Positions 1 to 64,000 of a stretch of DNA of 64,000 bases are shown here, one piece after another. The stretch covers positions 91,668 to 155,667 of the forward strand of contig JAWKSK010000001.1 of NCBI GenBank assembly GCA_041389145.1. The letters run 5' to 3'. The DNA comes from Patescibacteria group bacterium (GTDB lineage Bacteria; Patescibacteriota; Kazan-3B-28). The notes under the pieces were generated by a model. The model made no database searches, was not told where the DNA came from, and worked only from the letters and a program-made list of their open reading frames with translations. How positions within the stretch are numbered: position 1 is the stretch's first letter; the number at the start of each line of letters is the position of its first letter. The translations under genes and the position numbers were made by a program.

Positions 1-2609
1 ACATATGTTGATTGCAGTAGCATTGGTGGTACCCAGAGATAGAGTACCCGCTACGACGGTATCTAAACCTGCGGCGGTGGTTCCAGCGGATACCAGAGTC
101 ATGCCACTTTCGTTAACTGAGAATAAGTCGGTACCCACGTCGTCCTCGATTAGGATGGCATTACCAGTGTTTTGGGATTGGTCGATGATGATATGAATAC
201 CATTACCATCTGTTCCGTTAGCATCCACAGCATCAAGGGTGATTAACAATGCATCACCTGCTGCGTTACCACCTGTGGCTGGGTTAAATGTTAATTCGAG
301 TAAGTTTCCAGTAGTAGAAGCTCCAGTTGTTTCAGTAATCACCACAGCTAAATCTGAGGCAGTTTCAATACTGTTGCCACCTTCATATGCTCCTTGGAGG
401 TCAGATACTCCTCCACCTCCACATCCAGTACATCCGTTAACAATGAGATCTCCGTTAGTATCAATAGACCAGTTAGCAGAGGTAATGATGACAGTGTCAT
501 TAACTTCACCGATGGTGATGGCATCTGCATCTGCATTGGTACCAATGGTGACAGTGTCACAGGCTGCTGAGTTACAGAGAGATAGGGAAGTGGCGGTACT
601 ATTGCCAATTGTTAATGCCCCAGCAGAACCAACATCAATCCCCTGTCCGGCGGCTACTGTAACGCCACCGGTATCGGCGGTGAGGGAGTCGGCAGTGAGG
701 TTATCTTGAACGTCTACTGCTCCTCCTGCATTGATGGTTAAAGTTGCTCCGTCTGAAGTGATACTATCCCCGTTGACGGCGAGAGTACCGGTCAGTGTAA
801 GGCCGGTAAATTGGGGAGAGTCACCAGTTCCTAATCCTAAGTTAGTACGAGCAGTAGCGGCATCATTGAGGTCGGATAGATCATTAGCAATCTGAAGATA
901 GGCACTGTTTAAAGTTCCGGTATAGTTACCGGTGGTAAGAACAGTTCCGGTACTACCAGAAAAGGTATAGGTTGCATCGCCGGACAGATCACCAACATCA
1001 ATTGTTCCATAGAAAGTACCGCCAACAGACTCAAGAATCTGCAACTGCGCATCTGCATTGTTAAAGATGATGTCAAAGGCACCAGTTTGGTTCCAGTCGG
1101 CTGTTAATGCACCGAGGGCAAGGGTTAGTGCAGCCCCTTCAGAACCGCCGTCTCCTCCAGAGATTCCAGAACCGTTGGTAATACTAGCCACATAGTTACC
1201 GGTAGTATCAGTGCTTAATGCAACTGAATCAGAAGCAATGGTTAAGGCGGTACTCCCATCAGAATCGAGAGTAGCTGTAACATCACCGGTAAAGGTGTCT
1301 CCGGATAGGATTACAGTGCCTGAAGCGTTTCGGAATGTAACGGTTCGGTCTGCTGTTGGGTCAGTAATTGCAAAAGTTAACTCATTGGTATCATCTGTTG
1401 CACCGTCAAAGGAAAGCGGGGTTGCACCTTGAATGGCACCGGTTACGGTAATTCCATCGGTTATCGCATCACCTAAGGTGAGATTTCCATACGTTGTAAT
1501 GTTCCCTGAACTATCGAGTAAGAAGTTACCAGCATCGACCACCAAGAGATCATCAAATGTTCCGGTTTGCCCGAGCGTTATAGTTCTAGCTGCAGCATCG
1601 TCACCAGAGAAGGTAAGGTTTGCACCAAGGGACGAAACGACTACTTCAGCACTGAGCGTCCCATCAGCTGATGTAACGAGATATGTAGCATCGGTTGGTG
1701 CTCCTCCTCCACCTCCACATCCAGTACATCCGTTAACGATGAGATCTCCGTTGGTATCGATAGACCAGTTAGCAGAGGTAATGATGACAGTGTCATTAGC
1801 TTCACCGATGGTGATGGCATCTGCGTCTGCATTGGTACCAATGGTAATAGTGTCACAGGCTGCTGAGTTACAGAGAGATAGGGAAGTGGCAGTACTATTG
1901 CCAATAGTTAATGCTCCAGCAGAACCAACATCAATCCCCTGTCCGGCAGCTACTGTTACTCCACCGGTATCAGCGGTGAGGGAGTCGGCAGTGAGGTTAT
2001 CTTGAACGTCTACTGCTCCTCCTGCATTGATGAAGATGATGTCAAAGGCACCAGTTTGGTTCCAGTCGGCTGTTGTTGCACCGAGGGCAAGGGTTAGTGC
2101 AGCCCCTTCAGAACCGCCGTCTCCTCCAGAGATTCCAGAACCGTTAGTAATACTAGCCACATAGTTACCGGTAGTATCAGTGCTTAATGCAACTGAATCA
2201 GAAGCAATGTTGCTGGCGGTACTCCCATCAGAATCGAGAGTAGCTGCAACATCACCGGTAAGGTGTCTCCGGATAGATTACAGTGCCTGAAGCGTTTCGG
2301 AATGTAACGGTTCGGTCTGCTGTTGGGGTCAGTAATTGCAAAAGTTAACTCATTGGTATCATCTGTTGCACCGTCAAAGGAAAGCGGGGTTGCACCTTGA
2401 ATGGCACCGGTTACAGGTAATTCCATCGGTTATCGCATCACCTAAGGGTAGAGATTTCCATACGTTGTAATGTTCCCTGAACTATCGAGTAAAGTTACCA
2501 GCATCGACCACCAAGAGATCATCAAATGTTCCGGTTTGCCCGAGCGTTATAGTTCTAGCTGCAGCATCGTCACCAGAGAAGGTAAGGTTTGCACCAAGGG
2601 ACGAAACGA
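1..2609 (-). pseudogene. Distal part of the giant tail-fibre-like surface protein (continuation of 2610..3845; runs off the window at 1). Frames are scrambled at 2278-2609, and 1-2277 is a single stop-free frame.
   Basis: Hand translation of the minus strand in 60-nt blocks gives an uninterrupted frame from 2277 to 1. It reads ...AFDIIFINAGGAVDVQDNLTADSLTADTGGVTVAAGQGIDVGSAGALTIGNSTATSLSLCNSAACDT...NGCTGCGGGGGAPTDATYLVTSADG...DLSDLNDAATARTNLGLG..., the same family as ORF 2610..3845. It is nearly Met-free, so a start-codon-based ORF track misses it. In 2278-2609 the same protein appears in shifted frames (ORFs 2184..2426 and 2482..2697). Confidence 0.6.
409..789. repeat. Cys-module repeat, copy 1 of 3 (the other copies are at ~1700-2029 and ~2668-3049)
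   Basis: Near-identical DNA at all three places. It encodes INAGGAVDVQDNLTADSLTADTGGVTVAAGQGIDVGSAGALTIGNSTATSLSLCNSAACDT(I/V)TIGTNADA(D/N)AITIGE(A/V)NDTVIITSANWSIDTNGDLIVNGCTGCGGGG. Differences are mostly third-codon-position substitutions. Confidence 0.9.
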
Positions 2610-3000
2610 CTACTTCAGCACTGAGCGTCCCATCAGCTGATGTAACGAGATATGTAAGCCGGTTGGTGCTCCTCCTCCACCTCCACATCCAGTACATCCG
2701 TTAACGATGAGATCTCCGTTGGTATCGATAGACCAGTTAGCAGAGGTAATGATGACAGTGTCATTAGCTTCACCGATGGTGATGGCATTCGCGTCTGCAT
2801 TGGTACCAATGGTAATAGTGTCACAGGCTGCTGAGTTACAGAGAGATAGGGAAGTGGCAGTACTATTGCCAATAGTTAATGCTCCAGCAGAACCAACATC
2901 AATCCCCTGTCCGGCAGCTACTGTTACTCCACCGGTATCAGCGGTGAGGGAGTCGGCAGTGAGGTTATCTTGAACGTCTACTGCTCCTCCTGCATTGATG
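1054..3000. repeat. Tandem duplication of a ~969-bp unit (about 1054-2022 and 2023-2990) inside the giant surface-protein gene
   Basis: The string tgcattg occurs at 1054, 2023 and 2991 (spacings 969 and 968). Segment 2033-2690 repeats 1064-1700 almost base for base. The junction at ~2023-2035 joins ...cctgcattgatg to aagatgatgtcaaagg across the shared gcattg microhomology. Confidence 0.9.
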
Positions 3001-3845
3001 GTTAAAGTTGCTCCGTCTGAAGTGATACTATCCCCGTTGACGGCGAGAGTACCTCCTAAAACAGTATTTCCACTAGAATCTACAGACCAGTTTCCAGCAT
3101 CAATTACAACGACATCATCAAATGAGTTGGTTTGTCCCAGGGTAATTGTTCTAGCAGCCGAATCATCTCCTGCAAAGGTGAGGTTGGCGGCAAGACTGGA
3201 GGTGACAACTTCATTGGTGAGAGTACCGTTTGCGGATGTGACGAGATATGTAGCATCGGTTGGTGCTCCTCCTCCACCTCCACCGGAAGCAGCTACCCAT
3301 GAACCACTGGTGTAAACGTAAATAGTATTATCACCGGTATTAAAGTAAATTCTTCCTTCTCTAAGCACAGAACTGCTGCTGGCACTTGGTGCAGAGGCAG
3401 CAGTTTCAATACCACCTGCCCTAAAGGCATAAGCAGCTGAATTAATCTTGGTTCGAGGAGACATCTCTCCATCCGATTCAATCTCGGTGGAAATGTAATA
3501 GGTGGTATCAAAATCTAGATCGAGGGGATTAGTGGAAGCATCTACACTACCAATCACCAAGGTGAAATATCCATTAGTAACGGTGACATCACTATGAGTT
3601 TCACTGAATAGGGACGAGCCCCCGGTAAGTGCGTTATAGATGCGAATGGTGAAATCATAAGTGCCACTAAGTGCAGTACCACCTGAATCTTTTAATCGCC
3701 CCTGGTAACCCATGGTTATTGGGACATCCGCTGCAATAGCTGCTTGAGTTAACTGCAAAAACCAACCACTTGCGACAAGTAGCAGGGATAAGACGAATCC
3801 CCCGATTATCCTTAGCCAGAGCTCTCTTTTGGTTTTTGAAAACAT
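2610..3845 (-). CDS. N-terminal part of the giant secreted tail-fibre-like repeat protein (signal/anchor plus head domain plus first repeat)
   Basis: 411-aa ORF with a hydrophobic N-terminus (LRIIGGFVLSLLLVASGWFL). The head domain reads ITMGYQGRLKDSGGTALSGTYDFTIRIYNALTGG...SPRTKINSAAYAFRAG. A GGGGGGAP linker follows. The stop at 2610 is created by an indel near 2657: APTGLHISL is read where the paralogous copy reads APTDATYLVTSADG. Confidence 0.8.
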   Translation of the reverse strand: MFSKTKRELWLRIIGGFVLSLLLVASGWFLQLTQAAIAADVPITMGYQGRLKDSGGTALSGTYDFTIRIYNALTGGSSLFSETHSDVTVTNGYFTLVIGSVDASTNPLDLDFDTTYYISTEIESDGEMSPRTKINSAAYAFRAGGIETAASAPSASSSSVLREGRIYFNTGDNTIYVYTSGSWVAASGGGGGGAPTDATYLVTSANGTLTNEVVTSSLAANLTFAGDDSAARTITLGQTNSFDDVVVIDAGNWSVDSSGNTVLGGTLAVNGDSITSDGATLTINAGGAVDVQDNLTADSLTADTGGVTVAAGQGIDVGSAGALTIGNSTATSLSLCNSAACDTITIGTNADANAITIGEANDTVIITSANWSIDTNGDLIVNGCTGCGGGGGAPTGLHISLHQLMGRSVLK

Positions 3846-3861
3846 TAAATTGCTAGCAGAA

Positions 3862-3891
3862 AATTAAAAAGACATATATTAATGTATGTCT
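3862..3891 (-). terminator. Rho-independent terminator after the cohesin-protein gene
   Basis: Stem agacata/tatgtct (3870-3876 / 3885-3891), followed on the minus strand by ttttaatttt. Confidence 0.5.
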
Positions 3892-3907
3892 ATTGTAACA
3901 CTTTTTT
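3892..3907 (-). promoter_or_regulatory. AAAAAAGTGTTACAAT motif (A-tract plus TGn-TACAAT extended -10-like box) upstream of the giant surface-protein gene
   Basis: Minus strand reads aaaaaagtgttacaat. Related copies aaaaaagtgttgcaat (50147-50162) and aaaaaaagtgttgca (38932-38946) lie upstream of rpoB and tuf. Confidence 0.35.
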
Positions 3908-3920
3908 GGTTAATAAAAAC

Positions 3921-5144
3921 CTATGTTTCCGACCTTTTTTTGCGATTTTTTATAACCAAAATCAACAATAAAATCAAGGCTAGTATAACCCAAATTCCGT
4001 ATTGGCAAAAGGCCGGGTAATCACAACACCAAGTGAGTTGCAATGGCAAACCACCAAGACTACAGGTTGCTTTGGATTTAGCTATTTCACGAATAGTCCC
4101 ATCTTCGTTAACAAAGAACTCGATCCATCCTTCCCTAAAGTTCTGGGCAAGATCAAAAGCTCTAACGATAACTGTGTTCTCTCCCTTAATTAGCCCCTTG
4201 AGGTCTGTTGGGCTGATTGTCTCTACAAATATTCCGTCATTTACTTGAAGCTCATAGCGTCCAATGCCGGAAGTTGCATCAGTAGTACTGAACCGCAATG
4301 CTAGTTGATTATCGTCCCCTACTTCAAGGAATGGTTCGAAGCGTCGTGGAGCAGTTTTGTCGTTTTGGATTGGGTAATGAAGGGTGATTGTTTCAGTATC
4401 AGAAAGCTTGGTGGTTAGATGAAAGTAAAATATTCCATCCTTTAATTTGGGGATGTTAACCTCCCGTTCAGTAGTTGCCTTTTTTCCGATTCCGTCTGGA
4501 TTTGTATCAAACGACCATTTGTAGTTAGATCCAACTTCGTTCCAGGTAAATGCAGCGTGCTGTTGTGAAAACCAACTATCACTACTTGGATGAGTTGGAC
4601 TAATTATTGTTAATTTTTGACCGGATGGGGAAGTGGGCACCACCTGTGCATCACCAATGTTGACGATAACTGAGTTCAGACTGCCGGTATTTATCTTCTC
4701 AACACCTCCAGAAATTGCTCGACTGGCAGGGGAGAGAGCGACTCTTGCCTGACCTTTTGCCTTTGCACGGAAGGTGATTGTCGCGAAAGTTGTAACACTA
4801 TTTACCCCACCTGTAATAGAAAAGCCACCTCCGGATAATACTCCATTGTTGTTGAGATAGTTACCTGGCGAGGTGTTGTTTAATGGTCCTGATAACTGAA
4901 AGTTGATAGCTTCCACTAAATCACTAGAGTACTGAACCACAGATCTTGCAGTATCGATATTCTCGCCATTAGGGTTAAGGGATACACGAATTGCAAAATT
5001 AGAACCTATTCCCACGTTTTGTGAGGTAGGAGAGAGAGACATGGAAGCATTCCCAGCAGCAAAAACAGTAGGTGAGAGACTGGTAATTAATACCAGAGAG
5101 GTAATAAAGTTTAAAATTGGATGCCAGAGTTTATTCATGCTCAT
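3921..5144 (-). CDS. Membrane-anchored cohesin-domain surface protein (N-terminal signal peptide, cohesin-like domain, C-terminal TM anchor)
   Basis: 407 aa. Signal peptide: ILNFITSLVLITSLSPTVFAAG. Cohesin-like segment: SLSPTSQNVGIGSNFAIRVSLNPNGENIDTARSVVQYSSDLVEAINFQ...FATITFRAKAKGQARVAL. The SPTHPSSDSWF motif is present. The C-terminus has a Cys-rich stretch, a TM helix (IWVILALILLLILVI) and KNRKKRSET. Confidence 0.6.
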   Translation of the reverse strand: MSMNKLWHPILNFITSLVLITSLSPTVFAAGNASMSLSPTSQNVGIGSNFAIRVSLNPNGENIDTARSVVQYSSDLVEAINFQLSGPLNNTSPGNYLNNNGVLSGGGFSITGGVNSVTTFATITFRAKAKGQARVALSPASRAISGGVEKINTGSLNSVIVNIGDAQVVPTSPSGQKLTIISPTHPSSDSWFSQQHAAFTWNEVGSNYKWSFDTNPDGIGKKATTEREVNIPKLKDGIFYFHLTTKLSDTETITLHYPIQNDKTAPRRFEPFLEVGDDNQLALRFSTTDATSGIGRYELQVNDGIFVETISPTDLKGLIKGENTVIVRAFDLAQNFREGWIEFFVNEDGTIREIAKSKATCSLGGLPLQLTWCCDYPAFCQYGIWVILALILLLILVIKNRKKRSET

Positions 5145-5147
5145 TCA

Positions 5148-5885
5148 TTATTCCACACTCCAATATGAAGCCAAAAGACTAAGATCATAGTCATCGGTTA
5201 TACCATCCCTATTCAAATCGGTATCACAGCTGTTTCGTGAATTCCAAGCACGGGCTAACAAGGACAAATCATAGTCATCTGACTTCCCGTCCCCGTTTAT
5301 ATCTCCCATCCGATGTAAGGCAAGATTTACCTCGACCGCAGCAGAACTCTTTCCTTGTAAATCACGACCAAAAAAGTCGTATAGAGTGGATTCGTTATTA
5401 TTTATCCAAACAGTTTTTTCCCAATGAGTTTCATCTGGGAAATAGAATCCTGCAAGATCTCCTCTAACAAACATATATATAAGGTTTTTGGTTTTAGTAC
5501 CGGTAAAGTGAACTAAGTTGTCATATACAACCGTACAACCAACATTATCCACTGTAATCTTTCCAACCTGAGCTGGTGCGCCTCCTCCACCACCAGCTGT
5601 TGATGTTGTGGCACTGGTTGATTCAATACGGGTAGGTGAGCCTTGTTCGTTTCCATAACTAGAACTAGTTACACTACCCACGATTGGCTCAATACTACCA
5701 TCCAGGGTGTAACTGCCTGATGTTTGTCTAAACTGAGTTGGACCAGCCTGGTCGCTATCTAGGCTATAGGTTGAACTAGTTGCTGCAATAACCGGTAGGT
5801 TAAAAGCAAACACGGTAGAGAAGTAAGCCGCCAAAATTCGTAATCCGATAGAGGAGAGTTGGCTATTAGTTTTTGGTCCTCGCAT
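5148..5885 (-). CDS. Secreted protein with a C-terminal type-I dockerin (two EF-hand-like repeats)
   Basis: 245 aa with an N-terminal signal sequence and a GGGGGAP linker. The C-terminus reads GDINGDGKSDDYDLSLLARAWN...TDLNRDGITDDYDLSLLASYW, which is the duplicated DxNxDGxxxxxDxxxL dockerin signature. Confidence 0.7.
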   Translation of the reverse strand: MRGPKTNSQLSSIGLRILAAYFSTVFAFNLPVIAATSSTYSLDSDQAGPTQFRQTSGSYTLDGSIEPIVGSVTSSSYGNEQGSPTRIESTSATTSTAGGGGGAPAQVGKITVDNVGCTVVYDNLVHFTGTKTKNLIYMFVRGDLAGFYFPDETHWEKTVWINNNESTLYDFFGRDLQGKSSAAVEVNLALHRMGDINGDGKSDDYDLSLLARAWNSRNSCDTDLNRDGITDDYDLSLLASYWSVE

Positions 5886-5891
5886 TGCTTA

Positions 5892-5897
5892 ATTGTA
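5892..5897 (-). promoter_or_regulatory. -10 box TACAAT placed 6 nt before the ATG of the dockerin gene (leaderless-type promoter)
   Basis: Minus strand reads gcgttacaattaagcaATG. There is no Shine-Dalgarno between the box and the start codon. Confidence 0.35.
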
Positions 5898-6123
5898 ACG
5901 CAAATTACAGATTAGATGAATTAACCAATAAATATTTTAGGTCTCTTCAGTTGGTTAAAAAATTCAAAAATAATTCAGTGTTCTTTTTTGAACTGTGAAT
6001 GATTTTGATTTCTAGTGTTTCAATATGATCTAAAATGTGGACCCTACCTACCAGGACATTTTTTGAACTATTTGTCAAGTTGGTGTTTCGATGACTGCCT
6101 AAAAAATGCAGTTTTATAGCTAA

Positions 6124-6144
6124 ATACCGGCATATTGCCGGTAT
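6124..6144 (-). terminator. Hairpin downstream of the propeller-protein gene
   Basis: 9-bp stem ataccggca/tgccggtat with loop tat. No clear T-run, so this is only terminator-like. Confidence 0.3.
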
Positions 6145-6245
6145 CTTGCATTTAACTGATTAATTCTAAGGTGATTTTTACTGTATCTGTTAGCTCTCTC
6201 CCCTGTTGTAAAAATCCGCTCTGGAGGCTATTTCTTATTTTTGAC

Positions 6246-9200
6246 CTATTCGACAATTATTTTCCAGAAGATATCGCTGGTTGGGAGTACTTTCCCCTGT
6301 TTATCTACCTGTTGTGCCCATGCATCGAACTCTTTTACCAATTCAACGTAGTATAAGTAGGTGCCTGGTTGTATATCTGATTTGAGCTGAAGTGACCAGT
6401 CTAGGTTGAATACTTCACCTGGTGCGACTGGATCTCCGTTGTAGATATCAAAGCGATTTGATTCACCATCTGGATTATGAACAAAGCTTGCCGAGCCTAA
6501 CCAGTCGTATATTACATCTCTTGGATTGCCTGATCCTACTCTAAGCTGATGCCCTCCACGGAATGGGGCTAATTCTTCGATTAAGTCTTTCGCTCCATAT
6601 AGAACCAATGACTTTGGATCAGTAGCACGATTTATCAATTCGAGATTGAGTGTGATACTATCCCCGGCATTTGCTCTTATTACGTGAGCATCTCCTTCAA
6701 CGGTCCCATTTTGCTTCTGCCATTCGTAGTAGAATGGTGTACTGAATGATTCAAAGGTAGATTCGACTGAATCTCCAAGTACAGACTGTAACCCTTTGAG
6801 GATTTTATCAAGAGTATCATCGTCAAGTTTTGCGTTGTCTGAAACCTTAGAGTTGTAGACAATTGAGTCCATTAGAACACGTCGAATGGCTACGTTTTTA
6901 ATATCGTAGAAAAGAACTTTTACGTCGTATCTGGCTCCGTCTTTACATGGAATTGCCCCTGGTGCATCTGGACCACATAGTTTCCATGATTTCGTTTGCT
7001 GAACTGGCTCAAGGATTGGGAATCTAGGAGCTATATTGTCGTTATATACAAGCATTGAGAAGGCTTCGTCTGGGTTATAGACAAACTTTAGACTTACATC
7101 TGCACTATTTGTAAGCTTAGCTCCGTTATTAATAACTACTGCCCAGCTGTTTTCATCAAAGCCACCTTTAGCGTCTTCATCATTACCAGCACCGGTATCT
7201 CCTGTTCCGGTTTCACCTGTACCTGTTTCGCCTGTGGATTCACCTCCACCAGAGGATTCTCCTCCACCTCCTGAGCCACCACCCCCACCAGAGGTACCAC
7301 CCGAGCCTGAATTACCACCGATAACCACAAATGCAAGACCGTATTTCGTATTGGCATTGGTCCACTCTCCTGCTAGACCTGAATCGTCAATACCTCTCAC
7401 TCGCCACTGAAATCCGTCATCAAGTTCAAATTCATCACCTTCTGCTCCCACTGTGTATGTTCCACTACCTGCAGCTTGGCCTACTCTAAATGATCTCTGT
7501 CCCTGAGAACCTAATGCAGAAGTATAGTCAATTACCGGACTTTGAAACAGAACTGTATCGTCAATCTGAATTTGATATTTCAAGGTATCCCCGGTATCGT
7601 CATCACTCAATGTAAATTGCATCAATGGATTAACTTCTTCTGTTTGTCCATAGTTTACAACCTCAGGTGGACCAAGATTGGTTGGTGCATTCGGACTTGA
7701 GTTACCAGATGCAAACTTTGCAAAATACCCGTGCCGATTACTACTGTATGCGCCACCTCCTGCTAGGATAGTGAAGCTTCCACCAATTACCGCTTCACCT
7801 TCATTGAAGGTTCTCAATGCATACCCAACACCACCATCACCACTAGGATCTGGATCAAAGTCAACGTCGGCTGTATTTGGATCGGCTCCGGTTAGATCAA
7901 ATCCACTAAAAAGGTCTGGGCCAACTCCATTGTTGCCTGACACATACAGTACGTTGTCATCAATATAGATATCATAAATTGTATTTGTTAGTTGAGGATT
8001 CCAACTATCGAGCGAGGAGTCTGCTATAGCAATAGACCCTGCAGATGTTCTAGATGTCCCCCCAATGGTAGTAAAATCTCCACCTAGGTATAGAATTCCT
8101 GATCTAAGCCCAAGGGAATAAACGTCACCTCCTGCAATAGTGGCACTTAATGACGTTGGAGTACTTGGTGTTCCACCTGACAAATCGTAGGCAGCAACGT
8201 TGGTGCGAGCAGTTGCACCCGAATTGGCAAACTCACCTCCTAAGTAAACAGTACTGCCACTAATTAAAATATCGCGAACGTTACCATCTAAATTTGGATC
8301 CCAAGAAGTAATAGTGTCGTCTGAGGTGGTGTATGATGCTGCCCGATTTCTTGTTGATCCCCCACTGTTTACGGTTGTAAATGTACCTCCGATATAAACA
8401 ATTGAGTCGTCGCTATTCAATTTTATGTCATAGACAATTCCATTTGTTGCGGGATTCCAAGACTGAAGTGTTCCATCGCTAGTTGCAAGGGCGGCTCCAT
8501 CGCCTCTTGATGATCCATTCACTGATGAAAAACTTCCGCCAATGTACAGAGTTGAATCATCGCTGGACAGAGCTACTGAGTAGACGATTCCGGTTGTAAG
8601 TCCAGATGGGGCAAAGTTGGTTGGTTCACCAGTACTTAGATCAATGGCTGCAATCCTATTTCTGGTAATAGCATTGGTCATTAGGAAGGTTCCACCAATA
8701 AATACATTGGTGCCGTTGGCAGCAATTGCGTATACAGTGTTGTCAGTTTCTGGGGCAAATGAGGTTTCGTCACCGTTAGCATCGACTGCCATAATCTTGC
8801 TCCGGCTTACTCCGGATCCAGTTGTAAAGGCGCCTCCGATATAGATCGTAGAACTATTCACCATGACGCGTTCAACGGTGCTACTCATGTTTGGATTAAA
8901 GGTAGTAGCTGCATCTGGATCTGCATCACCTAAATCAAAGGCTGCAATTCTACTTCTAGAAGAACCTCCGATTGAGATAAAGGTTCCACCAACGTATAAA
9001 ATATCTCCATCTAGATCAATTGAGTTGACCTGACCGCTAGTAGCGTTAGGGTTAAAGTCTGCAAGAACTGTACCACCTGAATCAAAACCGGCTAGGCGAT
9101 TTCTGGTTGTGGCACCGTTTACAGTTGTAAAAGAACCTCCGGCATATAAGTTATTACTATGGACTGCCAAGGTATACACGGCATTGTTAGCAACGTCTGG

Positions 9201-9938
9201 ATCAAATGAGGTTGCAGTTGACGGTGTACCACTTGATAAATCAAAGGCAGCAATACGATTACGAGTTGTTCCACTATTAACATCGGTAAACTGGCCTCCT
9301 GCGTACAAAATACTTCCATCTGCTGCTAGTGCCCGAACTGTACCATTCATATTTGGATCAAATGAGGTAGCCAGCCCAGTTGCTGTACTAACAGCTGCAA
9401 GATTGGTTCTACTGGCTCCGCCGATAGTTGTAAACACACCTCCTACATAAAGAGTGGTACCAGTTAAATATAATGCATAGACCTGTGGAGCTAGACTGGT
9501 GATTCCAGCATTCCAGGTAGTATCAAGTGATCCGTCAGAATTAATATGAGCCAGTGCTGCGTAATCAGTGTCACCGTCTACTTCATCAAATGTACCTCCG
9601 ACATACCAACCACCAGATCCATCGTTGATTGCGATAAATACTGATGTAGTGTTAAATTTTGCAGTTGATGAGAGAACTTCGCTAGTTGAAGCTGAAACAG
9701 TTGCCCCAAAACCTGTGTTGTAACCAAGTTTAGTAAATTCACCGACAATATATGCAGTGGATTCATCAGAGCTAATTGCGATATCACGGATGTTATCGTT
9801 TGCAATCCACCATGATGTGTTTGCTAAATCTGCTGGCACCTGTGCAGCCTGAATGGGTTGGATGGAGTTGGTGAATACGGTACCAATTATCAGTGAGGTG
9901 ATAATTAGAAATGATAATTGTTTTTGGAACTTGAACAT
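6246..9938 (-). CDS. Giant secreted protein with ~13-14 delta-60/DUF5122-type beta-propeller blades, a Gly/Ser/Thr/Glu linker and an uncharacterised C-terminal region
   Basis: 1230 aa. Signal peptide: LSFLIITSLIIGTVFTNSIQPIQA. The blade motif (L/V)Y(V/I/A)GGxFTxxxGxxRxxxAAxD recurs, e.g. LYVGGVFTTIGGASRTNLAAV, LYAGGSFTTVNGATTRNRLAGFD, LYIGGSFSSVNGSSRGDGAAL. The linker reads GGNSGSGGTSGGGGGSGGGGESSGGGESTGETGTGETGTGDTGAG. Confidence 0.75.
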   Translation of the reverse strand: MFKFQKQLSFLIITSLIIGTVFTNSIQPIQAAQVPADLANTSWWIANDNIRDIAISSDESTAYIVGEFTKLGYNTGFGATVSASTSEVLSSTAKFNTTSVFIAINDGSGGWYVGGTFDEVDGDTDYAALAHINSDGSLDTTWNAGITSLAPQVYALYLTGTTLYVGGVFTTIGGASRTNLAAVSTATGLATSFDPNMNGTVRALAADGSILYAGGQFTDVNSGTTRNRIAAFDLSSGTPSTATSFDPDVANNAVYTLAVHSNNLYAGGSFTTVNGATTRNRLAGFDSGGTVLADFNPNATSGQVNSIDLDGDILYVGGTFISIGGSSRSRIAAFDLGDADPDAATTFNPNMSSTVERVMVNSSTIYIGGAFTTGSGVSRSKIMAVDANGDETSFAPETDNTVYAIAANGTNVFIGGTFLMTNAITRNRIAAIDLSTGEPTNFAPSGLTTGIVYSVALSSDDSTLYIGGSFSSVNGSSRGDGAALATSDGTLQSWNPATNGIVYDIKLNSDDSIVYIGGTFTTVNSGGSTRNRAASYTTSDDTITSWDPNLDGNVRDILISGSTVYLGGEFANSGATARTNVAAYDLSGGTPSTPTSLSATIAGGDVYSLGLRSGILYLGGDFTTIGGTSRTSAGSIAIADSSLDSWNPQLTNTIYDIYIDDNVLYVSGNNGVGPDLFSGFDLTGADPNTADVDFDPDPSGDGGVGYALRTFNEGEAVIGGSFTILAGGGAYSSNRHGYFAKFASGNSSPNAPTNLGPPEVVNYGQTEEVNPLMQFTLSDDDTGDTLKYQIQIDDTVLFQSPVIDYTSALGSQGQRSFRVGQAAGSGTYTVGAEGDEFELDDGFQWRVRGIDDSGLAGEWTNANTKYGLAFVVIGGNSGSGGTSGGGGGSGGGGESSGGGESTGETGTGETGTGDTGAGNDEDAKGGFDENSWAVVINNGAKLTNSADVSLKFVYNPDEAFSMLVYNDNIAPRFPILEPVQQTKSWKLCGPDAPGAIPCKDGARYDVKVLFYDIKNVAIRRVLMDSIVYNSKVSDNAKLDDDTLDKILKGLQSVLGDSVESTFESFSTPFYYEWQKQNGTVEGDAHVIRANAGDSITLNLELINRATDPKSLVLYGAKDLIEELAPFRGGHQLRVGSGNPRDVIYDWLGSASFVHNPDGESNRFDIYNGDPVAPGEVFNLDWSLQLKSDIQPGTYLYYVELVKEFDAWAQQVDKQGKVLPTSDIFWKIIVE

Positions 9939-9984
9939 CAGTAGATTGTTTATTTATTGAATAGTATATTTACGAATTTGTGGC

Positions 9985-11058
9985 TTAGGATTTGTTATCA
10001 ACTACGCTTGCACTTTGACCAGAGCTTCCACTGGGAGCCTGAATTATGAGTGGTGTGCCGTAGAACTTTGTGAAATTGTTACCGGCAAAGTTACCGTGGT
10101 TTCCATACATGTACATAACTCCAACGTTTGCCTTAGACTCTTCGGTTGGAACCTTGTTACCAGGGTAAGTATCGGTATCGATAGTAAATTTGTTGAAAGA
10201 AATATCGATTAGGTTGCCCCACGCTTGAATACCAATATACGGTGTGTACGATGGGGTAAATTGGAGATTTGGTTCTTGGTCGAGGAACTGGTAGTAGAAA
10301 TTGTTGCTATAGATTTGAGTATTTTGGGAACTGTGATTATTAACGTTTAATGCAACGTTAGGGATGCTATTGTAGCGGTATTTTTTGAAGTAAAAATCAT
10401 TGTCACCGATTTTCATAATTCCATTTTGGAATGCCTCAATGCTCAACATGGTTCCGACTGAAGCGCTTGAGATCTCTTTCCGGAATTTATTATTGGTAAT
10501 TTTTAATTCCCCACCGGTTTGGACATCAAAGTCTGGGTAATTTGTTAGATTAAAATCGATATTGGATATAGCCAAGCCACCATTTTCTACCTTAAATCCA
10601 AAGATTCCTGGGAATACAGGTAACGAAACGGTGGTTAATTGAGGTGTGAATGCCACCTCCCCACGAGGAGTTACGGAAACCTGCATACCTGTAAGTTGAA
10701 TATTGGCTTCAGTTGCGGTCAAAGGACCTTCTAACCATGGGAAACCAGTAGTATCAACTGCCGTAACCTCATATGAATCATCTAATATTCCAATAGTAAC
10801 GTTGTCGGCTGGAATTGATTTTGCCGCCTCAAAGGCAGCTCTAATTGATCTATATGGTGATTGGTACGAACCAGGATTCTCATCACTGCCTTTATTACTA
10901 ATAAAAACATAGTTACTATCTAGCCCTCTTGTCCCAGCTTCTGAGGTACCGATTTCATAAAAGTATTTGCCAATAAAAAAGACCACGACAGCCACTGCGA
11001 TGAAGGCTGCGATTCTTTCGAATCCAATACTATTTTTTAGTGATGATTTTTTTGCCAC
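9985..11058 (-). CDS. N-terminally membrane-anchored protein, DUF1565 / right-handed beta-helix-like
   Basis: 357 aa with TM helix IAAFIAVAVVVFFIG. NYVFISNKGSDENPGSYQSPYRSIRAAFEAAKSIPADNVTIGILDDSYEV matches the usual N-terminal pattern of DUF1565/pectin-lyase-fold proteins. The following segments are Asn-rich and repetitive. Confidence 0.45.
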   Translation of the reverse strand: MAKKSSLKNSIGFERIAAFIAVAVVVFFIGKYFYEIGTSEAGTRGLDSNYVFISNKGSDENPGSYQSPYRSIRAAFEAAKSIPADNVTIGILDDSYEVTAVDTTGFPWLEGPLTATEANIQLTGMQVSVTPRGEVAFTPQLTTVSLPVFPGIFGFKVENGGLAISNIDFNLTNYPDFDVQTGGELKITNNKFRKEISSASVGTMLSIEAFQNGIMKIGDNDFYFKKYRYNSIPNVALNVNNHSSQNTQIYSNNFYYQFLDQEPNLQFTPSYTPYIGIQAWGNLIDISFNKFTIDTDTYPGNKVPTEESKANVGVMYMYGNHGNFAGNNFTKFYGTPLIIQAPSGSSGQSASVVDNKS

Positions 11059-11095
11059 TTTGGTTATTAATTACAAATTAATATTAACAGAAAGA

Positions 11096-11950
11096 TTACC
11101 TTTTTGCTCGCTTTAAAACCTCCACCTGGTGAGGATATGGAATTTCAATTTTAGCCTTATCAAATGCAGTTTTTAGAAGCTCTCTATAAGCCCTTGCCAT
11201 TGCCCATTGCTGACCGGCTTCTACTTTACCTAAGATTTTTATGATGATTGCCGAATCCCCAAATTCTTCCACTCCCTCCATCTTCGGGGCTTCTAGAACG
11301 TCTTCAGAGTGCATTACAAACAACTTTTCCCCTGTTTCATTAATTACCTTTCTAACTTTGTCGAGATTACTCTCATAGCCAACCCCAACGTTCCAGTTAA
11401 TCCTTGCCCATTGCTTAGTATGATTGCTAGCAGTGGTAACTTCCCCATTAGGGATATGATGTTGTGTCCCATTTAAATCTCTGATTACAGTTCTTCTAAG
11501 ATCAAATGCCTCAACGGTACCAGAAAGTCCATTGATAGAGATAATATCCCCTTCTGCAAACTGATCTTCCACTAGAATAAACAAGCCGTGGAAGATGTTT
11601 TTAACCATATCCTGTGCACCAAAACCAATGGCAATACCTAAGATTCCAGCACCAGTTAGGAATGGGGTCACATTGATACCAATTTCTGCCAGGATAGTTA
11701 AGGTGGTAAAAATAAAGATAACTATCCCTAGTGTCTGACTTATGACCTGATTCATGGTTTCAATTCGCTTACTTCTACCAGATCTGGTTCTACCGGTAAC
11801 CTTGGTAACCATCCATTTACGCAAAATCCCCCCGAGAATTGCAGAGAGAATGTATTGTGATGCAATGGCAATAATGATAATCAGTCCAAGTTTTGGACCG
11901 TTAACAAACAACCATTGAATTGCTAGTTCTTGTAATTGGTTTATAGTCAC
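11096..11950 (-). CDS. mscS: Small-conductance mechanosensitive channel (MscS family)
   Basis: 284 aa with 3 TM helices followed by GAQDMVKNIFHGLFILVEDQFAEGDIISINGLSGTVEAFDLRRTVIRDLNGTQHHIPNGEV, a typical MscS core. Confidence 0.85.
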   Translation of the reverse strand: MTINQLQELAIQWLFVNGPKLGLIIIIAIASQYILSAILGGILRKWMVTKVTGRTRSGRSKRIETMNQVISQTLGIVIFIFTTLTILAEIGINVTPFLTGAGILGIAIGFGAQDMVKNIFHGLFILVEDQFAEGDIISINGLSGTVEAFDLRRTVIRDLNGTQHHIPNGEVTTASNHTKQWARINWNVGVGYESNLDKVRKVINETGEKLFVMHSEDVLEAPKMEGVEEFGDSAIIIKILGKVEAGQQWAMARAYRELLKTAFDKAKIEIPYPHQVEVLKRAKR

Positions 11951-11978
11951 TTATTTAAGATTACCACACTATCTTTTT

Positions 11979-12350
11979 TCAGTTTACCCGTTGTTTGTTG
12001 GTCCAGTATATTTCAGACCCAAATGCAATTACGGTTGGAATTGTTATTAGCCAGAAGATAATTGTGTCTGAAAGGATAATGCCAAGCTTACCCGAGTAAT
12101 ACATTACGAATCCCGATGTATAGATGTTTAGTCCGGCTTGGGAACGGAAATAATTTTCCAGGATAGTAATGACACAAGTGCCAAGAAAGACATAAGAAAG
12201 AATTTTGCCCCAAATCCAAATCCAGAAATACCACCTTGCAACTGGATATTTGTGAAGCCTACCAATCAGAGATAGAGATAATGATACTAAAAATGAAGCG
12301 ATAAGCACCAGATGAACGACTACTACAAGGTTAGCTAGCAGTTGGTACAT
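11979..12350 (-). CDS. DUF2784-like small membrane protein
   Basis: 123 aa with 4 predicted TM helices. It shows the LANLVVVVHLVLI...TCVITILENYFRSQAG...SGFV pattern typical of DUF2784. Confidence 0.5.
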   Translation of the reverse strand: MYQLLANLVVVVHLVLIASFLVSLSLSLIGRLHKYPVARWYFWIWIWGKILSYVFLGTCVITILENYFRSQAGLNIYTSGFVMYYSGKLGIILSDTIIFWLITIPTVIAFGSEIYWTNKQRVN

Positions 12351-13559
12351 CTTTGAGTAGTCTGGTTAGGGCTACCATTTGAGCTAGTTCTCGCATACTG
12401 GCATGTGGGTGGACTAGCTTGAGGTTGGCTACATCTGCAATTGCAGATTGCATGGTGGTTGTGAGCTTGGATAAGACTTCAGATTCGGTCCAATGTTCGC
12501 CTTTAAGTTCTGCTCCCATTCAAAAGAACTAACAGCAACTCCCCCGGCATTAGCTAGAATATCTGGAATCACCTCTACCCTACCTTTTAGAATCTTGTCT
12601 GCTTGGGCAGTGGTTGGACCATTGGCAAGTTCAAGAATAATTTTGGCTTGTACATGGTTAGCATTCTCTTCATTAATAACCCCTTCTAAGGCAGATGGAA
12701 CGAGAATATCAAATGGTAGTAGTAATAGCTCCGAGTTGGAGATTGGCTGTGCATCAAAGCCTACAAGATTGCCTTGGGATTGTTTATGGTTGAAAACAGA
12801 TTGTGGATCCAAACCGTCTGGGTTGTATATTCCCGAAGAAGAATCAGATACTGCTACTAATTTATACCTGGGATCGTTTGCAAGCAGCTGAACAAATCCA
12901 CCACCAACATTGCCCATCCCTTGAACAGCAACTGTTAGTGGGGTTTGAAGGTTTTGTGATTCTATCCATGAATCCAATACCACCTTACCACCATATGAGG
13001 TGGCAATATTACGCCCTTCTGATCCACCATTTTCTATCGGTTTACCGGTAAAGGTCGCTTTAGTGGTGTCACCAGTAAGGTTTGCATATTCATCGACCAT
13101 CCAGCTCATGATTTCTGGAGTGGTTCCAACATCGGGTGCAGGAACATCTTTGTGAGGACCCAGAATGTTTACCATTTTACGAACAAATTCTCGAGAAATA
13201 TATTCTAGTTCTGATTTGGAAAGTGATTTTGGGTCAACAATAAGACCTCCCTTTCCCCCACCCATAGGGATGTTTACTAATGCATTTTTAAGACTCATCC
13301 AGATAGATAAAGCTATTACTTCATCTTTGTGAACATCTTGGTGAAAACGAATACCTCCTTTGTATGGACCAAGGGTGTTGCGGTGTTCTGAACGGTATGC
13401 GGTAGTTGTAAAAGCTTCACCATTATCTTTGGTAATTGTAAGTTGATGTTCTTCGACATTATCTGGAATCAAAAAACGTTCGAGTTCAGATTCTGGATAG
13501 CCTAATTGTTTAAAGGCAGAACTTAACTGGATACGAACCGAATCAAGTGGATTATTCAT
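12331..13559 (-). CDS. gdhA: Glutamate dehydrogenase (Glu/Leu/Phe/Val dehydrogenase family), interrupted by a 1-nt frameshift near 12500-12504
   Basis: ORF 12429..13559 has GPYKGGIRFH, the catalytic-Lys region IPMGGGKGG and the Rossmann motif AVQGMGNVGG. After ...SSFEWEQNLK the conserved C-terminus (GEHWTESEVLSKLTTTMQSAIADV...) continues in another frame as ORF 12331..12519. Confidence 0.85.
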
Positions 13560-14100
13560 TTTCGAATTTAACTGTGTTTAGGATATCTGTAATAGATGCT
13601 GGGTAGTTTGGCTGAAGCATTAGGTAAACATAGTCAGAAGACTTGTTTGGGTTTTGAATAGATACAATTGGCTGAGTAGTAGTCTGGTTTGGTACCTGAC
13701 TATCTCTTCTTAGGTAGTAGGTTGAGCTATTACTTAACTTAATTACAATCTGAAACCTCCCTGATCCAAGGGTATCGGTACTAAGGGATTCAAGATATAC
13801 CTTGGTTCCATCATCCAGCTTAAGGTTAAGTGGATATTGGAATGAAATATTGAGGGCATTAGAGACAAAATCCTCCCAACCAGCGTAGGTGGTAGGTTGA
13901 TTACCACCAAGTTCTAGACTGGTTGGTGGATTAGATATCGTATCCTCTTCCTCTACTACAGGGGTTTGTGTAGTTGGAGTGTTTTGAGATTGGGTATTAG
14001 CTGGTAAGTCTGCTTGTTTGAGAGATTGTGTCTGCAGAAAGAAGGTATATCCAAAAAACCCTAATAGGATAACTCCAATAATCCAGAAGAGAAATTTCAT
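13552..14100 (-). CDS. Hypothetical N-terminally anchored/secreted protein
   Basis: 182 aa with TM/signal FLFWIIGVILLGFFGYTFF and a Thr/Gln/Pro-rich linker. No recognisable domain. Confidence 0.5.
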   Translation of the reverse strand: MKFLFWIIGVILLGFFGYTFFLQTQSLKQADLPANTQSQNTPTTQTPVVEEEDTISNPPTSLELGGNQPTTYAGWEDFVSNALNISFQYPLNLKLDDGTKVYLESLSTDTLGSGRFQIVIKLSNSSTYYLRRDSQVPNQTTTQPIVSIQNPNKSSDYVYLMLQPNYPASITDILNTVKFENE

Positions 14101-14143
14101 GAAATTTGGTTTAGTGTTATGAGTGGTTTCAGAATACCACTTT

Positions 14144-14169
14144 CAACGGCTCAGAAAAATGAGCCGTTG
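14144..14169 (-). terminator. Hairpin just downstream of the cupin gene
   Basis: 9-bp stem caacggctc/gagccgttg. The flanking T-run is weak. Confidence 0.4.
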
Positions 14170-14187
14170 ATTCTAGATGTAATTTAA

Positions 14188-14583
14188 TTACTCGGTAGTT
14201 GTACCGTCGAAATGTTCATCATCCGCCATGGCATCTGCCTTGGTGGCATGAATAGTACCTTCCCGGTGTTCTGCTGGTGAATAGATAGTGTAGAGCTTAA
14301 GGTCTTCTGTGCCAGTGTTAATCACATTGTGATTGGCTCCGGCAGGAACAATACCAGCATCATCAGCTTTAACTTCATAGGTATTGTCATCAATGACTAG
14401 CTGACCTGTACCGGATTCAAAACGAAAGAACTGATCACCATCACTATGAACTTCAGCACCAATTTCTTCACCAGGCTTTAGGGTCATTGCTACTAACTGA
14501 CTGAATTTCCCAGTGTATAGAACTTTACGAAAATTATTATTCTCGATGGTGGCTGATTCAATGTTGTCGAAATATCCTTTCAT
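14188..14583 (-). CDS. Cupin-domain protein
   Basis: 131 aa. GEEIGAEVHSDGDQFFRFESGTGQLVIDDNTYEVKADDAGIVPAGANHNVINTG shows the cupin motifs G(x)5HxH-like and PxGxxHxxxN. Confidence 0.75.
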   Translation of the reverse strand: MKGYFDNIESATIENNNFRKVLYTGKFSQLVAMTLKPGEEIGAEVHSDGDQFFRFESGTGQLVIDDNTYEVKADDAGIVPAGANHNVINTGTEDLKLYTIYSPAEHREGTIHATKADAMADDEHFDGTTTE

Positions 14584-14643
14584 TACTAATTCCTTCGTCT
14601 AAAAGCTATAACAACTATATTTTATCATTGATAGTAAAATGCC

Positions 14644-15225
14644 TTAACCCCGAAGGGCTAAGGCGAAGATTTTAGTCCAGTTATCCCCCGGACTTGAACG
14701 CATCAATATATCTAAGTACTCGGGTGTGAAGGACTGATACCAAAACTCACCATACTGAATCAGATCTTCCCGAATTTCGACTGCTTGTTCCCTGTTCGGA
14801 GCAAATCCGACTGAGATATGAGGCAGTGGTAGTCCGGTGACTGAGTTGGGAGATGCTTCAAATCCAAGCTCAACCAGATTGCTATACAGATGTGTGTACA
14901 GATTGGATAACCAGTCCTCTCGTTTCACTTGCGCAACAATTGCATAGCGTTTGTGATCTGGAGGGTTGCAGTTGCGTGGGACTTCCAGAATTTGAAGTCC
15001 GCTAAGCTTAACCATGAGCGATGTAGTGGGCTGCTTGCACATATCCAACGCCTGGGTTAACGATGAGAGATTTACTATGTCCCAAGGTATTTTCCCAGGT
15101 GTAATTACGGTTAGATGCAATCTTGAATTTGGTTGTGGAAGGCCGCATTCCGTAAGCGCACGAATGATTAGATTAGTGATTTGAGGATCTACCCTAATCG
15201 ATGCATAAAGGTGCTTTAACTCCAT
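14644..15225 (-). CDS. 2H phosphoesterase superfamily protein (LigT/2',5'-RNA-ligase-like)
   Basis: 193 aa with two HxT/S motifs at the expected spacing: RLHLTVITPG and LPHISVGFAP. The gene looks GC-richer than its neighbours by eye. Confidence 0.5.
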   Translation of the reverse strand: MELKHLYASIRVDPQITNLIIRALTECGLPQPNSRLHLTVITPGKIPWDIVNLSSLTQALDMCKQPTTSLMVKLSGLQILEVPRNCNPPDHKRYAIVAQVKREDWLSNLYTHLYSNLVELGFEASPNSVTGLPLPHISVGFAPNREQAVEIREDLIQYGEFWYQSFTPEYLDILMRSSPGDNWTKIFALALRG

Positions 15226-15355
15226 TAATACCTCCTTTTAATGGACACTCTATTCTAGTGCAGAAGCACCTCCTATGAACAGTATGGTTTTCATACATGA
15301 AGCAAAAACAAAGCCAACACAGCCTTAATCCCATACCTTAAACTATAATCAGGAC

Positions 15356-16795
15356 TTAGACGTGTCCTTCGTCCATTATTGCTTCCTCGATAATATCAAC
15401 CTGCGCTTCTGTATCATGATCTATGATCTTAACTTTTTTCCATTTGCCAAGCCCAAACCAGATGCTTGCGACTATAGCAGAACCAACATTTGCAATTGCA
15501 AAAGACCACCAAATACCATCCTCAGCAAAGCCTAAGTATCTTGTCAAAATGAAGATTAACAAAAGCTTAAAGACAAACAGGTCAATAAGTCCGATGACCA
15601 GGGAGGAGGACATATCCCCTGCCCCACGAAGAGCACCTAATACCACCATCTGAACACCGATGAAACCTAATGTGAAGGCAATGATCCTAATAAAGTGAGC
15701 GGATGCACTAATAGTTTGTATGTTATTGGGAACAAACAGTGCAGCGATTGGTGCAGCAAGATAATATACAGCAAGACCTAGAATAGTGAGCACACTAAAG
15801 GTTGCAGCTACACCATATTTTGCAGTTTGTTCAGCATGGTTGTGTCGTTGGGCTCCAATATTTTGACCAACCAGGGTCGATACTGCATCAGCTAATCCAT
15901 TAGCAGGGATGATAAAGAAGCTCATGAGTCGACCACCAATACCATAGGCTGCAAGAGCTTGGGTTCCGAATCCAGAAACTAGAAATGTAATTGCTGTGAA
16001 ACCTAAGGCTTGGGTACCCTGCTGAATTGAAGCTGGTAATCCTAACTTCACCATACGCATGATGAGGGGTGGGTTAAGTCTAAAATCTTGCCAGGTAAGA
16101 CGGATGTCATATTTTCCTGTTAATAAGAAGCCAATACTAATAACAAAGGCTAATGTCTGTGTTGCAATGGTTGCGGCAGCGGCACCCGCTACACCCATTG
16201 GAGGAATAGGTCCCCAACCAAAAATAAAGAGTGGATCAAAGATAAGGTTAAGGAGAACTGTACCAGCAACAATATACATTGGGATTTTTACCTCACCCAC
16301 GCCCCTCATAAGGGCCTGTGTAGCAAAGAATCCGAAGAATGAGACAAGTCCGATAAAGGTAATTTGGAGATAGTTAATCGCACCACCAAATACTTCAGGG
16401 GCTGGATTCATTAGACTAATTGCTGGCCCAGTTAGGAAATAGCCGATTATTGAAAGAACTGCAGAAATAATGGCAGTCATAATGATTGCTTGTCCGGCAA
16501 CCGCGTTGAGTTGAGAGTAGTTTTTACTACCTTTGTATTGAGCAACGAGAATGGTTCCAGCGATTGCCAAACCACCACCTAATGCAATCATTAAAAAGAT
16601 AAATGGAAAGCTTAAGGATACAGCAGCAACTGCCTCTGGCCCCAGTCTTCCAACCCAAAAAGTATCAATGATTTGATACGCAGTTTGAAGTAAGTTAGCA
16701 AAGATAATAGGGACAGAGAGCGTAACTAATGCTTTGCCAATTGGGAGGTCAAGTAACTTAGTTTTTGTTTTCATAACAGAGTTCAATATTATCAC
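15356..16795 (-). CDS. MATE family efflux transporter
   Basis: 479 aa with 12 TM segments. The N-terminus (PIGKALVTLSVPIIFANLLQTAYQIIDTFWVGRLGPEAVAAVS) is typical of NorM/DinF-type MATE proteins. Confidence 0.85.
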   Translation of the reverse strand: MIILNSVMKTKTKLLDLPIGKALVTLSVPIIFANLLQTAYQIIDTFWVGRLGPEAVAAVSLSFPFIFLMIALGGGLAIAGTILVAQYKGSKNYSQLNAVAGQAIIMTAIISAVLSIIGYFLTGPAISLMNPAPEVFGGAINYLQITFIGLVSFFGFFATQALMRGVGEVKIPMYIVAGTVLLNLIFDPLFIFGWGPIPPMGVAGAAAATIATQTLAFVISIGFLLTGKYDIRLTWQDFRLNPPLIMRMVKLGLPASIQQGTQALGFTAITFLVSGFGTQALAAYGIGGRLMSFFIIPANGLADAVSTLVGQNIGAQRHNHAEQTAKYGVAATFSVLTILGLAVYYLAAPIAALFVPNNIQTISASAHFIRIIAFTLGFIGVQMVVLGALRGAGDMSSSLVIGLIDLFVFKLLLIFILTRYLGFAEDGIWWSFAIANVGSAIVASIWFGLGKWKKVKIIDHDTEAQVDIIEEAIMDEGHV

Positions 16796-16811
16796 AAGGA
16801 AATATACCTGG

Positions 16812-16844
16812 ATATAAAAAGAAGCTTACTTGGTAGTAGCTTCT
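16812..16844 (-). terminator. Rho-independent terminator after the Cys-rich ORF
   Basis: Stem agaagct/agcttct (16820-16826 / 16838-16844), followed on the minus strand by tttttatat. Confidence 0.5.
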
Positions 16845-16912
16845 TTAATAAAGAATGTTCGAATGAGTAGTCGCATATTCACCTCCTAGTTGGTGTGTGC
16901 TATTAAGGCTAA

Positions 16913-17167
16913 TTACAGCTCGTAATAGTGATCGAACGTGCTGTCCTGGCCGCAACCATAACAGTTGGCCTTCACGGTTATCCCTGTGAAGGTGACTTGA
17001 AGCTGAGGGATATAGTGATATCTCCTCGACTCAGTCAGTATGGTGAAAAAATTGCATCCACAATTTTCGCACCCAGCAGTAGCAATGTCATAGTACTGCT
17101 CATCGCACATTAGATCGGGATCGATCATGGAGGATCCATATGATCCATCTAGTCTTGGTAGGAACAA
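16913..17167 (-). CDS. Small Cys-rich hypothetical protein (possible zinc ribbon)
   Basis: 84 aa with a TTG start preceded by aaggagaa. Cys pairs are CENCGC and CYGCG. No family recognised. Confidence 0.4.
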   Translation of the reverse strand: MFLPRLDGSYGSSMIDPDLMCDEQYYDIATAGCENCGCNFFTILTESRRYHYIPQLQVTFTGITVKANCYGCGQDSTFDHYYEL

Positions 17168-17226
17168 ATTATTCTCCTTACAATGAGGATGGCTTTATAT
17201 TAATCTTTAATAGCTCTTTTGTCAAT

Positions 17227-17247
17227 ATAAAACCGCTCTGAGAGCGG
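17227..17247 (-). terminator. Rho-independent terminator
   Basis: Stem ccgctc/gagcgg (17233-17238 / 17242-17247), followed on the minus strand by ttttatatt. Confidence 0.5.
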
Positions 17248-17260
17248 ATTTATTATATTT

Positions 17261-17288
17261 GGCAGGCGGTAGTGAGAGAAGTTCGGAC
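17261..17288 (-). repeat. 28-nt tRNA-3'-half-like element, copy A
   Basis: Minus strand reads gtccgaacttctctcactaccgcctgcc and starts 5 nt after the stop of the Nudix pseudogene. Related copies lie at 17830-17856 and 18341-18367, with a weaker one at 17963-17980. Confidence 0.6.
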
Positions 17289-17293
17289 TGTTA

Positions 17294-17780
17294 TTACAAC
17301 TGTTTTAAGAGCTCGTAAGTTGTCATTAAATTATATAGTTTACCTTGGTTATTATCGTTATCCATAGGTTTTACTTTGTCCTTTTTATTGAATTTGATAC
17401 GTATTTCTAGAGCTTCATCAACTGGTAGCCATGTTTGAGTGAATTGAGCCTCGCCTTCATCTTTGGGAGAGTGTTGCTTAACCTCCTGTAGATGCAAGTG
17501 TCGCGGCATAGCCATTAACAACATATCGTTTCTGTTTAAGAAATTTCGATATTGATTACGGCACCAATCTCTTTACATTTTTCACTGTAACTCCAGTCTT
17601 TCTAAGTTCACGGGTAATGGCGTCTTTATCTGATTCTTTACTATCCAAACCGCCCCCAGGAAGTAAACCATCATTGAGGAGTAATACAGCATTGTCTTTT
17701 TTGATAACAACTTTAACAGTTCGACGATCTATACTGAATTGAGCTTCATCAAACTTACCAATATTACTGATAACATTCAT
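17294..17780 (-). pseudogene. Nudix hydrolase paralogue split over three reading frames
   Basis: ORF 17556..17780 has a degenerate Nudix box (LPGGGLDSKESDKDAITRELRKTG). ORF 17294..17524 carries the C-terminal part (...DEGEAQFTQTWLPVDEALE). The frames switch around 17525-17560. Confidence 0.6.
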
Positions 17781-17829
17781 AATTTCAGTATGTTATAAAA
17801 ATACTCGCTCCTGTGGCGTTTATAACGAG

Positions 17830-17856
17830 GAAGGCGGTTGTGGGAGAAGTTCGGAC
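17830..17856 (-). repeat. 28-nt tRNA-3'-half-like element, copy B
   Basis: Minus strand reads gtccgaacttctcccacaaccgccttc. It is followed by a partial copy of the tRNA-Trp terminator (17803-17818). Confidence 0.55.
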
Positions 17857-17988
17857 TACTTGTTTAAATCTTCATTCTGATCTAACAGCCTAATTTTGGA
17901 ATTCGCCAGAATTTCCTTGATGAATTCTTCTGGTGTCATCCACTGTGGGTGATGATCTTTTTCTGAGAAAGTTCGGGATTAAAAGAAT

Positions 17989-18290
17989 TTATTCACTTTG
18001 TAGCAAAGTCCCTATTTTATTGAGATTGTCTTCTGGAAAATATTGGTTTGCCTTACCAATTAACTCAATATTGTTTATTCTTGCGCCTTGAACTTCTTCC
18101 ATTGCTTCTCCCCGGCTTCATTGCTTCAATAAAATCTTCGCTTTCTACTTTTCACGGCACAGATGCAGATCGTTATCTACTCTGGCAAACCAAAATATTT
18201 CCTTGATCGTTATAGATAACTAAATAGACTTCAATTCATGTTCAGAACTTGCTGGTGGATTCCCTCCAAATTGTGATGGTTTTCATTCAT
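17989..18290 (-). pseudogene. Decayed copy of the Nudix gene at 20135..20383
   Basis: Aligns base for base with 20135-20390 (atgaatgaaaaccatcacaatttggaggg vs atggatgaaaaccatctacaatttggaggg). There is a 1-nt deletion after codon 5 and premature stops. It retains a C-terminal tail (IELIGKANQYFPEDNLNKIGTLLQSE) that the other copy lacks. Confidence 0.7.
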
Positions 18291-18340
18291 AAATTCATTA
18301 TCTCATAAAAAATACTCGATCCTGTGGCGAGTAAATTTGC

Positions 18341-18367
18341 GGCAGGCGGTCGTGGGGGAAGTTCGGA
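18341..18367 (-). repeat. 28-nt tRNA-3'-half-like element, copy C
   Basis: Minus strand reads tccgaacttcccccacgaccgcctgcc. It sits exactly where the tRNA-Trp T-arm/acceptor 3' half sits in the paralogous segment at 20434-20465. A copy of the terminator follows at 18314-18332. Confidence 0.6.
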
Positions 18368-19277
18368 AAATTAAATTAGGTTTTGCCTAATATATGTCTG
18401 GATCATTTGAGGCTTCCAGACTGTTCCAAGATTTGAAATTCTCTAATATTTCGTCATCAGTCACTCTTACCTGAATAGATACCCAAAATCTCTCCTTGTG
18501 CCGTGAACCTACTGCTAATCCTGAGATGTTGAAGCAAATCCTCTCGTTTTTATAGTAACAGGAGACCCAGACATACCTGGTTTACGAAGCATCAATATGA
18601 ATATTGGCTTGTTATCAAAATTGAGATCAATTTCAGATGCTATATGCCCAGTTTCTCTCCATATCGGAAATTTGCCTGCAGATGACTTGCCAAAGGAATC
18701 CTATAATGGATACTGGATCAGAAGGAAAACTGATATGTCATTTTTGATGATATATCCAAATTACGTAGCTCTACATCCTGATCAATCTGATCTCTAAGAT
18801 AACATCTACTTTTTCACCGTTTATCTTCTTTCCAAAGCCCATTATCATCAGAATCTACCAGAGGGTAATCTTGGAAGCCAACTACCGAGAGTCTCTTTTT
18901 ATGGTGCCTTTTGTTAGGGATTGCTCCCTTCTTTAAAGCAAGAGTCTTTAGGGTTTGGGGGTCCCGTCCAGAAACAACGTGCCAATTAGAAGGGTTAAGC
19001 ACACTTTGTCGCTATCCTCTATTGTGAAACCTGTAGCTGAAGAAAGGTATTGGTCTTCAAAAATAGCTCAAGATGTAAGGATGTCGTTGTGGACGAATTC
19101 CATTTGACCCATTTTTTGCTTAAATTTTATCCTGACTAAACATATTATTCAGGAACCTCTAAGCACTGAGGGTCTTAGTCCAGCCACTAAGCTCTGTTTA
19201 GATGTCCCCTTAACATAACTAGAAGTTTTGCTCCCGTACTTTCAGATAACAGGATTGCGCTCTAGGGAACGTTAGGA

Positions 19278-19659
19278 TCATTGTCTCCATGGATGACTGA
19301 GATATTGGGTATACGGGATGCGATCAAGGAAAATCAAATGGTACATCCAGGAATATATCTTACAATCTTTTGCCAACTGGTTTAATTGGTCCTGAAACAA
19401 GGATAATCCCTTTAACTGGGTGATTTTCAGTAGTTGTTCAATGAATCTTAGGATAGCTGGGACTCCCAAACCATGGCCTATCAGATAAATTCTCGTCCTC
19501 AATTCCTTGTTTGATCTTGCCTATCAATTTCATGAATCCACTCGGCAACCTGGGGACTTGGTCTGATTTGGCATTGGCAAAGCACAGGTATATATGTCCT
19601 GTTTTTAATTTCCCATTAACCACGGTCTCCAACCTCCATTGACCACTCCTGGAATCCAT
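19278..19659 (-). pseudogene. Frameshifted alpha/beta-hydrolase remnant (YdeN/RBBP9-like serine hydrolase)
   Basis: Two overlapping ORFs in different frames (19438..19659 and 19278..19502). The nucleophile elbow reads IGHGLG (Gly where Ser is expected). The C-terminal part is not in frame. Confidence 0.45.
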
Positions 19660-20134
19660 GAATTAAGAATACTTTTTCTATAGACTTATTTAACACTTAC
19701 CTCTGGAGTATTTTTCTCAACAACACCATAGTCACAAAAGCACCGTTCGCGATAACCAAAGAGGCTGGATATAGCACAGTGGTCAAATTGAATACCTCGG
19801 GAGAGCCATAATTCCCAATATAAACTTGATAGCAATAGAGCAAATGCTGGTACATCTTCGGTTTCAGGGTTGGAAGTAAGCTTTTCTGAACGCTGGCACG
19901 AAGCAATGACATCGATAACAGTAATCATAACCACAGACCAGATTGGATTACTCGTAAGGTACCAAGGTGGGGATGGCCAGCAAGGAAGCGACAAAGAACC
20001 ACCAGTCTTGGCAAATGAGCTGTGGGAATAGCCCTGCCAACAGCTACGAAAATAAAGCTGGCTAGGGCCGTAAGACCTGTTACCCAGGCCCCAGCACCAC
20101 CTCCCTGACACCTGAGCAAAGAAAGCAATGGCGG

Positions 20135-20383
20135 TCAATATACCCTAAGTGAGCCTAACTCAATGTTGTCTATTCTTGCGCCCGCTTCTTCCATTGCTTC
20201 CCGATTCATGGCTTCAATATGATCTTCGCCTTCTTCTACTCTTCCACCTAACAGATGCAGCTCATTATCTACTTCGCAAACCAAAATATTTCCTTGATCG
20301 TTATAGATAACTACATAGACTCCAACTCTTTGCTCAGAACTTGCTGGTGGATTCCCTCCAAATTGTAGATGGTTTTCATCCAT
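20135..20383 (-). CDS. Nudix hydrolase, 3'-truncated (82 aa)
   Basis: Intact Nudix box GGRVEEGEDHIEAMNREAMEEAG. The ORF stops at ...IELGSLRVY, about 50-60 aa short of a normal Nudix fold. Confidence 0.6.
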   Translation of the reverse strand: MDENHLQFGGNPPASSEQRVGVYVVIYNDQGNILVCEVDNELHLLGGRVEEGEDHIEAMNREAMEEAGARIDNIELGSLRVY

Positions 20384-20399
20384 AAATTCATTATCTCAT

Positions 20400-20425
20400 A
20401 AAAAATACTCGCTCCTGTGGCGAGT
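20400..20425 (-). terminator. Rho-independent terminator after tRNA-Trp
   Basis: Stem actcgc/gcgagt (20407-20412 / 20420-20425), followed on the minus strand by attttttat. Confidence 0.6.
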
Positions 20426-20433
20426 AAATTTGG

Positions 20434-20507
20434 TGGCAGGGGTAGGAGGAATCGAACCCCCGCCTTCGGTTTTGGAGACCGACGAGCTACCACTACACTA
20501 TACCCCT
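20434..20507 (-). tRNA. trnW: tRNA-Trp (anticodon CCA), CCA end encoded
   Basis: Minus strand reads AGGGGTATAGTGTAGTGGTAGCTCGTCGGTCTCCAAAACCGAAGGCGGGGGTTCGATTCCTCCTACCCCTGCCA. Acceptor stem is AGGGGTA/TACCCCT, anticodon stem TCGGT/ACCGA, loop CTCCAAA. Confidence 0.9.
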
Positions 20508-20523
20508 TTGTTTTAACAGAATG

Positions 20524-20558
20524 ATTATAGCATAATTCCCGCTATGGATGCGGGAATT
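20524..20558 (-). terminator. Hairpin after rpmG (20534-20558), immediately followed by a TATAAT box (20524-20529) upstream of tRNA-Trp
   Basis: 9-bp stem aattcccgc/gcgggaatt. Minus strand then reads atgctataatcattctgttaaaacaaAGGGG. Confidence 0.5.
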
Positions 20559-20576
20559 ATCTATATTTATTGAGCT

Positions 20577-20759
20577 TTACTTAGTCTCCTTGAAAGGATG
20601 ACGAGCTCTACATTTTGGACAGTATTTGGATAAGGTTAAACGGTCAGGAGTATTGGTTGGGTTCTTGCGAGTGTTTACCCGGTAATCCTTACAGTTTTCG
20701 CACATCATCTTGATGATTGGGCGCTTTTCCTTTTTTGCTACTTTAGGTTTGATAGCCAT
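20577..20759 (-). CDS. rpmG: 50S ribosomal protein L33
   Basis: 60 aa with the zinc-ribbon form CENC...CPKC. Ends ...KYCPKCRARHPFKETK. Confidence 0.9.
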   Translation of the reverse strand: MAIKPKVAKKEKRPIIKMMCENCKDYRVNTRKNPTNTPDRLTLSKYCPKCRARHPFKETK

Positions 20760-20783
20760 GACAGTTTCTTAAATATCTGGAAA

Positions 20784-21566
20784 TTATACTTTGGTAACTT
20801 GAAGGAAATCAAGTTCGACTGGGGTTTCACGACCGAAGATTGAAACCAAGACCTTAATCTTACCGCGTTCGGCATCTACTTCAGAGATGGTACCATCGTA
20901 GTTCTTGAATGGACCATCCTTGATGTGAACTAGATCGCCAACGTTTAAGTCGATGTTATACTTTGGTTCTTCGATCTCCATTCTCTTGAGGATGGATTTA
21001 ATCTCAGATTCATCCACAGGAACTGGATCAGTATCGGTACCAATGAAACCAGTTACGTTTGGAGTGTTACGAACCACGAACCATGAGTCGTGAGTTACAT
21101 CCATGTTTACCATGACGTAACCTGGGAACATCTTCTTTTCGACAATCTTTCTTTTACCAGCTTTGATTTCAATCTGGTTTTCTTTTGGAACCATGACATC
21201 AAAGATCTTGTCTTGCATGTCGAGGGATTCAATACGCTGCTTTAAAGCTTCTGCAACAGCATCTTCGTATCCAGAGTAGGTATGAAGCACATACCACTTG
21301 CCAGGCCACTTAGAAGCAGTCTGAGGATGCAAGATGGCTTCCATATCATCGTCATCGGATGCAGGAGCTTCTTCTTCGATACCAGTTTCCTCTTCTACCG
21401 GTGCTGGGGTGTCTTCTGGAGCTTCGTTGGTATCGGATTCTGCAGGTGTTTCAACGGTAAGATCGTCAGCTTCTACTTCAGCTTCGATAGCATCAGCAGA
21501 AGTCTCCTCTACTTGAGGAGTTTCTTCCATGTTTTCTTCTGGTTGAATATTCTGTTCGTCTGACAC
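20784..21566 (-). CDS. nusG: Transcription termination/antitermination factor NusG with a ~85-aa acidic N-terminal extension
   Basis: 260 aa. NGN domain: [26 protein letters not shown] domain: [23 protein letters not shown]. The N-terminus is rich in E/D/P/T. Confidence 0.92.
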
Positions 21567-21574
21567 TTTTAAAA

Positions 21575-21868
21575 TTAGTTAGCTGGTGTGGTTTCTACGT
21601 TAACGTCACCAAGATTAATCTCAGGGATATCCCCATTTACTGGAATCTGAGTGGATGGTACCTGAATTTGATTTTGGACACCAAGGCCACTTATCCATTT
21701 AACACTTTCTGTGAGGATAAAGTCTACCCCTGCGATGTAAAGGGCGAAGATTAAAGAGACACCAAGTACGGTCAGAGTGAGGTTAATTGCCTGTTGGCGA
21801 GTTGGCCAAGTGACTTTGATTAACTCAGTGCGAGCCTCTGAGATGAATTTAATAATTCCTTTAAACAT
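21575..21868 (-). CDS. secE: Preprotein translocase subunit SecE (with C-terminal extension)
   Basis: 97 aa. Reads [45 protein letters not shown] and sits immediately upstream of nusG. Confidence 0.85.
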
Positions 21869-21886
21869 ACTAAGAGAGGAGTAAGA

Positions 21887-22297
21887 TTAACGCTTGGAGA
21901 ACTGTGGAGCACGACGAGCACCATGGAGACCTGGCTTCTTACGTTCCTTCATACGGGCATCACGTGTAAGGTAACCAGTTTTCTTCAAGGTAGTTTTGAG
22001 GTTGTTATCAAAAGCAACAAGAGCACGAGCAACACCGTGACGGACTGCATCGGCTTGAGCAACGATACCACCACCACGAACGAGGACGGAGATATCAAAA
22101 TCTTTATCCATACCTACAGCCTTAAGAGGCTCCATGACTTTGTCCATTAAGAAGGATGGGTTGAAGTAGCGTTCACCTTCTTGGCGATTCACCATTACCT
22201 TTTTTCCATCACCTTTGTAGAGGCGTACCTGAGCAGTAGCCGTCTTGCGACGCCCGACTCCATAATAATACTGTCCTGTGAAATTAATGTCTGCCAT
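21887..22297 (-). CDS. rpsI: 30S ribosomal protein S9
   Basis: 136 aa. Contains GVGRRKTATAQVRL and ends GARRAPQFSKR. Confidence 0.95.
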   Translation of the reverse strand: MADINFTGQYYYGVGRRKTATAQVRLYKGDGKKVMVNRQEGERYFNPSFLMDKVMEPLKAVGMDKDFDISVLVRGGGIVAQADAVRHGVARALVAFDNNLKTTLKKTGYLTRDARMKERKKPGLHGARRAPQFSKR

Positions 22298-22300
22298 AGC

Positions 22301-22753
22301 TTAGATTTTTACCTCAACTGGTGATTGTCCGGCATGTGGATGATCGGAACCTACATAGAGGCGAAGACGTTCCATCATTACGGGACGAAGTTTATTTTTA
22401 GGAAGCATACCGTAGACTGCCTTTTCCAATACGGTTTCTGGCTGTTTGCCTTCGAAAATACGTTCTGGGGTAGTCTCCTTCAAGCTTCCTAGGTAACCAG
22501 TATGCTTGTAATACTTTTTATCAGTAGTCTTGTTACCAGTAAATTTAACCTTTTCTGAGTTGATAACAATAACGTTTGTCTTGGAATCAACGGCTGGGTT
22601 GTAGCTAGCCAAATCCTTACCCATGAGCATGACTGCGATCTTGGTGGCAAGGCGACCAACTACCTGATTGTTTGCATCCACAAGCAACCACCGCTCAGCG
22701 AGCTGGTGTGATGGCATGTGTGCCGTTTGCTTTGTGACGTTTCTTGATACCAT
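22301..22753 (-). CDS. rplM: 50S ribosomal protein L13
   Basis: Contains WLLVDANNQVVGRLATKIA...YYKHTGYLGSLKE. I place the start at the Met at 22753, just after the rplQ stop at 22758, rather than at the longest-ORF start at 22834. Confidence 0.92.
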   Translation of the reverse strand: MVSRNVTKQTAHMPSHQLAERWLLVDANNQVVGRLATKIAVMLMGKDLASYNPAVDSKTNVIVINSEKVKFTGNKTTDKKYYKHTGYLGSLKETTPERIFEGKQPETVLEKAVYGMLPKNKLRPVMMERLRLYVGSDHPHAGQSPVEVKI

Positions 22754-22757
22754 GACT

Positions 22758-23111
22758 TTATACAAATTCGATAATAGCGACTTCGGCAGCGTCTCCTGGA
22801 CGGTAGCCTTTTTTAATGATTCGGACATAACCACCTACTCTTTCGGAGTATTTAGGAGCGATTTCATTAATGAGCTTCTTTACGACAATTTGTTTGTTGT
22901 AAAGTTCAGCCATCAATGCACGCTTTGCGGAAAGGTCACCCTTTTTAGCAATAGTGATTAGTCTTTCAATCTGGGGACGGATGGTCTTAGCCTTAGGCAA
23001 GGTAGTTTCAATTCTTTCGTGAAGGATTAAGTTGGTAAGCAAACCACGTGTCAGAGCTGTTCTCTGGCGCTTTACCCTACCAAGTTTTCTACCTTGTACT
23101 AAGTGACGCAT
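22758..23111 (-). CDS. rplQ: 50S ribosomal protein L17
   Basis: 117 aa. Begins MRHLVQGRKLGRVKRQRTALTRGLLTNLILHERIETT. Confidence 0.95.
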   Translation of the reverse strand: MRHLVQGRKLGRVKRQRTALTRGLLTNLILHERIETTLPKAKTIRPQIERLITIAKKGDLSAKRALMAELYNKQIVVKKLINEIAPKYSERVGGYVRIIKKGYRPGDAAEVAIIEFV

Positions 23112-23116
23112 GATAT

Positions 23117-24064
23117 TTAATTATTTTCTTCGAACTTAAGACCTAATTCTTCTAACTTTTCAGTTAATTCATCTAAGGCTTTAGCACCGAGACCCTTCAT
23201 TTCGGAAAGCTTGTCTGGTCCAACGGCAAGAATATCGGAGACGGTTTCAAGGCCGTTGTTGTGCAAAGCGTTAGTGGTTCTAATAGATAAGTTGATTTCA
23301 TCTACGGTGTAGTCGCGCTGGGTGTCTTCTTCAGTCTTGCTTTCAGCAACGATCTGGGTCATATCCTTGATTTCTGCACCAAAGACTGACAATTGGTTAG
23401 CTAAGATCTGAGCAGACTCACGAAGAGCAGTTTCAGGATCAATAGTACCGTCGGTGAGAACATCGATGGTTAGCTTGTCGTAGTTAATCATTTCACCAAC
23501 ACGAGTAGGTTCTACAGTGTAGGCTACACGCTGGACTGGTGAGAAGGAAGCATCGACAGCAATGGTACCGATGGAGAAGTTTTCTTCATCGATTTCCTCG
23601 GTGGTCTTGTAACCACGGCCAGGAGCAACGATGATATCCATTTCGAAACCATCTTTTCCAGACAAGGTACCAAGTACCAAATCTTCGTTGATGAGTTCAA
23701 CACCAGCTGGAAGCTCGATATCCTTACCAGTGACTTCACCAGCCTTAGTAGCTTTGAGCTTTAAGGTTACCGTTTGTTCACCGGTTAAACGGAAGCGAAG
23801 CTTTTTCGCCTGCAAGATAACCTGAACGGCATCTTCTTTAAGGCCATTAATTGGAGAGAACTCATGGTCCACTCCGGCAATCTTTACGCCAATTACGGCT
23901 GCACCTGGTAATGAACCAAGCAATACACGTCTTAAGGCATTACCAACGGTAGTACCATAGCCTGGATAGCAAGGCTCGACGACGAAGACGGTGCGGTTGT
24001 CAGCACGTTCTTCGATTTTAACTGTAGGTAGGTTGATGTCTCCGATCATAATATTTTTCCCCAC
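23117..24064 (-). CDS. rpoA: DNA-directed RNA polymerase subunit alpha
   Basis: 315 aa. Contains GYGTTVGNALRRVLLGSLPGAAV and the C-terminal domain NLSIRTTNALHNNGLETVSDI. Confidence 0.95.
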   Translation of the reverse strand: MGKNIMIGDINLPTVKIEERADNRTVFVVEPCYPGYGTTVGNALRRVLLGSLPGAAVIGVKIAGVDHEFSPINGLKEDAVQVILQAKKLRFRLTGEQTVTLKLKATKAGEVTGKDIELPAGVELINEDLVLGTLSGKDGFEMDIIVAPGRGYKTTEEIDEENFSIGTIAVDASFSPVQRVAYTVEPTRVGEMINYDKLTIDVLTDGTIDPETALRESAQILANQLSVFGAEIKDMTQIVAESKTEEDTQRDYTVDEINLSIRTTNALHNNGLETVSDILAVGPDKLSEMKGLGAKALDELTEKLEELGLKFEENN

Positions 24065-24067
24065 TTA

Positions 24068-24694
24068 TTATTTTGAGTAGAACTCAACGATTAATTTTTC
24101 ATTAAATGGAACTAAGATTTCTTCACGGGTTGGCAAGCTGGTGACTTGGGCAGATAACTTAGCGTTATCAACAGCAATCCAGCTAACTGGCTTTTCAGAA
24201 GCAGCTACTTCAGCAATTTTTTCCTTTAATGCAGCACGCTTACCGGTGAATTCAATTTTGTCCCCTGGCTTTATAGTAATAGAAGGAACGTCAGCACGGC
24301 GGCCGTTAACTGTGAAGTGACCGTGGGATACCAACTGACGAGCAGCTGGGTGAGAGTTAGCAAAGCCAGCTCTGTAAACCACGTTGTCCAAACGACGTTC
24401 TAATCCAACAAGCAAGGCCAAGTCAGTAGATTCTGGGCGGCTAGTTGCCTGCTGGTAATACTTGACCAACTGCTTTTCAGTTAAGTGGTAGAAGACGCGT
24501 GCCTTCTGCTTTTCTTGAAGCTGTTGACCGTAACCAGTCATCTTTTTAAAGGTTTTCTTCTTGCCATGCATACCAGGAGCTTGCTTGCGGTGAAGCTTAA
24601 CAAACTTTGCAGCCAAAGAGCGGTCACCCTGCATTGCGAATTCTTCGCCTAGGGCTCTTACCTTTCTCATTTTTGGTCCGGTATAACGTGACAT
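24068..24694 (-). CDS. rpsD: 30S ribosomal protein S4
   Basis: 208 aa. Begins MSRYTGPKMRKVRALGEEF and has the S4 domain RLDNVVYRAGFANSHPAARQLVSHGHFTVNG. Confidence 0.95.
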   Translation of the reverse strand: MSRYTGPKMRKVRALGEEFAMQGDRSLAAKFVKLHRKQAPGMHGKKKTFKKMTGYGQQLQEKQKARVFYHLTEKQLVKYYQQATSRPESTDLALLVGLERRLDNVVYRAGFANSHPAARQLVSHGHFTVNGRRADVPSITIKPGDKIEFTGKRAALKEKIAEVAASEKPVSWIAVDNAKLSAQVTSLPTREEILVPFNEKLIVEFYSK

Positions 24695-24716
24695 ATGAAT
24701 TTCTTAATATTTAATC

Positions 24717-25181
24717 TTATACGCGTCTTGCTTTACGGGCGCGTGGTCCGTTGTGTGGGACTGGGGTTACATCTTTAATGGCAACCACATCAATACCAGC
24801 AGAGGCAACAGAACGAATAGCTGAGTCGCGACCAGTTCCAACACCCTTTACAAAGATTTCTGCTTTAGCCAGACCCATACCGGTTGCCTTAGCAACTGCG
24901 GTGTTGGCGGCTTTGGAGGCAGCAAAGGAAGTGGACTTTTTGGAACCCTTGAATCCTTCACGACCAGCAGAACCAGTAGCGATCACGGCACCGTTAGTAT
25001 CGGTGATGGTAACGATGGTGTTGTTAAAGGTGGACTGAATGTAGACTTTACCTTCGGTAACTGTCCGCTTGACCTTCTTTTTCTTGATCTTCTGGGCAGC
25101 TTTGGAATTGTAAGCCTGGCGCTTAGCTTCTGCTTTGCGTCCCTTCTCAACCTTCTTCTGTAATCTCTTCTTTCTACTCAT
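24717..25181 (-). CDS. rpsK: 30S ribosomal protein S11 (Lys-rich N-terminal extension)
   Basis: 154 aa. Contains [30 protein letters not shown]...[13 protein letters not shown]. Confidence 0.95.
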
Positions 25182-25190
25182 TAATTTAGA

Positions 25191-25580
25191 TTAAGTCTTG
25201 TCAGCTGCCTTCTTCTTACCGCTTCCCATAGTAACCTTCTTACCACGCTTAGTACGGGCATTGTTCTTGGTACGTTGGCCGCGAGCTGGAAGCTTTTGGG
25301 CATGGCGAGAACCACGGTAGCTGTTAATGTCACGAAGACGCTTGATGTTCATCGCGAGATCACGACGCAAGTCACCTTCGACGAGCATTTCTTTTTCAAT
25401 AGTCATACGAAGGCGAGTTTGCTCATCTTCGGTTAACTCAGAAACCTTCTTAGTAGGTTCGATATTAGCTTTTTCTAAGACTTCAAGGTTGTTGGTACGA
25501 CCGATACCGTAAATAGCGGTAATGGCCATTTTTACCTTCTTGTCATCATTCAAGTTAATACCAGCGATACGTAATACCAT
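25191..25580 (-). CDS. rpsM: 30S ribosomal protein S13
   Basis: 129 aa. Contains RIAGINLNDDKKVKMAITAIYGIGRTN. Confidence 0.95.
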   Translation of the reverse strand: MVLRIAGINLNDDKKVKMAITAIYGIGRTNNLEVLEKANIEPTKKVSELTEDEQTRLRMTIEKEMLVEGDLRRDLAMNIKRLRDINSYRGSRHAQKLPARGQRTKNNARTKRGKKVTMGSGKKKAADKT

Positions 25581-25582
25581 AA

Positions 25583-25699
25583 TTAGCCTTGTCTTTGCTT
25601 GTTACGAGGTTTGCGTTTGTTGATAACCATCACTCTACCACGACGGCGAATGATGATATCCCCTTTATCACGCTTTTTGACTGATGCTCCTACTTTCAT
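25583..25699 (-). CDS. rpmJ: 50S ribosomal protein L36 (Cys-less form); below the ORF-track size cutoff
   Basis: Hand translation from the ATG at 25699 gives [38 protein letters not shown], with stop TAA at 25583-25585. It lies between infA and rpsM as expected. Confidence 0.85.
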
Positions 25700-25703
25700 A
25701 TGA

Positions 25704-25946
25704 TTATTGGTCTGAAGGTCTCTTATTAGTTGGATAGCGATATACAATACGTCCTTTTTCGACGTCGTATGGGCTCATCTCTACTTTGACTTTATCCCCT
25801 GGCAGAATCTTAATGTAATGCATGCGCATTTTGCCAGAGATGTGAGCCAAAATAACATGGCCACCCTCTAGAGAGATACGAAATGTAGTATTTGGCAACG
25901 CCTCTACTACTGTACCGTCTAATTCGATAACCTGTTTATCAGACAT
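25704..25946 (-). CDS. infA: Translation initiation factor IF-1
   Basis: 80 aa. Contains [55 protein letters not shown]. Confidence 0.95.
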
Positions 25947-25987
25947 AAAAAATTACTTTGGTATTATTCTACGTTTTTCAGATATAG

Positions 25988-26761
25988 TCAAGAGATTTTT
26001 AGCTTTTGGACTAAAGAATCTATAGGGGTGATGATTTCGGGGCCATCTACACCTATAAGGACGGTCATTTCATAGTGGGCAGCAGGCATTTTATCCACTG
26101 TAGTGGCGGTCCAACCGTCGTCAGAATAGAGTACAGCACTACTTCCCAGGCCAGCAATAGGTTCAATCGCAATGGCCATATTTTCCTGTAATACGGGACT
26201 AGATTCAAAACCAGTTACGAAGTTTGGAATAATCAGACCTTCGTGGAGCTGGGTACCGATTTGGTGACCAGTAAAGTCTTTAAAAATGGTGAGGTTGTAG
26301 TCATTTAAGACTTGTTCAATCGCACCTGAGATGTGATCTACGGTATTACCAGCTTTTGCCTGTGCGACACCGGCTAGTAAGGATTGGTAGGTTCCAGCTA
26401 GTAAGTGCATGGTTTTTGGGTCAACATTGCCAATTGGTACGGTAATTGCTGAGTCGGTATGAATACCTTCATAGATAAGGCCCATATCAATAGTGATAAC
26501 ATCCCCATCTTTTAGGACGTAGTCGGTAGGAATGCAGTGAACAATTCCATCGTTTACGGACAAGCAACTAGCAGCAGGGTAACCTTGGTAACCCATGAAG
26601 GATGCTTTACCACCAACAGCTTCGGCTTCTTGCTTAGCAATGGCTTCTAGTTCAAGCAAATTAACACCCGGACGAGCGAGGTCAACTAAAGTGGAGAGAA
26701 TCTGAACCAGTTTCTCTCCCCCGATACGCATAGATGTTATTTGGTCTGGGCTAAGTGCCAT
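25988..26761 (-). CDS. map: Type I methionine aminopeptidase
   Basis: 257 aa. Metal ligands lie in the contexts DGDVITIDMG, FTGHQIG, AIAIEP and YEMTV. It sits after adk in the spc cluster. Confidence 0.9.
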   Translation of the reverse strand: MALSPDQITSMRIGGEKLVQILSTLVDLARPGVNLLELEAIAKQEAEAVGGKASFMGYQGYPAASCLSVNDGIVHCIPTDYVLKDGDVITIDMGLIYEGIHTDSAITVPIGNVDPKTMHLLAGTYQSLLAGVAQAKAGNTVDHISGAIEQVLNDYNLTIFKDFTGHQIGTQLHEGLIIPNFVTGFESSPVLQENMAIAIEPIAGLGSSAVLYSDDGWTATTVDKMPAAHYEMTVLIGVDGPEIITPIDSLVQKLKIS

Positions 26762-27339
26762 TTGTCTAATTCCTTTAAGATTGCTTTGTGAATTTGTTTA
26801 ATCGTGAGCTTACCATCGATAGTGATAAGACGGTCTTGGTCTTTGTAGTATCCAAGAATGGTTTTGGATTCAGTTTTAAATAGGTTTACTCGGTTGGCAA
26901 TTGCAACTGGATCTAAATCATCCTTACGGTTATCTTTCTTGGCGCGTTGGATGAGGCGGACTTTGGCCACAGCAATTGGGAGTTTAAGGTAAACTGCCAC
27001 TGCTTTACGTCCCTGAGATTTTAGGACATCGTCTAACCACATTGCCTCGCCAGGATCTCGGGTAGCACCATCTAGGATGATGGGCTTGGAGGCTGGGATT
27101 TCTTCGACCCACTGCTTAGCTAGCGCTTTCATTTGGCTGTGAGGAATGAGGTTGCCTTTATCTATGGCTTTGGCAATCTTTTTGCCAACTGGATTGTCTT
27201 GTTTAGAAAGGGCCCGTAGTCGTTTACCAACATGGATGGCGACTCCGTTTAAGGATTCGGCTAAAAGTTCTGCTTGAGTGGATTTCCCGCTACCGGGACC
27301 CCCATAGAGAATGATGTCATACCGTTTAGACGGCATCAT
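26737..27339 (-). CDS. adk: Adenylate kinase
   Basis: 200 aa with P-loop ILYGGPGSGKSTQAELLAE. It sits between secY and map. Confidence 0.85.
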   Translation of the reverse strand: MMPSKRYDIILYGGPGSGKSTQAELLAESLNGVAIHVGKRLRALSKQDNPVGKKIAKAIDKGNLIPHSQMKALAKQWVEEIPASKPIILDGATRDPGEAMWLDDVLKSQGRKAVAVYLKLPIAVAKVRLIQRAKKDNRKDDLDPVAIANRVNLFKTESKTILGYYKDQDRLITIDGKLTIKQIHKAILKELDKWHLAQTK

Positions 27340-28602
27340 AACGTTTCATGATTAGCTGGGCTCTAATCTGACGCATCAGTTCAAGGGCTACGGAAACCAC
27401 AATCAGGGAGTCCCGGTACCACCAAGGATTAAGGTGGTGATACCAGTGATACCCTGAACGATACTTGGCAATACAGCAATGACTGCTAAGAAGATAGCAC
27501 CGGCAAGAGTAATGCGGTTAGAAACGAAGTTTAAGAAATCAATGGTCTGCTTACCTGGGCGAATACCGGGAATAAACCCACCAGATTTTTGAATGTTTTC
27601 GGCAACTTGTTCTGGCTTGAAGATGACCCAAGTGTAGAAGAAGGTAAAGAGAAGTACCAAGATAAAGTAGGTCACGGAGTAGAAGACTGGATCTGCAAAT
27701 AACTGTTGGACATATTGAGCAGAGTTTACCAACCACTGGCTTCTAGCTGAGGCAAAGAAGGAAGCAATTAACCCTGGGAAGACCAACATGGAAACTGCAA
27801 AGATAATAGGGATGACACCAGCTTGGTTAACGCGCAATGGGAGATGGCTAGATTGGCCACCATACAGACGGTTGCTACCACCTCTACCAGCATATGAGAT
27901 TGGGATGTTGCGTTGACCTTCTGTGATGTAGACCACAAAGAAGATGGTGAGCAAGGCAATGGCAGCAAAGATAGCCATGCTAATAATCTGACCAGTATCG
28001 GCAAGGGCTGCAGTTCCGCTTAAGGAAGATGGAAGGGCGGCTAAGATACCGGCAAAGATGATAAGAGATACCCCGTTACCAATCCCGAATTCGGAGATAA
28101 GTTCACCAATCCAGACAGCAAGCATGCTACCGATAGTAACAGTCATCATGATGGCAATCATCTGGTATGGAGAGGTGCTACCGAGAATATTTACATCAGA
28201 GTTCTGGAGTAAGGTAATCATTCCATATGCCTGAATCAAACCAAGAGGAACGGTCAGGTATCTGGTATATTGGGCAATCTTACGACGACCATACTCCCCT
28301 TCTTTCTGGAGAGCTTCCAGACTAGGAATAGCCAAGGTCATCAGGTTCATAATAATGGAGGCGTTAATGTAAGGTCCGACTCCCATCATGGCGATGGAGA
28401 AGCGGTTTAAGGAACCTCCAGAGAATAAGTCATAGAGACCTAAGAACTGGTTACCAGCAAAAACCTGCTGAAGAGCAGATATGTCAACGCCGGGAATTGG
28501 GGTATGAGATAAGAGGCGGACTAAGAAAAGCAAGAATAAAGTCCAGCCAATCCGGACACGAAGGTCACGGTGCTTAAAGATTTGGTTAATTGAATCAAAC
28601 AT
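27326..28602 (-). CDS. secY: Preprotein translocase subunit SecY, with a 1-nt frameshift near 27406-27416
   Basis: ORF 27403..28602 (399 aa) is SecY up to ...ILGGTGTP*. The conserved C-terminus SLIVVSVALELMRQIRAQLIMKRYDAV* is read from the same DNA in the +2 frame and ends at 27326, overlapping the adk start. Confidence 0.9.
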
Positions 28603-28603
28603 T

Positions 28604-29041
28604 TTAAATCAGTTCGACAGTCCCACCTGCAGCTTCGATCTTGGACTTAGCAGAAGCGGAGATAAAGTGAGCCTGAACAGTTAAAGCAGTATCAACATCA
28701 CCAGTACCTAGGATTTTAACTCTGGTACCAGGCTTGATGCGCTTGGTTTCCATTAAAGTATCGATAGAGAACTTACCTTCTTGAGCATAACTAGAAAGGA
28801 CAGATAAGTTAAGAGCTAAGGTAGTAAATTTGCGATGTGAAGTAAATCCCTTTTTCTTCTTTAAACGCATCATCCAAGGAGTCTGTCCACCTTCGAAGTA
28901 TGCAGGAATAGAACCTCCGGTACGAGCTTTCTGACCCTTGGTACCACGACCAGCAGTTTTACCACCACCGGCTGAAGAACCACGGCCAACCCGTTTGCGA
29001 TCCTTATTCTTGGAAATAGATGTAATTTTGTGTTCTTGCAT
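28604..29041 (-). CDS. rplO: 50S ribosomal protein L15
   Basis: 145 aa. Contains KRVGRGSSAGGGKTAGRGTKGQKARTGG. Confidence 0.95.
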   Translation of the reverse strand: MQEHKITSISKNKDRKRVGRGSSAGGGKTAGRGTKGQKARTGGSIPAYFEGGQTPWMMRLKKKKGFTSHRKFTTLALNLSVLSSYAQEGKFSIDTLMETKRIKPGTRVKILGTGDVDTALTVQAHFISASAKSKIEAAGGTVELI

Positions 29042-29042
29042 A

Positions 29043-29621
29043 TTAAGCCTCCTGGGTTTCTTCGACTTCCTTGTCTTTCTTTGTAGTCTTTACGATTCCA
29101 CGACGAGCCAATAGGTCACGTGGAGCGGTTACTGCACGCAAGGCCTCGATGGTTGCGACAACGTTACTGGCTTTGTTAGAAGAACCAAGCATCTTAGCAA
29201 CTGCATCCTGAAGACCGGCGAGTTCCAATACAATACGAACTGCACCACCTGCGATCAAACCGGTACCAGGGTTAGCTGGCTTTACCAAGACGTGAGCGGA
29301 TTTATGATGACCAGTTACACGGTATGGAAGAGTTCCTTTACGCAAAGTAACCTTAACGATGTCTTTTTTAGCAGTAGCGACTGCTTTTTGGACAGCGGTA
29401 GCAACATCGTTAGCTTTACCAAGTCCAAAGGCTACCCGGTTTTTACGGTCACCAATAACCACTAAAGCTCTAAAGCGCATACGCTTACCACCTTTTACCA
29501 CACGGGTAACACGGCTCACCTCAAGTACCTTCTCTTCAAATTCAGATGGAACGCGAGGAGTAGCATCACGGCGACGTGGAGCTTTTCTGTTGTCAGACTT
29601 GTTAGTAGTTGGATTTTGCAT
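29043..29621 (-). CDS. rpsE: 30S ribosomal protein S5
   Basis: 192 aa. Contains VSRVTRVVKGGKRMRFRALVVIGD...GTGLIAGGAVRIVLELAGL. Confidence 0.95.
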   Translation of the reverse strand: MQNPTTNKSDNRKAPRRRDATPRVPSEFEEKVLEVSRVTRVVKGGKRMRFRALVVIGDRKNRVAFGLGKANDVATAVQKAVATAKKDIVKVTLRKGTLPYRVTGHHKSAHVLVKPANPGTGLIAGGAVRIVLELAGLQDAVAKMLGSSNKASNVVATIEALRAVTAPRDLLARRGIVKTTKKDKEVEETQEA

Positions 29622-29629
29622 AAATTTGA

Positions 29630-29980
29630 TTAAAAGTTGAGACCTCCTTCACGAGCAGCATCGGCAACTGCCTTAACGCGACCGTGATACTTGTAACCAT
29701 GACGGTCAAAGGATACATCAGTTACCTTGTTGGCAGTAGCTTTTTTAGCTAATTCAGCACCGACTTGCTTTGCGGTTTCAACACGTGGCTGCTTACCGGT
29801 AGCTTTAATGTCAGTTGCAAAAGCTAATACCTTACCAGTTACGTCCACGATCTGAGCGTAGATGTATTTGTTGCTTCTGAAAACCTGTAAGACAGGGCGG
29901 GTATCAGTTGCTTTAATGCGAGCCCGAGTACGGGTGGCACGAGCAATGCGACGTCTGTTTGTATTCTTTAATTCACTCAT
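29630..29980 (-). CDS. rplR: 50S ribosomal protein L18
   Basis: 116 aa. Contains RPVLQVFRSNKYIYAQIVD...FDRHGYKYHGRVKAVADAAREGGLNF. Confidence 0.95.
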   Translation of the reverse strand: MSELKNTNRRRIARATRTRARIKATDTRPVLQVFRSNKYIYAQIVDVTGKVLAFATDIKATGKQPRVETAKQVGAELAKKATANKVTDVSFDRHGYKYHGRVKAVADAAREGGLNF

Positions 29981-29989
29981 AGTCTATGA

Positions 29990-30532
29990 TTATGCCTTAG
30001 CGGCTTTACCAGCCTTACGAATAATAACTTCGTCGAGATACTTAATACCTTTACCCTTATATGGTTCTGGCTTTTTCTTGGATCTGATCAAAGCTGCCAT
30101 GTGGCCAACTTTTTGTTTATCAATTCCAGAAAGAACAACCTGGTTCTTTTCAATTTTGTATTCAACACCTGGGGTGATGGCAACCTCTACTGGATGAGAG
30201 AATCCAAGGTGAAGGGTGATTGCTTCAGGTCCTTTAGCTTCGGCTCTGAAACCAACACCATTAATTTCTAAAGTCTTGGAGAAACCTTCAGTCACACCCT
30301 GAATTGCGTTACGCAAGAGAGAACGGGTTAGACCGTGCATAGATTTAGCTTCCTTTTCGTCATCGGCACGAGTGACGATAAGTTCCTTCTCTACTTGGGT
30401 AACAGTTGTAAACTGATCCAAAGTAGGGACGGTGTTTTCGCCTTTAGGACCTTTGACGGTGATGAGACCAGGTTCGATAGAAACGGTCACGCCATCAGGA
30501 ATCTGTACTGGTAGTTTTCCAATCTTACTCAT
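29990..30532 (-). CDS. rplF: 50S ribosomal protein L6
   Basis: 180 aa. Begins MSKIGKLPVQIPDGVTVSI and contains KPEPYKGKGIKY. Confidence 0.95.
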   Translation of the reverse strand: MSKIGKLPVQIPDGVTVSIEPGLITVKGPKGENTVPTLDQFTTVTQVEKELIVTRADDEKEAKSMHGLTRSLLRNAIQGVTEGFSKTLEINGVGFRAEAKGPEAITLHLGFSHPVEVAITPGVEYKIEKNQVVLSGIDKQKVGHMAALIRSKKKPEPYKGKGIKYLDEVIIRKAGKAAKA

Positions 30533-30541
30533 ATCTAATAA

Positions 30542-30943
30542 TTACCAGATTTTAAATAATACTTCGCCACCTACTCCAGCTGTGCGAGCGTCATGATCTG
30601 ACATCAAGCCCTTAGAAGTAGACACTACAGCGGTACCGACACCACCAAGAACTGGTTTTAAGTCCTTAGAAGCTTGGTAGATGCGCTGACCTGGCTTGCT
30701 GACACGGCGAAGTCCACGAATAACTGAGGTACGACCAGAATACTTAAGAGTGACCTCAATCATTGGGAACTTGGTGCCTTCAGGGGTGATAGTGGCAACG
30801 TTTTTAATATAACCCTGGTCCTTCAAGAGGTTGGCAATTGCAAGCCGTTCCTTGGACATAGGGACCAAGACAGTGGCTTTGTTAACCCGGAGCGCATTGC
30901 GCAAACGAGTTATCATATCTGAAATTGGATCGTGTGTAGTCAT
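30542..30943 (-). CDS. rpsH: 30S ribosomal protein S8
   Basis: Begins MTTHDPISDMITRLRNA. The start at 30943 avoids overlap with the rpsN stop at 30949; the longest ORF starts at 30955. Confidence 0.93.
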   Translation of the reverse strand: MTTHDPISDMITRLRNALRVNKATVLVPMSKERLAIANLLKDQGYIKNVATITPEGTKFPMIEVTLKYSGRTSVIRGLRRVSKPGQRIYQASKDLKPVLGGVGTAVVSTSKGLMSDHDARTAGVGGEVLFKIW

Positions 30944-30948
30944 AATAA

Positions 30949-31134
30949 TTACCAACTTGATTTACGAATACCAGGAAGCAAACCTTTACGGGCAAGCTCT
31001 CTGAAAACAATACGGCTAACACCAAACTCTCTCATATACCCGTGTGGACGACCGGTAACTGAACAACGGTTTACCTTACGAGTGGAAAACTTGGGTTTGC
31101 GGTTTGCTTTAGCGATTAATGCTTTACGAGCCAT
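30949..31134 (-). CDS. rpsN: 30S ribosomal protein S14, short (type Z length) form lacking the zinc-ligand cysteines
   Basis: 61 aa. Reads [61 protein letters not shown], with only one Cys. Confidence 0.93.
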
Positions 31135-31153
31135 ATAGTTTGCTTATTTCTTA

Positions 31154-31693
31154 CTATTTATCCTTTTTAAACGGAAAACCTAATGATTGCAAGAGAAGTT
31201 TGGTTGCTTCTTTAGATTTCGCGGTAGTTACCACAGTAATCTGGAAGCTAAAGTTCTTCTCAGTTGCTTCAAAAGTGACCTCAGGGAACACGGTATGTTC
31301 CTTGATACCAATATTATAGTTACCTTGGGTGTCGAAACCGGTAAGGTCTAAACCTTGGAAGTCACGAACACGAGGAAGAGTAATGTTAATCAATCTCTCT
31401 AAGAAGTCATACATCTTAGCTCCTCTTAAGGTAACAGTAACACCAACAGGCATACCTTCTCTAAGCTTAAAGCCAGCGATTGACTTTTTAGCCTTGGTGA
31501 TAATTGGCTTTTGACCAGTGATATTAGCAAATTCGGCAGCTACCTGATCGATGAGCTTAGAATCTGCTTGGGCACGGCTACCAACTCCAGCGTTTAAAAC
31601 AACCTTTACCAAGCGAGGCACAGCTAAACTAGAGTGAAGGTTTAGTTCACTTTTTAAAGTTGGCACTAATTCTTGATATTTACTTTTTAACAT
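31154..31693 (-). CDS. rplE: 50S ribosomal protein L5
   Basis: 179 aa. Contains ITGQKPIITKAKKSIAGFKLREGMPVGVTVTLRG. Confidence 0.95.
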   Translation of the reverse strand: MLKSKYQELVPTLKSELNLHSSLAVPRLVKVVLNAGVGSRAQADSKLIDQVAAEFANITGQKPIITKAKKSIAGFKLREGMPVGVTVTLRGAKMYDFLERLINITLPRVRDFQGLDLTGFDTQGNYNIGIKEHTVFPEVTFEATEKNFSFQITVVTTAKSKEATKLLLQSLGFPFKKDK

Positions 31694-32000
31694 CTTCGAT
31701 TGGAGTTTTAGATTTAGTAGCGACTCGAACCTTCTTGTCCCCTACCATCTGGTATGAAACACGAGTAGGTTTGTTGGTGGCAGGGTCAATTAACATGACA
31801 TTAGCTGCTGGGATGGTACCGAGAACCTCGATAATACCAGCTGGAGTACCAGCACCCCGGTTGCGAGCATGGCGCTTCATAATGTTAATACCTTCGACCT
31901 TAATCCGGTTGGTAGCTGGAGATACAGCAGAAACCGTACCGGTCTTACCCTTGTCGCGGCCTTTGATTACGATTACTTTGTCACCTTTTTTGATATTCAT
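31680..32000 (-). CDS. rplX: 50S ribosomal protein L24
   Basis: 106 aa. Begins [23 protein letters not shown]. Confidence 0.95.
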   Translation of the reverse strand: MNIKKGDKVIVIKGRDKGKTGTVSAVSPATNRIKVEGINIMKRHARNRGAGTPAGIIEVLGTIPAANVMLIDPATNKPTRVSYQMVGDKKVRVATKSKTPIEDVKK

Positions 32001-32368
32001 TAGAGTACCTCCGGAGCTAAAGAAACGATTTTCATAAAGTCGCGATCACGCAATTCGCGAGCCACAGGACCGAATACACGGGTACCACGTGGTTGCTTGT
32101 TGTTATCGACGATCACAACTGCGTTTTCGTCAAAACGAATACTACTACCATCTGGACGACGGACAGAGCGACGGGTACGGACAATAACTGCCTTTACCAC
32201 ATCCTTCTTTTTGACGACACCGTTAGGAAGAGCTTCCTTGACGGCACAGACGACAATGTCGCCGAGTCCAGCGTAACGACGCTTGGATCCACCAAGCACC
32301 TTGAAACATTGAACGCGTTTTGCGCCAGTGTTGTCAGCTACTTTTAAGTTTGTACCTTCTTGAATCAT
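32000..32368 (-). CDS. rplN: 50S ribosomal protein L14
   Basis: 122 aa. Begins [37 protein letters not shown]. Confidence 0.97.
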
Positions 32369-32628
32369 ATTGCCTCCTGAACGGCAGTTTTAGTAATTTC
32401 GACCACCTCCCAACGCTTGGTTTTGGAAATTGGGCGAGTTTCACCAATTACGATGGTGTCGCCGACGTTTACTTTATTGTCGACATCGTGGACAGCCACT
32501 CGCTTAGTCTTTCTCACTCTTTTCTTATAAAGAGGGTGAGCAATGTAAGCATCAATCTTAACAATCACAGTCTGATTACCTGCTTTTGAGATGGCTACTC
32601 CAGTGCGTTGTTGTCTATGCTTATCCAT
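32365..32628 (-). CDS. rpsQ: 30S ribosomal protein S17
   Basis: 87 aa. Contains [36 protein letters not shown]. Confidence 0.93.
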
Positions 32629-32845
32629 TGGTTACCTCCGAAATGATGGAAAGTTCGCGCTTGATTGTAGACAATCTGGCGATTTCCTTTCTTAAATTCT
32701 TTAGGTTAGAAGTTGTTTTAGCCTTACCCATTGCGACTTCGCTGGCCAAGGTTTGATACTTGGTCTTAGCTTCGCGCAATTTTGCATCTACTTGAGTAAC
32801 ACTCAGTTTGCGACTTTCGGCAAGTTGTTCTTTAAATTTCTTCAT
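32621..32845 (-). CDS. rpmC: 50S ribosomal protein L29
   Basis: 74 aa helical protein, placed between rplP and rpsQ. Confidence 0.85.
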   Translation of the reverse strand: MKKFKEQLAESRKLSVTQVDAKLREAKTKYQTLASEVAMGKAKTTSNLKNLRKEIARLSTIKRELSIISEVTNG

Positions 32846-32853
32846 ATAATAAC

Positions 32854-33264
32854 CTAAATATTTTTGACTACTACTTTGGTCTTAACTGGTAATTTGTGTC
32901 CAGCACGAATGAGTGCCTCTTTGGCGAGTTGGAAATCTACACCATCGAGTTCAAACATCACGGTACCAGGACGAACAGTTGCCACATAGTGACTGACTGC
33001 ACCTTTACCACCACCCATACGAGTTTCGTTAGGGGTTGCGGTAGCGGCTTGGTGTGGGAAGATGCGAATCCAGACCTTACCTTCACGCTTGATGTGGTGA
33101 GTGATTGCACGACGTGCAGACTCAATCTGGCGAGAAGTGATCCAGCTAGCATCCATAGACTTTAAGCCATACTTACCAAAGCTAACCTGGTTTCCACGAG
33201 TGGCAAGGCCACGCATCTTACCGCGGTGTTGCTTTCTGAATTTTACTTTCTTTGGTATTAACAT
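32854..33264 (-). CDS. rplP: 50S ribosomal protein L16
   Basis: 136 aa. Begins [19 protein letters not shown] and contains [19 protein letters not shown]. Confidence 0.97.
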
Positions 33265-33273
33265 GACTTAAAG

Positions 33274-33915
33274 TTAGTTATCTGACTGTTCTGAATTATT
33301 GGTTTCTGGCAATGTCCAAACCTTTACACCGATAGTGCCATAGGTGGTGTGAGCGGTGCTCTCTGCGTAATCGATGGCATATTTAATGGTGTGAAGAGGA
33401 ACTTTACCAAAACTAAAGGTTTCACGACGAGCAATTTCAGCACCGTTTAAGCGACCAGCTAAGGAAATACGGATACCTTGGACCCGAGCCTGCTTTGCAG
33501 ATTCCATGGTCTGTCTAATTGCACGACGGAAAGGAATACGACGTTCGATCTGTTCGACAATGCTGTTAGCAATGACGGCAGCGTTAGCGTCAGGGTTCTT
33601 GATTTCAACAATGTTAACGGTTGGGTTATCAGTCTTGATAGCTTTTTTGAGCTTCTTCTTGAATTCTTCAACCCCACTACCACCACGTCCGATAACCATA
33701 CCAGGACGAGAGGTGTGTAAGTTAATTACGAGGTTGTTACCAAATCTTTCGATTTCGGTTTCAGCTACACCACGCTTAAACTGAACAGCTACTAGCTTTC
33801 TAATCTCAAGATCTTCAAGCAAGTTCTTGCTGTAGTTTTTACGATCGAACCAACGAGACTTCCATTGAGTCGTGGTACCGAGTCTAAACAGATGTGGGTG
33901 TACTTTTTGTCCCAT
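33274..33915 (-). CDS. rpsC: 30S ribosomal protein S3
   Basis: 213 aa. Begins MGQKVHPHLFRLG and contains the KH domain RPGMVIGRGGSGVEEFKK. Confidence 0.97.
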   Translation of the reverse strand: MGQKVHPHLFRLGTTTQWKSRWFDRKNYSKNLLEDLEIRKLVAVQFKRGVAETEIERFGNNLVINLHTSRPGMVIGRGGSGVEEFKKKLKKAIKTDNPTVNIVEIKNPDANAAVIANSIVEQIERRIPFRRAIRQTMESAKQARVQGIRISLAGRLNGAEIARRETFSFGKVPLHTIKYAIDYAESTAHTTYGTIGVKVWTLPETNNSEQSDN

Positions 33916-33917
33916 AA

Positions 33918-34418
33918 TTATTTATTAGTGGTTCTTGTGGTTGTAACTTTGCGACTAGAAGTTTGCTTAGCCACCTTCTGATCCTTGATATCGCCCATTG
34001 GCTTGGTAGAAGTGGTCTTAGCATCCTTAGTTTCACCCTTAGGAGCAGCAGGAGCTGCAGCAACAGGCTTTTTGACCAAAGATGGGTTAATCTCTTCTAA
34101 GACAACGGTGAAGTGGCTAGTACGCTTTATCAAGCGATCTGCACTACCACGGGAACGATACCAGTAGCGTTTGAAGCTAGGACCGGAATCAACGGTTAAA
34201 GTTTTAATTCTTAAGTTATCTTCCTTAAGGTTGTAGTTGTTCTTACCGTTACTCATGGCAGAGAACAACAGCTTGTAAACAATGCTGGAAGTCTTAGTGA
34301 CATCAAAACGAAGAGCGTTTAGGGCTTCAGGGATGGACTTGCCACGCAAAGCCTTGACTACTGGTCTAGCTTTCTTTGGACTAATCCGGACAGATTTTGC
34401 TACTGCTCTTACTTCCAT
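33918..34418 (-). CDS. rplV: 50S ribosomal protein L22 (with a Pro/Ala/Lys/Thr-rich C-terminal extension)
   Basis: 166 aa. Begins MEVRAVAKSVRISPKKARPVVKALRGKSIPEAL. Confidence 0.93.
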   Translation of the reverse strand: MEVRAVAKSVRISPKKARPVVKALRGKSIPEALNALRFDVTKTSSIVYKLLFSAMSNGKNNYNLKEDNLRIKTLTVDSGPSFKRYWYRSRGSADRLIKRTSHFTVVLEEINPSLVKKPVAAAPAAPKGETKDAKTTSTKPMGDIKDQKVAKQTSSRKVTTTRTTNK

Positions 34419-34423
34419 ATTAT

Positions 34424-34711
34424 TTATTTACCTTTTGCTAAGTCTTTGGCCATCTTACCGCCATGGCTTCTGAATTTACGAGTAAAGGAGAATTCTCCCA
34501 ACTTGTGACCAACCATGGTGTCAGTGACGTAGACTGCGATATGTTCACGACCATTGTGGACACCAAAGGTCATACCGACCATTTCTGGAGTGATACTGCA
34601 TGAACGAGACCAAGTCTTGATGGTAGCTTTGCTACCAGATTCCTTGGCTGCCAACACCTTCTTCATGAGGCGTTCGTCAATGTATGGACCTTTTTTACTT
34701 GAACGTGACAT
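34424..34711 (-). CDS. rpsS: 30S ribosomal protein S19
   Basis: 95 aa. Begins [19 protein letters not shown] and contains [25 protein letters not shown]. Confidence 0.97.
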
Positions 34712-34720
34712 ATCTATTTA

Positions 34721-35563
34721 TTATTTACGCTTTTTAGTGCGTGGCTTAACGATGAATTTATTACTTGGCTTTTTCTTGTTTCTGGTCTTGTAACCCAAGG
34801 CTGGTTTACCGGTCTTGGTCTTTGGATACTTAAGACCAATAGAGGTACTACCTTCACCACCACCATGAGGGTGATCGACTGGGTTTTTAACTTTACCACG
34901 GGTAGTTGGACGACGACCGAGATAACGTTTGCGTCCAGCTTTTCCGATACGGATGTTCATGTGGTCTGAGTTGGATAGGGTACCAATACTGGCAAATCCA
35001 TTTTCTGAGACCTTACGAACTTCTCCGGATGGAAGCTTGATTAAAGCAAATCCAGCGTCGAAAGCAAGAATTTGTGCGCTGCTACCAGCAGTTCTTGCCA
35101 TCTTACCACCACGGCCTGGCATTAACTCAATATTATGAACAGTAATACCTGCAGGAATATTTTTCAACATTAAGCGGTTACCTGGCTTGATCTTAGTCTG
35201 TTCTGCGGAAACCACCTTATCCCCTACCTTGAGGCCTTCTGGAGCCAAGATGTAGGATTGATGACCATCTGCGTAGATGATATGAGCAATGAAGGCAGTA
35301 CGGTTTGGATCGTACTGAATACTGTCTACCCGAGCTGGGATACCAAACTTGGTCTGATGCATATCTACCATACGCAAGGCGCGCTTGGCACCACCACCAC
35401 GACCGGTCATGGTCTTAATACCACGGTTGTTACGAGCGTCTAGGCGCTTGCGACCCTTGGTTAAAGACTTAACTCTAGTGGTTGAGGTGATGACATCGCG
35501 GAATTTGATGACCTGAAGGCCACGAGTTCCGTGTGTAATTGGTCTGCGTGTGATAATACCCAT
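34721..35563 (-). CDS. rplB: 50S ribosomal protein L2
   Basis: 280 aa. Contains NPVDHPHGGGEG and GRRPTTRGKVKN. Confidence 0.97.
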   Translation of the reverse strand: MGIITRRPITHGTRGLQVIKFRDVITSTTRVKSLTKGRKRLDARNNRGIKTMTGRGGGAKRALRMVDMHQTKFGIPARVDSIQYDPNRTAFIAHIIYADGHQSYILAPEGLKVGDKVVSAEQTKIKPGNRLMLKNIPAGITVHNIELMPGRGGKMARTAGSSAQILAFDAGFALIKLPSGEVRKVSENGFASIGTLSNSDHMNIRIGKAGRKRYLGRRPTTRGKVKNPVDHPHGGGEGSTSIGLKYPKTKTGKPALGYKTRNKKKPSNKFIVKPRTKKRK

Positions 35564-35844
35564 TATTTGGCCTCCTCAAAGAGATTAATCTTCTGACCAG
35601 CCTTCAAGGTAACGATAGCCTTCTTTTGGGAGGCACGGGTACCTTGGATTCGGCGGTAGGTCTTAACCTTACCTTTTTGGTTAACAATGTTTACATCAGT
35701 AACATCCACCTTGAAAAGGTTCTTGATAGCACCGACTACTTCCTGTTTGGTAGCATCGGAGTTCACCAAGAAGGTGTACTTACTAACAGCACCCTGGAGG
35801 ATACTCTTTTCAGAAATCACTGGTTGTTTGATGATGACTTTCAT
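35563..35844 (-). CDS. rplW: 50S ribosomal protein L23
   Basis: 93 aa. Contains ISEKSILQGAVSKYTFLVNSDATKQEV. Confidence 0.92.
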   Translation of the reverse strand: MKVIIKQPVISEKSILQGAVSKYTFLVNSDATKQEVVGAIKNLFKVDVTDVNIVNQKGKVKTYRRIQGTRASQKKAIVTLKAGQKINLFEEAK

Positions 35845-36455
35845 TATTCGAATTTAGTAAGGGTAGTTTCCCAAGTATTACCAAGGAATACAATGTTCTT
35901 TACTCGGGATACATTAGCTGCTGTGAGCTGTTCCACGGTAAAGGCAGTAGTATTTGGGAGATTAATAAAACCTTTTGCCCAGGACATTTCTGGAACAACA
36001 ACTAAGAGCTTATAGCCAGTTGCGATCTCACCGAGAGCAACAGCTGCCTGCTTAGTTTTGGCAATTGGTTCGGAAATATTTAAAGTGTGAGCATTACCAG
36101 CTTTAACCTTAAGCTTGATAGCGTCGGCAAGTGTTCTAAGCTTAGCGGTCTTGGTAATTTTCTGAGAAAAATTCTTTTCAGTGGTTGGACCAAAGACGAT
36201 ACCACCAGTTCTCCAGATTGGGTTACGGGAAGAACCAACACGGGCACGTCCAGTACCCTTCTGACGCCAAGGCTTCTTACCACCACCACGGACTTCACCA
36301 CGAGTTTTGGTGTTAGCGGTTGGGCGTTGTAGGTTTGCCTGGTATGAAAGGATGGTTTGGCGAAGAAGAGGCAAAGAAATGCGGTGAGATTGAAGTTTCT
36401 CACTCATGTCGGTTGCCTGAAGGGCGACTAAGGTTGTGGTATTAGTTGTAGCCAT
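35844..36455 (-). CDS. rplD: 50S ribosomal protein L4
   Basis: 203 aa. Contains RGEVRGGGKKPWRQKGTGRARVGSSRNPIWRTGG. Confidence 0.95.
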   Translation of the reverse strand: MATTNTTTLVALQATDMSEKLQSHRISLPLLRQTILSYQANLQRPTANTKTRGEVRGGGKKPWRQKGTGRARVGSSRNPIWRTGGIVFGPTTEKNFSQKITKTAKLRTLADAIKLKVKAGNAHTLNISEPIAKTKQAAVALGEIATGYKLLVVVPEMSWAKGFINLPNTTAFTVEQLTAANVSRVKNIVFLGNTWETTLTKFE

Positions 36456-37036
36456 TACTTCTTCTTAACGATTACCAGCTGGTTATTAGCACCTGGGAGA
36501 GCACCGCTGATAGCGATGAGGTTGTTTTCCTTATCGACAGCAACAACCTTAAGGTTTTTCACGGTAACCATGGTAGCACCCATGTGACCTGCCATACGGC
36601 GGCCTTTTTCTACACGAGGCATACCCATAGCTCCGATGGAACCAGGTTGGCGGTGATGATCATGACCGTGAGTTTGTGGACCGCGAGAGAAGTTGTGGCG
36701 CTTAATAGTACCCTGGAACCCCTTACCCTTAGTCTTACCAGTTACCTGGACGGTATCCCCGACTTCAAAGACGTCGACACCGACAGAATCACCAGCCTTG
36801 AGCTCGACATCGCTTGGGAAGCGGAATTCACGAGTTGCAAGGTTGCGAGAAACATGTCCGCGACCACCTTTAGTCTTGGGGAGGGTTAACTGCAAAGCAA
36901 AATAACCATCTTTTTCTTCAGTTTTAACTTGGGTAACCAAGTTAGGTGTGGCCTGAAGAACAGTGATAGCTTTAGCGCGACCATCTTCTAAGATGGCTTG
37001 GCTCATGCTAATTTTCTTTGCAACTAAACCTTTCAT
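36455..37036 (-). CDS. rplC: 50S ribosomal protein L3
   Basis: 193 aa. Contains GKTKGKGFQGTIKRHNFSRGPQTHG. Confidence 0.95.
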   Translation of the reverse strand: MKGLVAKKISMSQAILEDGRAKAITVLQATPNLVTQVKTEEKDGYFALQLTLPKTKGGRGHVSRNLATREFRFPSDVELKAGDSVGVDVFEVGDTVQVTGKTKGKGFQGTIKRHNFSRGPQTHGHDHHRQPGSIGAMGMPRVEKGRRMAGHMGATMVTVKNLKVVAVDKENNLIAISGALPGANNQLVIVKKK

Positions 37037-37232
37037 GATATAAAACCGACTTCCTACCCCATTAAACGAGGTAAAGAAGTTAGAAATGAATTAAATTATT
37101 CCGATCTATAGACAGAATCCCCAAAAGTCCATAAGGACGGACAGAGATTCTGACTGTAGACCAGAATGGTCTATTATTTTTTAATGCTTAATTTTTAACC
37201 AGAAGGGTTACTTCTGCGCTATTTTCAGCGGA

Positions 37233-37586
37233 CTACATTTTGACTTCAATACTGACACCAGCAGGTAATGACAAGCTAGTGAGAGAATCGATAGTCTTAG
37301 GTGTTGGATCTACAATTTCGATCAGACGCTTGTGAATTCTCATCTCGAACTGATCACGAGCATCTTTGTACTTAAATGTAGCTTTCAACACAGTATATGT
37401 TTTTTTCTCAGTTGGCAAGGGAATTGGTCCCAGAACTACAGCACCAGTACGCTCTGCAGTATCAATGATCATACGAGCGGACTTATCCAAGATACGGTGA
37501 TCGTATGCCTTCAAGCGAATACGAATACGCTGCTTTGCGTCACGAACCTTCTTGGTTTCCTTATTTTGGGATGTTGTATTTGCCAT
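37233..37586 (-). CDS. rpsJ: 30S ribosomal protein S10
   Basis: 117 aa. Contains [31 protein letters not shown]. Confidence 0.95.
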
Positions 37587-37608
37587 ATAGTAGGGTGCTT
37601 TCTTTAAT

Positions 37609-37640
37609 TCTAGCCCCGGCCATAAGGCATGGGGGCTAGA
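37609..37640 (-). terminator. Strong hairpin between tuf and rpsJ (terminator/attenuator or processing stem; no T-run)
   Basis: 9-bp stem tctagcccc/ggggctaga enclosing ggccataaggcatg. Confidence 0.35.
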
Positions 37641-37652
37641 ATAGTTAGAATT

Positions 37653-38840
37653 TTATTTAATGATCTTAGTTACGACACCGGCACCAACAGTCTTACCACC
37701 TTCACGAATAGCGAAGCGGAGCCCTTCGTCCATAGCAATAGGAACGATGAGGTTAACGTTAGCTTGAATAGTGTCACCTGGCATAACCATCTTACCTTCG
37801 TCGGTAAGCATAAGTTCACCGGTTACGTCAGTTGTACGGAAGTAGAACTGAGGCTTGTAACCCTTGGAGAAAGGAGTGTGGCGTCCGCCTTCTTCCTTGC
37901 TCAAGATGTAAATTTCAGCTTCGAATTCGGTATGAGGAGTGATGGAACCTGGCTTGGCAATAACCTGACCACGTTCAATCTGTTCACGTTCAATACCACG
38001 AAGCAAGAGTCCAACGTTGTCACCTGCTTGACCGGAGTCAAGAAGCTTTCTAAACATTTCTACACCAGTAACAACAGACTTCTGGCTGGCTTTCATACCA
38101 ACGATTTCGATTTCTTCGTTAACCTTTACCATACCCTGTTCGATACGTCCGGTAGCAACAGTACCACGTCCCTTAATGGAGAAGACGTCTTCTACTGGCA
38201 TAAGGAATGGCTTGTCCAAATCACGAACTGGATCTGGAATGTAGGTGTCGAGAGCTTCAATCAAGTCAAGAATTGGCTTGGCTGCAGCTTCGTCGTTTGG
38301 ATTTTCAAGTGCCTTAAGAGCGGAACCACGGATAACAGGGACTTCGTCGCCTGGGAATTCGTACTTGCTCAAGAGCTCACGAATTTCAGCTTCAACGAGG
38401 TCTACGAGTTCAGGATCGTCTACCATATCAACCTTGTTGATGAAGACAACCATGTGTGGAACTCCGACCTGGTGAGCAAGCAAGATGTGCTCACGAGTCT
38501 GAGGCATAGGACCATCGGTAGCAGCTACTACGAGGATGGCACCATCCATCTGAGCAGCACCGGTGATCATGTTCTTTACGTAGTCGGCGTGTCCAGGACA
38601 GTCGACGTGAGCGTAGTGACGCTTGTCGGATTCATATTCCTGGTGGGAAGTTGCGATGGTGATACCGCGAGCCTTTTCTTCAGGTGCGTTATCGATTTCA
38701 TCGAACTTACGAGCGGCAGCCTTACCGTGGGCAGCCAGAACGTTGGTAATAGCGGCGGTCAAAGTGGTCTTACCGTGGTCGACGTGACCAATGGTACCTA
38801 CGTTGACGTGCACCTTGTCTCTATTGAAAGCGTCTGCCAT
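37653..38840 (-). CDS. tuf: Elongation factor Tu
   Basis: 395 aa. Contains [18 protein letters not shown] and NKVD. Confidence 0.98.
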
Positions 38841-38981
38841 AAATTTCTCCTAATTACTTAGTGCTTAATTATAGGTGTTTATAGGTGTAGAAAAATGATA
38901 CCTCTGTAAAATACATAATTTTTCGCATTGGTGCAACACTTTTTTTATCAGATTTTTAGACTTTTTTCTAAGGTGTTGAGG

Positions 38982-39015
38982 TAATAAAAAAGCAGGAGTA
39001 ACTTGTACCCCTGCT
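38982..39015 (-). terminator. Rho-independent terminator after the orphan ORF 39070..39561
   Basis: Stem agcagg/cctgct (38991-38996 / 39010-39015), followed on the minus strand by tttttattac. Confidence 0.55.
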
Positions 39016-39069
39016 AGGTGACGATTCGCGACTTTACTTTCTGGTTGCGTAGTCTGGAAATTTTACAAC

Positions 39070-39561
39070 TCAGAACTCGCTTGCCAATCCACCTTCATTG
39101 TACGAGTTTGCCAGAAGCCTAACCCACCAGCCACCCAGCGTGGATTGTCTGTACTCGAGCATACTTATGTATCCTTGATGTTCTTCGTCCCGAGGACCAT
39201 ACAGCGCTGTTACGTATGTAGCGGCAACAATCCTTGGACGCCCCTCTGGGGCAACAGCCTGAGTGTCTTGGATAGGCCGGATTCTGGTGCCAAAACCTAT
39301 ATTTTCCATGAGCCAAGTCACATATGCTTGGAGCTCCTCATGAATTGTGGCTTCATCACTGGAATATATTCCAATTACGGCAAATTTGTCTAGATCAATA
39401 GAGTCCAGACCGATTTTGTCGTAATCACGTGTAAGACATGCTTGAATTGAATACAGGCATCCATTCTTGGATTTAGACAGTGCAAGAGGCACTCCACCTT
39501 GTAGCATCCAGTCACGAAAGTCGACAATTAGATTGTCCTTGGACAAATCTATTTTTTCCAT
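39070..39561 (-). CDS. Orphan hypothetical protein inserted between fusA and tuf
   Basis: 163-aa ORF with RBS aagggggtga 7 nt before the ATG. It has its own flanking hairpins (39616-39643 upstream, 38991-39015 downstream). No family recognised. Confidence 0.55.
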   Translation of the reverse strand: MEKIDLSKDNLIVDFRDWMLQGGVPLALSKSKNGCLYSIQACLTRDYDKIGLDSIDLDKFAVIGIYSSDEATIHEELQAYVTWLMENIGFGTRIRPIQDTQAVAPEGRPRIVAATYVTALYGPRDEEHQGYISMLEYRQSTLGGWWVRLLANSYNEGGLASEF

Positions 39562-39615
39562 TAAGGTTCACCCCCTTATTTGATAGGTACAATCTACACT
39601 TTCTAGTATTAATTG

Positions 39616-39643
39616 CAAATCCCCGACTAATGCCGGGGATTTG
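39616..39643 (-). terminator. Hairpin after fusA
   Basis: 10-bp stem caaatccccg/cggggatttg with loop actaatgc. Confidence 0.5.
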
Positions 39644-39665
39644 TTTGAATGTGTAGTTGTGTGGG

Positions 39666-41744
39666 TTAGGCACTCTTTTTAGCGATGAGTTCTTCCTGAA
39701 CATTGGAAGGAACCTTTTCATACTGAGCGAATTCCATAGATTGGGATGCACGCCCCTGAGTCATGGAACGAAGGTTTGTAGTGTAACCAAACATTTCTCC
39801 AAGAGGAACGAATGCTTTAATCACCTTGGTACCAGAGCGATCTTCCATACCTTCAATACGTCCACGCTTGGAAGAAAGATCTCCCATAACGTCACCGGCG
39901 TATTCTTCAGGGGTGGTAACTTCCACTTTCATGACTGGTTCTAAGATGGCAGGCTTACCTAAGCGGACACCTTCTTGCAAACACATACTTCCTGCAATTT
40001 GGAAGGCCATTTCAGAGGAGTCGACATCGTGGTATGAACCATCGTGGAGAGTAGCTTTAATGTCTACTACAGGGTAACCGGCGATAACACCACGGGTCAT
40101 AGAGGCTTCAATACCCTTCTGTACAGCTGGGATGTATTCTTTAGGAATAGTTCCTCCAACGATGGCGTTAACGAATTCAAATCCACCGTCTTCTTTTGGT
40201 TCAAACTTGATAACAACGTGACCATACTGTCCACGTCCACCAGACTGCTTTGCGTATTTAACTTCAGCATCGGTTTCCATGGTGATGGTCTCACGGTAGG
40301 CAACCTGTGGCTTACCGATGTTGGCTTCAACCTTGAATTCACGCTTCATGCGGTCGACGATGATGTCCAGGTGAAGCTCACCCATACCTTGAATGATGGT
40401 CTGACCAGATTCCTGATCTGAGTTAACTCTAAAGGTTGGATCTTCTTCGGCAAGCTTAGAAAGGGCCATACCCATCTTTTCTTGGTCGGCTTTAGACTTT
40501 GGTTCGACAGCAATGGAGATAACTGGTTCTGGGAAAGTAATAGATTCCAAGATGATTGGATCCTTTTCATCACAGAGAGTGTCTCCAGTAGTAACATCTT
40601 TAAATCCAACGATAGCACCAATTTCTCCTGCGAAGATTTCATCCACTTCTTCACGGTGGTTGGAGTGCATACGCATGATACGGGATACACGTTCCTTAGA
40701 ACCCTTAGAGGAGTTTAAGACGTAGGAACCAGATTTAAGTGAACCGGAGTAAACACGGAAGAAAACCAACTTACCAACGAATGGGTCGGTTGCGATTTTA
40801 AAAGCTAACGCAGAGAATGGTTCAGTATCGTCTGCATGACGTTCGATCTGCTTTTCTTCATCTTTAGGATCGGTTCCGATAATAGCGGGAATATCGAGTG
40901 GAGATGGGAGGTAGTCAACGACAGCATCGAGAAGCTTCTGGACACCCTTGTTCTTCAACGCGGTACCACAGAAGACTGGGATAACCTTGTTATCAATAAC
41001 TGCAGCGCGGAGTGCACGCTTGATTTCATCGTTGGTTAGAGCCTGGTCAGCCAAGAACTTCTCGAGGAGTTCATCTTCGGTTTCAACAATCTTTTCGAGT
41101 AATTTGTGTCTAAATTCAGCTGCTTTTTCTTTCAAGTTATCTGGGATATCGGTTTCAACAATTTCCTTACCCATATCATCCTTGTAGAGGTAGGCCTTTT
41201 CGGTAATCAAATCAACGATACCTTCAAAGGTCTCAGCTGCTCCGATTGGAAGCTGAGCTGGGATAACGTTGGAACCTAAGCGATCTAAGATACTCTTGTA
41301 AACGAAGTCAAAGTCGGCTCCCATACGGTCCATTTTGTTTACAAAACAGATACGTGGAACCTGGTACTTGTCGGCCTGACGCCAGACGGTTTCAGACTGA
41401 GGTTCCACCCCGGCCACACCGTCGAAGACGACGACACCACCATCTAGCACACGCAAAGAACGTTCTACCTCAACGGTGAAGTCAACGTGTCCTGGGGTGT
41501 CGATGAGGTTAATCCGAGTGTCATTCCAGAAACAAGTGGTAGCAGCAGAGGTAATGGTAATACCACGTTCACGTTCCTGCTCCATCCAGTCCATGGTAGC
41601 TTCTCCCTCGTGCACCTCACCAATTTTGTAGGTGATACCAGTGTAGAACAAAATACGCTCAGAGACGGTAGTCTTACCGGCATCGATGTGAGCGATGATA
41701 CCAATGTTACGAGTATTAGCGAGGGAATACTGACGTTCGGCCAT
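39666..41744 (-). CDS. fusA: Elongation factor G
   Basis: 692 aa. Contains [17 protein letters not shown] and NKMD. Confidence 0.98.
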
Positions 41745-41815
41745 TTTAATATTTAGTTAGTAATAAATGTATAAGGGAAGTATATAGCGTCCTATATACT
41801 AACTTGCTCGCCTAA

Positions 41816-42289
41816 CTAGAAGCGAGCAAAGTGAGCGAATGCCTGGTTAGCTTCTGCCATACGGTGAGTTTCTTCACGCTTGCGGACAGCGTTACCTGCA
41901 TTGTTGAAGGCGTCGATGAGTTCTTGAGCTAAACGCTGTGACATTGGCTTTCCCTTGATGCCACGAGCGGCAATAACTAACCACTTAAGGCCAAGCACGG
42001 TACGACGTTCGGCGCTAACTTCGGTAGGAATCTGAAGGTTAGAACCACCCACACGACGAGCCTTGAGCTGGACGGATGGAGAGATGTTGTTGAGAGCGGT
42101 TTCGAAAATCTTAATCTGATCTTCCTTGAGCTTAGCAGCTGCAGTGTCTAATGCTTCGTAAACAATCTTTTCGGCAACGTTCTTCTTACCGTTCAACATT
42201 ACCTTGTTGATGAACCGACCAAGTAAAATGTGTCCGTATTTACGGTCTGGCTCGTATACCTTTCTAATAGTTTGCTTTCCTCTGGACAT
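41816..42289 (-). CDS. rpsG: 30S ribosomal protein S7
   Basis: 157 aa. Contains KKNVAEKIVYEAL...ARRVGGSNLQIP. Confidence 0.96.
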   Translation of the reverse strand: MSRGKQTIRKVYEPDRKYGHILLGRFINKVMLNGKKNVAEKIVYEALDTAAAKLKEDQIKIFETALNNISPSVQLKARRVGGSNLQIPTEVSAERRTVLGLKWLVIAARGIKGKPMSQRLAQELIDAFNNAGNAVRKREETHRMAEANQAFAHFARF

Positions 42290-42302
42290 AGTTAGTTAGT
42301 TG

Positions 42303-42731
42303 TTAGGCAGCAGTTGCTGTAGCTTTCTTAGCACCATATTTAGAACGACCCTGAGAACGCTTAGCAACACCAGCAGTGTCTAAGTGACCACGAACAATGT
42401 GGTAACGGACACCTGGAAGGTCTTTTACACGTCCACCACGAATGAGGACGATGGAGTGTTCCTGGAGGTTGTGACCAATACCAGGAATGTAAGCGGTGAC
42501 TTCCATACGGTTGGTTAAGCGGACACGAGCTACCTTACGTAAAGCGGAGTTAGGTTTCTTTGGGGTCATGGTTGTGACCTTAACACAAACACCACGCTTG
42601 AAAGGTGAGCCCTTTTTGAGTTCAACTGGACGCATCTTTAAAGTATTAAAGCGTCGCTGCATAGCAGGAGACTTGCTTTTGGAAGCACTTTTTTTACGTC
42701 CTTGTTTGATCAACTGGTTAATTGTTGGCAT
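42303..42731 (-). CDS. rpsL: 30S ribosomal protein S12
   Basis: 142 aa. Begins [14 protein letters not shown] and contains [16 protein letters not shown]. Confidence 0.97.
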
Positions 42732-42775
42732 ACGAGCTAGTTTAGGCAGTTAAGTGTAAGCTGTCAAGCAGGAAT

Positions 42776-45700
42776 TTAAGCTTCGGGGTCTCCTGGGATG
42801 GAACGGAACCCGGTTCCGGCTGGAATGAGACGTCCGACGATAACGTTTTCCTTCAGACCTCTGAGGTAGTCCACCTTACCGGCAACAGCTGCATCAACCA
42901 GAACACGAGTAGTTTCCTGGAAGGAAGCGGCAGACAAGAAGCTATCAGTAGCCAAGGAAGCCTTGGAGACACCAAGTAACAATCTAGTGCCAGTTGGAGG
43001 GGTTTTACCGTCTTTAGCAAGCTTTGCCGCAACTGCTTCAAAGCGGACGCGATCGACAGTTTCACCAACGATGAGGTTGGAATCACCAGAGTCTTCTACC
43101 CGGATACGGGAGAACATCTGACGAACAACGGCTTCAATATGCTTATCGTTAATGTTTTGACCCTGAAGGTTGTAGATTTTCTGAATTTCAGAGATGACGT
43201 AGTGCTGAGTTTTTTCAACACCAGTAAGTTCCATCAAGTCCTTGAGATTGAGCTGACCCTCAGTAAGCTGATCTGCTTTCTTTACTCTCTGACCGTCTTC
43301 TACTCTTAAGAAAGAGCGGGCTGTGAGTTGGTATTCGAAAGCTTTTTTGCGCTTGTGAGCGAGAGCTACCTTAGTTGCAGATACTACAACGGTACCAGCG
43401 GCAGGGGCGGTAATTTCTTCACCAGACTTGAGGACGACGAGAGTTTCACCCTTCTTGACCTTATCACCGTCTTTAACCTTTGCTTCTGAGCTCTTTAAGA
43501 CCTTGAAGTCGGTTACAACATCTTCTTCACCTTCGACGCGAAGCATCTTCTTGTTACCAACTTCTAAGATGGCAACCATTCCGTCCATAGGGGCCATGAT
43601 GGCTTCTGCCTTAGGGTTACGGGCTTCGAAGAGTTCTTCAACACGAGGAAGACCCTGGGTGATGTCAGCGGTAGATGCTACACCTCCAGTGTGGAAGGTA
43701 CGCATAGTGAGCTGAGTACCAGGTTCACCGATACTTTGAGCAGCGATAATACCAACGGCTTCTCCGATTTTAACCAGAGTACCGCGAGCAAGGTCTTTAC
43801 CGTAACACTTCTGGCAGACACCCCAATCGCTACGGCAAGCAATGGAGGAACGGCATTGGATAGCATCGACATCACTGTCTTCAATGGCTTGAGCCATTTC
43901 TTCAGTGATTTCATCCCCTGCTTTACCAAGAGTTTTGGACCCATCGATAACATCAGCGGCAAGGTAACGACCTTCAATACGCTTTGCGAATGGATCACCA
44001 AGCATTTCTTCAGAGTTTTTGAAGAGAGTAAATCCTTCAGTATCACCACAGTCTTCTTCGGTAACCACAATGTCTTGGCAGACATCCACTAAACGACGGG
44101 TCAAGTAACCTGCGTCTGAAGTACGAAGCGCAGTATCGGACAAACCTTTACGAGCACCGTGAGTGGAAAGGAAGTATTCCAAGGAGTCTAAACCTTCTTT
44201 GTAGTTGGATTTAACTGGAAGCTCCATGGCTTCACCGGCAGCGTTAATCTTAACACCGACCATACCAATCATCTGGTTGAACTGCTCCAAGCTACCACGA
44301 GCACCGGAGGTGACCATCATAGCGGTTGGAACAAATGGGTTGTTGGTAATAGAACCCTTAAGGAGGTGTTCTACTTCCTTCTTAGTCTTTTCCCAGAGAC
44401 CGATAACCATACGGCGACGTTCACCGGAAGTAATAAGACCTTCCTTGTACTGTTCCTTGATAGTTGCAACCTGTTCGTTGGAAGCAGAGATTAAGGTGTT
44501 CTTTTCACCTGGAATTTCAAGGTCAGATGCAGAGAAAGTAGCACCAGACATGGTGGAGTAAGTGAAACCTGTGTTTTTGATGTCGTTAACCAGATCCACG
44601 GTACGATCCTGACCGAGTTCACGGTAGCAGTTGTGGATGAGGCGCTTTAAGACCTTCTTGTCAGCAGTATCGTTTAAGTAAGGCCATTCGACAGGCAAGA
44701 TACTGTTGAAGATCAAACGACCAAGGGTAGTTTTAATGACTTCCCCATCTACTGGAACGTTGATAATAGTTTGGAGTTTTAACTTACCAGCAACATGAGC
44801 ACGCATAGCATCATCCAGGTCGGAGAAGGCTTTAACCTTATCCCCTTCTGGTTCAGCGATGGTTAGGTAGTAGCTACCTAAAATCATGTCTTGGTCAGCC
44901 ATTACGATTGGTTCACCGGTAGCTGGCTTCAACAAGTTGTTGGTGGCCAACATAATGTTTTCAGCTTCAGACTGAGCAGCTTCAGACAATGGTAAGTGAA
45001 TAGCCATCTGGTCTCCATCGAAGTCAGCGTTGAAAGCGTTACAGGCAAGTGGGTGAAGCTGGATAGCATTACCTTCAACCAAGACTGGTCTAAAGGCCTG
45101 GATACCTAAACGGTGCAAGGTAGGTGCACGGTTTAAGAGGACGTAGTAGTGTCCGATGACAGAATCAAGGGCATCCCAGACTTCTGGAGTTTCTTTTTCG
45201 ACTAACTTACCAGCAGTTTTTACGTTGTGGACGATATCTTCGGCCATTAACTTAGAGATGACAAATGGCTTGAAGAGTTCCAAGGCGATTGCCTTTGGAA
45301 TACCACATTCGTGAAGCTTTAAGGTAGGACCGACGACGATAACGGAACGTCCGGAGTAGTCGACACGCTTACCAAGCAAGTTCTGACGGAAACGACCCTG
45401 CTTACCCTTAAGCATGTCGGAAAGTGACTTGAGCTGACGCTTAGAGTTGTTAGTAGCAGAGGTTTCACGAGCAGTAATATCAAATAAAGCATCGACGGCT
45501 TCTTGAAGCATACGCTTTTCGTTACGAGCGATAACTTCAGGAGCACCAATTTCGATAAGCTTCTTTAAACGGTTGTTACGGTTAATAACACGGCGATATA
45601 AATCGTTTAAGTCAGAGGTGGCAAAACGTCCACCATCAAGCTGCACCATTGGGCGCAAATCTGGAGGGATAACTGGCAAAGTGGTCACAAACATCCAACC

Positions 45701-46543
45701 TGGATGCAGGTTTGCCTTATTCATGCTTTCCAGCAAGCGAATACGCTTCATTAAGCGCTTTTGCTTTTGGCCAGTAGCATCAACTAAAGCTTCTTTAACT
45801 TCAGCGATTTCTGCTGCAAGGTCGAGTTCTTGGGTAAGCTGGTAAACAGCTTCAGCACCAATACCAGCTCTAAAGACCTGACCGTACTTTAAGGACAAGT
45901 TACGGTATTCGGTTTCAGAGAGAACCTTCTTGATCTTAATGTCTTTAAGTTCAGACTGTGCGGTCTGGTAGGCAAGCTTGAATTTATCTAACTTTTCTTC
46001 AAGTTCGGCTTCGCTAAACTTACCAGCCTTGTGATCGCCCTTGAGCTTAGCTACGTGAACCTTGTATTCCTGCTCTAATTGGCTCTGTGCTTGAGTTCTA
46101 GCGTCATCATCTACAGATGTGATGATGTAGGCTGCAAAGTAGATAACCTGCTCTAAACGACGAGCTGGGACGTCTAGGGCGAGTCCGATACGAGAAGGAG
46201 TACCACGGAGGTACCAAATGTGGCTAACAGGAGCTGCGAGCTGAATATGACCCATGCGTTCACGACGAACGGCAGATCTGGTTACTTCAACTCCACACTT
46301 GTCACAGACGATGCCCTTGTAGCGGATTTTCTTGTATTTACCACAGTAACATTCCCAGTCCTTAGTTGGTCCAAAGATACGTTCGTCAAAGAGACCATCT
46401 TTTTCTGGACGGAGAGTACGGTAGTTAATTGTTTCTGGCTTGGTGACTTCACCGAAAGACCAACCAGCGATTTGATCTGGAGAAGCAACGCCGACACGAA
46501 CGGCGAGAAAGTCATTTTCGATTGAGACTGTTTCTTTATTCAT
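42776..46543 (-). CDS. rpoC: DNA-directed RNA polymerase subunit beta'
   Basis: 1255 aa. Has the zinc motif [20 protein letters not shown] and the catalytic NADFDGDQM. Confidence 0.98.
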
Positions 46544-46565
46544 AGTCGTTAGTTCTTAGGTTGGT

Positions 46566-49500
46566 CTAATTCTTAGAGTGTTTATTAGATTTCTCTGGTG
46601 CTGAATCACCGATTGGCTTTTTGAGAGCTTCGGGATTGTCGACTACCTCCACGTTAAGTCCCAGACCCTGAAGTTCTTTAACCATCACGTTAAAGGCTTC
46701 TGGACTTTGTGGCTTCTGAATTTTTTCACCCTTAATAATCGATTCATAGGTTCGGGCACGACCTTGAACGTCATCTGATTTAATTGTGAGCATTTCTTCG
46801 AGAGTATGAGCAGCTCCATAACCTTCAAGAGCCCATACTTCCATTTCTCCGAAACGCTGTCCACCAAGCTGAGCCTTACCACCCAATGGCTGCTGAGTAA
46901 CAAGGGCGTATGGACCAATGGAACGAGCGTGAATCTTATCGTCGACCATGTGGGCCAGCTTGAGCATGTAGATAACACCAACGGTAGTGGTCTGACCAAA
47001 GGCCTCACCAGTCTTACCGTCGTAGAGCTGAATCTTACCAGTATCTGGAAGTTTAGCGGCGTTTAACTCGGAAACAATTCCTGGAATGTCGATACCTTCA
47101 AATACAGGGTTTACAGCGTTGAATCCAAGGGTACCAGCGGCCCAACCAAGGTGGGTTTCTAGTATCTGTCCGAGGTTCATACGGGAGATAACACCAAGTG
47201 GGTTGAGGATGATATCAACTGGTGTACCGTCAGCGGTGTAAGGCATGTCGGACTGTGGAACAATCTTTGCAACCACACCCTTGTTACCGTGACGACCAGC
47301 TAACTTATCTCCAACGGAGATCTTACGCATCTGAGCGATGTAGACGTAGATTTTCTTTAAGACACCAACTTCAAGTTTGTCACCTTTGTTGGAATCAAAA
47401 ACTTTAACGCCAATAACTTTTCCGTAACCGCCGTGAGGCATACGAAGAGAAGTATCTTTAACATCCTTTACCTTTTCTCCGAAGATGGCACGCAAGAGGC
47501 GTTCTTCTGAGGTAAGTTCGGTTTCACCCTTAGGAGTAATCTTACCGACAAGAATGTCGTTAGATTTGACCTTGGCACCAAGGCGGATAACACCGTCTTC
47601 ATCGAGATCTGCTACGGCGTCTTCACCGACGTTAGGAATGTCACGGGTAGTGACTTCTGGACCAAGCTTGGTGTCGCGAACGTCAATTTCTTCACGCTTA
47701 ATATGAATAGATGTGAAAGCATCATCTTTAACCAAACGATCAGAGATGATGATAGCGTCTTCATAGTTAGAACCACCCCAGGTCATGAAGGCAACACGAA
47801 GGTTACTACCAAGTGCCAATCGAGCGTTTTTAATACCAGGACCATCGGTCATCGGATCACCCTTCTTGAGGACATCACCAGTGTTTACCAATGGAGTTTG
47901 GTTGAGGTTAGTTTCGTGGTTGCTTCTGACGAATTTAGTGAGAGTAAAGGTTATTGGTTTCTTAGCGTTCTTTGGCAAGAATTCAATTCGGGAAGAATCA
48001 ACGTATTTTACTGTTCCATCTTCTGGAGCGGTAATTACCCATCCGGAACCAACGGCTGCATCGTATTCCATACCAGTTCCAACGATTGGAACCTGTGGTT
48101 TTACAAGAGGAACGGCCTGACGTTGCATGTTGGAACCCATCAAGGCACGTTTTGCGTCATCGTGCTCTACGAATGGGATAAGGGAAGTGGTTACACTCAC
48201 AATCTGCTTAGGGGAAACGTCGGCGTAGCTAGTACGGCCAACAGAAACCTGAGTAGGTTCACCAGCCTGACGAGCAGAGACCTGTTCGGAAAGTACGTGA
48301 CCAGCATCATCTACTGGAATGTCAGCCTGAGCGATAGTGAGGTCTTCTTCTAAGTGAGCATCAAGGTATTCGATGGACTTAGTAACCACAGTTTTAATTG
48401 GAAGTTCATCAATTCCTTTAATCTTGGAAAGTTTAGCTGCAAGTTTGTCATCTACCTTAGTACCTGCGGTTGCAACTGGCTTCTTGGTAGCTGGGTCGAT
48501 AATATCCTTGAATAAGGTATGGCCAATAGCCGCCTTACCGTCATTTAAAGCAAGTGAGTCGATACGACGGTATGGAGTTTCAATGAAACCGTAATCGTTG
48601 ACCTTTGCATAGGAAGCTAAGTGTCCAACAAGTCCAATGTTCTGACCTTCTGGGGTCTGAATAGGACAGATACGGCCATAGTGGCTGGTGTGTACGTCAC
48701 GAACGTCGAAACCAGCACGTTCACGGGAAAGTCCACCAGGACCCATAGCGGATAGACGACGCTTGTGTTCAAGTTCTGCTAGTGGGTTGGTTTGGTCCAT
48801 GAACTGAGAAAGCTGAGAAGAACCAAAGAACTCCTGCATGATGGCAGAAATTGGACGAGCGTTGATTAGCTGAGCTGGGGTAAGGGTGGCAATTTCAGAA
48901 ACAGACATTCTGTCTTTGACGATACGTTCGACACGCAATAAACCAGTACGGAATTTGTTTTGCATCAACTCACCGACGGATTTTACACGACGGTTCTTGA
49001 GGTGATCGACGTCATCGGCAAGACCACCATCATTATTGAGGCTGATAATTTGCTTAGTAATAGCCACCAAGTCTTCTAAGGAAAGAGTACGGTGGTTGCG
49101 ATCATTCTTAACATCCTGCTTTAAGCGCTTGTTGATCTTGTAACGACCAACGGCACCGAGATCATAGCGACGGAAGTTCTGGAAGGTGTTAACAAACAGA
49201 GTACGAGCGTTATCAACGGTTGCCAAATCACCTGGACGAATCTTTTTGTAGACTTCCAACAAGGCCTGGTCGGTGGATTTGGTTGGGTCTTTATCGATGG
49301 TGTTTTTGATGAAGCTATGCTTTGGATCGTTATCGACATCAGCAAAAGCCTGCATCAAGTCACTATCGGAACTAAGACCGTAGGCACGGAGCAAGGTGGT
49401 GATTAAAGTCTTACGCTTACGATCAATCTTTACTGCAATTACACCCTTGGAACTGGTTTCTACTTCTAACCAGACACCACGATCAGGGATAATCTTACAG

Positions 49501-49994
49501 CCATAGATGCCGTTGGTGAGACCTTCTTCACGAGTGAAGAGAACACCAGAGGAACGGACCAGCTGAGAAACGATAACACGTTCGACACCATTGATAATGA
49601 AGGTGCCGGAAGTGGTCATAACTGGAAGATCACCAAGGAATACATCTTGTTCCTTGATTTCACCGGTATTTTTATTCACCAAACGCAGCTTAACTCTTAA
49701 GCTGGCTTCGTAGGTTGCATATCTATCACGGGATTCTTGCTCGGTAAGCTTTGGTTCTTCGAAGTAGTAGTCAACGAAGTGGAGTTCCAAGTTCTTACCA
49801 GTTAAGTCTTCAATTGGACTAATCTCATCGAAGACTTCTCTAAGACCTTCACGGATAAAGCGATCGTAAGACCGGCGCTGGAGAGAGTTCAACTCTGGTA
49901 GCGCAGGAACTTTTCTACTATCGCTATACCATTTATCTTTGTATTGGTCGTTTTCGGTTATTAAAGTAAGGGGCTCGATTGTTTTTTTTGCCAT
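46566..49994 (-). CDS. rpoB: DNA-directed RNA polymerase subunit beta
   Basis: 1142 aa. Contains GSSQLSQFMDQTNPL, RLSAMGPGGL and GGQRFGEMEVWALE. Confidence 0.98.
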   Translation of the reverse strand: MAKKTIEPLTLITENDQYKDKWYSDSRKVPALPELNSLQRRSYDRFIREGLREVFDEISPIEDLTGKNLELHFVDYYFEEPKLTEQESRDRYATYEASLRVKLRLVNKNTGEIKEQDVFLGDLPVMTTSGTFIINGVERVIVSQLVRSSGVLFTREEGLTNGIYGCKIIPDRGVWLEVETSSKGVIAVKIDRKRKTLITTLLRAYGLSSDSDLMQAFADVDNDPKHSFIKNTIDKDPTKSTDQALLEVYKKIRPGDLATVDNARTLFVNTFQNFRRYDLGAVGRYKINKRLKQDVKNDRNHRTLSLEDLVAITKQIISLNNDGGLADDVDHLKNRRVKSVGELMQNKFRTGLLRVERIVKDRMSVSEIATLTPAQLINARPISAIMQEFFGSSQLSQFMDQTNPLAELEHKRRLSAMGPGGLSRERAGFDVRDVHTSHYGRICPIQTPEGQNIGLVGHLASYAKVNDYGFIETPYRRIDSLALNDGKAAIGHTLFKDIIDPATKKPVATAGTKVDDKLAAKLSKIKGIDELPIKTVVTKSIEYLDAHLEEDLTIAQADIPVDDAGHVLSEQVSARQAGEPTQVSVGRTSYADVSPKQIVSVTTSLIPFVEHDDAKRALMGSNMQRQAVPLVKPQVPIVGTGMEYDAAVGSGWVITAPEDGTVKYVDSSRIEFLPKNAKKPITFTLTKFVRSNHETNLNQTPLVNTGDVLKKGDPMTDGPGIKNARLALGSNLRVAFMTWGGSNYEDAIIISDRLVKDDAFTSIHIKREEIDVRDTKLGPEVTTRDIPNVGEDAVADLDEDGVIRLGAKVKSNDILVGKITPKGETELTSEERLLRAIFGEKVKDVKDTSLRMPHGGYGKVIGVKVFDSNKGDKLEVGVLKKIYVYIAQMRKISVGDKLAGRHGNKGVVAKIVPQSDMPYTADGTPVDIILNPLGVISRMNLGQILETHLGWAAGTLGFNAVNPVFEGIDIPGIVSELNAAKLPDTGKIQLYDGKTGEAFGQTTTVGVIYMLKLAHMVDDKIHARSIGPYALVTQQPLGGKAQLGGQRFGEMEVWALEGYGAAHTLEEMLTIKSDDVQGRARTYESIIKGEKIQKPQSPEAFNVMVKELQGLGLNVEVVDNPEALKKPIGDSAPEKSNKHSKN

Positions 49995-50095
49995 ATAAAA
50001 TATTTCCTTTTGATAGGTGGAATATCAAAAAGTGGTGATTCCGACCGACTTTAAAGCTGGTTTAATATAGTGATTTGAACCTAAATTGTTCGATT

Positions 50096-50113
50096 CGTCA
50101 AGAGCTCTTGACG
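50096..50113. promoter_or_regulatory. Perfect 18-bp palindrome in the rpoB leader
   Basis: cgtcaagagctcttgacg is its own reverse complement. It lies ~100 nt upstream of the rpoB ATG, downstream of the putative promoter at 50120-50162. Confidence 0.4.
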
Positions 50114-50161
50114 GGCTTATCGCATTGTATATCTTTGGTCAATACAATTGCAACACTTTTT

Positions 50162-50207
50162 TAAAATAAAAAAATACCCCCATCTTGACCTGAGTCTCGA
50201 TGGGGGT
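50162..50207 (-). terminator. Rho-independent terminator after ORF 50232..50714
   Basis: 9-bp stem acccccatc/gatgggggt (50176-50184 / 50199-50207), followed on the minus strand by atttttttatttt. Confidence 0.65.
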
Positions 50208-50231
50208 GCAGATATTGGACTGGGAGGACAC

Positions 50232-50714
50232 CTAGGCATTCTCCTTTCTAGAAGGTGAAAGAACCGGATGCGCATCCGCTATCCTTTTCTCTAACTCGAT
50301 AGAACGAGTCACGAGCTGTTGAGCTTCCTTTTGCAGACGCTGTACTGCAGAAGCATCTCTGGCACGTACCTCTTCGGTTCGATACCTGAGAGTAGCGGCG
50401 ATTGAATTGGATGCTCGTTCGAGCTGGTCTACCCTTCTTTCCAGTCTTCTCTGCTGGATTCGGCGAGCAACCAGTTCTCTTCTCTCCTTCAATCGAATCC
50501 ACCAGTAGATGGCTGAAAGAATGGAGATAAAGCCATCCCATACCATCTTGGGTGAGATACTGAGCGTAATCCACCAGAACAGAACGTGAAGCGGCAATGC
50601 AAGTTGGCTATCGACCAGCGCATCCTCCTCGTTTCTTGCCATAATCCAGCACGACTCCACCAGAATTCCAAGGACTAGATACATGAATATGAATTCTACT
50701 ACCGTGAAACTCAT
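50232..50714 (-). CDS. Hypothetical membrane protein (3 TM helices plus an Arg/Glu-rich coiled coil)
   Basis: 160 aa with TM helices in the first 85 aa, followed by RRELVARRIQQRRLERRVDQLERA...QRLQKEAQQLVTRSIELEKRI. Its start overlaps the stop of the upstream gene (ATGA). Confidence 0.55.
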   Translation of the reverse strand: MSFTVVEFIFMYLVLGILVESCWIMARNEEDALVDSQLALPLHVLFWWITLSISPKMVWDGFISILSAIYWWIRLKERRELVARRIQQRRLERRVDQLERASNSIAATLRYRTEEVRARDASAVQRLQKEAQQLVTRSIELEKRIADAHPVLSPSRKENA

Positions 50715-51409
50715 AGATCTCCTCCGATGGTCAGCATCATGGTTTGGGTACAGTCGACTTCTGCATCAATTGACTCTACTCGGACAATTCTTCCGAACTT
50801 ACTAAGTAGACCAACGCCGATGTGATCGTAAACCTGAAAGAGATATTCGTCCCATGCTGACTGATTCTGGTAATCAGCAAGCCGCAGCTCGCTAGATTCA
50901 TCGTAATACTCTGTTGCTAGTCTGGTGACTTCTTTCTCAAACTCACTTGCCAAGGGTTTCCAGCCACCATCAGGCTCCATGACAGAGCCGTTATAAACAA
51001 GCTCTGATGCGATCTGGTCGACTTGCTGTGTTGCCTCATACTTAATCACCAGATTAACCGAATAGAGACGAGATCCTTCCTTGTACTCTGATGTGCTCCA
51101 TTTAGCAACTAGTTCCTGGCTAGTTGATGGCCAGTATACGACGTAGGTCCATGGGGCTATCCATTGGATTCCCGGTTTCAGATATTCTGCCGTAAGCACC
51201 TTGCCTCCCTGCGTTTGAATTCCAGAATATCCGTCTGGAACCAGACGGATTCCTGCAAGGCCGAACAAGAGAATACTGGCAAGACAAGCATATGCTGCCC
51301 ACGTGCCGTAATCCACCCTAGTGTCGTTATCGCTCGTAGCACGTGAGTATATGATCAAGCCGATAGTTGCAATGAGCCCTATCGCACATAAATGCAGTAG
51401 CATGTTCAA
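50711..51409 (-). CDS. Membrane protein, weakly SPFH/band-7-like
   Basis: 232 aa with 2 N-terminal TM helices. IRLVPDGYSGIQTQGGKVLTAEYLKPGIQWIAPW resembles the start of SPFH domains. Confidence 0.4.
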   Translation of the reverse strand: MNMLLHLCAIGLIATIGLIIYSRATSDNDTRVDYGTWAAYACLASILLFGLAGIRLVPDGYSGIQTQGGKVLTAEYLKPGIQWIAPWTYVVYWPSTSQELVAKWSTSEYKEGSRLYSVNLVIKYEATQQVDQIASELVYNGSVMEPDGGWKPLASEFEKEVTRLATEYYDESSELRLADYQNQSAWDEYLFQVYDHIGVGLLSKFGRIVRVESIDAEVDCTQTMMLTIGGDL

Positions 51410-51483
51410 ACAACCTCCTACCTGTGAAGTTACAATAAGTTCGTTGATATTCTATGTAATTATTGGTTCCTGGTCAATAAAAA

Positions 51484-52301
51484 TTAGTTAACCAAGAATG
51501 ATTCAGTAGAGATAGTGCTTCCATCCACCATGATTTCTACTTCGTATGCCCCACTGGCCCATAATTTATCGGACCACAGGATATTAAAGCGGGATAAAGG
51601 TAAGTCAAAGAGGATAAACTCTTCCTGTCCTGCAGTGGCGGTGAAGTTATTAACCACTAGGTTTTGTTTTAGATATCTAACCCTAGCTTCTACTCTGGTT
51701 CCTGGTTGAGAACCATTAAGGTTGATTTGGGTATAGATATGGTCGGTATTTCTAGCAAATGAGGATTGAGAGGTTTTGATTTGCTTATTGTTTGATAGCT
51801 GGCTACCAAAGGCAACCGAGCTGACCTTAGCACTGTTGTTGATGTTATCTGCTTCACTGTCAGTGACTACCTTAAAGAAACGACTATCTACTCGTTTGCC
51901 ATTTAGGTATACATCAGCTTTATATTCCCCTTGTTCCCAGCCTATCCCCTCTCGATTAATCTGAGAGGCAAAGTAGCTACCAGTTACTGATTTGTCGAAG
52001 TTAAAAAGATCCCCATTTCCACGGGTACCATCAAAAGACTGGGTGGCAATAATCCCAGTGTCTAATTTAGACCAAGCTACTTTTACTTCAGTATTAGCGG
52101 TAGGGCTCACTACCCTTCCGGAGAGGTAGATGGTTTGGGCACTAGATGGAACGGCTTCGATTTCAGTTTGAACGCGATTATCTGGATTAATTCCCACCCC
52201 AATAGCAATGTGATCAACATTACTGGGATTGGAATTACCGCAACTAGCAGCGGTTAGAAAGAGTGCAAGAATTGGAATGAGTTTCCCCGAGCAAAGTTCA
52301 T
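51484..52301 (-). CDS. Lipoprotein (hypothetical) with a 1-nt frameshift in the signal-peptide region
   Basis: The ATG at 52301 has RBS aaggag 8 nt upstream and reads MNFARG. After the G4A3 run (52282-52288) the +1 frame reads KLIPILALFLTAASCGNS (lipobox LTAAS|C) and continues into ORF 51484..52197. Confidence 0.65.
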
Positions 52302-52305
52302 AGAT

Positions 52306-53175
52306 TCATCTCCTTAAAGCTTTAATGCGTTCGCTAGTTGGTGGATGGGTAGAAAACAAACTAGCCATCTTTACTTTAGTGAAAGGATTGGCAATAAACA
52401 AATGAGCAGTAGCTCGATTAGCCTTTTTAAGGGGAATATGGGCTTGTTCTATTTTCTCTAGGGCAGAGGCAAGGCCTTCTGGGTAACGAGTCAATAAAGA
52501 ACCAGAAGCATCGGCTAGGAATTCACGTTTTCTAGAAACTGCTAATTGAATAAGTTGGGCAAATAGTGGGGAGAGAATGATAAAGACCAAGGCTAAAATT
52601 GCCATTGGGTTGTTCTTATGATTCTCACCAGATGATCTAAATAAATTAGTGCGAACAAACATATCACCAAGCAAGGTGATAGCACCCACTAGGGTAACTA
52701 CAATAGTGGATAGCAGAATGTCATAGTTTTTGACATGAGAGAGTTCGTGGGCGATAACACCTTCCATCTCACTTTTATCCAATAGGGTCATTAGGCCAGT
52801 GGTGACGGTGACAGTTGCATGCTTTGGATCTCTGCCAGTGGCGAAGGCGTTTGGTGATGGATCATCTATTACATAAACTCTGGGGGCAGGAAGACCTGCG
52901 GTGATAGCCAAGTTATCTACTAGGTTTATTAATTGTCGTTCTTCGATGTGAACGTCTTTTTTTGCAGGTCTAGCACCAGTTGCTCGCAGGGCAATGGAAT
53001 CACTGTAAAAGTAACTAAACCAATTCATGAACACACTAAAGATGACTGCAAACCACAAAATAGATTGGTCATTGAGATAGTAACTAAGAGAAAGGCCTAA
53101 CAGGACAAAGAAGGTGAAAAATATCACCATCAGAAAGATAGTCCGATTGCGATTAGCTGCAATGTGGTTGTACAT
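52306..53175 (-). CDS. htpX: Zinc metalloprotease HtpX (peptidase M48)
   Basis: 289 aa with 4 TM helices and the HELSHVKNYD (HExxH) motif. Confidence 0.9.
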   Translation of the reverse strand: MYNHIAANRNRTIFLMVIFFTFFVLLGLSLSYYLNDQSILWFAVIFSVFMNWFSYFYSDSIALRATGARPAKKDVHIEERQLINLVDNLAITAGLPAPRVYVIDDPSPNAFATGRDPKHATVTVTTGLMTLLDKSEMEGVIAHELSHVKNYDILLSTIVVTLVGAITLLGDMFVRTNLFRSSGENHKNNPMAILALVFIILSPLFAQLIQLAVSRKREFLADASGSLLTRYPEGLASALEKIEQAHIPLKKANRATAHLFIANPFTKVKMASLFSTHPPTSERIKALRR

Positions 53176-53185
53176 CCTTAGTTAA

Positions 53186-53836
53186 TTACTGTTGGTCCTG
53201 GTCTTCTTGCATTGGTTCAGGTTCCATGGCCGGCTTTTCTTCAGCTGGCATTTGATTGTGCATTGGAGCAGCTGGAGTGTTGGTGGAGAAATCAACGTTT
53301 GGAACTTCCTTTTCCTTGATGTCTTCTAGTTCAAAGAGTTCACGCTTGGTGAAGTTGAATTGAGCTGCAAACATGTTGGTTGGGAAGGTTTCACGACGAA
53401 TGTTGTAGTCGCGAACGTTGGTGTTGTAGAAACGACGAGCTGCCATGACTTTGTTTTCAGTATCGGAAAGTTCTTCCTGCAAGGCTAAGAAGTTTTGGTT
53501 AGCTTTAAGCTCTGGGTAGTTTTCGGCAACTGCGAAGAGACTACGAAGGGTAGAGCTAAGCATGTTTTCGGCTTGAGCTTTTTGTTGCATGTCACCTTGT
53601 CCTGCAGCAACTGCGTTGCTACGAGCTTCGGTTACGCGAGTGAAGAGATCGTTTTCATGTTGAGCATAACCCTTAACAGTGTTTACCAAGTTAGGGATTA
53701 GGTCGTGACGACGCTTTAATTGAACATCAATATCGGAAGCGGATTCATCGACCCGGTTCTTAAGAATTACTAGGCTATTGAACATGCTGATTAGCCAGAT
53801 GGCAATCAAGGCTACGATGATTAAGAAGATCCACAT
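53186..53836 (-). CDS. lemA: LemA family protein
   Basis: 216 aa with an N-terminal TM helix. Contains DVQLKRRHDLIPNLVNTVKGYAQHE...RRFYNTNVRDYN. Confidence 0.88.
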   Translation of the reverse strand: MWIFLIIVALIAIWLISMFNSLVILKNRVDESASDIDVQLKRRHDLIPNLVNTVKGYAQHENDLFTRVTEARSNAVAAGQGDMQQKAQAENMLSSTLRSLFAVAENYPELKANQNFLALQEELSDTENKVMAARRFYNTNVRDYNIRRETFPTNMFAAQFNFTKRELFELEDIKEKEVPNVDFSTNTPAAPMHNQMPAEEKPAMEPEPMQEDQDQQ

Positions 53837-53896
53837 AATTTTGCTTTATTAGTCAGTAAAATACGCCGGTATTATATTCCTTTTCAGCTTAAAAAG

Positions 53897-54478
53897 CTAG
53901 TTTGCAAGCTTGAAAGCAACCGGTAACAACAAAATCTTACGCAACTCACTAAAAGTAAGGGCATAACCCCATTCATTTTTCCACCAGCCATTCTTGCGCC
54001 AGGCAGAATCAGTGGCTGAGTGGTTGATAATGGTAACATCTGAACCTAGGTATTTTCTGAAGGTGAGATAGGCACGTTTCTGATGGTATGGAGAGGTGAC
54101 GAGGATAATGGATTTGAGATTGTATTGGTCGGCAATTTCTTGCACAAAGATAGCGTTACCAAAGGTATCTTTGGCTTGTTCTTCTACTACAATATCCGCC
54201 TCATCTGCGCCTAAGCTAATAGCAATTTGTTTCATCGCCTCAGCGTTTGAGACTCCTTCATCTCGGGCAGCACCTGAGAAGATTAGTAGAGGTGCGTAAC
54301 CATCATGGTAGAGCTTTACTGCTTCTTTGGTACGTTCAGTGGTTTCTCCCCCGCTGATGGCAACGATAGCATCAGCTTTGGCAAGTTCATCTTGAGGAGA
54401 TAGATAAAATCCGACACCAAGAGTGGCGGTTAAGTAGATGATAATAATAGCCCCCAGCAGTCTAAGAATCCACTTCAT
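53897..54478 (-). CDS. DUF218 (YdcF/ElyC-like) domain protein
   Basis: 193 aa with an N-terminal TM helix. Contains DAIVAISGG...LLIFSGA...LVTSPYHQKRAYLTF. Confidence 0.75.
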   Translation of the reverse strand: MKWILRLLGAIIIIYLTATLGVGFYLSPQDELAKADAIVAISGGETTERTKEAVKLYHDGYAPLLIFSGAARDEGVSNAEAMKQIAISLGADEADIVVEEQAKDTFGNAIFVQEIADQYNLKSIILVTSPYHQKRAYLTFRKYLGSDVTIINHSATDSAWRKNGWWKNEWGYALTFSELRKILLLPVAFKLAN

Positions 54479-54488
54479 GACAACTGCT

Positions 54489-54890
54489 TTATGGAAGTTT
54501 TAGTTCGTCGCCAACATTGAGGCTATATGGAGGTTTGAGATCGTTGAATTCGGCTAGTTCCTTCCAATCTAGGTTAAGTTCACCAGCAATAATGGAAAGG
54601 GTATCCCCTGGTTTGACGATGTAAGTACCAGAGCTTTTGAAAGTAACTGCTTCACCAGTTTGGCCGGTAGCATCGGTTTCAACTGGTTCTGGTTTTACAC
54701 TGTCGTTACTTGGGTTGATGATACCAATTGGTTTTACAAACATAGTGAATAACATCCCTCTAAAGGCAAAAGCGGTGAAGAATAACCCCAGGAGAATGGA
54801 ATAGAGAACGATAGTAGAAAAGGGATCCTGGCGGAATCTCCGCTTCATTCTGTACCCATATCTTCTAGCTCGATGTTGCATTCTTGTCAT
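54489..54890 (-). CDS. LysM-domain membrane protein
   Basis: 133 aa with a TM helix (IVLYSILLGLFFTAFAF). The C-terminal LysM reads YIVKPGDTLSIIAGELNLDWKELAEFNDLKPPYSLNVGDELKLP. A TATAAT box sits 7 nt before the ATG with no SD. Confidence 0.8.
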   Translation of the reverse strand: MTRMQHRARRYGYRMKRRFRQDPFSTIVLYSILLGLFFTAFAFRGMLFTMFVKPIGIINPSNDSVKPEPVETDATGQTGEAVTFKSSGTYIVKPGDTLSIIAGELNLDWKELAEFNDLKPPYSLNVGDELKLP

Positions 54891-54927
54891 ATTGACTATT
54901 ATACCTGATTCTCATAGTATTCAACTG

Positions 54928-55096
54928 GATTTTTGGTACAGTCTCGAAGAGAACATCCGTGACACACGTGTCACATTCCTCCACCTGACTATAGTAACGA
55001 ATCAAGAACCCGCATCGCTTTGGCTGTAGGCGGGGACAGTACCTTAGTACCAACAATCCATTCCTCACCCCTTTCGGGGGGTGGGGTTTTTCTTTT
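54928..55096 (+). ncRNA. Candidate small RNA (unassigned) between a sigma70-like promoter and a plus-strand intrinsic terminator
   Basis: TTGACT (54893-54898), 17 nt, then TAGTAT (54916-21). The terminator stem cacccc/ggggtg (55066-55083) is followed by tttttctttt. There is no plus-strand ORF. Internal hairpins are gtgaca-cacg-tgtcac and cccgc-N16-gcggg. Confidence 0.25.
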
Positions 55097-55099
55097 ATC

Positions 55100-55122
55100 A
55101 ATAAAACTCCTTTGCAGGAGCT
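55100..55122 (-). terminator. Terminator after tRNA-Leu(TAA)
   Basis: Minus strand reads gctcctgcaaaggag followed by ttttattg. Confidence 0.5.
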
Positions 55123-55129
55123 TTATTAT

Positions 55130-55218
55130 TGGTGGGTAGGGCGGGACTCGAACCCGCAAGCCATATTACTGGCAAGAGATTTTAAGTCTCTCGTGTATAC
55201 CAATTCCACCACCTACCC
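55130..55218 (-). tRNA. tRNA-Leu (anticodon TAA), long variable arm, CCA encoded
   Basis: Minus strand reads GGGTAGGTGGTGGAATTGGTATACACGAGAGACTTAAAATCTCTTGCCAGTAATATGGCTTGCGGGTTCGAGTCCCGCCCTACCCACCA. Anticodon loop is CTTAAAA. Confidence 0.9.
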
Positions 55219-55224
55219 AAATTG

Positions 55225-55770
55225 TTACTTTATTTTTGCCAGAACAGTATCTATGTTCTGATGCAATTGTTCAAGTGTTGAATCGTTTTCGATAGTATAA
55301 TCTGCAAGCGGTAAAATGTCATCTATACGTTGTCCGGTGGCAGCACCTTTGCGAGTGATTTGTTCTTGAACTTGGAATTGCTGAAAAGTCATCTCTGCTT
55401 CGTTGCCACGGGCTCTTTCTAATGCACGTTGATACCGAAGCATTACAGGCGCATCTACAGCAATGAGCACAAAGTTATCTGCTTGCTTGAATGGTTCTAG
55501 TTCGGCAGGATTTCTAAGACTGGTAACGATTAAGTTTTGACCTCTATATTTTTCTACGCCAAGAGTGGAAATATATTCATTTCCGTGCTTGTTACGAAGT
55601 TCAATGGCAATCTTGTTTAGGGTTTCGTTATTAGTATCTTGTCCCCTACTCTTGGCAATTTCTCGGAGTTGATCTGAAAGCGAAAAAGTTGGCCACCCAG
55701 TTTGGTCTACAAGGTATTTTGCGACTGTATCTTTTCCAGAATTAGCAGTACCTACAACACCGATGATCAT
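55225..55770 (-). CDS. P-loop nucleotide/dephospho-CoA-kinase-like protein
   Basis: 181 aa with Walker A VVGTANSGKDTV. Size and layout fit small NMP-kinase-fold proteins. The substrate is unknown. Confidence 0.5.
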   Translation of the reverse strand: MIIGVVGTANSGKDTVAKYLVDQTGWPTFSLSDQLREIAKSRGQDTNNETLNKIAIELRNKHGNEYISTLGVEKYRGQNLIVTSLRNPAELEPFKQADNFVLIAVDAPVMLRYQRALERARGNEAEMTFQQFQVQEQITRKGAATGQRIDDILPLADYTIENDSTLEQLHQNIDTVLAKIK

Positions 55771-55814
55771 GTAGGTATTATAAACAATCCATTTAGAAAA
55801 TCCTAAATGGTGAT

Positions 55815-55901
55815 TGGTGGGCGAGAGAGGATTTGAACCTCCACGGGATTAACTCCCACTGCGACCTGAACGCAGCGCGTCTACCGTTCCGCCACCCGCC
55901 C
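55815..55901 (-). tRNA. tRNA-Leu (anticodon CAG), CCA encoded
   Basis: Minus strand reads GGGCGGGTGGCGGAACGGTAGACGCGCTGCGTTCAGGTCGCAGTGGGAGTTAATCCCGTGGAGGTTCAAATCCTCTCTCGCCCACCA. Anticodon loop is TTCAGGT. Confidence 0.9.
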
Positions 55902-55908
55902 AGGGTAT

Positions 55909-55982
55909 TGGAGGCGCAAGGCGGAATTGAACCGCCGTACGGGGTTTTGCAGACCCCTGCCTAACCACTCGGCCATTGCGCC
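55909..55982 (-). tRNA. tRNA-Cys (anticodon GCA), CCA encoded
   Basis: Minus strand reads GGCGCAATGGCCGAGTGGTTAGGCAGGGGTCTGCAAAACCCCGTACGGCGGTTCAATTCCGCCTTGCGCCTCCA. Confidence 0.9.
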
Positions 55983-56030
55983 AGAAGCTAGAAGAAGTTC
56001 TAGCTCTTTATACTTTAGAATAGATTGAGT

Positions 56031-56615
56031 TTAGTTGGAAACAGGGACCTTAGGAATAGCTTTAAAATCCTGTTCCGAACGACTGTCAGTAGGACCAGTT
56101 TGGCCTTGGTATTTACCAACTCCGGGAGTTCCGTATGGACGCTCTGCGGGTTCGGTTAAGGCATGGAATGACAGCTGACCAATCCGCATGCCAGGATACA
56201 GTCTAATAGGGAGATTAGCAATATCGCTCATCTCAAGAGTGATCTGTCCGGAAAAGCCTGGGTCAATGTAGCCAGCGGTGGCATGAACAATGAGTCCAAG
56301 GCGACCAAGGGAGCTCTTCCCTTCTAAACGAGCTACAGTGTCGGCTGGGAGAGTGACATGTTCTAATGTAGTACCGAGCAAGAATTCACCTGGATGAATC
56401 ACAATTCCCTCTTCTCCGACTTTAATTTCTTCGCTCAGATGATCCATGGTCTTTGGATCGATACAGGTGGAGGTATGATTTCTAAAGATTCGGAAGGTAT
56501 CTCCGAGTCTGACGTCGATACTAGAAGGCTGAACTAGCTCTTCTGAGTATGGGAGAATCTTAATATCACCATTGGCGATAGCTCTTTTAATCGAACGATC
56601 CGAGAATACTGACAT
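56031..56615 (-). CDS. dcd: dCTP deaminase
   Basis: 194 aa. Begins MSVFSDRSIKRAIANGDIKILPY, then PSSIDVRLG and GLIVHATAGYIDPGFSGQITLEM. Confidence 0.9.
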   Translation of the reverse strand: MSVFSDRSIKRAIANGDIKILPYSEELVQPSSIDVRLGDTFRIFRNHTSTCIDPKTMDHLSEEIKVGEEGIVIHPGEFLLGTTLEHVTLPADTVARLEGKSSLGRLGLIVHATAGYIDPGFSGQITLEMSDIANLPIRLYPGMRIGQLSFHALTEPAERPYGTPGVGKYQGQTGPTDSRSEQDFKAIPKVPVSN

Positions 56616-56670
56616 AGGTTTGGTTGATTAATGGTTTAATATCTCCCCCGTATTTAGAAATATTGTAGCA

Positions 56671-56694
56671 CGAAAAAACACCCGGGTGGGTGTT
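56671..56694 (-). terminator. Terminator after tRNA-Gly, followed by a TGcTACAAT extended -10 for dcd
   Basis: Stem aacaccc/gggtgtt followed on the minus strand by tttttcg, then gtgctacaat. Confidence 0.55.
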
Positions 56695-56699
56695 TGAGC

Positions 56700-56775
56700 T
56701 GGAGCGGCAGACCGGACTCAAACCGGCGACCTCTTCCTTGGCAAGGAAGCGTTCTATCAGCTGAACTACTGCCGC
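56700..56775 (-). tRNA. tRNA-Gly (anticodon GCC), CCA encoded
   Basis: Minus strand reads GCGGCAGTAGTTCAGCTGATAGAACGCTTCCTTGCCAAGGAAGAGGTCGCCGGTTTGAGTCCGGTCTGCCGCTCCA. Confidence 0.9.
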
Positions 56776-56828
56776 ATAAATAAATGCCACCATATAGTAG
56801 CGGTTATTGGTTCCTAGTTCAACTATTT

Positions 56829-57320
56829 TTACTTGGTCTTGCGCTTGGCCCGAGCAGTCTTCTTGGTGGTCTTTTTAGCAGGAAGACGGTCTAAGATTTC
56901 ACGAAGTTGTTTTTGCTCAATGCGGGACAACATGAGTTGAAGGTCTTCAATCTCTTGCTTGGCTTCACGGTTTACTTTGAAGTCGGCTTCGGCATGAACA
57001 CGGTCACGTTCTGACTGACGGTTTTGAGCCATCATAATGATTGGCGCAGTGTAGGCAGCTTGGACAGAGAATAAGAGGTTTAAGAGAATAAATGGATATG
57101 GATCCCAGTGCTGCCAGGCACCATAGATATTTGCCAATACCCACAGAGCAACAATAATACTCTGCCAAATGATAAATCTCCAGGAACCAAGTAATCCAGT
57201 TACTGTATCGGCTAGTTTTTGTCCTTGAGTACGAGAATCACGTCGGCGTTGGTACCAGTTGGTACTCCACTGCCAGGCTTCTTCCCATGTGGATTGGTCT
57301 TTGGTTTTTCGCTTTGCCAT
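56829..57320 (-). CDS. DUF1003 membrane protein
   Basis: 163 aa. Contains WDPYPFILLNLLFSVQAAYTAPIIMMAQNRQSERDR, the hallmark DUF1003 core. Confidence 0.8.
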   Translation of the reverse strand: MAKRKTKDQSTWEEAWQWSTNWYQRRRDSRTQGQKLADTVTGLLGSWRFIIWQSIIVALWVLANIYGAWQHWDPYPFILLNLLFSVQAAYTAPIIMMAQNRQSERDRVHAEADFKVNREAKQEIEDLQLMLSRIEQKQLREILDRLPAKKTTKKTARAKRKTK

Positions 57321-57360
57321 TTACATATATTATAGCACATATAATGTGATTTGTCAATGC

Positions 57361-57384
57361 ATAAAGAAAAACACCTGACGGTGT
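57361..57384 (-). terminator. Terminator after tRNA-Phe
   Basis: Stem acacc/ggtgt (57371-57375 / 57380-57384), followed on the minus strand by ttttctttat. Confidence 0.5.
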
Positions 57385-57389
57385 CTTCT

Positions 57390-57464
57390 TGGTGCCGAGG
57401 GACAGGATCGAACTGTCGACACCGCGCTCTTCAGGCGCGTGCTCTACCACTGAGCTACCTCGGC
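57390..57464 (-). tRNA. tRNA-Phe (anticodon GAA), CCA encoded
   Basis: Minus strand reads GCCGAGGTAGCTCAGTGGTAGAGCACGCGCCTGAAGAGCGCGGTGTCGACAGTTCGATCCTGTCCCTCGGCACCA. Confidence 0.92.
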
Positions 57465-57474
57465 TAATTTGTAA

Positions 57475-57551
57475 TGGTGGGTGCGGAGGGACTCGAACCC
57501 CCGACACCTTGGATGTAAACCAAGTGCTCTAACCAACTGAGCTACGCACCC
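57475..57551 (-). tRNA. tRNA-Val (anticodon TAC), CCA encoded
   Basis: Minus strand reads GGGTGCGTAGCTCAGTTGGTTAGAGCACTTGGTTTACATCCAAGGTGTCGGGGGTTCGAGTCCCTCCGCACCCACCA. Confidence 0.92.
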
Positions 57552-57650
57552 ATTATTGTGAATTGACGACTAGCTGAAATTACCATTTTTTAGGCCTACT
57601 AGGCAAGCACAAAGAGTATTTTCTTCTGTTTTTTAATACAACTGAAAGTA

Positions 57651-58369
57651 TCAGGTTTTATTTCGCATAAGCTTATCTATCTTGAGATAGAGAGGCTTAT
57701 AGAGGTCAGTCCTGATATCAATTTTGAGTTCGTCTTTATCGATTCGGTTTACAAAGGTAACTGGAGCACCTTTGATAGTGGCCAAGGGTTGTTGTTGACT
57801 ACCTTCTCCCATAGTGATGTTGGTAGCGGTAGCTAGACCATCGGTGAGATTAATTTGTGAAGAATGGAATTGTCGATCAAATATATCTTTTCCACCTCGG
57901 TAGTCCTCTACCCCTTTAAATCCTGCGTACCCAATACCAACTCCCATTCCACCTGTACGAAGCGGGAAGGTACGTGTGTCGGTAATAATTACCCCGAGTT
58001 TTTAAGCTTGAACTTGCCCATCAGCTGTCGGCGAAGGCGACTAGCTGATCTAAACTATCCTTAGAAGCATGATGATTTACCGTCTTCTGAATTAGATTCA
58101 TCGATACCAGCAGATGACATAACCATTCCATCTTTTACGGTAAGCCAAACATATTTGGTAGGGATGACGATATCACTTTCCTTGTAGATGAGGTCTATTT
58201 TGCTTTGAACGGTTAGCTTAGGAGCAGTTCTTTTCTCGGCGAGAGCAACTATTTTTGAAGTAACTACTACGATTGATTCTTCTGGTAGTTCTTTGATGTA
58301 TTCACAGACAAAGTCGAAGAGATTCTCTCCTTCTTTAAAGATTCTAGTTTTGATTGGTATAACTAACAT
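57651..58369 (-). pseudogene. CofE-like (F420-0:gamma-glutamyl ligase family) gene broken by at least three frameshifts between 57948 and 58075
   Basis: N-terminal ORF 58061..58369 reads ...VVVTSKIVALAEKR...SSAGIDESN. C-terminal ORF 57651..57947 reads GVGIGYAGF...TDGLATATNITMGEG. The linking residues (SKDSLDQLVAFADS and KLGVIITDTRTFPLRTGG) are found in two further frames. Confidence 0.6.
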
Positions 58370-58382
58370 TTGTAGTTTAGTT

Positions 58383-58410
58383 ATATCAAAAAGTATCCAT
58401 ACAAGGATAC
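58383..58410 (-). terminator. Terminator after tRNA-Leu(AAG)
   Basis: Stem gtatcc/ggatac (58393-58398 / 58405-58410), followed on the minus strand by tttttgatat. Confidence 0.55.
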
Positions 58411-58413
58411 CTT

Positions 58414-58498
58414 TGGTGGGCGCGGAGAGACTCGAACTCTCACGCCTTGCGGCACACGGCCCTTAACCGTGCGTGTATACCAGTTTCACCACGCGCCC
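58414..58498 (-). tRNA. tRNA-Leu with anticodon AAG (A at wobble position 34), CCA encoded
   Basis: Minus strand reads GGGCGCGTGGTGAAACTGGTATACACGCACGGTTAAGGGCCGTGTGCCGCAAGGCGTGAGAGTTCGAGTCTCTCCGCGCCCACCA. Acceptor stem is GGGCGCG/CGCGCCC, anticodon stem CACGG/CCGTG, loop TTAAGGG, variable arm GCC-GCAA-GGC and T-arm GAGAG/CTCTC. Confidence 0.85.
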
Positions 58499-60229
58499 TT
58501 ATTGTTCTGGTTGTGCCTCGGTATCTTCTACTACCGGTTCAGGATCTGGCATGGCAGTACGCTTGGTTCTGACATACCACTGTTCGATAGTAGCAAATCT
58601 ATCGGAAAGTGAGGAGAGATTTATCTGATCCGTTACTCCCTTTAGTTTGGAATCTACTATATAGGTATAACGCGGAGTATACAAGAGGATAGCCGGAACC
58701 AATTGGGCAAAGGCATCCTGGAAGCGATGATAGGCTCCAATTGACTGATTCACAGTGGCAGATAGTCTAGCCGATTCTAGGTTGTTATCGATGTCTTTAT
58801 CTATGGTTACAGCTAGGGCTAGGCCCGGATCAGTGATTTGGCTACTATGCCAGTAGACATACGGGTCGGAGTTACCACCGAGGTCCTGTCCAAACAAAAG
58901 TGCATCGTAGTTACGAGGACGAACGATGTCTTTGATGAAGCCGGCAGTTTCGACTTCGTTAAGTTCGACCTGGGCTCCAAGAATGGTCCAGTTGTGAACT
59001 AATAGTTTAGCAATGGCACTGAGCTTGGCATCCTGACGAGTAGCGAGTGTAAAGCTGAGACGAACGTTATCTTTTTCTAGGATTCCATCACCATCTACGT
59101 CAGCCCAACCGGCGTTTTTAAGGATAGTAGCTGCTTGGTTTAAGTTGAAGTCATATTTTTTAACATTGTCCTTATGTCCCCAGAATCCAGGCAGGATTGG
59201 TGAGTCAACAACATCGGCATGATTGTTTTCAACCTGCTCAACGATTTCTAACTTGTTAGTGGCATAGGCTAAGGCCTGGCGGACAGTGTTGTCCTTTAAG
59301 GCTTGGTTATCCCCTAGTTGGTTGAAGAAGATAGCACGGTATTGGGGAAGTTGGTAGTTAAACTGCTGATCCCCAGCAATACCAGCTGCGATGGTAGGTT
59401 CTTCTAATAAACCGGCAGCGGAAATAGCACGGTTTTTGAATGCAGTTTGGAGCGTACGTTCGTTTTCATAGAAATAGAAAACAACCTTATCCAAGTGAGG
59501 TTTAGTGCCGTAGTAGTTATTGTATTTTTTAAGAGTAACCGATTGATTACTAATCCCTCCGTCATATTGAAATGGTCCGGTACCGATAATGGCAGCTGGA
59601 CGATAGAAGGAGGTAAAGTCACGAACAGCTACCTGACGGTAGATATGTTCTGGAATGATGCCAATATCTAAATCGTATAAGAAGAAGCTAGAAGGTGCTG
59701 GCAGAGTGAACTGAACGGTGTGTTCATCTAGGCGTTCTACGGTAACCCCTTGGAAGTTGGACTTGAGGACTCCGGTGTAGTCGTTGTTTTGCAACACGTT
59801 GAAGGTGTAGACCACATCATCAGCAGTAAAGTCCTGACCATCATGCCATTTAACATCAGGACGGAGGTTAAAGATGTAGGTCTTATCCCCATTGGCTAAA
59901 TTCCAACTTGCTGCCAAGTCGGGCATTACCTCACGAGCAGGACTGACCTTAACCAGGCCTGAGAAGACTAAGCGAGAGATATCTAGATCGACCTGGTTAG
60001 TACCAGCTAATACTGGGTTAATGTAGCGAGGAGCTCCAACTACACCTTCGATATGGACACCACCGTCAGCAGCTATGATTGCTGTATTTTGATTCTTAAT
60101 CCCAGTAAGTTGGGCGGTGCTAACTAAAATAGCCAGGATTAGAATACTGACGATTCCCCGTTCAATATTAGTGAATTTGTGAAAGAATCCTGCAAACCAG
60201 AGTCTGAGATGTTCAGACCGTGCTTGCAT
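58499..60229 (-). CDS. ABC transporter substrate-binding protein, family 5 (peptide/nickel, OppA/DppA-like), N-terminally anchored
   Basis: 576 aa with TM anchor IVSILILAILVSTAQL. Contains YIFNLRPDVKWHDGQDFTADDVVYTF, typical of SBP_bac_5. The stop codon abuts the tRNA 5' end. Confidence 0.85.
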   Translation of the reverse strand: MQARSEHLRLWFAGFFHKFTNIERGIVSILILAILVSTAQLTGIKNQNTAIIAADGGVHIEGVVGAPRYINPVLAGTNQVDLDISRLVFSGLVKVSPAREVMPDLAASWNLANGDKTYIFNLRPDVKWHDGQDFTADDVVYTFNVLQNNDYTGVLKSNFQGVTVERLDEHTVQFTLPAPSSFFLYDLDIGIIPEHIYRQVAVRDFTSFYRPAAIIGTGPFQYDGGISNQSVTLKKYNNYYGTKPHLDKVVFYFYENERTLQTAFKNRAISAAGLLEEPTIAAGIAGDQQFNYQLPQYRAIFFNQLGDNQALKDNTVRQALAYATNKLEIVEQVENNHADVVDSPILPGFWGHKDNVKKYDFNLNQAATILKNAGWADVDGDGILEKDNVRLSFTLATRQDAKLSAIAKLLVHNWTILGAQVELNEVETAGFIKDIVRPRNYDALLFGQDLGGNSDPYVYWHSSQITDPGLALAVTIDKDIDNNLESARLSATVNQSIGAYHRFQDAFAQLVPAILLYTPRYTYIVDSKLKGVTDQINLSSLSDRFATIEQWYVRTKRTAMPDPEPVVEDTEAQPEQ

Positions 60230-60332
60230 TCCGGTTAAGGCAGTTAGAGCCTTAGGGCCAGATTCTTCAACTTTTTGTCGTTTAACGATACGAATAGTCG
60301 CGATTCGTTAGATAACAGTAATTAAGCGCTTC

Positions 60333-60602
60333 CTAGACGAAAAGGAGAGCGTATGCGAGTGCCACAAAAATAACAGCTAAGACAATGGTGATGATGAACA
60401 ATGTCTTTTCTGACCCCCGACGAGAACCATAGAACACATTTCCCCCACCAAAGGCCTCACCTAATGAGGCGCTTTTTGATTGGAGCAAGATAGCGGCTAC
60501 CAAGAGAGCTCCAACGATTAATTGAATGATAATTAGAATTTTTTGCACGTAGATTTTGTGACTTAAAAATAACTCTGCAATACTAGCAATTTTATCTGGC
60601 AA
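60333..60602 (-). CDS. secG: Preprotein translocase subunit SecG (start uncertain: TTG at 60602 or GTG at 60548)
   Basis: Contains IIIQLIVGALLVAAILLQSKSASLGEAFGGG...RGSEKTLFIITIVLAVIFVALA. Confidence 0.8.
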   Translation of the reverse strand: MPDKIASIAELFLSHKIYVQKILIIIQLIVGALLVAAILLQSKSASLGEAFGGGNVFYGSRRGSEKTLFIITIVLAVIFVALAYALLFV

Positions 60603-60639
60603 AGTAAAGGTGTGTAAGGTTTAAGGATGCTAATTATTT

Positions 60640-60669
60640 TTGACAATTAAGGCCAGATTCAGGTATAGT
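60640..60669 (+). promoter_or_regulatory. Sigma70-type promoter of the bactofilin/lipid-kinase operon
   Basis: TTGACA (60640-60645), 18 nt, then TATAGT (60664-60669). The TTG that begins the longest ORF is the -35 box itself. Confidence 0.55.
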
Positions 60670-60717
60670 GTGAAAGCATTTTTGGGGTGCTGTATTAGTA
60701 CTTCAAGCATTACAACT

Positions 60718-61152
60718 ATGAGTAAAACAAGATCTGATTTTGCCGATTTCGCTAACCCGGACACAATCCTAGGTAAAGGAATCGAGATTAAGGGTCAAAT
60801 GTCGACTCAAGGTGACGTTCAAGTGAATGGTGCCTTTAGTGGAAAAATCACAACTAATGGAGATGTCGTCGTTGGCGAACATGCTTTTGTCGATGCTGAT
60901 ATTAGTGGTGAAAACGTCTATGTGGCCGGTGAAGTAGAAGGAGATATCCATGCCATGGATAAGATCCATATCTTAGAAACCGGACGTGTAAATGGAAATG
61001 TGACCTCATCCGCATTAGAAATAGAAGCTGGTGGTATCCTTAAGGGTAGTAGCACCATGCGAGATGTAGAGGAAGCAGTTCCCGAGATAGATCCGACATT
61101 TGAAGTGGAAGAAACACAAAGTGACAAGGACAAGAAGTCGGACAGCAAATAG
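60718..61152 (+). CDS. Bactofilin (polymer-forming cytoskeletal protein, DUF583)
   Basis: The beta-helical repeat region reads ILGKGIEIKGQMSTQGDVQVNGAFSGKITTNGDVVVGEHAFVDADISGENVYVAGEVEGDIHA...GRVNGNVTSSALEIEAGGILKG. I place the start at the ATG at 60718. Confidence 0.85.
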   Translation: MSKTRSDFADFANPDTILGKGIEIKGQMSTQGDVQVNGAFSGKITTNGDVVVGEHAFVDADISGENVYVAGEVEGDIHAMDKIHILETGRVNGNVTSSALEIEAGGILKGSSTMRDVEEAVPEIDPTFEVEETQSDKDKKSDSK

Positions 61153-61155
61153 ACT

Positions 61156-61959
61156 ATGTACTTGTTTTTAGTTAATCCAGAAGCTGGTGGTAAAAAATTC
61201 TCCAAGATCGAGAAAAGATTTGTGGGGCTTTTAGATAAGTTAAAGATCAAGCACAAGATTGTGATGATCGAAAACTTAGCAGATATTCCACAAATTCTAG
61301 ATGAGAACGTAAACACTAGAACAGAAGGTGTAGCCATTGTAGGAGGAAATGCCACGGTCAATGCGGTAATTAACGCAGTGGTATCAGAAAATACCCCAAT
61401 CGCTATTGTGCCATTAAGTAAAACTAATCACCTGGCTACTAGCCTGGGGATTCATAGATGGGAGCAAGCCCTGTCGGCAATTGCTAATCCAAATCTAATT
61501 GATGTGAGATTAGGTAAAGTTGGTAGCCACTACTTTATTGGTAGCGCAGAAATTGCTTCTCATCAGAATATTATTGAAAAGTATCTGAATAAATCTAATC
61601 CCTTAATGAAATTCTTGGGGATTAGACAGAGCGTGCCTTCTACCCAGATGGCAGTAGATATGGATATTACTCTAGACCAACAGATGACCATTAAAGGACC
61701 CGTGCATGGGATTAGAGTGGATCTGGTATCTGATAAAGATAAGAAGCTACGGGTAGAGATTTTAGCCCATGATGATAACAAGGTAGCAAAAACCGTAATC
61801 ATGGCAGATGAACTAGAAGCAGAGAGTGAGAAGAAAATGCCAGTGGTAATCGGTAATGAAACCATTACCCATACCCCGGTTGAGATTAAAGGAGTGAGCA
61901 AGCACATTAAGCTGATCTCCCCTGCTCCTAAAAAGGAAGATAAGAAAACTAAGAAATAA
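61156..61959 (+). CDS. Diacylglycerol/lipid kinase catalytic-domain protein (YegS/DagK-like) with a variant GGDGT motif
   Basis: 267 aa. Begins MYLFLVNPEAGGKKF. It reads VGGNATVNAV where family members have GGDGT, followed by IAIVPLSKTNHLATSLGI. Confidence 0.6.
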   Translation: MYLFLVNPEAGGKKFSKIEKRFVGLLDKLKIKHKIVMIENLADIPQILDENVNTRTEGVAIVGGNATVNAVINAVVSENTPIAIVPLSKTNHLATSLGIHRWEQALSAIANPNLIDVRLGKVGSHYFIGSAEIASHQNIIEKYLNKSNPLMKFLGIRQSVPSTQMAVDMDITLDQQMTIKGPVHGIRVDLVSDKDKKLRVEILAHDDNKVAKTVIMADELEAESEKKMPVVIGNETITHTPVEIKGVSKHIKLISPAPKKEDKKTKK

Positions 61960-62003
61960 ACCTGGTATATCTAATAACTTCTGGTATATTTGGGGCGTAA
62001 AAG

Positions 62004-62549
62004 ATGCCAAGACCTACTAAGAAATTCACACACAAGAGAGAGCCAAGAACCCGAATCAATATGATGATTACTGCTTCGGAGGTATTTTTAATTGGTGCAG
62101 ATGGTAAACCAGTAGGTAATGTTTCCCTCAGAGATGCCCTGGCAGCTGCCAGAGAGGCAGAATTAGACTTGGTAGAGATTTCTCCTAATGCCAAACCTCC
62201 TGTGGTTAAGGTGTTGGACTTTGGAAAGTATAAGTACGAACAAACCAAGGCTAAATCCCGCCAAAAGGCTAATAGTAAGGAGTCTGAGGTAAAAGAAGTT
62301 CGCCTGGGAGTTAGAATTGGAGACCATGATTTAGAGGTTAAAGCGAAGATGGCAGAACGCTTCTTAAAGGATAAAAACAAGGTAAAAGCCTCCTTAGTCT
62401 TCAAAGGAAGAGAGATCGTCCACAAGGCCTTAGGAGAGGAAGTATTGATAAACTTTGTTGACAGATTAAAGGATATCGCTAAAATGGAACAAGCTCCCAC
62501 TCAACAGGGTCGGAGTATGTATATAGTATTAGCTCCTACAAAGCATTAA
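62004..62549 (+). CDS. infC: Translation initiation factor IF-3
   Basis: 181 aa. Contains VFLIGADGKPVGNVSLRDALAAAREAELDLVEISPNAKPPVVKVLDFGKYKYE. Confidence 0.95.
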   Translation: MPRPTKKFTHKREPRTRINMMITASEVFLIGADGKPVGNVSLRDALAAAREAELDLVEISPNAKPPVVKVLDFGKYKYEQTKAKSRQKANSKESEVKEVRLGVRIGDHDLEVKAKMAERFLKDKNKVKASLVFKGREIVHKALGEEVLINFVDRLKDIAKMEQAPTQQGRSMYIVLAPTKH

Positions 62550-62743
62550 TGCCTAAGATTAAGACACACAAAACAGCCAGCAAAAGAGTGATGGTTACCG
62601 CCAGTGGCACTTTGCGTAGGAGAAAGGCTGGTCAATCTCATAAGCTTACCAAGAAAACTGCAGCTCAGAAGCGCAATAACAGCAGAGTCGTAAGCGTAGC
62701 TAAGGCAGACGTGAAGAGACTTCGCAGATTGATCGCTAAATAA
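62549..62743 (+). CDS. rpmI: 50S ribosomal protein L35
   Basis: 64 aa. Begins MPKIKTHKTASKRVMVTASG. Confidence 0.93.
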   Translation: MPKIKTHKTASKRVMVTASGTLRRRKAGQSHKLTKKTAAQKRNNSRVVSVAKADVKRLRRLIAK

Positions 62744-62757
62744 TTTGAATTTCTAAA

Positions 62758-63105
62758 ATGGCCCGAATTAAAAGAGGACAAGTAGTACGTCGTAGACACA
62801 AGAAAGTATTAGCACAGACTAAGGGTTTTCGTGGTTTACGCCACTCTAACTACAAGCGTGCTAAGGAAGCTTTAATGCACGCTCTGTCCTATGCTTACCG
62901 TGACAGACGTAATAAGAAGCGTAGCTTTAGAGGCCTGTGGATCACTCGTATCAACTCAGCCCTAACCGAAATGGATATGAGCTACAACAAGTTCATGAAG
63001 GCAGCCAAAGATAAGAACATGCAGATCGATAGAAAGGTATTATCCCAGCTCGCCATCCAGCAGCCAGAAATGTTTAAGGCAGTTGTAGAACAAACCACTA
63101 AGTAA
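62758..63105 (+). CDS. rplT: 50S ribosomal protein L20
   Basis: 115 aa. Begins MARIKRGQVVRRRHKKVLAQTKGFRG. Confidence 0.96.
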   Translation: MARIKRGQVVRRRHKKVLAQTKGFRGLRHSNYKRAKEALMHALSYAYRDRRNKKRSFRGLWITRINSALTEMDMSYNKFMKAAKDKNMQIDRKVLSQLAIQQPEMFKAVVEQTTK

Positions 63106-63110
63106 ATTAA

Positions 63111-63138
63111 AAACACCTAGCAGAGATGCTGGGTGTTT
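63111..63138 (+). terminator. Terminator after rplT, shared with the convergent gene
   Basis: Stem aaacacctagc/gctgggtgttt followed by tta-g-ttt. It overlaps the stop of ORF 63138..63998. Confidence 0.6.
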
Positions 63139-64000
63139 TAGTTTGTGATTGCTGAGCCAAACAGTTGATCAGCTAGCAACTTATCATCATATAGTTGCTT
63201 GGTTTTTTGATTAAGATCTCCATCAATTCCAAGAGATGAAGATGTGCGGAGAGTAGATTTGAGCCAAGCACTGTCACCAGATTGTTTAAATACTCGAAGA
63301 CTGTATTGATTGGATACAGAAATGTTAGGGGTGTATTTAAGAGTTACATCATGGGTTTGACTAGGTTGGGTGGTGATCCATAATCCAAAGACTGTTTTGC
63401 CTTCGTCTTCGTAGGTTTCAATGGTAGTGCCATCATCTTGGCCAGTTGCGACATTTAGTTTACTTCCAAGCGGGGTATAGATGCGGACATAGTCCTTGTT
63501 TGGCCCATCTGGGAAGGTATCGGTGCCTTGGTGGGTGTAGGAAAGGGTAAGAGTGGTTTCGGCTTCACCAGTTGCGTTAACACTAACGTAGTGCGAAATA
63601 CGACTAGCTAATTTACCACTACTTTTACGACCGCCAAGGTTGGATCTAATCACTCCCAAGAAGTCTTGATTAGGGGCAAGGATTGGCATAGTCCCGGAGT
63701 AACCAAGAGTGGTGATAGCACCTGCAAGCTTGGTGTTGCGGGTGTAGATCATAATCTCTTTAGAGTTTAAGAGATTAACCAATATCTCATTTACTTGAGA
63801 TAGTTCACTAGCTGGAAGAGAGAGAAGTCGGTCCAACATAATTGGTGCTAGCTCCCCTAATATTTCTTTAGGATTATCGGTTTTGTTATCGATGAATTGA
63901 GTGTATTCCTGGGTGAGATCGACAAAGTTATTAGCGGTAACTACCTCCCCTTTTCCAGGAAGTTCAATAGGACCAGTGATAGCAAGTAGGTTTTGCATTA
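63138..64000 (-). CDS. Hypothetical protein, probably the C-terminal part of a DUF4012-like protein (likely continues beyond the window)
   Basis: The 286-aa ORF reaches the window edge. LLAITGPIELPGKGEVVTANNFVDLTQEY resembles the core of DUF4012 proteins from memory, but the assignment is weak. Confidence 0.4.
   Translation of the reverse strand, partial: MQNLLAITGPIELPGKGEVVTANNFVDLTQEYTQFIDNKTDNPKEILGELAPIMLDRLLSLPASELSQVNEILVNLLNSKEIMIYTRNTKLAGAITTLGYSGTMPILAPNQDFLGVIRSNLGGRKSSGKLASRISHYVSVNATGEAETTLTLSYTHQGTDTFPDGPNKDYVRIYTPLGSKLNVATGQDDGTTIETYEDEGKTVFGLWITTQPSQTHDVTLKYTPNISVSNQYSLRVFKQSGDSAWLKSTLRTSSSLGIDGDLNQKTKQLYDDKLLADQLFGSAITN

Follow-up and report, generated by a model that had tools for sequence, protein, structure and literature searches.

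Host finding and host binding by episymbiotic Patescibacteria are, according to PMC12206443, largely unknown, and work on them to date centres on type IV pili. The closest characterised systems with which the locus described here can be compared are fibres. The MAT family (mosaic adhesive trimer), as defined by Caulton et al. 2024 (PMC10769870), has a signal peptide, a beta-rich N-domain of about 130 aa and a trimeric fibre whose tip is S74 or another domain, with Bd3182 of Bdellovibrio bacteriovorus as an example of the S74 subgroup. The same authors cite phage fibres and spikes that carry S74, namely K1F endosialidase and the L-shaped tail fibre pb1 of T5, and they describe both MAT fibres and S74 phage fibres as receptor-binding proteins. 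A "tail fibre-like protein" near pam pilus operons is mentioned elsewhere for its co-localisation only (bioRxiv 10.64898/2026.03.03.709456).

The DNA analysed here is a stretch of 64,000 nt from an ultra-small member of the Patescibacteria (CPR), hereafter the window. On its minus strand, positions 1-3845 likely make up the first ~70% of one gene, located on the chromosome, whose product is a modular fibre exported by Sec. That grade is a joint one, covering a single chromosomal gene, a Sec-exported MAT-like surface fibre of the S74 type, and an apparent break in the gene that is an artefact. The C-terminus of the protein lies outside the window, and its S74 end is inferred from the orthologue P0395. 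Features read from the sequence are listed below in the direction of the gene; residue numbers are those of the reconstructed protein.

3729..3845, minus strand: start codon ATG (3843-3845) and signal peptide/anchor, aa 1-39
3411..3728, minus strand: beta-sandwich "base" N-domain, aa 40-145, from the match to NCBIfam NF053851
3267..3410, minus strand: Ser/Ala linker, beta-hairpin motif REGRIYFNTGDNTIYVYTSGSWV (3294-3362) and first putative poly-Gly hinge, GGGGGG (3267-3284)
2667..3266, minus strand: shaft unit 1, aa 194-393, with an APTDATYLV... module, a LAVNGDSITSDGATLTINAGG module and Cys module 1
2667-2894, minus strand: Cys module 1 and GGGGG, with CNSAACDT at 2817-2840 and CTGC at 2685-2696 (CTGCG match 2682-2696)
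2032..2999, minus strand: tandem duplication, copy 2 (upstream), 968 nt, absent as an extra copy from the orthologue
2262..2670, minus strand: indel patch, 8-9 indels of 1-2 nt (11 nt total), several in short homopolymers
1702..2666, minus strand: shaft unit 2 (duplicated), reconstructed aa 394-715, with FDGATDD..DPTADRTVTF, TDTTGNYV and Cys module 2 (1702-1926)
1063..2031, minus strand: tandem duplication, copy 1 (downstream), 969 nt, fully in frame and gapless against the orthologue
409..1701, minus strand: shaft unit 3, aa 716-1146, with APTDATYLV, mid, ARTNLGLG, LAVNGDS, Cys module 3 and GGGG
1072-1566, minus strand: FDGAT../TDTTGNYV "mid" module of unit 3
793-882, minus strand: ARTNLGLG segment of unit 3, DLSDLNDAATARTNLGLGTGDSPQFTGLTL
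721-783, minus strand: LAVNGDS module of unit 3
409-630, minus strand: Cys module 3, with GGGG at 409-420
1..408, minus strand: start of the distal region, aa 1147-1282, VSDLQGAYEGGNSIETAS...TTNATAINIC, running off the window

As assembled, the region translates as two open frames in different phases and not as a single ORF. The ORF at 2610-3845(-) encodes 411 aa up to a stop of the TAA/TAG type (2610-2612); the second frame, 1-2277(-), encodes 759 aa and extends past the window edge. Stops occur in all three frames between 2277 and 2610. The annotated product of the 411-aa ORF is MEZ4210186.1 (PGAP), from a MAG with locus tag R3B38_00480, and the last 16 residues of this product are out of frame. 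No entry identical to the 759-aa frame occurs among 5.8 billion proteins, and the frame was therefore missed by automated annotation. Once indels are corrected against the sister repeat copy, the reconstructed gene within the window comes to 1,282 stop-free codons. The first-pass annotation, made from the letters alone, had described one minus-strand protein of more than 1280 aa, which fits the corrected gene but not the assembled DNA. It had rightly taken 1-2277 to be open and liable to be missed by gene callers, but was mistaken in calling that part free of Met, since one Met is present.

Indels in 2262-2670 are what shifts the frame and creates the early stop at 2610-2612; they were located by aligning the repeat copy at 2032-2999 to its sister at 1063-2031. 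The duplicated unit measures 969 nt and is in frame (323 codons). Over the 409 nt of the patch, copy 2 shows zero substitutions relative to copy 1, and its indels net to only -1 nt. Against the orthologous locus, L006, copy 1 has no gap events and copy 2 has nine, while at each of the five amino-acid differences between the copies it is copy 1 that has the orthologue residue and copy 2 that deviates. Because the eight or nine indels of the patch come without a substitution, and the other copy is free of gaps against the orthologue, the division into a 411-aa ORF and a 759-aa frame most likely reflects an error of sequencing or assembly that left indels unpolished in one near-identical repeat copy. 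The extra copy of the repeat may likewise stem from faulty assembly. Phase variation and programmed frameshifting were considered and rejected, as the eight indels are scattered, all within one copy, and include no slippery or long homopolymer tract.

The orthologue P0395 is a protein of 1,826 aa encoded by one intact ORF at the syntenic locus L006 in a second genome, which is ~20-25% diverged at the DNA level with synteny kept. It is 90.8% identical to the window protein over aa 1-618, with 0 gaps. The dN/dS ratio between the two genes is 0.04 over the whole comparison and drops to 0.006 within the N-domain, and by this measure the window gene is under strong purifying selection. The reading as a single gene follows from the 1,282 corrected codons, the single ORF of P0395 in a syntenic locus and the dN/dS of 0.04. 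In P0395, Peptidase_S74 (PF13884) is found at aa 1506-1556, scoring 37 bits against a cutoff of 22, and the same model scores above its cutoff in the relatives P0256, P0257 and P0259. Compared with the SDxxxK reference motif of the Ser-Lys dyad, the SSMRYK of P0395 keeps both Ser and Lys at their positions but has a Ser where the reference has Asp. The S74 domain is followed by ~270 additional aa, among them an acidic tail of Pro/Glu. By alignment to P0395, ~870 more residues, including the S74 chaperone, should follow beyond window position 1.

It is rather unlikely that the frameshifts are real, and then very recent, and the gene a genuine pseudogene or truncated gene, which would yield no product at all or just a 411-aa stub made up of the N-domain and unit 1. 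The stop and the frame changes are present in the deposited assembly, PGAP called the 411-aa product only, and fragmentary genes at 16.8-20.1 kb of the window make gene decay in this genome conceivable. However, so many indels in so short a patch, unaccompanied by substitutions and nearly cancelling out, are not a mutational pattern; they sit exactly in the stretch over which the two copies do not otherwise differ, a setting in which reads are misplaced and polishing breaks down, and the orthologue is both intact and strongly constrained. If the split is the artefact that we take it to be, the locus offers a practical case of a repeat-rich gene cut short in a public MAG by local indel errors.

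At the N-terminus, the signal/anchor MFSKTKRELWLRIIGGFVLSLLLVASGW shows an n-region rich in K/R and a hydrophobic core as well as an AIA-AD motif (cleavage site placed by eye after AIA), and AF2 models a helix at aa 5-32. The head domain that follows runs YQGRLKDSGGTALSGTYDFTIRIYNALTGG...SPRTKINSAAYAFRAG. It matches NCBIfam model NF053851, Bdello_MAT_N, along roughly half of its length (positions 4-79 of 162), with an E-value of 1.8e-9 and a score of 35.2-37.6 bits that falls short of the curated cutoff of 60 bits; the domain is therefore a relative, not a member, of the Bdellovibrio MAT subfamily. The same model is matched by 87 of 92 homologues, and by this match the N-domain is a distant homologue of that of the Bdellovibrio MAT fibre. 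AF2 gives a beta-sandwich with a mean pLDDT of 84 for a 195-aa construct containing the domain; fold searches of PDB and BFVD with this model gave nothing significant. Homologues all carry the N-domain directly after a similar leader, and the C-termini of N-domain proteins vary (Collar, H-type lectin, F5/8-C, collagen, S74). The N-domain family comprises 23,004 cluster representatives. In the linker that follows, AF2 places strands at aa 166-185, and the motif REGRIYFNTGDNTIYVYTSGSWV is conserved in P0004, P0005, P0256 and P0395.

The shaft comprises two or three units, each ending in a CX4C...CX2C module and a poly-Gly stretch, with poly-Gly delimiters at aa 188-193, 388-392, 711-715 and 1143-1146. 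Its composition is rich in Thr/Gly/Ala/Ser/Asp, and the lag-2 alternation of hydrophobic residues comes to 0.13, compared with 0.002 +/- 0.03 for shuffled sequences. A monomer AF2 model of the shaft is mostly coil, with a pLDDT of 57.8, too low in confidence to use. Shaft modules match PHROG tail-fibre families and phage baseplate/structural genes, and occur in 93 phage records, almost every one of which carries a tail-fibre annotation; the "mid" module is found in 112 of the 136 proteins retrieved. The raw frames gave marginal matches only against PHROGs and PDB sequences, and neither window frame matched a Pfam-A family at E <= 0.1; no Pfam model exists for the N-domain or the shaft modules. 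A search of PDB with the "mid" module profile returned designed WD40 proteins only and was set aside as spurious. A metagenome scan with the last 140 aa of the window protein found three weak relatives. A scan of GTDB genomes found two distant loci only.

Each of the three Cys modules, CNSAACDT...NGCTGCGGGG, holds four Cys spaced as CX4C...42 aa...CX2C, at reconstructed residues 336/341/384/387, 659/664/707/710 and 1091/1096/1139/1142. The CX4C pair alone is conserved in nine more distant homologous proteins; the CX2C pair occurs only in the window gene and its close orthologue P0395. A cystine knot has six Cys forming three disulfides in a threaded ring, so with only four Cys per module, and CX4C alone kept in relatives, these are not the Cys knots that the first-pass annotation had named. 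Its other motifs (signal/anchor, head domain, Gly delimiters, four-Cys modules and ARTNLGLG segment) are all found in the sequence, with the qualification that the last of the supposed GGGG(G)AP delimiters reads GGGGVS. Three repeats had been proposed, and three four-Cys modules are indeed present, but the count of three reflects the extra 323-codon tandem duplication that has no counterpart in the orthologue. The overall description as tail-fibre-like holds up, given an N-domain resembling the MAT fibre model, a shaft resembling phage tail-fibre PHROGs and genes, and an orthologue with Peptidase_S74.

Taken together, the window gene probably encodes a MAT-like, S74-type surface fibre, presumably trimeric, with which a patescibacterium attaches to its host. 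By analogy with S74 fibres and MAT proteins, the chains would be exported and the C-terminal S74 domain would nucleate trimerisation, then cut itself off at the Ser-Lys dyad (SSMRYK in P0395). The N-domain would keep the fibre fixed to the cell that made it; the distal part would bind a surface structure of the host bacterium that carries the epibiont. The poly-Gly stretches may act as hinges, and the CX2C pair just ahead of each hinge could join the three chains by disulfides. In fibrillar collagen type III, an interchain cystine "knot", a close Cys pair that ends a trimeric segment, cross-links three chains; its likeness to the CX2C modules is one of analogy only, with no sequence relationship.

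That the protein instead serves the envelope structurally, as an S-layer-like or spacer fibre, or acts as an adhesin for surfaces or biofilms in general, with no recognition of a host bacterium, seems improbable. Many bacterial surface-layer proteins and giant CPR surface proteins have the same Thr/Gly/Ala/Ser/Asp-rich composition, and the huge N-domain family includes lineages not known as epibionts. Against this, receptor binding is the role both of MAT fibres, its nearest characterised relatives, and of S74 phage fibres (PMC10769870), and the family swaps its tips (lectin, collar, discoidin) in the manner typical of receptor binders.

Neighbouring genes in the window encode MscS, GDH, MatE, NusG, RpoA and SecY as well as cohesin-like and dockerin surface proteins; no capsid, terminase or tail gene is seen in this neighbourhood, and an Rfam scan of the window returned tRNAs only. 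Housekeeping neighbours and conserved synteny make the gene cellular rather than phage-borne, and, judged from leader and setting, it is a gene of the chromosome whose product is exported by Sec to the cell surface. That it is the tail-fibre gene of a phage or prophage, for a virion component, is very unlikely: the shaft modules and ARTNLGLG segment do match phage tail-fibre genes and PHROGs, and an S74 chaperone is typical of phage fibres and spikes, but the protein has a Sec signal peptide, the surrounding genes are not virion genes, the same synteny persists in a second genome despite its DNA divergence, a pattern scan of IMG/VR found no relative, and none of the viral structure models searched resembles the N-domain fold significantly. 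Scarcely tenable is the notion that one gene encodes a secreted protein of 411 aa and another, starting within 2277-2600, the remainder. It matches the ORFs as assembled, but neither a start codon nor a leader opens the 1-2277 frame, the interval encodes in shifting frames the same unit as the downstream copy, and the orthologue is continuous.

If the gene does encode a single cellular fibre, a conserved, strongly constrained, tail-fibre-like surface protein becomes a concrete candidate for a host-specificity determinant, one with a base domain in common with prey-binding Bdellovibrio fibres. Its family is without a Pfam model and annotated "hypothetical protein", even though more than 20,000 protein clusters contain its N-domain. 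We suggest, tentatively, that Patescibacteria, Omnitrophota and other ultra-small or contact-dependent lineages might use MAT-like fibres, a very large and mostly unannotated family on a common N-domain anchor, for host recognition. In the present lineage, fibre length and flexibility would be tuned by tandem duplication of whole shaft units, with poly-Gly hinges between them and Cys modules as staples, and the tip ahead of S74 would set the host.

Among other known systems, the window protein has shaft modules in common with uncharacterised giant CPR/DPANN surface proteins, along with LQxAYxxGN modules (L005); related proteins occur in Moraniibacteriota, Woesebacteria, Uhrbacteria, Saccharibacteria and Aenigmarchaeota, none functionally characterised. 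The pam-associated protein (bioRxiv 10.64898/2026.03.03.709456) can be set beside it by description only. With S74 phage fibres it has in common the Peptidase_S74 domain of P0395 and the closest relatives, and with phage tail fibres and baseplate proteins the short modules ARxNLGLG... and FEGAT..DPTADRT.T.P..SGT, a similarity limited to modules of 30-110 aa. Unlike S74 phage fibres, the window gene is, by all indications, chromosomal and its product Sec-exported, with a putative cell-anchoring N-domain in place of the virion-attachment domain.

The likeness to MAT fibres lies in several points. The signal peptide is followed at once by a beta-rich N-domain (E ~1e-9), which has no PDB structural homologue here or in PMC10769870; the protein is long (1,000-2,000 aa) and a mosaic of phage-fibre-like modules; and, as in the MAT S74 subgroup, the orthologue carries an S74 chaperone, with tips varying across the wider family. 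It differs in that its N-domain scores below the NF053851 cutoff, in the ~270 aa that P0395 adds after the S74 domain, and in the putative poly-Gly hinges and the CX4C/CX2C modules of its shaft, these hinges and modules not being described for MATs in the sections of PMC10769870 covered. The lineage that bears it, the Patescibacteria, is absent from the list of MAT-bearing taxa in that paper. The patescibacterial envelope also differs, and therefore the partner that anchors this candidate fibre at the cell surface must differ from that of MAT.

The minus strand carries an ATG at 3845 that starts a 411-residue open reading frame (ORF A) with its stop at 2610, and a second phase stays open from 2277 down to position 1, where it exits the window. 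Between 2277 and 2610 stops occur in all frames, and a translation that shifts frame there gives the same peptide as the downstream unit. The region holds a tandem duplication of 969 nt, with copies at 2032-2999 and 1063-2031. Aligned to the downstream copy, the upstream copy (2032-2999) shows eight gap events (11 nt) and 12 mismatches; every gap falls within 2262-2670, a stretch with zero substitutions. Indel repair with the sister copy as guide yields 3,846 nt, a stop-free run of 1,282 codons that contains the complete set of sequence motifs listed in the first-pass annotation. The single open frame described there exists after this repair only, and not in the assembled sequence with its two phases and intervening stops. 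The frame at 1-2277 proved free of stops (759 aa), as had been read, and the concern that gene callers may miss this part was justified: the database holds no protein identical to the 759-residue part, so annotation skipped it. ORF A has the same sequence as MEZ4210186.1, annotated as "hypothetical protein R3B38_00480" of Patescibacteria group bacterium, from a 165.8-kb MAG contig. Its final 16 residues are an out-of-frame translation, the C-terminus GLHISLHQLMGRSVLK being the out-of-frame version of DATYLVTSADGTLSAEVV (2610-2660, minus strand); the public record is therefore a truncated artefact. Two antisense ORFs over the fibre gene, 239-709 (156 aa) and 1433-2005 (190 aa) on the plus strand, are most likely spurious frames from repetitive Gly/Thr/Ala-rich coding sequence.

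An intact orthologue of 1,826 residues (P0395, from an ENA metagenome scaffold) falls in the 90%-identity cluster of ORF A, and gene order at its locus (L006) matches the window. Reconstructed residues 1-618 align gap-free to orthologue residues 1-618 at 90.8% identity, and residues 606-1282 align to 283-955 at 87.9%; the window gene thus equals the orthologue plus one additional in-frame 323-codon unit. Alignment of DNA to the orthologue requires no gap events for the downstream copy, versus nine for the upstream copy, and at all five amino-acid differences between the copies the downstream one agrees with the orthologue. Comparison of the window gene with the orthologue gives a dN/dS ratio of 0.04 over the whole and 0.006 for the N-domain, with dS above 1, and values this low mark the fibre gene as real, conserved and constrained. 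A true recent pseudogene, the reading that takes the stops at face value, seems improbable beside damage that is restricted to one repeat copy and resembles unpolished consensus error, and we hold with good confidence that the break is an artefact. Elsewhere in the window, about 3.3 kb (16800-20150) lacks any ORF longer than 150 aa and holds frameshifted gene fragments, a NUDIX hydrolase-like one (17294-17780) and an alpha/beta hydrolase-like one (about 19250-19700, with ...FLIHGF... and ...IYLIGHGLG... in different frames). This region, relevant to assembly quality, fits indel errors in a second patch or, alternatively, gene decay.

Domain layout of the reconstructed protein (residues; minus strand).
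aa 1-39: signal peptide, read by inspection; AF2 models a helix at 5-32
aa 40-145: N-domain, a beta-sandwich; mean pLDDT 84 for the 195-aa construct
aa 146-187: Ser/Ala linker; beta-hairpin motif at 162-184
aa 188-193: poly-Gly hinge
aa 194-393: shaft unit 1
aa 394-715: shaft unit 2
aa 716-1146: shaft unit 3
aa 1147-1282: distal region, truncated by the window edge

Every shaft unit is closed by a module of the form ...GNSTATSLSLCNSAACDTITIG...NGCTGCGGGG(G). With four Cys in each, these modules are not the cystine knots they had been taken for. Nine homologous proteins at greater distance keep the CX4C pair (CNS[AT]xCDT) in their modules; the CX2C pair, which immediately precedes the poly-Gly hinge, is common only to the window gene and its close orthologue. 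A reasonable hypothesis is that CX4C forms a local disulfide loop and that CX2C is a candidate interchain staple. No Pfam model matches the fibre sequence in the window.

The N-domain matches NCBIfam model NF053851 ([quoted passage not shown]) with E 1.8e-9 and 37.6 bits, below the model's cutoff of 60 bits; 87 of 92 homologues match it also. Fold comparison of its AF2 model to PDB and BFVD gave no significant match, and for PDB this agrees with the mosaic adhesive trimer (MAT) paper (PMC10769870), which states that no PDB homologue exists for the MAT N-domain. An exhaustive search puts the number of cluster representatives with the N-domain at 23,004 for E <= 1e-3 and 5,246 for E <= 1e-10. 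In these proteins, 150-3,200 aa long, the domain nearly always begins 20-60 residues in from the N-terminus. Named matches come from Patescibacteria lineages, Omnitrophota and Chloroflexota, and among the parts found at their C-termini are phage tail Collar, H-type lectin, F5/8-C, collagen repeats and membrane anchors. Peptidase_S74 scores above the Pfam cutoff at the end of the orthologue and of the closest full-length relatives (P0256, P0257 and P0259), and a home-made profile detects an S74-like domain in 12 of 53 long representatives. S74 proteins normally finish with this chaperone, and an extension past it is unusual. P0395 continues for about 270 residues beyond the domain (aa 1560-1826; L006 ~14680-15481), with a beta-rich segment (…FDQEYKYQPIVTVTPRG…FNWHAF…) as well as a tail that is long, acidic and rich in Pro/Glu; P0256 and P0257 have the same extension. 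In Candidatus Omnitrophica bacterium CG11 (PCWA01000008.1), two N-domain genes lie within about 3.5 kb (1620-2555 and 4882-5736 of locus L001), which suggests that in Omnitrophota the fibre family has expanded through local paralogues.

The "mid" module of the shaft, FEGAT..E..L....DPTADRT.T.P..SGT plus LSGDTFTGDVTATL...TDTTGNYV, is shared by 112 of the 136 CPR/DPANN proteins retrieved, some with S74, Mtd_N or collagen domains. The window's copy matches the tail fibre protein family PHROG 38058 at E 2.7e-4, homologues of the module match several tail-fibre, baseplate-wedge and minor-tail PHROGs, and tblastn locates the module in cyanophage SS120-1 and, in Pelagibacter phage HTVC008M, in the baseplate wedge initiator. 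With the ARTNLGLG segment as query, 93 phage records match at E <= 1 (best 4e-5), the annotated ones nearly all tail fibres. The proposed phage-fibre resemblance thus stands for short modules but does not extend to the gene itself, which lies outside any phage; a phage-encoded gene is very unlikely given the chromosomal setting, the gene order shared with L006 and a pattern scan of IMG/VR that turned up no relative. On a 1.46-Mb metagenome contig, with neighbours parA/parB-like by eye, a 2,513-aa surface protein (L005, 5030-12571) has repeated SNTLQAAYDAGN... and LSLGTTNATAINL modules resembling the distal portion of the window gene, together with a coiled coil close to its C-terminus; it seems to draw on the same pool of modules for a different architecture.

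Three genes for secreted proteins lie directly upstream of the fibre gene, on its strand, and keep their order at the orthologous locus (L006 3917-9926).

Genes upstream of the fibre gene.
within 3921-9938, minus strand: 1,230-aa DUF5122/Rax2-type beta-propeller protein, secreted
within 3921-9938, minus strand: 245-aa dockerin protein, secreted
within 3921-9938, minus strand: 407-aa protein with C-terminal membrane anchor, secreted; weak cohesin match

They could encode a cohesin-dockerin surface assembly in a Patescibacterium. Beyond them the chromosome continues with MscS, glutamate dehydrogenase, MatE, NusG, RpoA and SecY. All ORFs of at least 150 aa starting at 2.6-60 kb are on the minus strand except 37629-38861 and 47703-48353, both of which overlap longer minus-strand ORFs. 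The first overlaps 37653-38840 (minus strand; both about 400 aa) almost completely, so one of that pair is spurious. By size alone, the large minus-strand ORFs at 14.6-60 kb are a putative ribosomal-protein/rpoBC cluster, and seven tRNA genes (Leu x3, Cys, Gly, Phe, Val) lie among small ORFs at 55130-58498 (minus strand).

The fibre gene encodes an exported protein under strong constraint, with a MAT-like base domain, a phage-fibre-like modular shaft and, in the orthologue, an S74 end. By analogy with established S74 and MAT proteins, the S74 domain would drive trimer folding and cleave itself off afterwards, the N-domain would keep the fibre attached to the cell, and the distal region would bind a target surface. 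Patescibacteria being obligate epibionts, the surface bound would most likely be that of the host bacterium. The biology behind these steps is that of the MAT paper (PMC10769870), which lists MAT-like proteins from Oligoflexia, PVC, Alpha- and Deltaproteobacteria, the FCB group and Omnitrophica, a list from which Patescibacteria are absent. A 2026 preprint (bioRxiv 10.64898/2026.03.03.709456) makes bare mention of a "tail fibre-like protein" in the neighbourhood of CPR pilus operons. The fibre gene is real, ordinary in kind and poorly annotated, its break most likely an assembly artefact. What is new is a Patescibacterial member of the known MAT-like/S74 kind of fibre, distinguished here by its hinge-and-Cys modular shaft and a strain-specific unit duplication.

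Follow-up and report, generated by a model that had tools for sequence, protein, structure and literature searches.

Within a 64-kb window (the whole stretch of DNA analysed) from a tiny Kazan-group (CPR) bacterium, about 3.2 kb behind the tRNA-Trp gene hold six dead genes; every gene in this stretch is pseudogenised. The first-pass annotation of the sequence had seen no intact gene of normal length there, and the identification of the six pseudogenes bears this out. Since coding is dense and genes are intact elsewhere in the window, the decay is local and not a problem of sequence quality.

Genes and repeats behind tRNA-Trp

The anchor of the array is the tRNA-Trp gene itself (20434–20507, minus strand; ARAGORN; Rfam tRNA 64.9 bits), which has a CCA anticodon and an encoded 3' CCA and ends in ...CCCCTGCCA. 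It is followed by a flank (20406–20433, minus strand) made of CCAAATTT, a terminator hairpin and a T-run, with a terminator-like score. This flank is the proximal end of the first of three modules, which run from 20433 to 18340 (module I), from 18339 to 17828 (module II) and from 17827 to 17260 (module III). The hairpin ACTCGCCACAGGAGCGAGT occurs at 20407–20425, 18314–18332 and 17803–17821 with 0, 1 and 2 mismatches (0 expected by chance), which confirms a repetition of the tRNA-Trp terminator noticed at first pass and places its partial third copy at 17803–17821. Only the copy at 20407–20425 still scores as a terminator. At the proximal end of module II (18314–18332, minus strand) one mismatch weakens the stem (fold z about 0), and the copy at the proximal end of module III (17803–17821, minus strand; pattern match) has lost its 5' stem. 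A hairpin unlike that of tRNA-Trp, CCGCTCTCAGAGCGG (17233–17247; z -3.2, terminator-like), follows the last element of the array, and hairpins of this type also lie 3' of elements or tRNA remnants in two related loci, L006 and L045.

The gene nearest to the tRNA, Nudix-1 (20135–20383, minus strand; Pfam NUDIX 4.6e-11), keeps only its N-terminal 82 codons, with 60% identity to the intact relative P0001. Its homology to Nudix-2 and P0001 stops at about 20156, and a deletion has joined it to the interior of the adjoining membrane-protein gene. The latter (19706–20144, minus strand) is a pseudogene of a conserved CPR membrane protein of about 195 aa that has no Pfam family and 67 homologues at E ≤ 1e-3. 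Its first ~45 codons are gone, and what remains, as alignments to P0003 and P0004 show, is scattered over all three frames (-1, -2 and -3) with in-frame stops. The overlapping ORFs at 19686–20138, at first thought uninterpretable, are this broken gene; a 150-aa ORF over it matches no family and is spurious. Next comes a pseudogene of the Ser_hydrolase family (PF06821, YdeN/RBBP9-type alpha/beta hydrolase; 19157–19681, minus strand; 2e-6) with several frame changes and stops, in which the nucleophile motif GHSLG has become GHGLG. It accounts for the alpha/beta-hydrolase remains with a GHGLG elbow recorded earlier, and an intact homologue stands directly after tRNA-Trp in locus L008 (10862–11425; tblastx and tblastn). 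An S1 family (Trypsin_2) serine peptidase pseudogene (18389–19061, minus strand), additional to the genes listed at first pass, was detected by tblastn with P0076 and P0077. It is broken into pieces in frames -1, -3, -1 and -2 with several stops; the family is about 250 aa long and has 306 homologues, nearly all of them PF13365.

Nudix-2 (17859–18290, minus strand; Pfam NUDIX 1.3e-5) is a full-length pseudogene of about 144 codons with at least four frameshifts or stops, whose remains extend to 17859 and not only to 17989 as first given. Nudix-1 and Nudix-2 are recent duplicates: in blocks, 20432–20156 and 18339–18061 are 73–97% identical at the DNA level, and the repeat, hairpin included, has a spacing of 2092 nt. 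Nudix-3 (17294–17780, minus strand; Pfam NUDIX 8e-3) carries one stop and one frameshift and is a member of another Nudix family. The intact orthologue of 161 aa in L045 (55–62% identity) also has the element described below 3' of the gene. The earlier description of three damaged Nudix paralogues thus holds for the damage but not for the kinship of the third. Besides its frameshifts, the array in the window shows a single recent duplication, that of Nudix, and a single fusion by deletion.

Each module ends distally in a short element on the minus strand. Element A (17260–17288; GTCCGAACTTCTCTCACTACCGCCTGCCA), which closes module III and the array, is the best-preserved copy, aligns to the 3' half of tRNA-Trp (p < 0.002) and, with its last base included, ends in ...CTGCCA at 17260. 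In element B (17828–17856; GTCCGAACTTCTCCCACAACCGCCTTCCT), at the end of module II, decay has turned the 3' core CTGCCA into CTTCCT, and element C (18340–18368; TTCCGAACTTCCCCCACGACCGCCTGCCG), at the end of module I, has a mutated last core base (CTGCCG). Pattern matching recovered the three copies of the 28-nt element reported at first pass (17261–17288, 17829–17856 and 18341–18368, minus strand; 0, 1 and 1 mismatches), where shuffled sequence gives 0 expected matches; they are the only copies in the window, all at this locus. A supposed weaker copy at 17963–17980 has more than three mismatches to the 17-nt left part and no nhmmer match, and lies inside the coding remains of Nudix-2.

Relative to the downstream hairpin, the element occupies the position of the tRNA-Trp 3' end, as had been proposed, in the window, in L002 and in L006. 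The claim that it can be aligned to the tRNA-Trp 3' half also stood: copy A and the consensus beat shuffled versions (p ≤ 0.002), and the element aligns better to tRNA-Trp 3' halves than to those of the window's other seven tRNAs. Identity between element and tRNA spans only about 6–7 nt (YCTGCCA), so that the crossover point, at or near CTGCCA, is one that we infer rather than see. The window holds no exact repeat of its own tRNA-Trp end, only the three tRNA-half-like elements sharing YCTGCCA.

The element in Kazan-group relatives

Kazan-group relatives carry a near-identical core, GTYCTAACTTCCTCCACCACGGTCTGCCA, and a scan of the whole collection for it returned 13 related loci and three chance coding matches. 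All core-bearing loci that include a tRNA (L042, L050 with two copies, L053, L006 with six copies, and L003) have tRNA-Trp as that tRNA, on the strand of the core and upstream of it. In all loci the head of the array is nusG-rpmG-tRNA-Trp, and each locus has one to six core copies, each behind different accessory genes. On contigs of 521 kb and 700 kb from relatives, every core match is downstream of tRNA-Trp and has the same orientation, with none elsewhere. The element is not a dispersed (REP/MITE-like) repeat, in which many scattered copies in both orientations are expected: in the 64 kb of the window and on both long contigs, matches are confined to the tRNA-Trp downstream region. Of the two conditions that the first-pass annotation had set for refuting its reading, this one thus favours the reading, and so does the other, since relatives vary in what they carry behind tRNA-Trp.

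The genes that precede the element differ in every genome. For instance, they are HD, Ham1, deaminase, tRNA_bind, SDR, UbiA, GNAT and CadD in L006; RmuC, PLD, an Eco57I-type methylase and SSF in L003; a nucleotidyltransferase and a DUF433/DUF5615 pair in L050; and ArsR, ArsP and DsbD_2 in L042. Modules measure 0.5–3.5 kb and often hold a single gene. A Nudix-3 cassette with the element as its boundary is partly seen to be shared by the window, L045 and L002, which would speak against tandem duplication alone.

The element is 97–100% identical among genomes whose tRNA-Trp genes are 67–83% identical; decaying copies of the resident tRNA half are thus out as its origin. About 22 nt are specific to the element and nearly invariant between species, and about 7 nt are shared with the tRNA. 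The first-pass remark that the three copies in the window resemble each other more than the tRNA is correct, because they belong to a conserved site family, part of a ~90-nt palindrome in relatives, and are not decaying tRNA fragments. These full sites are imperfect palindromes made of the element, the terminator and then an inverted arm, GTGGAGGTTAGAAC. In L006 they fold as imperfect hairpins of ~90 nt (z -3.3 to -6.8) with bulges, outer boxes YYCTAAC and GTTAGAA (6/7 positions each against the attC consensus) and inner boxes CCTCCAC/GTGGAGG; by analogy, the full sites resemble integron attC sites. About half of the sites, terminal ones included, are without the right (inverted) arm, as are all three in the window.

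Comparison of the region downstream of tRNA-Trp across relatives showed completely different content, as in tRNA-integrated islands, where relatives carry different genes at the same tRNA. In L005 a gene for a membrane protein of 59–62 aa begins 28 nt after tRNA-Trp (an empty site), and in L042 a 2.5-kb cassette intervenes and the same gene begins ~30 nt behind the element (an occupied site). L053 and L008 have a convergent ABC-transporter pair in common, and everything from tRNA-Trp to this pair differs. Similarity of the downstream flanks does not track that of the tRNAs: L003 and L053 have tRNAs that are 94.6% identical and flanks that are 44.6% identical, whereas L042 and L050 have tRNAs of 75.7% and flanks of 92% identity, and the flank similarity stops exactly at ...GTTAGAAC. 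Likewise, the post-tRNA flank of the window is 81% identical to that of L002, the two tRNAs being 74% identical, and in L002 the same flank type comes after a displaced tRNA 3' repeat. Exact repeats of the tRNA 3' end (19 and 20 nt), starting midway along the T-loop, are present in L002 and L050, and the repeat in L050 is followed by the flank that adjoins the intact tRNA in L042. Direct repeats of this kind beside an intact tRNA gene are classical scars of integration. The empty and occupied sites, the tRNA 3'-end repeats and the decoupled flanks suggest, as the probable cause, recombination where the tRNA gene ends.

Pfam searches of window ORFs, one of them on 30 ORFs, detected neither a tyrosine nor a serine recombinase in the 64 kb, and tblastn with XerD and resolvase probes, a crude probe, found none in the loci of relatives. 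The Pfam-annotated cargo genes of relatives are all non-recombinases, and a scan of viral contigs for an autonomous element with the site gave 0 matches. The observation that no integrase survives is accurate as to its absence, but a loss specific to this genome does not follow, as none lies near the arrays in any relative. The modules, with the tRNA end or elements at their edges and nothing but cargo genes inside, correspond to cis-mobilizable elements (CIMEs), which lie between att sites and are devoid of genes for recombination or transfer. A CIME would be moved by the integrase of a related autonomous element with the same att site, whereas an integrase-mediated tRNA island would hold its integrase within, usually beside the tRNA.

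Possible cassette insertion at tRNA-Trp

Taken with its relatives, the ~3.2-kb stretch is probably the decayed remnant of a gene-cassette array, a fossil anchored at tRNA-Trp that was probably built by site-specific recombination. The intact relatives suggest that cassettes would have been inserted one by one at the end of the tRNA-Trp gene. Since no recombinase was found in the window or in any locus, we infer the mechanism as follows. Small cassettes that carry one or a few accessory genes but no integrase would insert at the extreme 3' end of tRNA-Trp (...CTGCCA). Proximally, a cassette would consist of an AT-rich spacer and the terminator hairpin, plus the inverted arm in well-preserved relatives; distally, it would close with a ~29-nt sequence like the T-loop-to-CCA half of tRNA-Trp with the same CTGCCA end. 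In a circularised cassette the two ends would be joined into the ~90-nt imperfect palindrome, the putative recombination site. Insertion, presumably by a recombinase acting in trans, would keep the tRNA intact and shift older cassettes outward, giving the order tRNA-[terminator-gene(s)-element]n. In the window, the hairpin and the start of Nudix were later duplicated, a deletion fused Nudix-1 to the membrane-protein gene, the inverted arms disappeared, the CTGCCA core mutated in B and C, and frameshifts broke all six genes.

Among known systems, tandem islands at stable-RNA genes are close to this arrangement. The ssrA genomic islands of Dehalococcoides are tandem islands at a stable-RNA gene, many without integration genes (PMC3146451), and the accretion model of Streptococcus CIMEs, as cited there, belongs beside them. 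Here too the RNA gene anchors the stack and remains intact, the units have a single orientation and each closes with a repeat of the RNA 3' end, an extra conserved motif upstream of the repeat is unmatched in the RNA gene, and content varies strongly among relatives. Conversely, the Kazan units are tiny, none of about 12 Kazan loci has an integrase, the nearly invariant element-specific part far exceeds the tRNA-shared part in length, and the full site is a palindrome containing the terminator. We class the array as a variant of tRNA-anchored tandem islands or of integron-like arrays.

Xer-dependent modules (IMEX; the pdif modules of Acinetobacter plasmids) are also integrase-less gene modules; they are bounded by ~28-nt sites, rely on a host recombinase in trans and can stack. 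Unlike them, the Kazan copies all have one orientation and are tied to a tRNA gene. The element is without an XerD-arm consensus or the dif-like 11-6-11 palindrome, in which inverted arms of 11 nt each flank a 6-nt centre; read from the sequence, its halves GTYCTAACTTC and CACGGTCTGCC are not inverted repeats.

Alternative explanations

A true integron-type system or CALIN is rather unlikely, but it has features in common with the Kazan arrays. Under this reading the ~90-nt palindromes would be attC sites, and an IntI-like integrase with its gene at some other place would recombine them in folded, single-stranded form. The right arm would then contain the crossover (G|TTAGAAC), and next to the tRNA there would be a hybrid site. 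The attC model has the layout R''(RYYYAAC)-L''...L'-R'(GTTRRRY) with conserved AAC/GTT triplets, and a CALIN is a cluster of attC sites lacking an integrase, so that arrays without one are known (Cury et al., 2016; PMC4889954). An array of this kind needs two or more such sites, each an imperfect hairpin with extrahelical bases and a variable centre of 20–100 nt. The full Kazan sites follow this layout, with a centre of variable length and bulged bases: GTYCTAAC and GTTAGAAC hold the AAC/GTT triplets (PMC4889954), and CCTCCAC and GTGGAGG could act as L boxes. As in integrons, CALINs and Vibrio VCR arrays, imperfect palindromes separate short, mostly single, promoterless-looking accessory genes on one strand; the ORF stop often is the TAA within CTAAC of the left box; and the cargo resembles that of integrons (GNAT, Nudix, toxin-antitoxin and resistance genes, besides unknowns). 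The exact end of the L042/L050 similarity at the right arm would also fit. On the other hand, the anchor is a tRNA gene, with nusG-rpmG-tRNA-Trp at the head in place of intI/attI; no IntI, a tyrosine recombinase with an extra domain, was found, and no intI stands beside the array in any genome, although a CALIN needs none nearby. The sites that are without a right arm include terminal ones, which an integron needs complete. The left half-site resembles a tRNA 3' half, and site sequences are conserved across species, unlike most attC sites. Finally, conservation is higher along the non-coding stretch from the tRNA to the right arm than in the tRNA, which fits a crossover to the left of this stretch; the evidence favours a breakpoint at the tRNA end over one in the right box.

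Tandem segmental duplication or unequal crossing-over of a [tRNA 3' end-terminator-gene] unit, followed by divergence and needing no site-specific insertion, is improbable as a general account. The first-pass annotation had left serial integration at a tRNA att site and segmental duplication side by side; duplication holds locally, for Nudix-1 and Nudix-2, and serial integration is what the relatives would support. Besides the Nudix-1/Nudix-2 repeat, duplication can claim the L006 sites at 16741 and 18131, which with their following genes are 93% identical paralogues. A precedent is the E. coli tyrT locus, where 178-bp repeat units, each with the last ~19 nt of tRNA-Tyr, stand in tandem behind the tRNA gene, so that a tRNA 3' end and its downstream sequence are repeated as here. 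However, those are near-identical copies of one unit in one genome and not gene boundaries shared across species, whereas identical Kazan elements stand behind unrelated gene families in different genomes and are more conserved than the tRNA. The empty and occupied site and the decoupled similarity of tRNA and flank, moreover, require exchange between lineages.

The elements could also be a functional RNA motif, either a signal tied to the 3'-UTR or the terminator or a tRNA-like one for processing, conserved for the expression of the genes downstream of tRNA-Trp and not for DNA recombination, although we hold this to be similarly doubtful. On the coding strand they always have a stop codon before them and a terminator behind them and must therefore be transcribed, their conservation is strong, and CCUCC could base-pair with GGAGG in ribosome-binding sites further downstream, for example in L042. 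Yet no Rfam family matches, and the element alone has neither a conserved fold nor a 5' partner for a tRNA-like helix. It also occurs at one locus per genome, at the edges of variable DNA, unlike what is expected of a signal for expression in general.

An assembly or sequencing artefact, with a badly polished or chimeric region giving false frameshifts and repeats, might be suspected from the very high frameshift density (six broken genes in 3.2 kb), but it is highly improbable: flanking genes are intact across 60 kb, the Nudix copies differ by substitutions as well as by indels outside homopolymer runs, and relatives that were assembled independently share this architecture, both in the repeats and in their order.

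The region downstream of tRNA-Trp in the window

The window, which includes nusG, secE, rpmG, tRNA-Trp and a large cluster of ribosomal-protein genes, is densely coding, with nearly all of these genes on the minus strand. Its NusG shares 80–84% identity with the NusG of MAGs that bear the label candidate division Kazan or Patescibacteria. Between rpmG and tRNA-Trp, a hairpin with an 11-bp stem (20532–20560) is terminator-like on the plus strand; it may act as a bidirectional terminator or belong to the tRNA leader. Downstream of tRNA-Trp (20434–20507, minus strand), the first-pass annotation had found no intact gene as far as a Cys-rich ORF, and six-frame translation combined with comparison with intact homologues bears this out, resolving the stretch into six dead genes. 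Nudix-1 has only 82 codons, its homology stopping near 20156; a pseudogene of a ~195-aa CPR membrane protein (20144→19706) lacks the first ~45 codons and is broken over all three frames; and these are followed by pseudogenes of a Ser_hydrolase (19681→19157), an S1/Trypsin_2 peptidase (19061→18389), Nudix-2 (18290→17859) and Nudix-3 (17780→17294). The membrane-protein and peptidase remains were identified through homology searches, after Pfam searches of the raw pseudogene fragments had given no match for either. The broken membrane-protein gene accounts for the ORFs at 19686–20138, which do lie in overlapping frames as first described but are not uninterpretable; a 150-aa ORF at 19686–20138, which belongs to no family, was rejected as a real gene. 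The alpha/beta-hydrolase remains reported earlier correspond to the Ser_hydrolase pseudogene, in which GHSLG now reads GHGLG. The three Nudix genes had been taken for damaged paralogues. All three are damaged, and Nudix-1 and Nudix-2, each with its preceding hairpin, are a recent duplicate, 73–97% identical in blocks, whereas Nudix-3 comes from another family, with an intact 161-aa orthologue in the related locus L045.

Two repeated features accompany these genes. The terminator hairpin of tRNA-Trp is present in three copies with 0, 1 and 2 mismatches, in agreement with the repetition first noticed. The 28–29-nt element likewise occurs in three minus-strand copies, A (17260–17288), B (17828–17856) and C (18340–18368), where none is expected by chance; a weaker fourth copy proposed at 17963–17980 was not supported and was rejected. 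In copies B and C, the CTGCCA core carries mutations. Just past the array lies the Cys-rich ORF of 84 aa (16913–17167, minus strand), which matches no Pfam family and has a good promoter-like site (17225–17197, TTGACA-17-TAATAT) directly after the last terminator.

The element and its full site in relatives

The element and tRNA-Trp both end in CTGCCA (the discriminator G and the encoded CCA), and the distance to the conserved downstream hairpin is the same from the element as from the tRNA end in the window and in two relatives (L002 and L006). Copy A and the consensus align to tRNA-Trp 3′ halves better than their shuffled versions do (p ≤ 0.002), and the element aligns better to these halves than it does to the window's seven other tRNAs. 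The T-loop-like heptamer of the element is followed by 21 nt, counted in the sequence, instead of the 16 required in a tRNA, and the element therefore cannot be a working tRNA half; by the same count, the 3′ end of another functional tRNA or tmRNA is excluded.

An nhmmer model built from the three window copies recovered the element five to six times in L006, always on the same strand, downstream of its tRNA-Trp and directly behind a gene, and once in L003. When a metagenome collection was scanned with a degenerate 27-nt pattern, 16 loci were recovered, 13 of them Kazan-like with unrelated flanks. L043 and L044, which are identical, match within a penicillin-binding-protein gene in GC-rich coding DNA and were treated as chance matches; L055 was treated as another, on the sole basis of flanks that are GC-rich and unrelated. 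The core of the element is T[TC]CTAACTTCCTCCACCACGGTCTGCCA. Wherever a locus includes a tRNA, it is tRNA-Trp, which shares the strand of the element and lies upstream of it. The element is present in L003, L006, L042, L050 and L053 and absent from L004, L005 and L008. A genome-wide dispersed repeat unrelated to tRNA genes had been named as a finding that would refute the first reading; 521-kb and 700-kb contigs of relatives match it only in the region downstream of tRNA-Trp and nowhere else, and viral contigs gave no match. Between genomes whose tRNA-Trp genes are 67–83% identical, the element is 97–100% identical; it is therefore constrained or spreading horizontally. The alignment to a tRNA half first noticed is upheld, but the element is not a relic drifting from the resident tRNA. 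The window copies share lineage-specific states, namely G in TCCGAAC and CCGCCTGCC, the latter also found in L046. The unit of Nudix-3 and element recurs in L045, with the gene intact, and similarity to the window ends at CTGCCA.

In L006, L053, L042 and L050, tRNA-Trp is followed by an AT-rich stretch, the terminator hairpin and (C)GTGGAGGTTAGAAC, which is the start of the element in inverted copy. Inside the L006 array, the AT-rich stretch, hairpin and inverted arm also stand behind the element, and the combined sites form imperfect palindromes of ~90 nt, whose folding is far better than that of shuffled sequences (z −3.3 to −6.8). Their outer boxes, YYCTAAC and GTTAGAA, include the AAC/GTT triplets that typify the attC sites of integrons (PMC4889954), and the stop codon of the ORF is often the TAA within CTAAC. 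The window retains only the left part of the site and the hairpins. A transposon whose terminal repeats would be the inverted arms was rejected for lack of a target-site duplication around them, and a dif/Xer site was rejected because the element arms are not palindromic.

Two further features were seen in L006. One element copy (19233–19300) is seemingly split by a GC-rich insertion of ~34 nt (TTCCTAACTTCCTCCAC / ... / TCTGCCA). Adjacent cassettes at 16910–18025 and 18265–19131 encode paralogous proteins of 371 and 288 aa that match no Pfam family, and the sites preceding them share 93% identity over 194 nt.

Breakpoints at the tRNA-Trp 3′ end

Exact repeats of the tRNA's own 3′ end, starting midway through the T-loop, are found 181 and 205 nt downstream in L002 and L050 (19 and 20 nt, respectively), and the L050 repeat is followed by the flank that in L042 lies directly behind the intact tRNA. 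L005, a complete Kazan genome, has a gene for a small membrane protein (59–62 aa) that starts 28 nt past tRNA-Trp; in L042, a 2.5-kb ArsR/ArsP/DsbD_2 cassette intervenes, and the same gene starts about 30 nt past the element. L053 and L008 have a convergent ABC-transporter pair in common, and everything between this pair and tRNA-Trp differs. Similarity of the tRNA and similarity of the downstream flank are decoupled, with identities of 94.6% versus 44.6% for L003/L053 and 75.7% versus 92% for L042/L050. Together, these comparisons place recurrent breakpoints at the tRNA 3′ end.

On its far side, the variable region is marked by the small membrane protein (MK..H..S.IYGLG..GAA.YFI...), which is encoded right after tRNA-Trp in L005 (about 11126–11293), right after the element in L042 (3161–2985, minus strand) and after the ABC-transporter genes in L008 (14608–14796), and is absent from the window. 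The stretches between tRNA-Trp and the exact repeat are short and highly structured non-coding inserts of 181 nt in L002 (11197–11396, MFE −72.5) and 205 nt in L050 (4311–4087, minus strand, MFE −96); they have no Rfam match, align poorly to each other and could be island remnants or small RNA genes. Upstream of the intact Nudix-3 orthologue in L045 (about 1750–1860, minus strand), where no tRNA was called, two decayed tRNA-Trp-3′-like remnants (GGGTTGAATCCGTCTGCTCTGCCA and ...GAGGAGGCCTGCCA plus hairpin) suggest further old insertion scars.

Probable cassette insertion and its alternatives

Pfam searches found no recombinase domain in 30 ORFs of the window or 27 cargo ORFs from relatives, and tblastn with XerD and resolvase probes (approximate queries) found none in the window or in 58 loci; with no recombinase found, the mechanism is one that we infer. 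The stretch downstream of tRNA-Trp is probably the fossil of serial site-specific insertion of cassettes at the tRNA-Trp end. In minus-strand order after tRNA-Trp, a first module comprises the hairpin, the Nudix-1 fragment fused to the membrane-protein pseudogene, the hydrolase and peptidase pseudogenes and element C; a second, the hairpin copy, the Nudix-2 pseudogene and element B; and a third, a partial hairpin, the Nudix-3 pseudogene and element A, beyond which lie a terminator and then the Cys-rich ORF with its own promoter-like site. The nearest described case is the tandem ssrA islands of Dehalococcoides, which show 20-bp repeats of the RNA 3′ end and an island-borne extra conserved motif, many of them without integration genes (PMC3146451).

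A true integron-type mechanism is unlikely. Integron arrays and CALINs, attC clusters without an integrase (PMC4889954), are alike in site architecture and cargo, but the present array is headed by a tRNA gene and has no IntI. Duplication only, as in the Nudix-1/Nudix-2 pair, is very improbable; the genes preceding the element, typical accessory genes, differ in every genome, a variability among relatives whose absence the first-pass annotation had named as refuting. An element acting at the RNA level has an equally slim chance, and Rfam searches of the window region, L006, L050 and L002 gave no match besides tRNA. An artefact is most unlikely. Substitutions, and not indels alone, separate the two Nudix copies, and elsewhere the window is intact; the decay of the array is therefore real.

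More tentatively, it is possible that Kazan-group CPR bacteria have a dedicated, previously undescribed integron-like platform for gene capture, in which the tRNA-Trp 3′ end would be the primary attachment site, the ~90-nt palindromes (tRNA-3′-half mimic, terminator and inverted arm) the cassette sites, and a putative recombinase would act in trans, the window representing a lineage in which the platform is dead. If true, either cassette arrays would have been invented independently, or the platform would connect tRNA att sites to the attC sites of integrons; the mixture of features of both kinds of site bears on the origin of cassette recombination sites. No account of such arrays in CPR bacteria turned up in full-text literature searches. 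CPR genomes are small and generally regarded as poor in mobile elements. In this group, a conserved hot spot anchored on a tRNA gene, stacking short cassettes of restriction-modification, toxin-antitoxin, metal-resistance, nucleotide-cleaning and unknown genes, would give a concrete route for gene flux. With about 29 nt that are almost invariant across species, the site is defined unusually well; co-occurrence should therefore reveal the recombinase, and recombination is testable in vitro. The window itself shows the opposite end of such a life cycle, with an entire array in decay (six pseudogenes in 3.2 kb) in a genome otherwise intact and streamlined.

The intact homologues of Nudix-1/2 (L057) and of the membrane protein (L058) stand in contexts with neither element nor tRNA-Trp, and thus these gene families are not tied to the site. 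In L058, an unrelated 709-kb CPR contig, the membrane-protein homologue lies amid a run of small accessory genes (8001–13600) encoding HIT, GrpB, two Nudix, LtrA, L-PSP and two deaminases, a cargo like that of L006.
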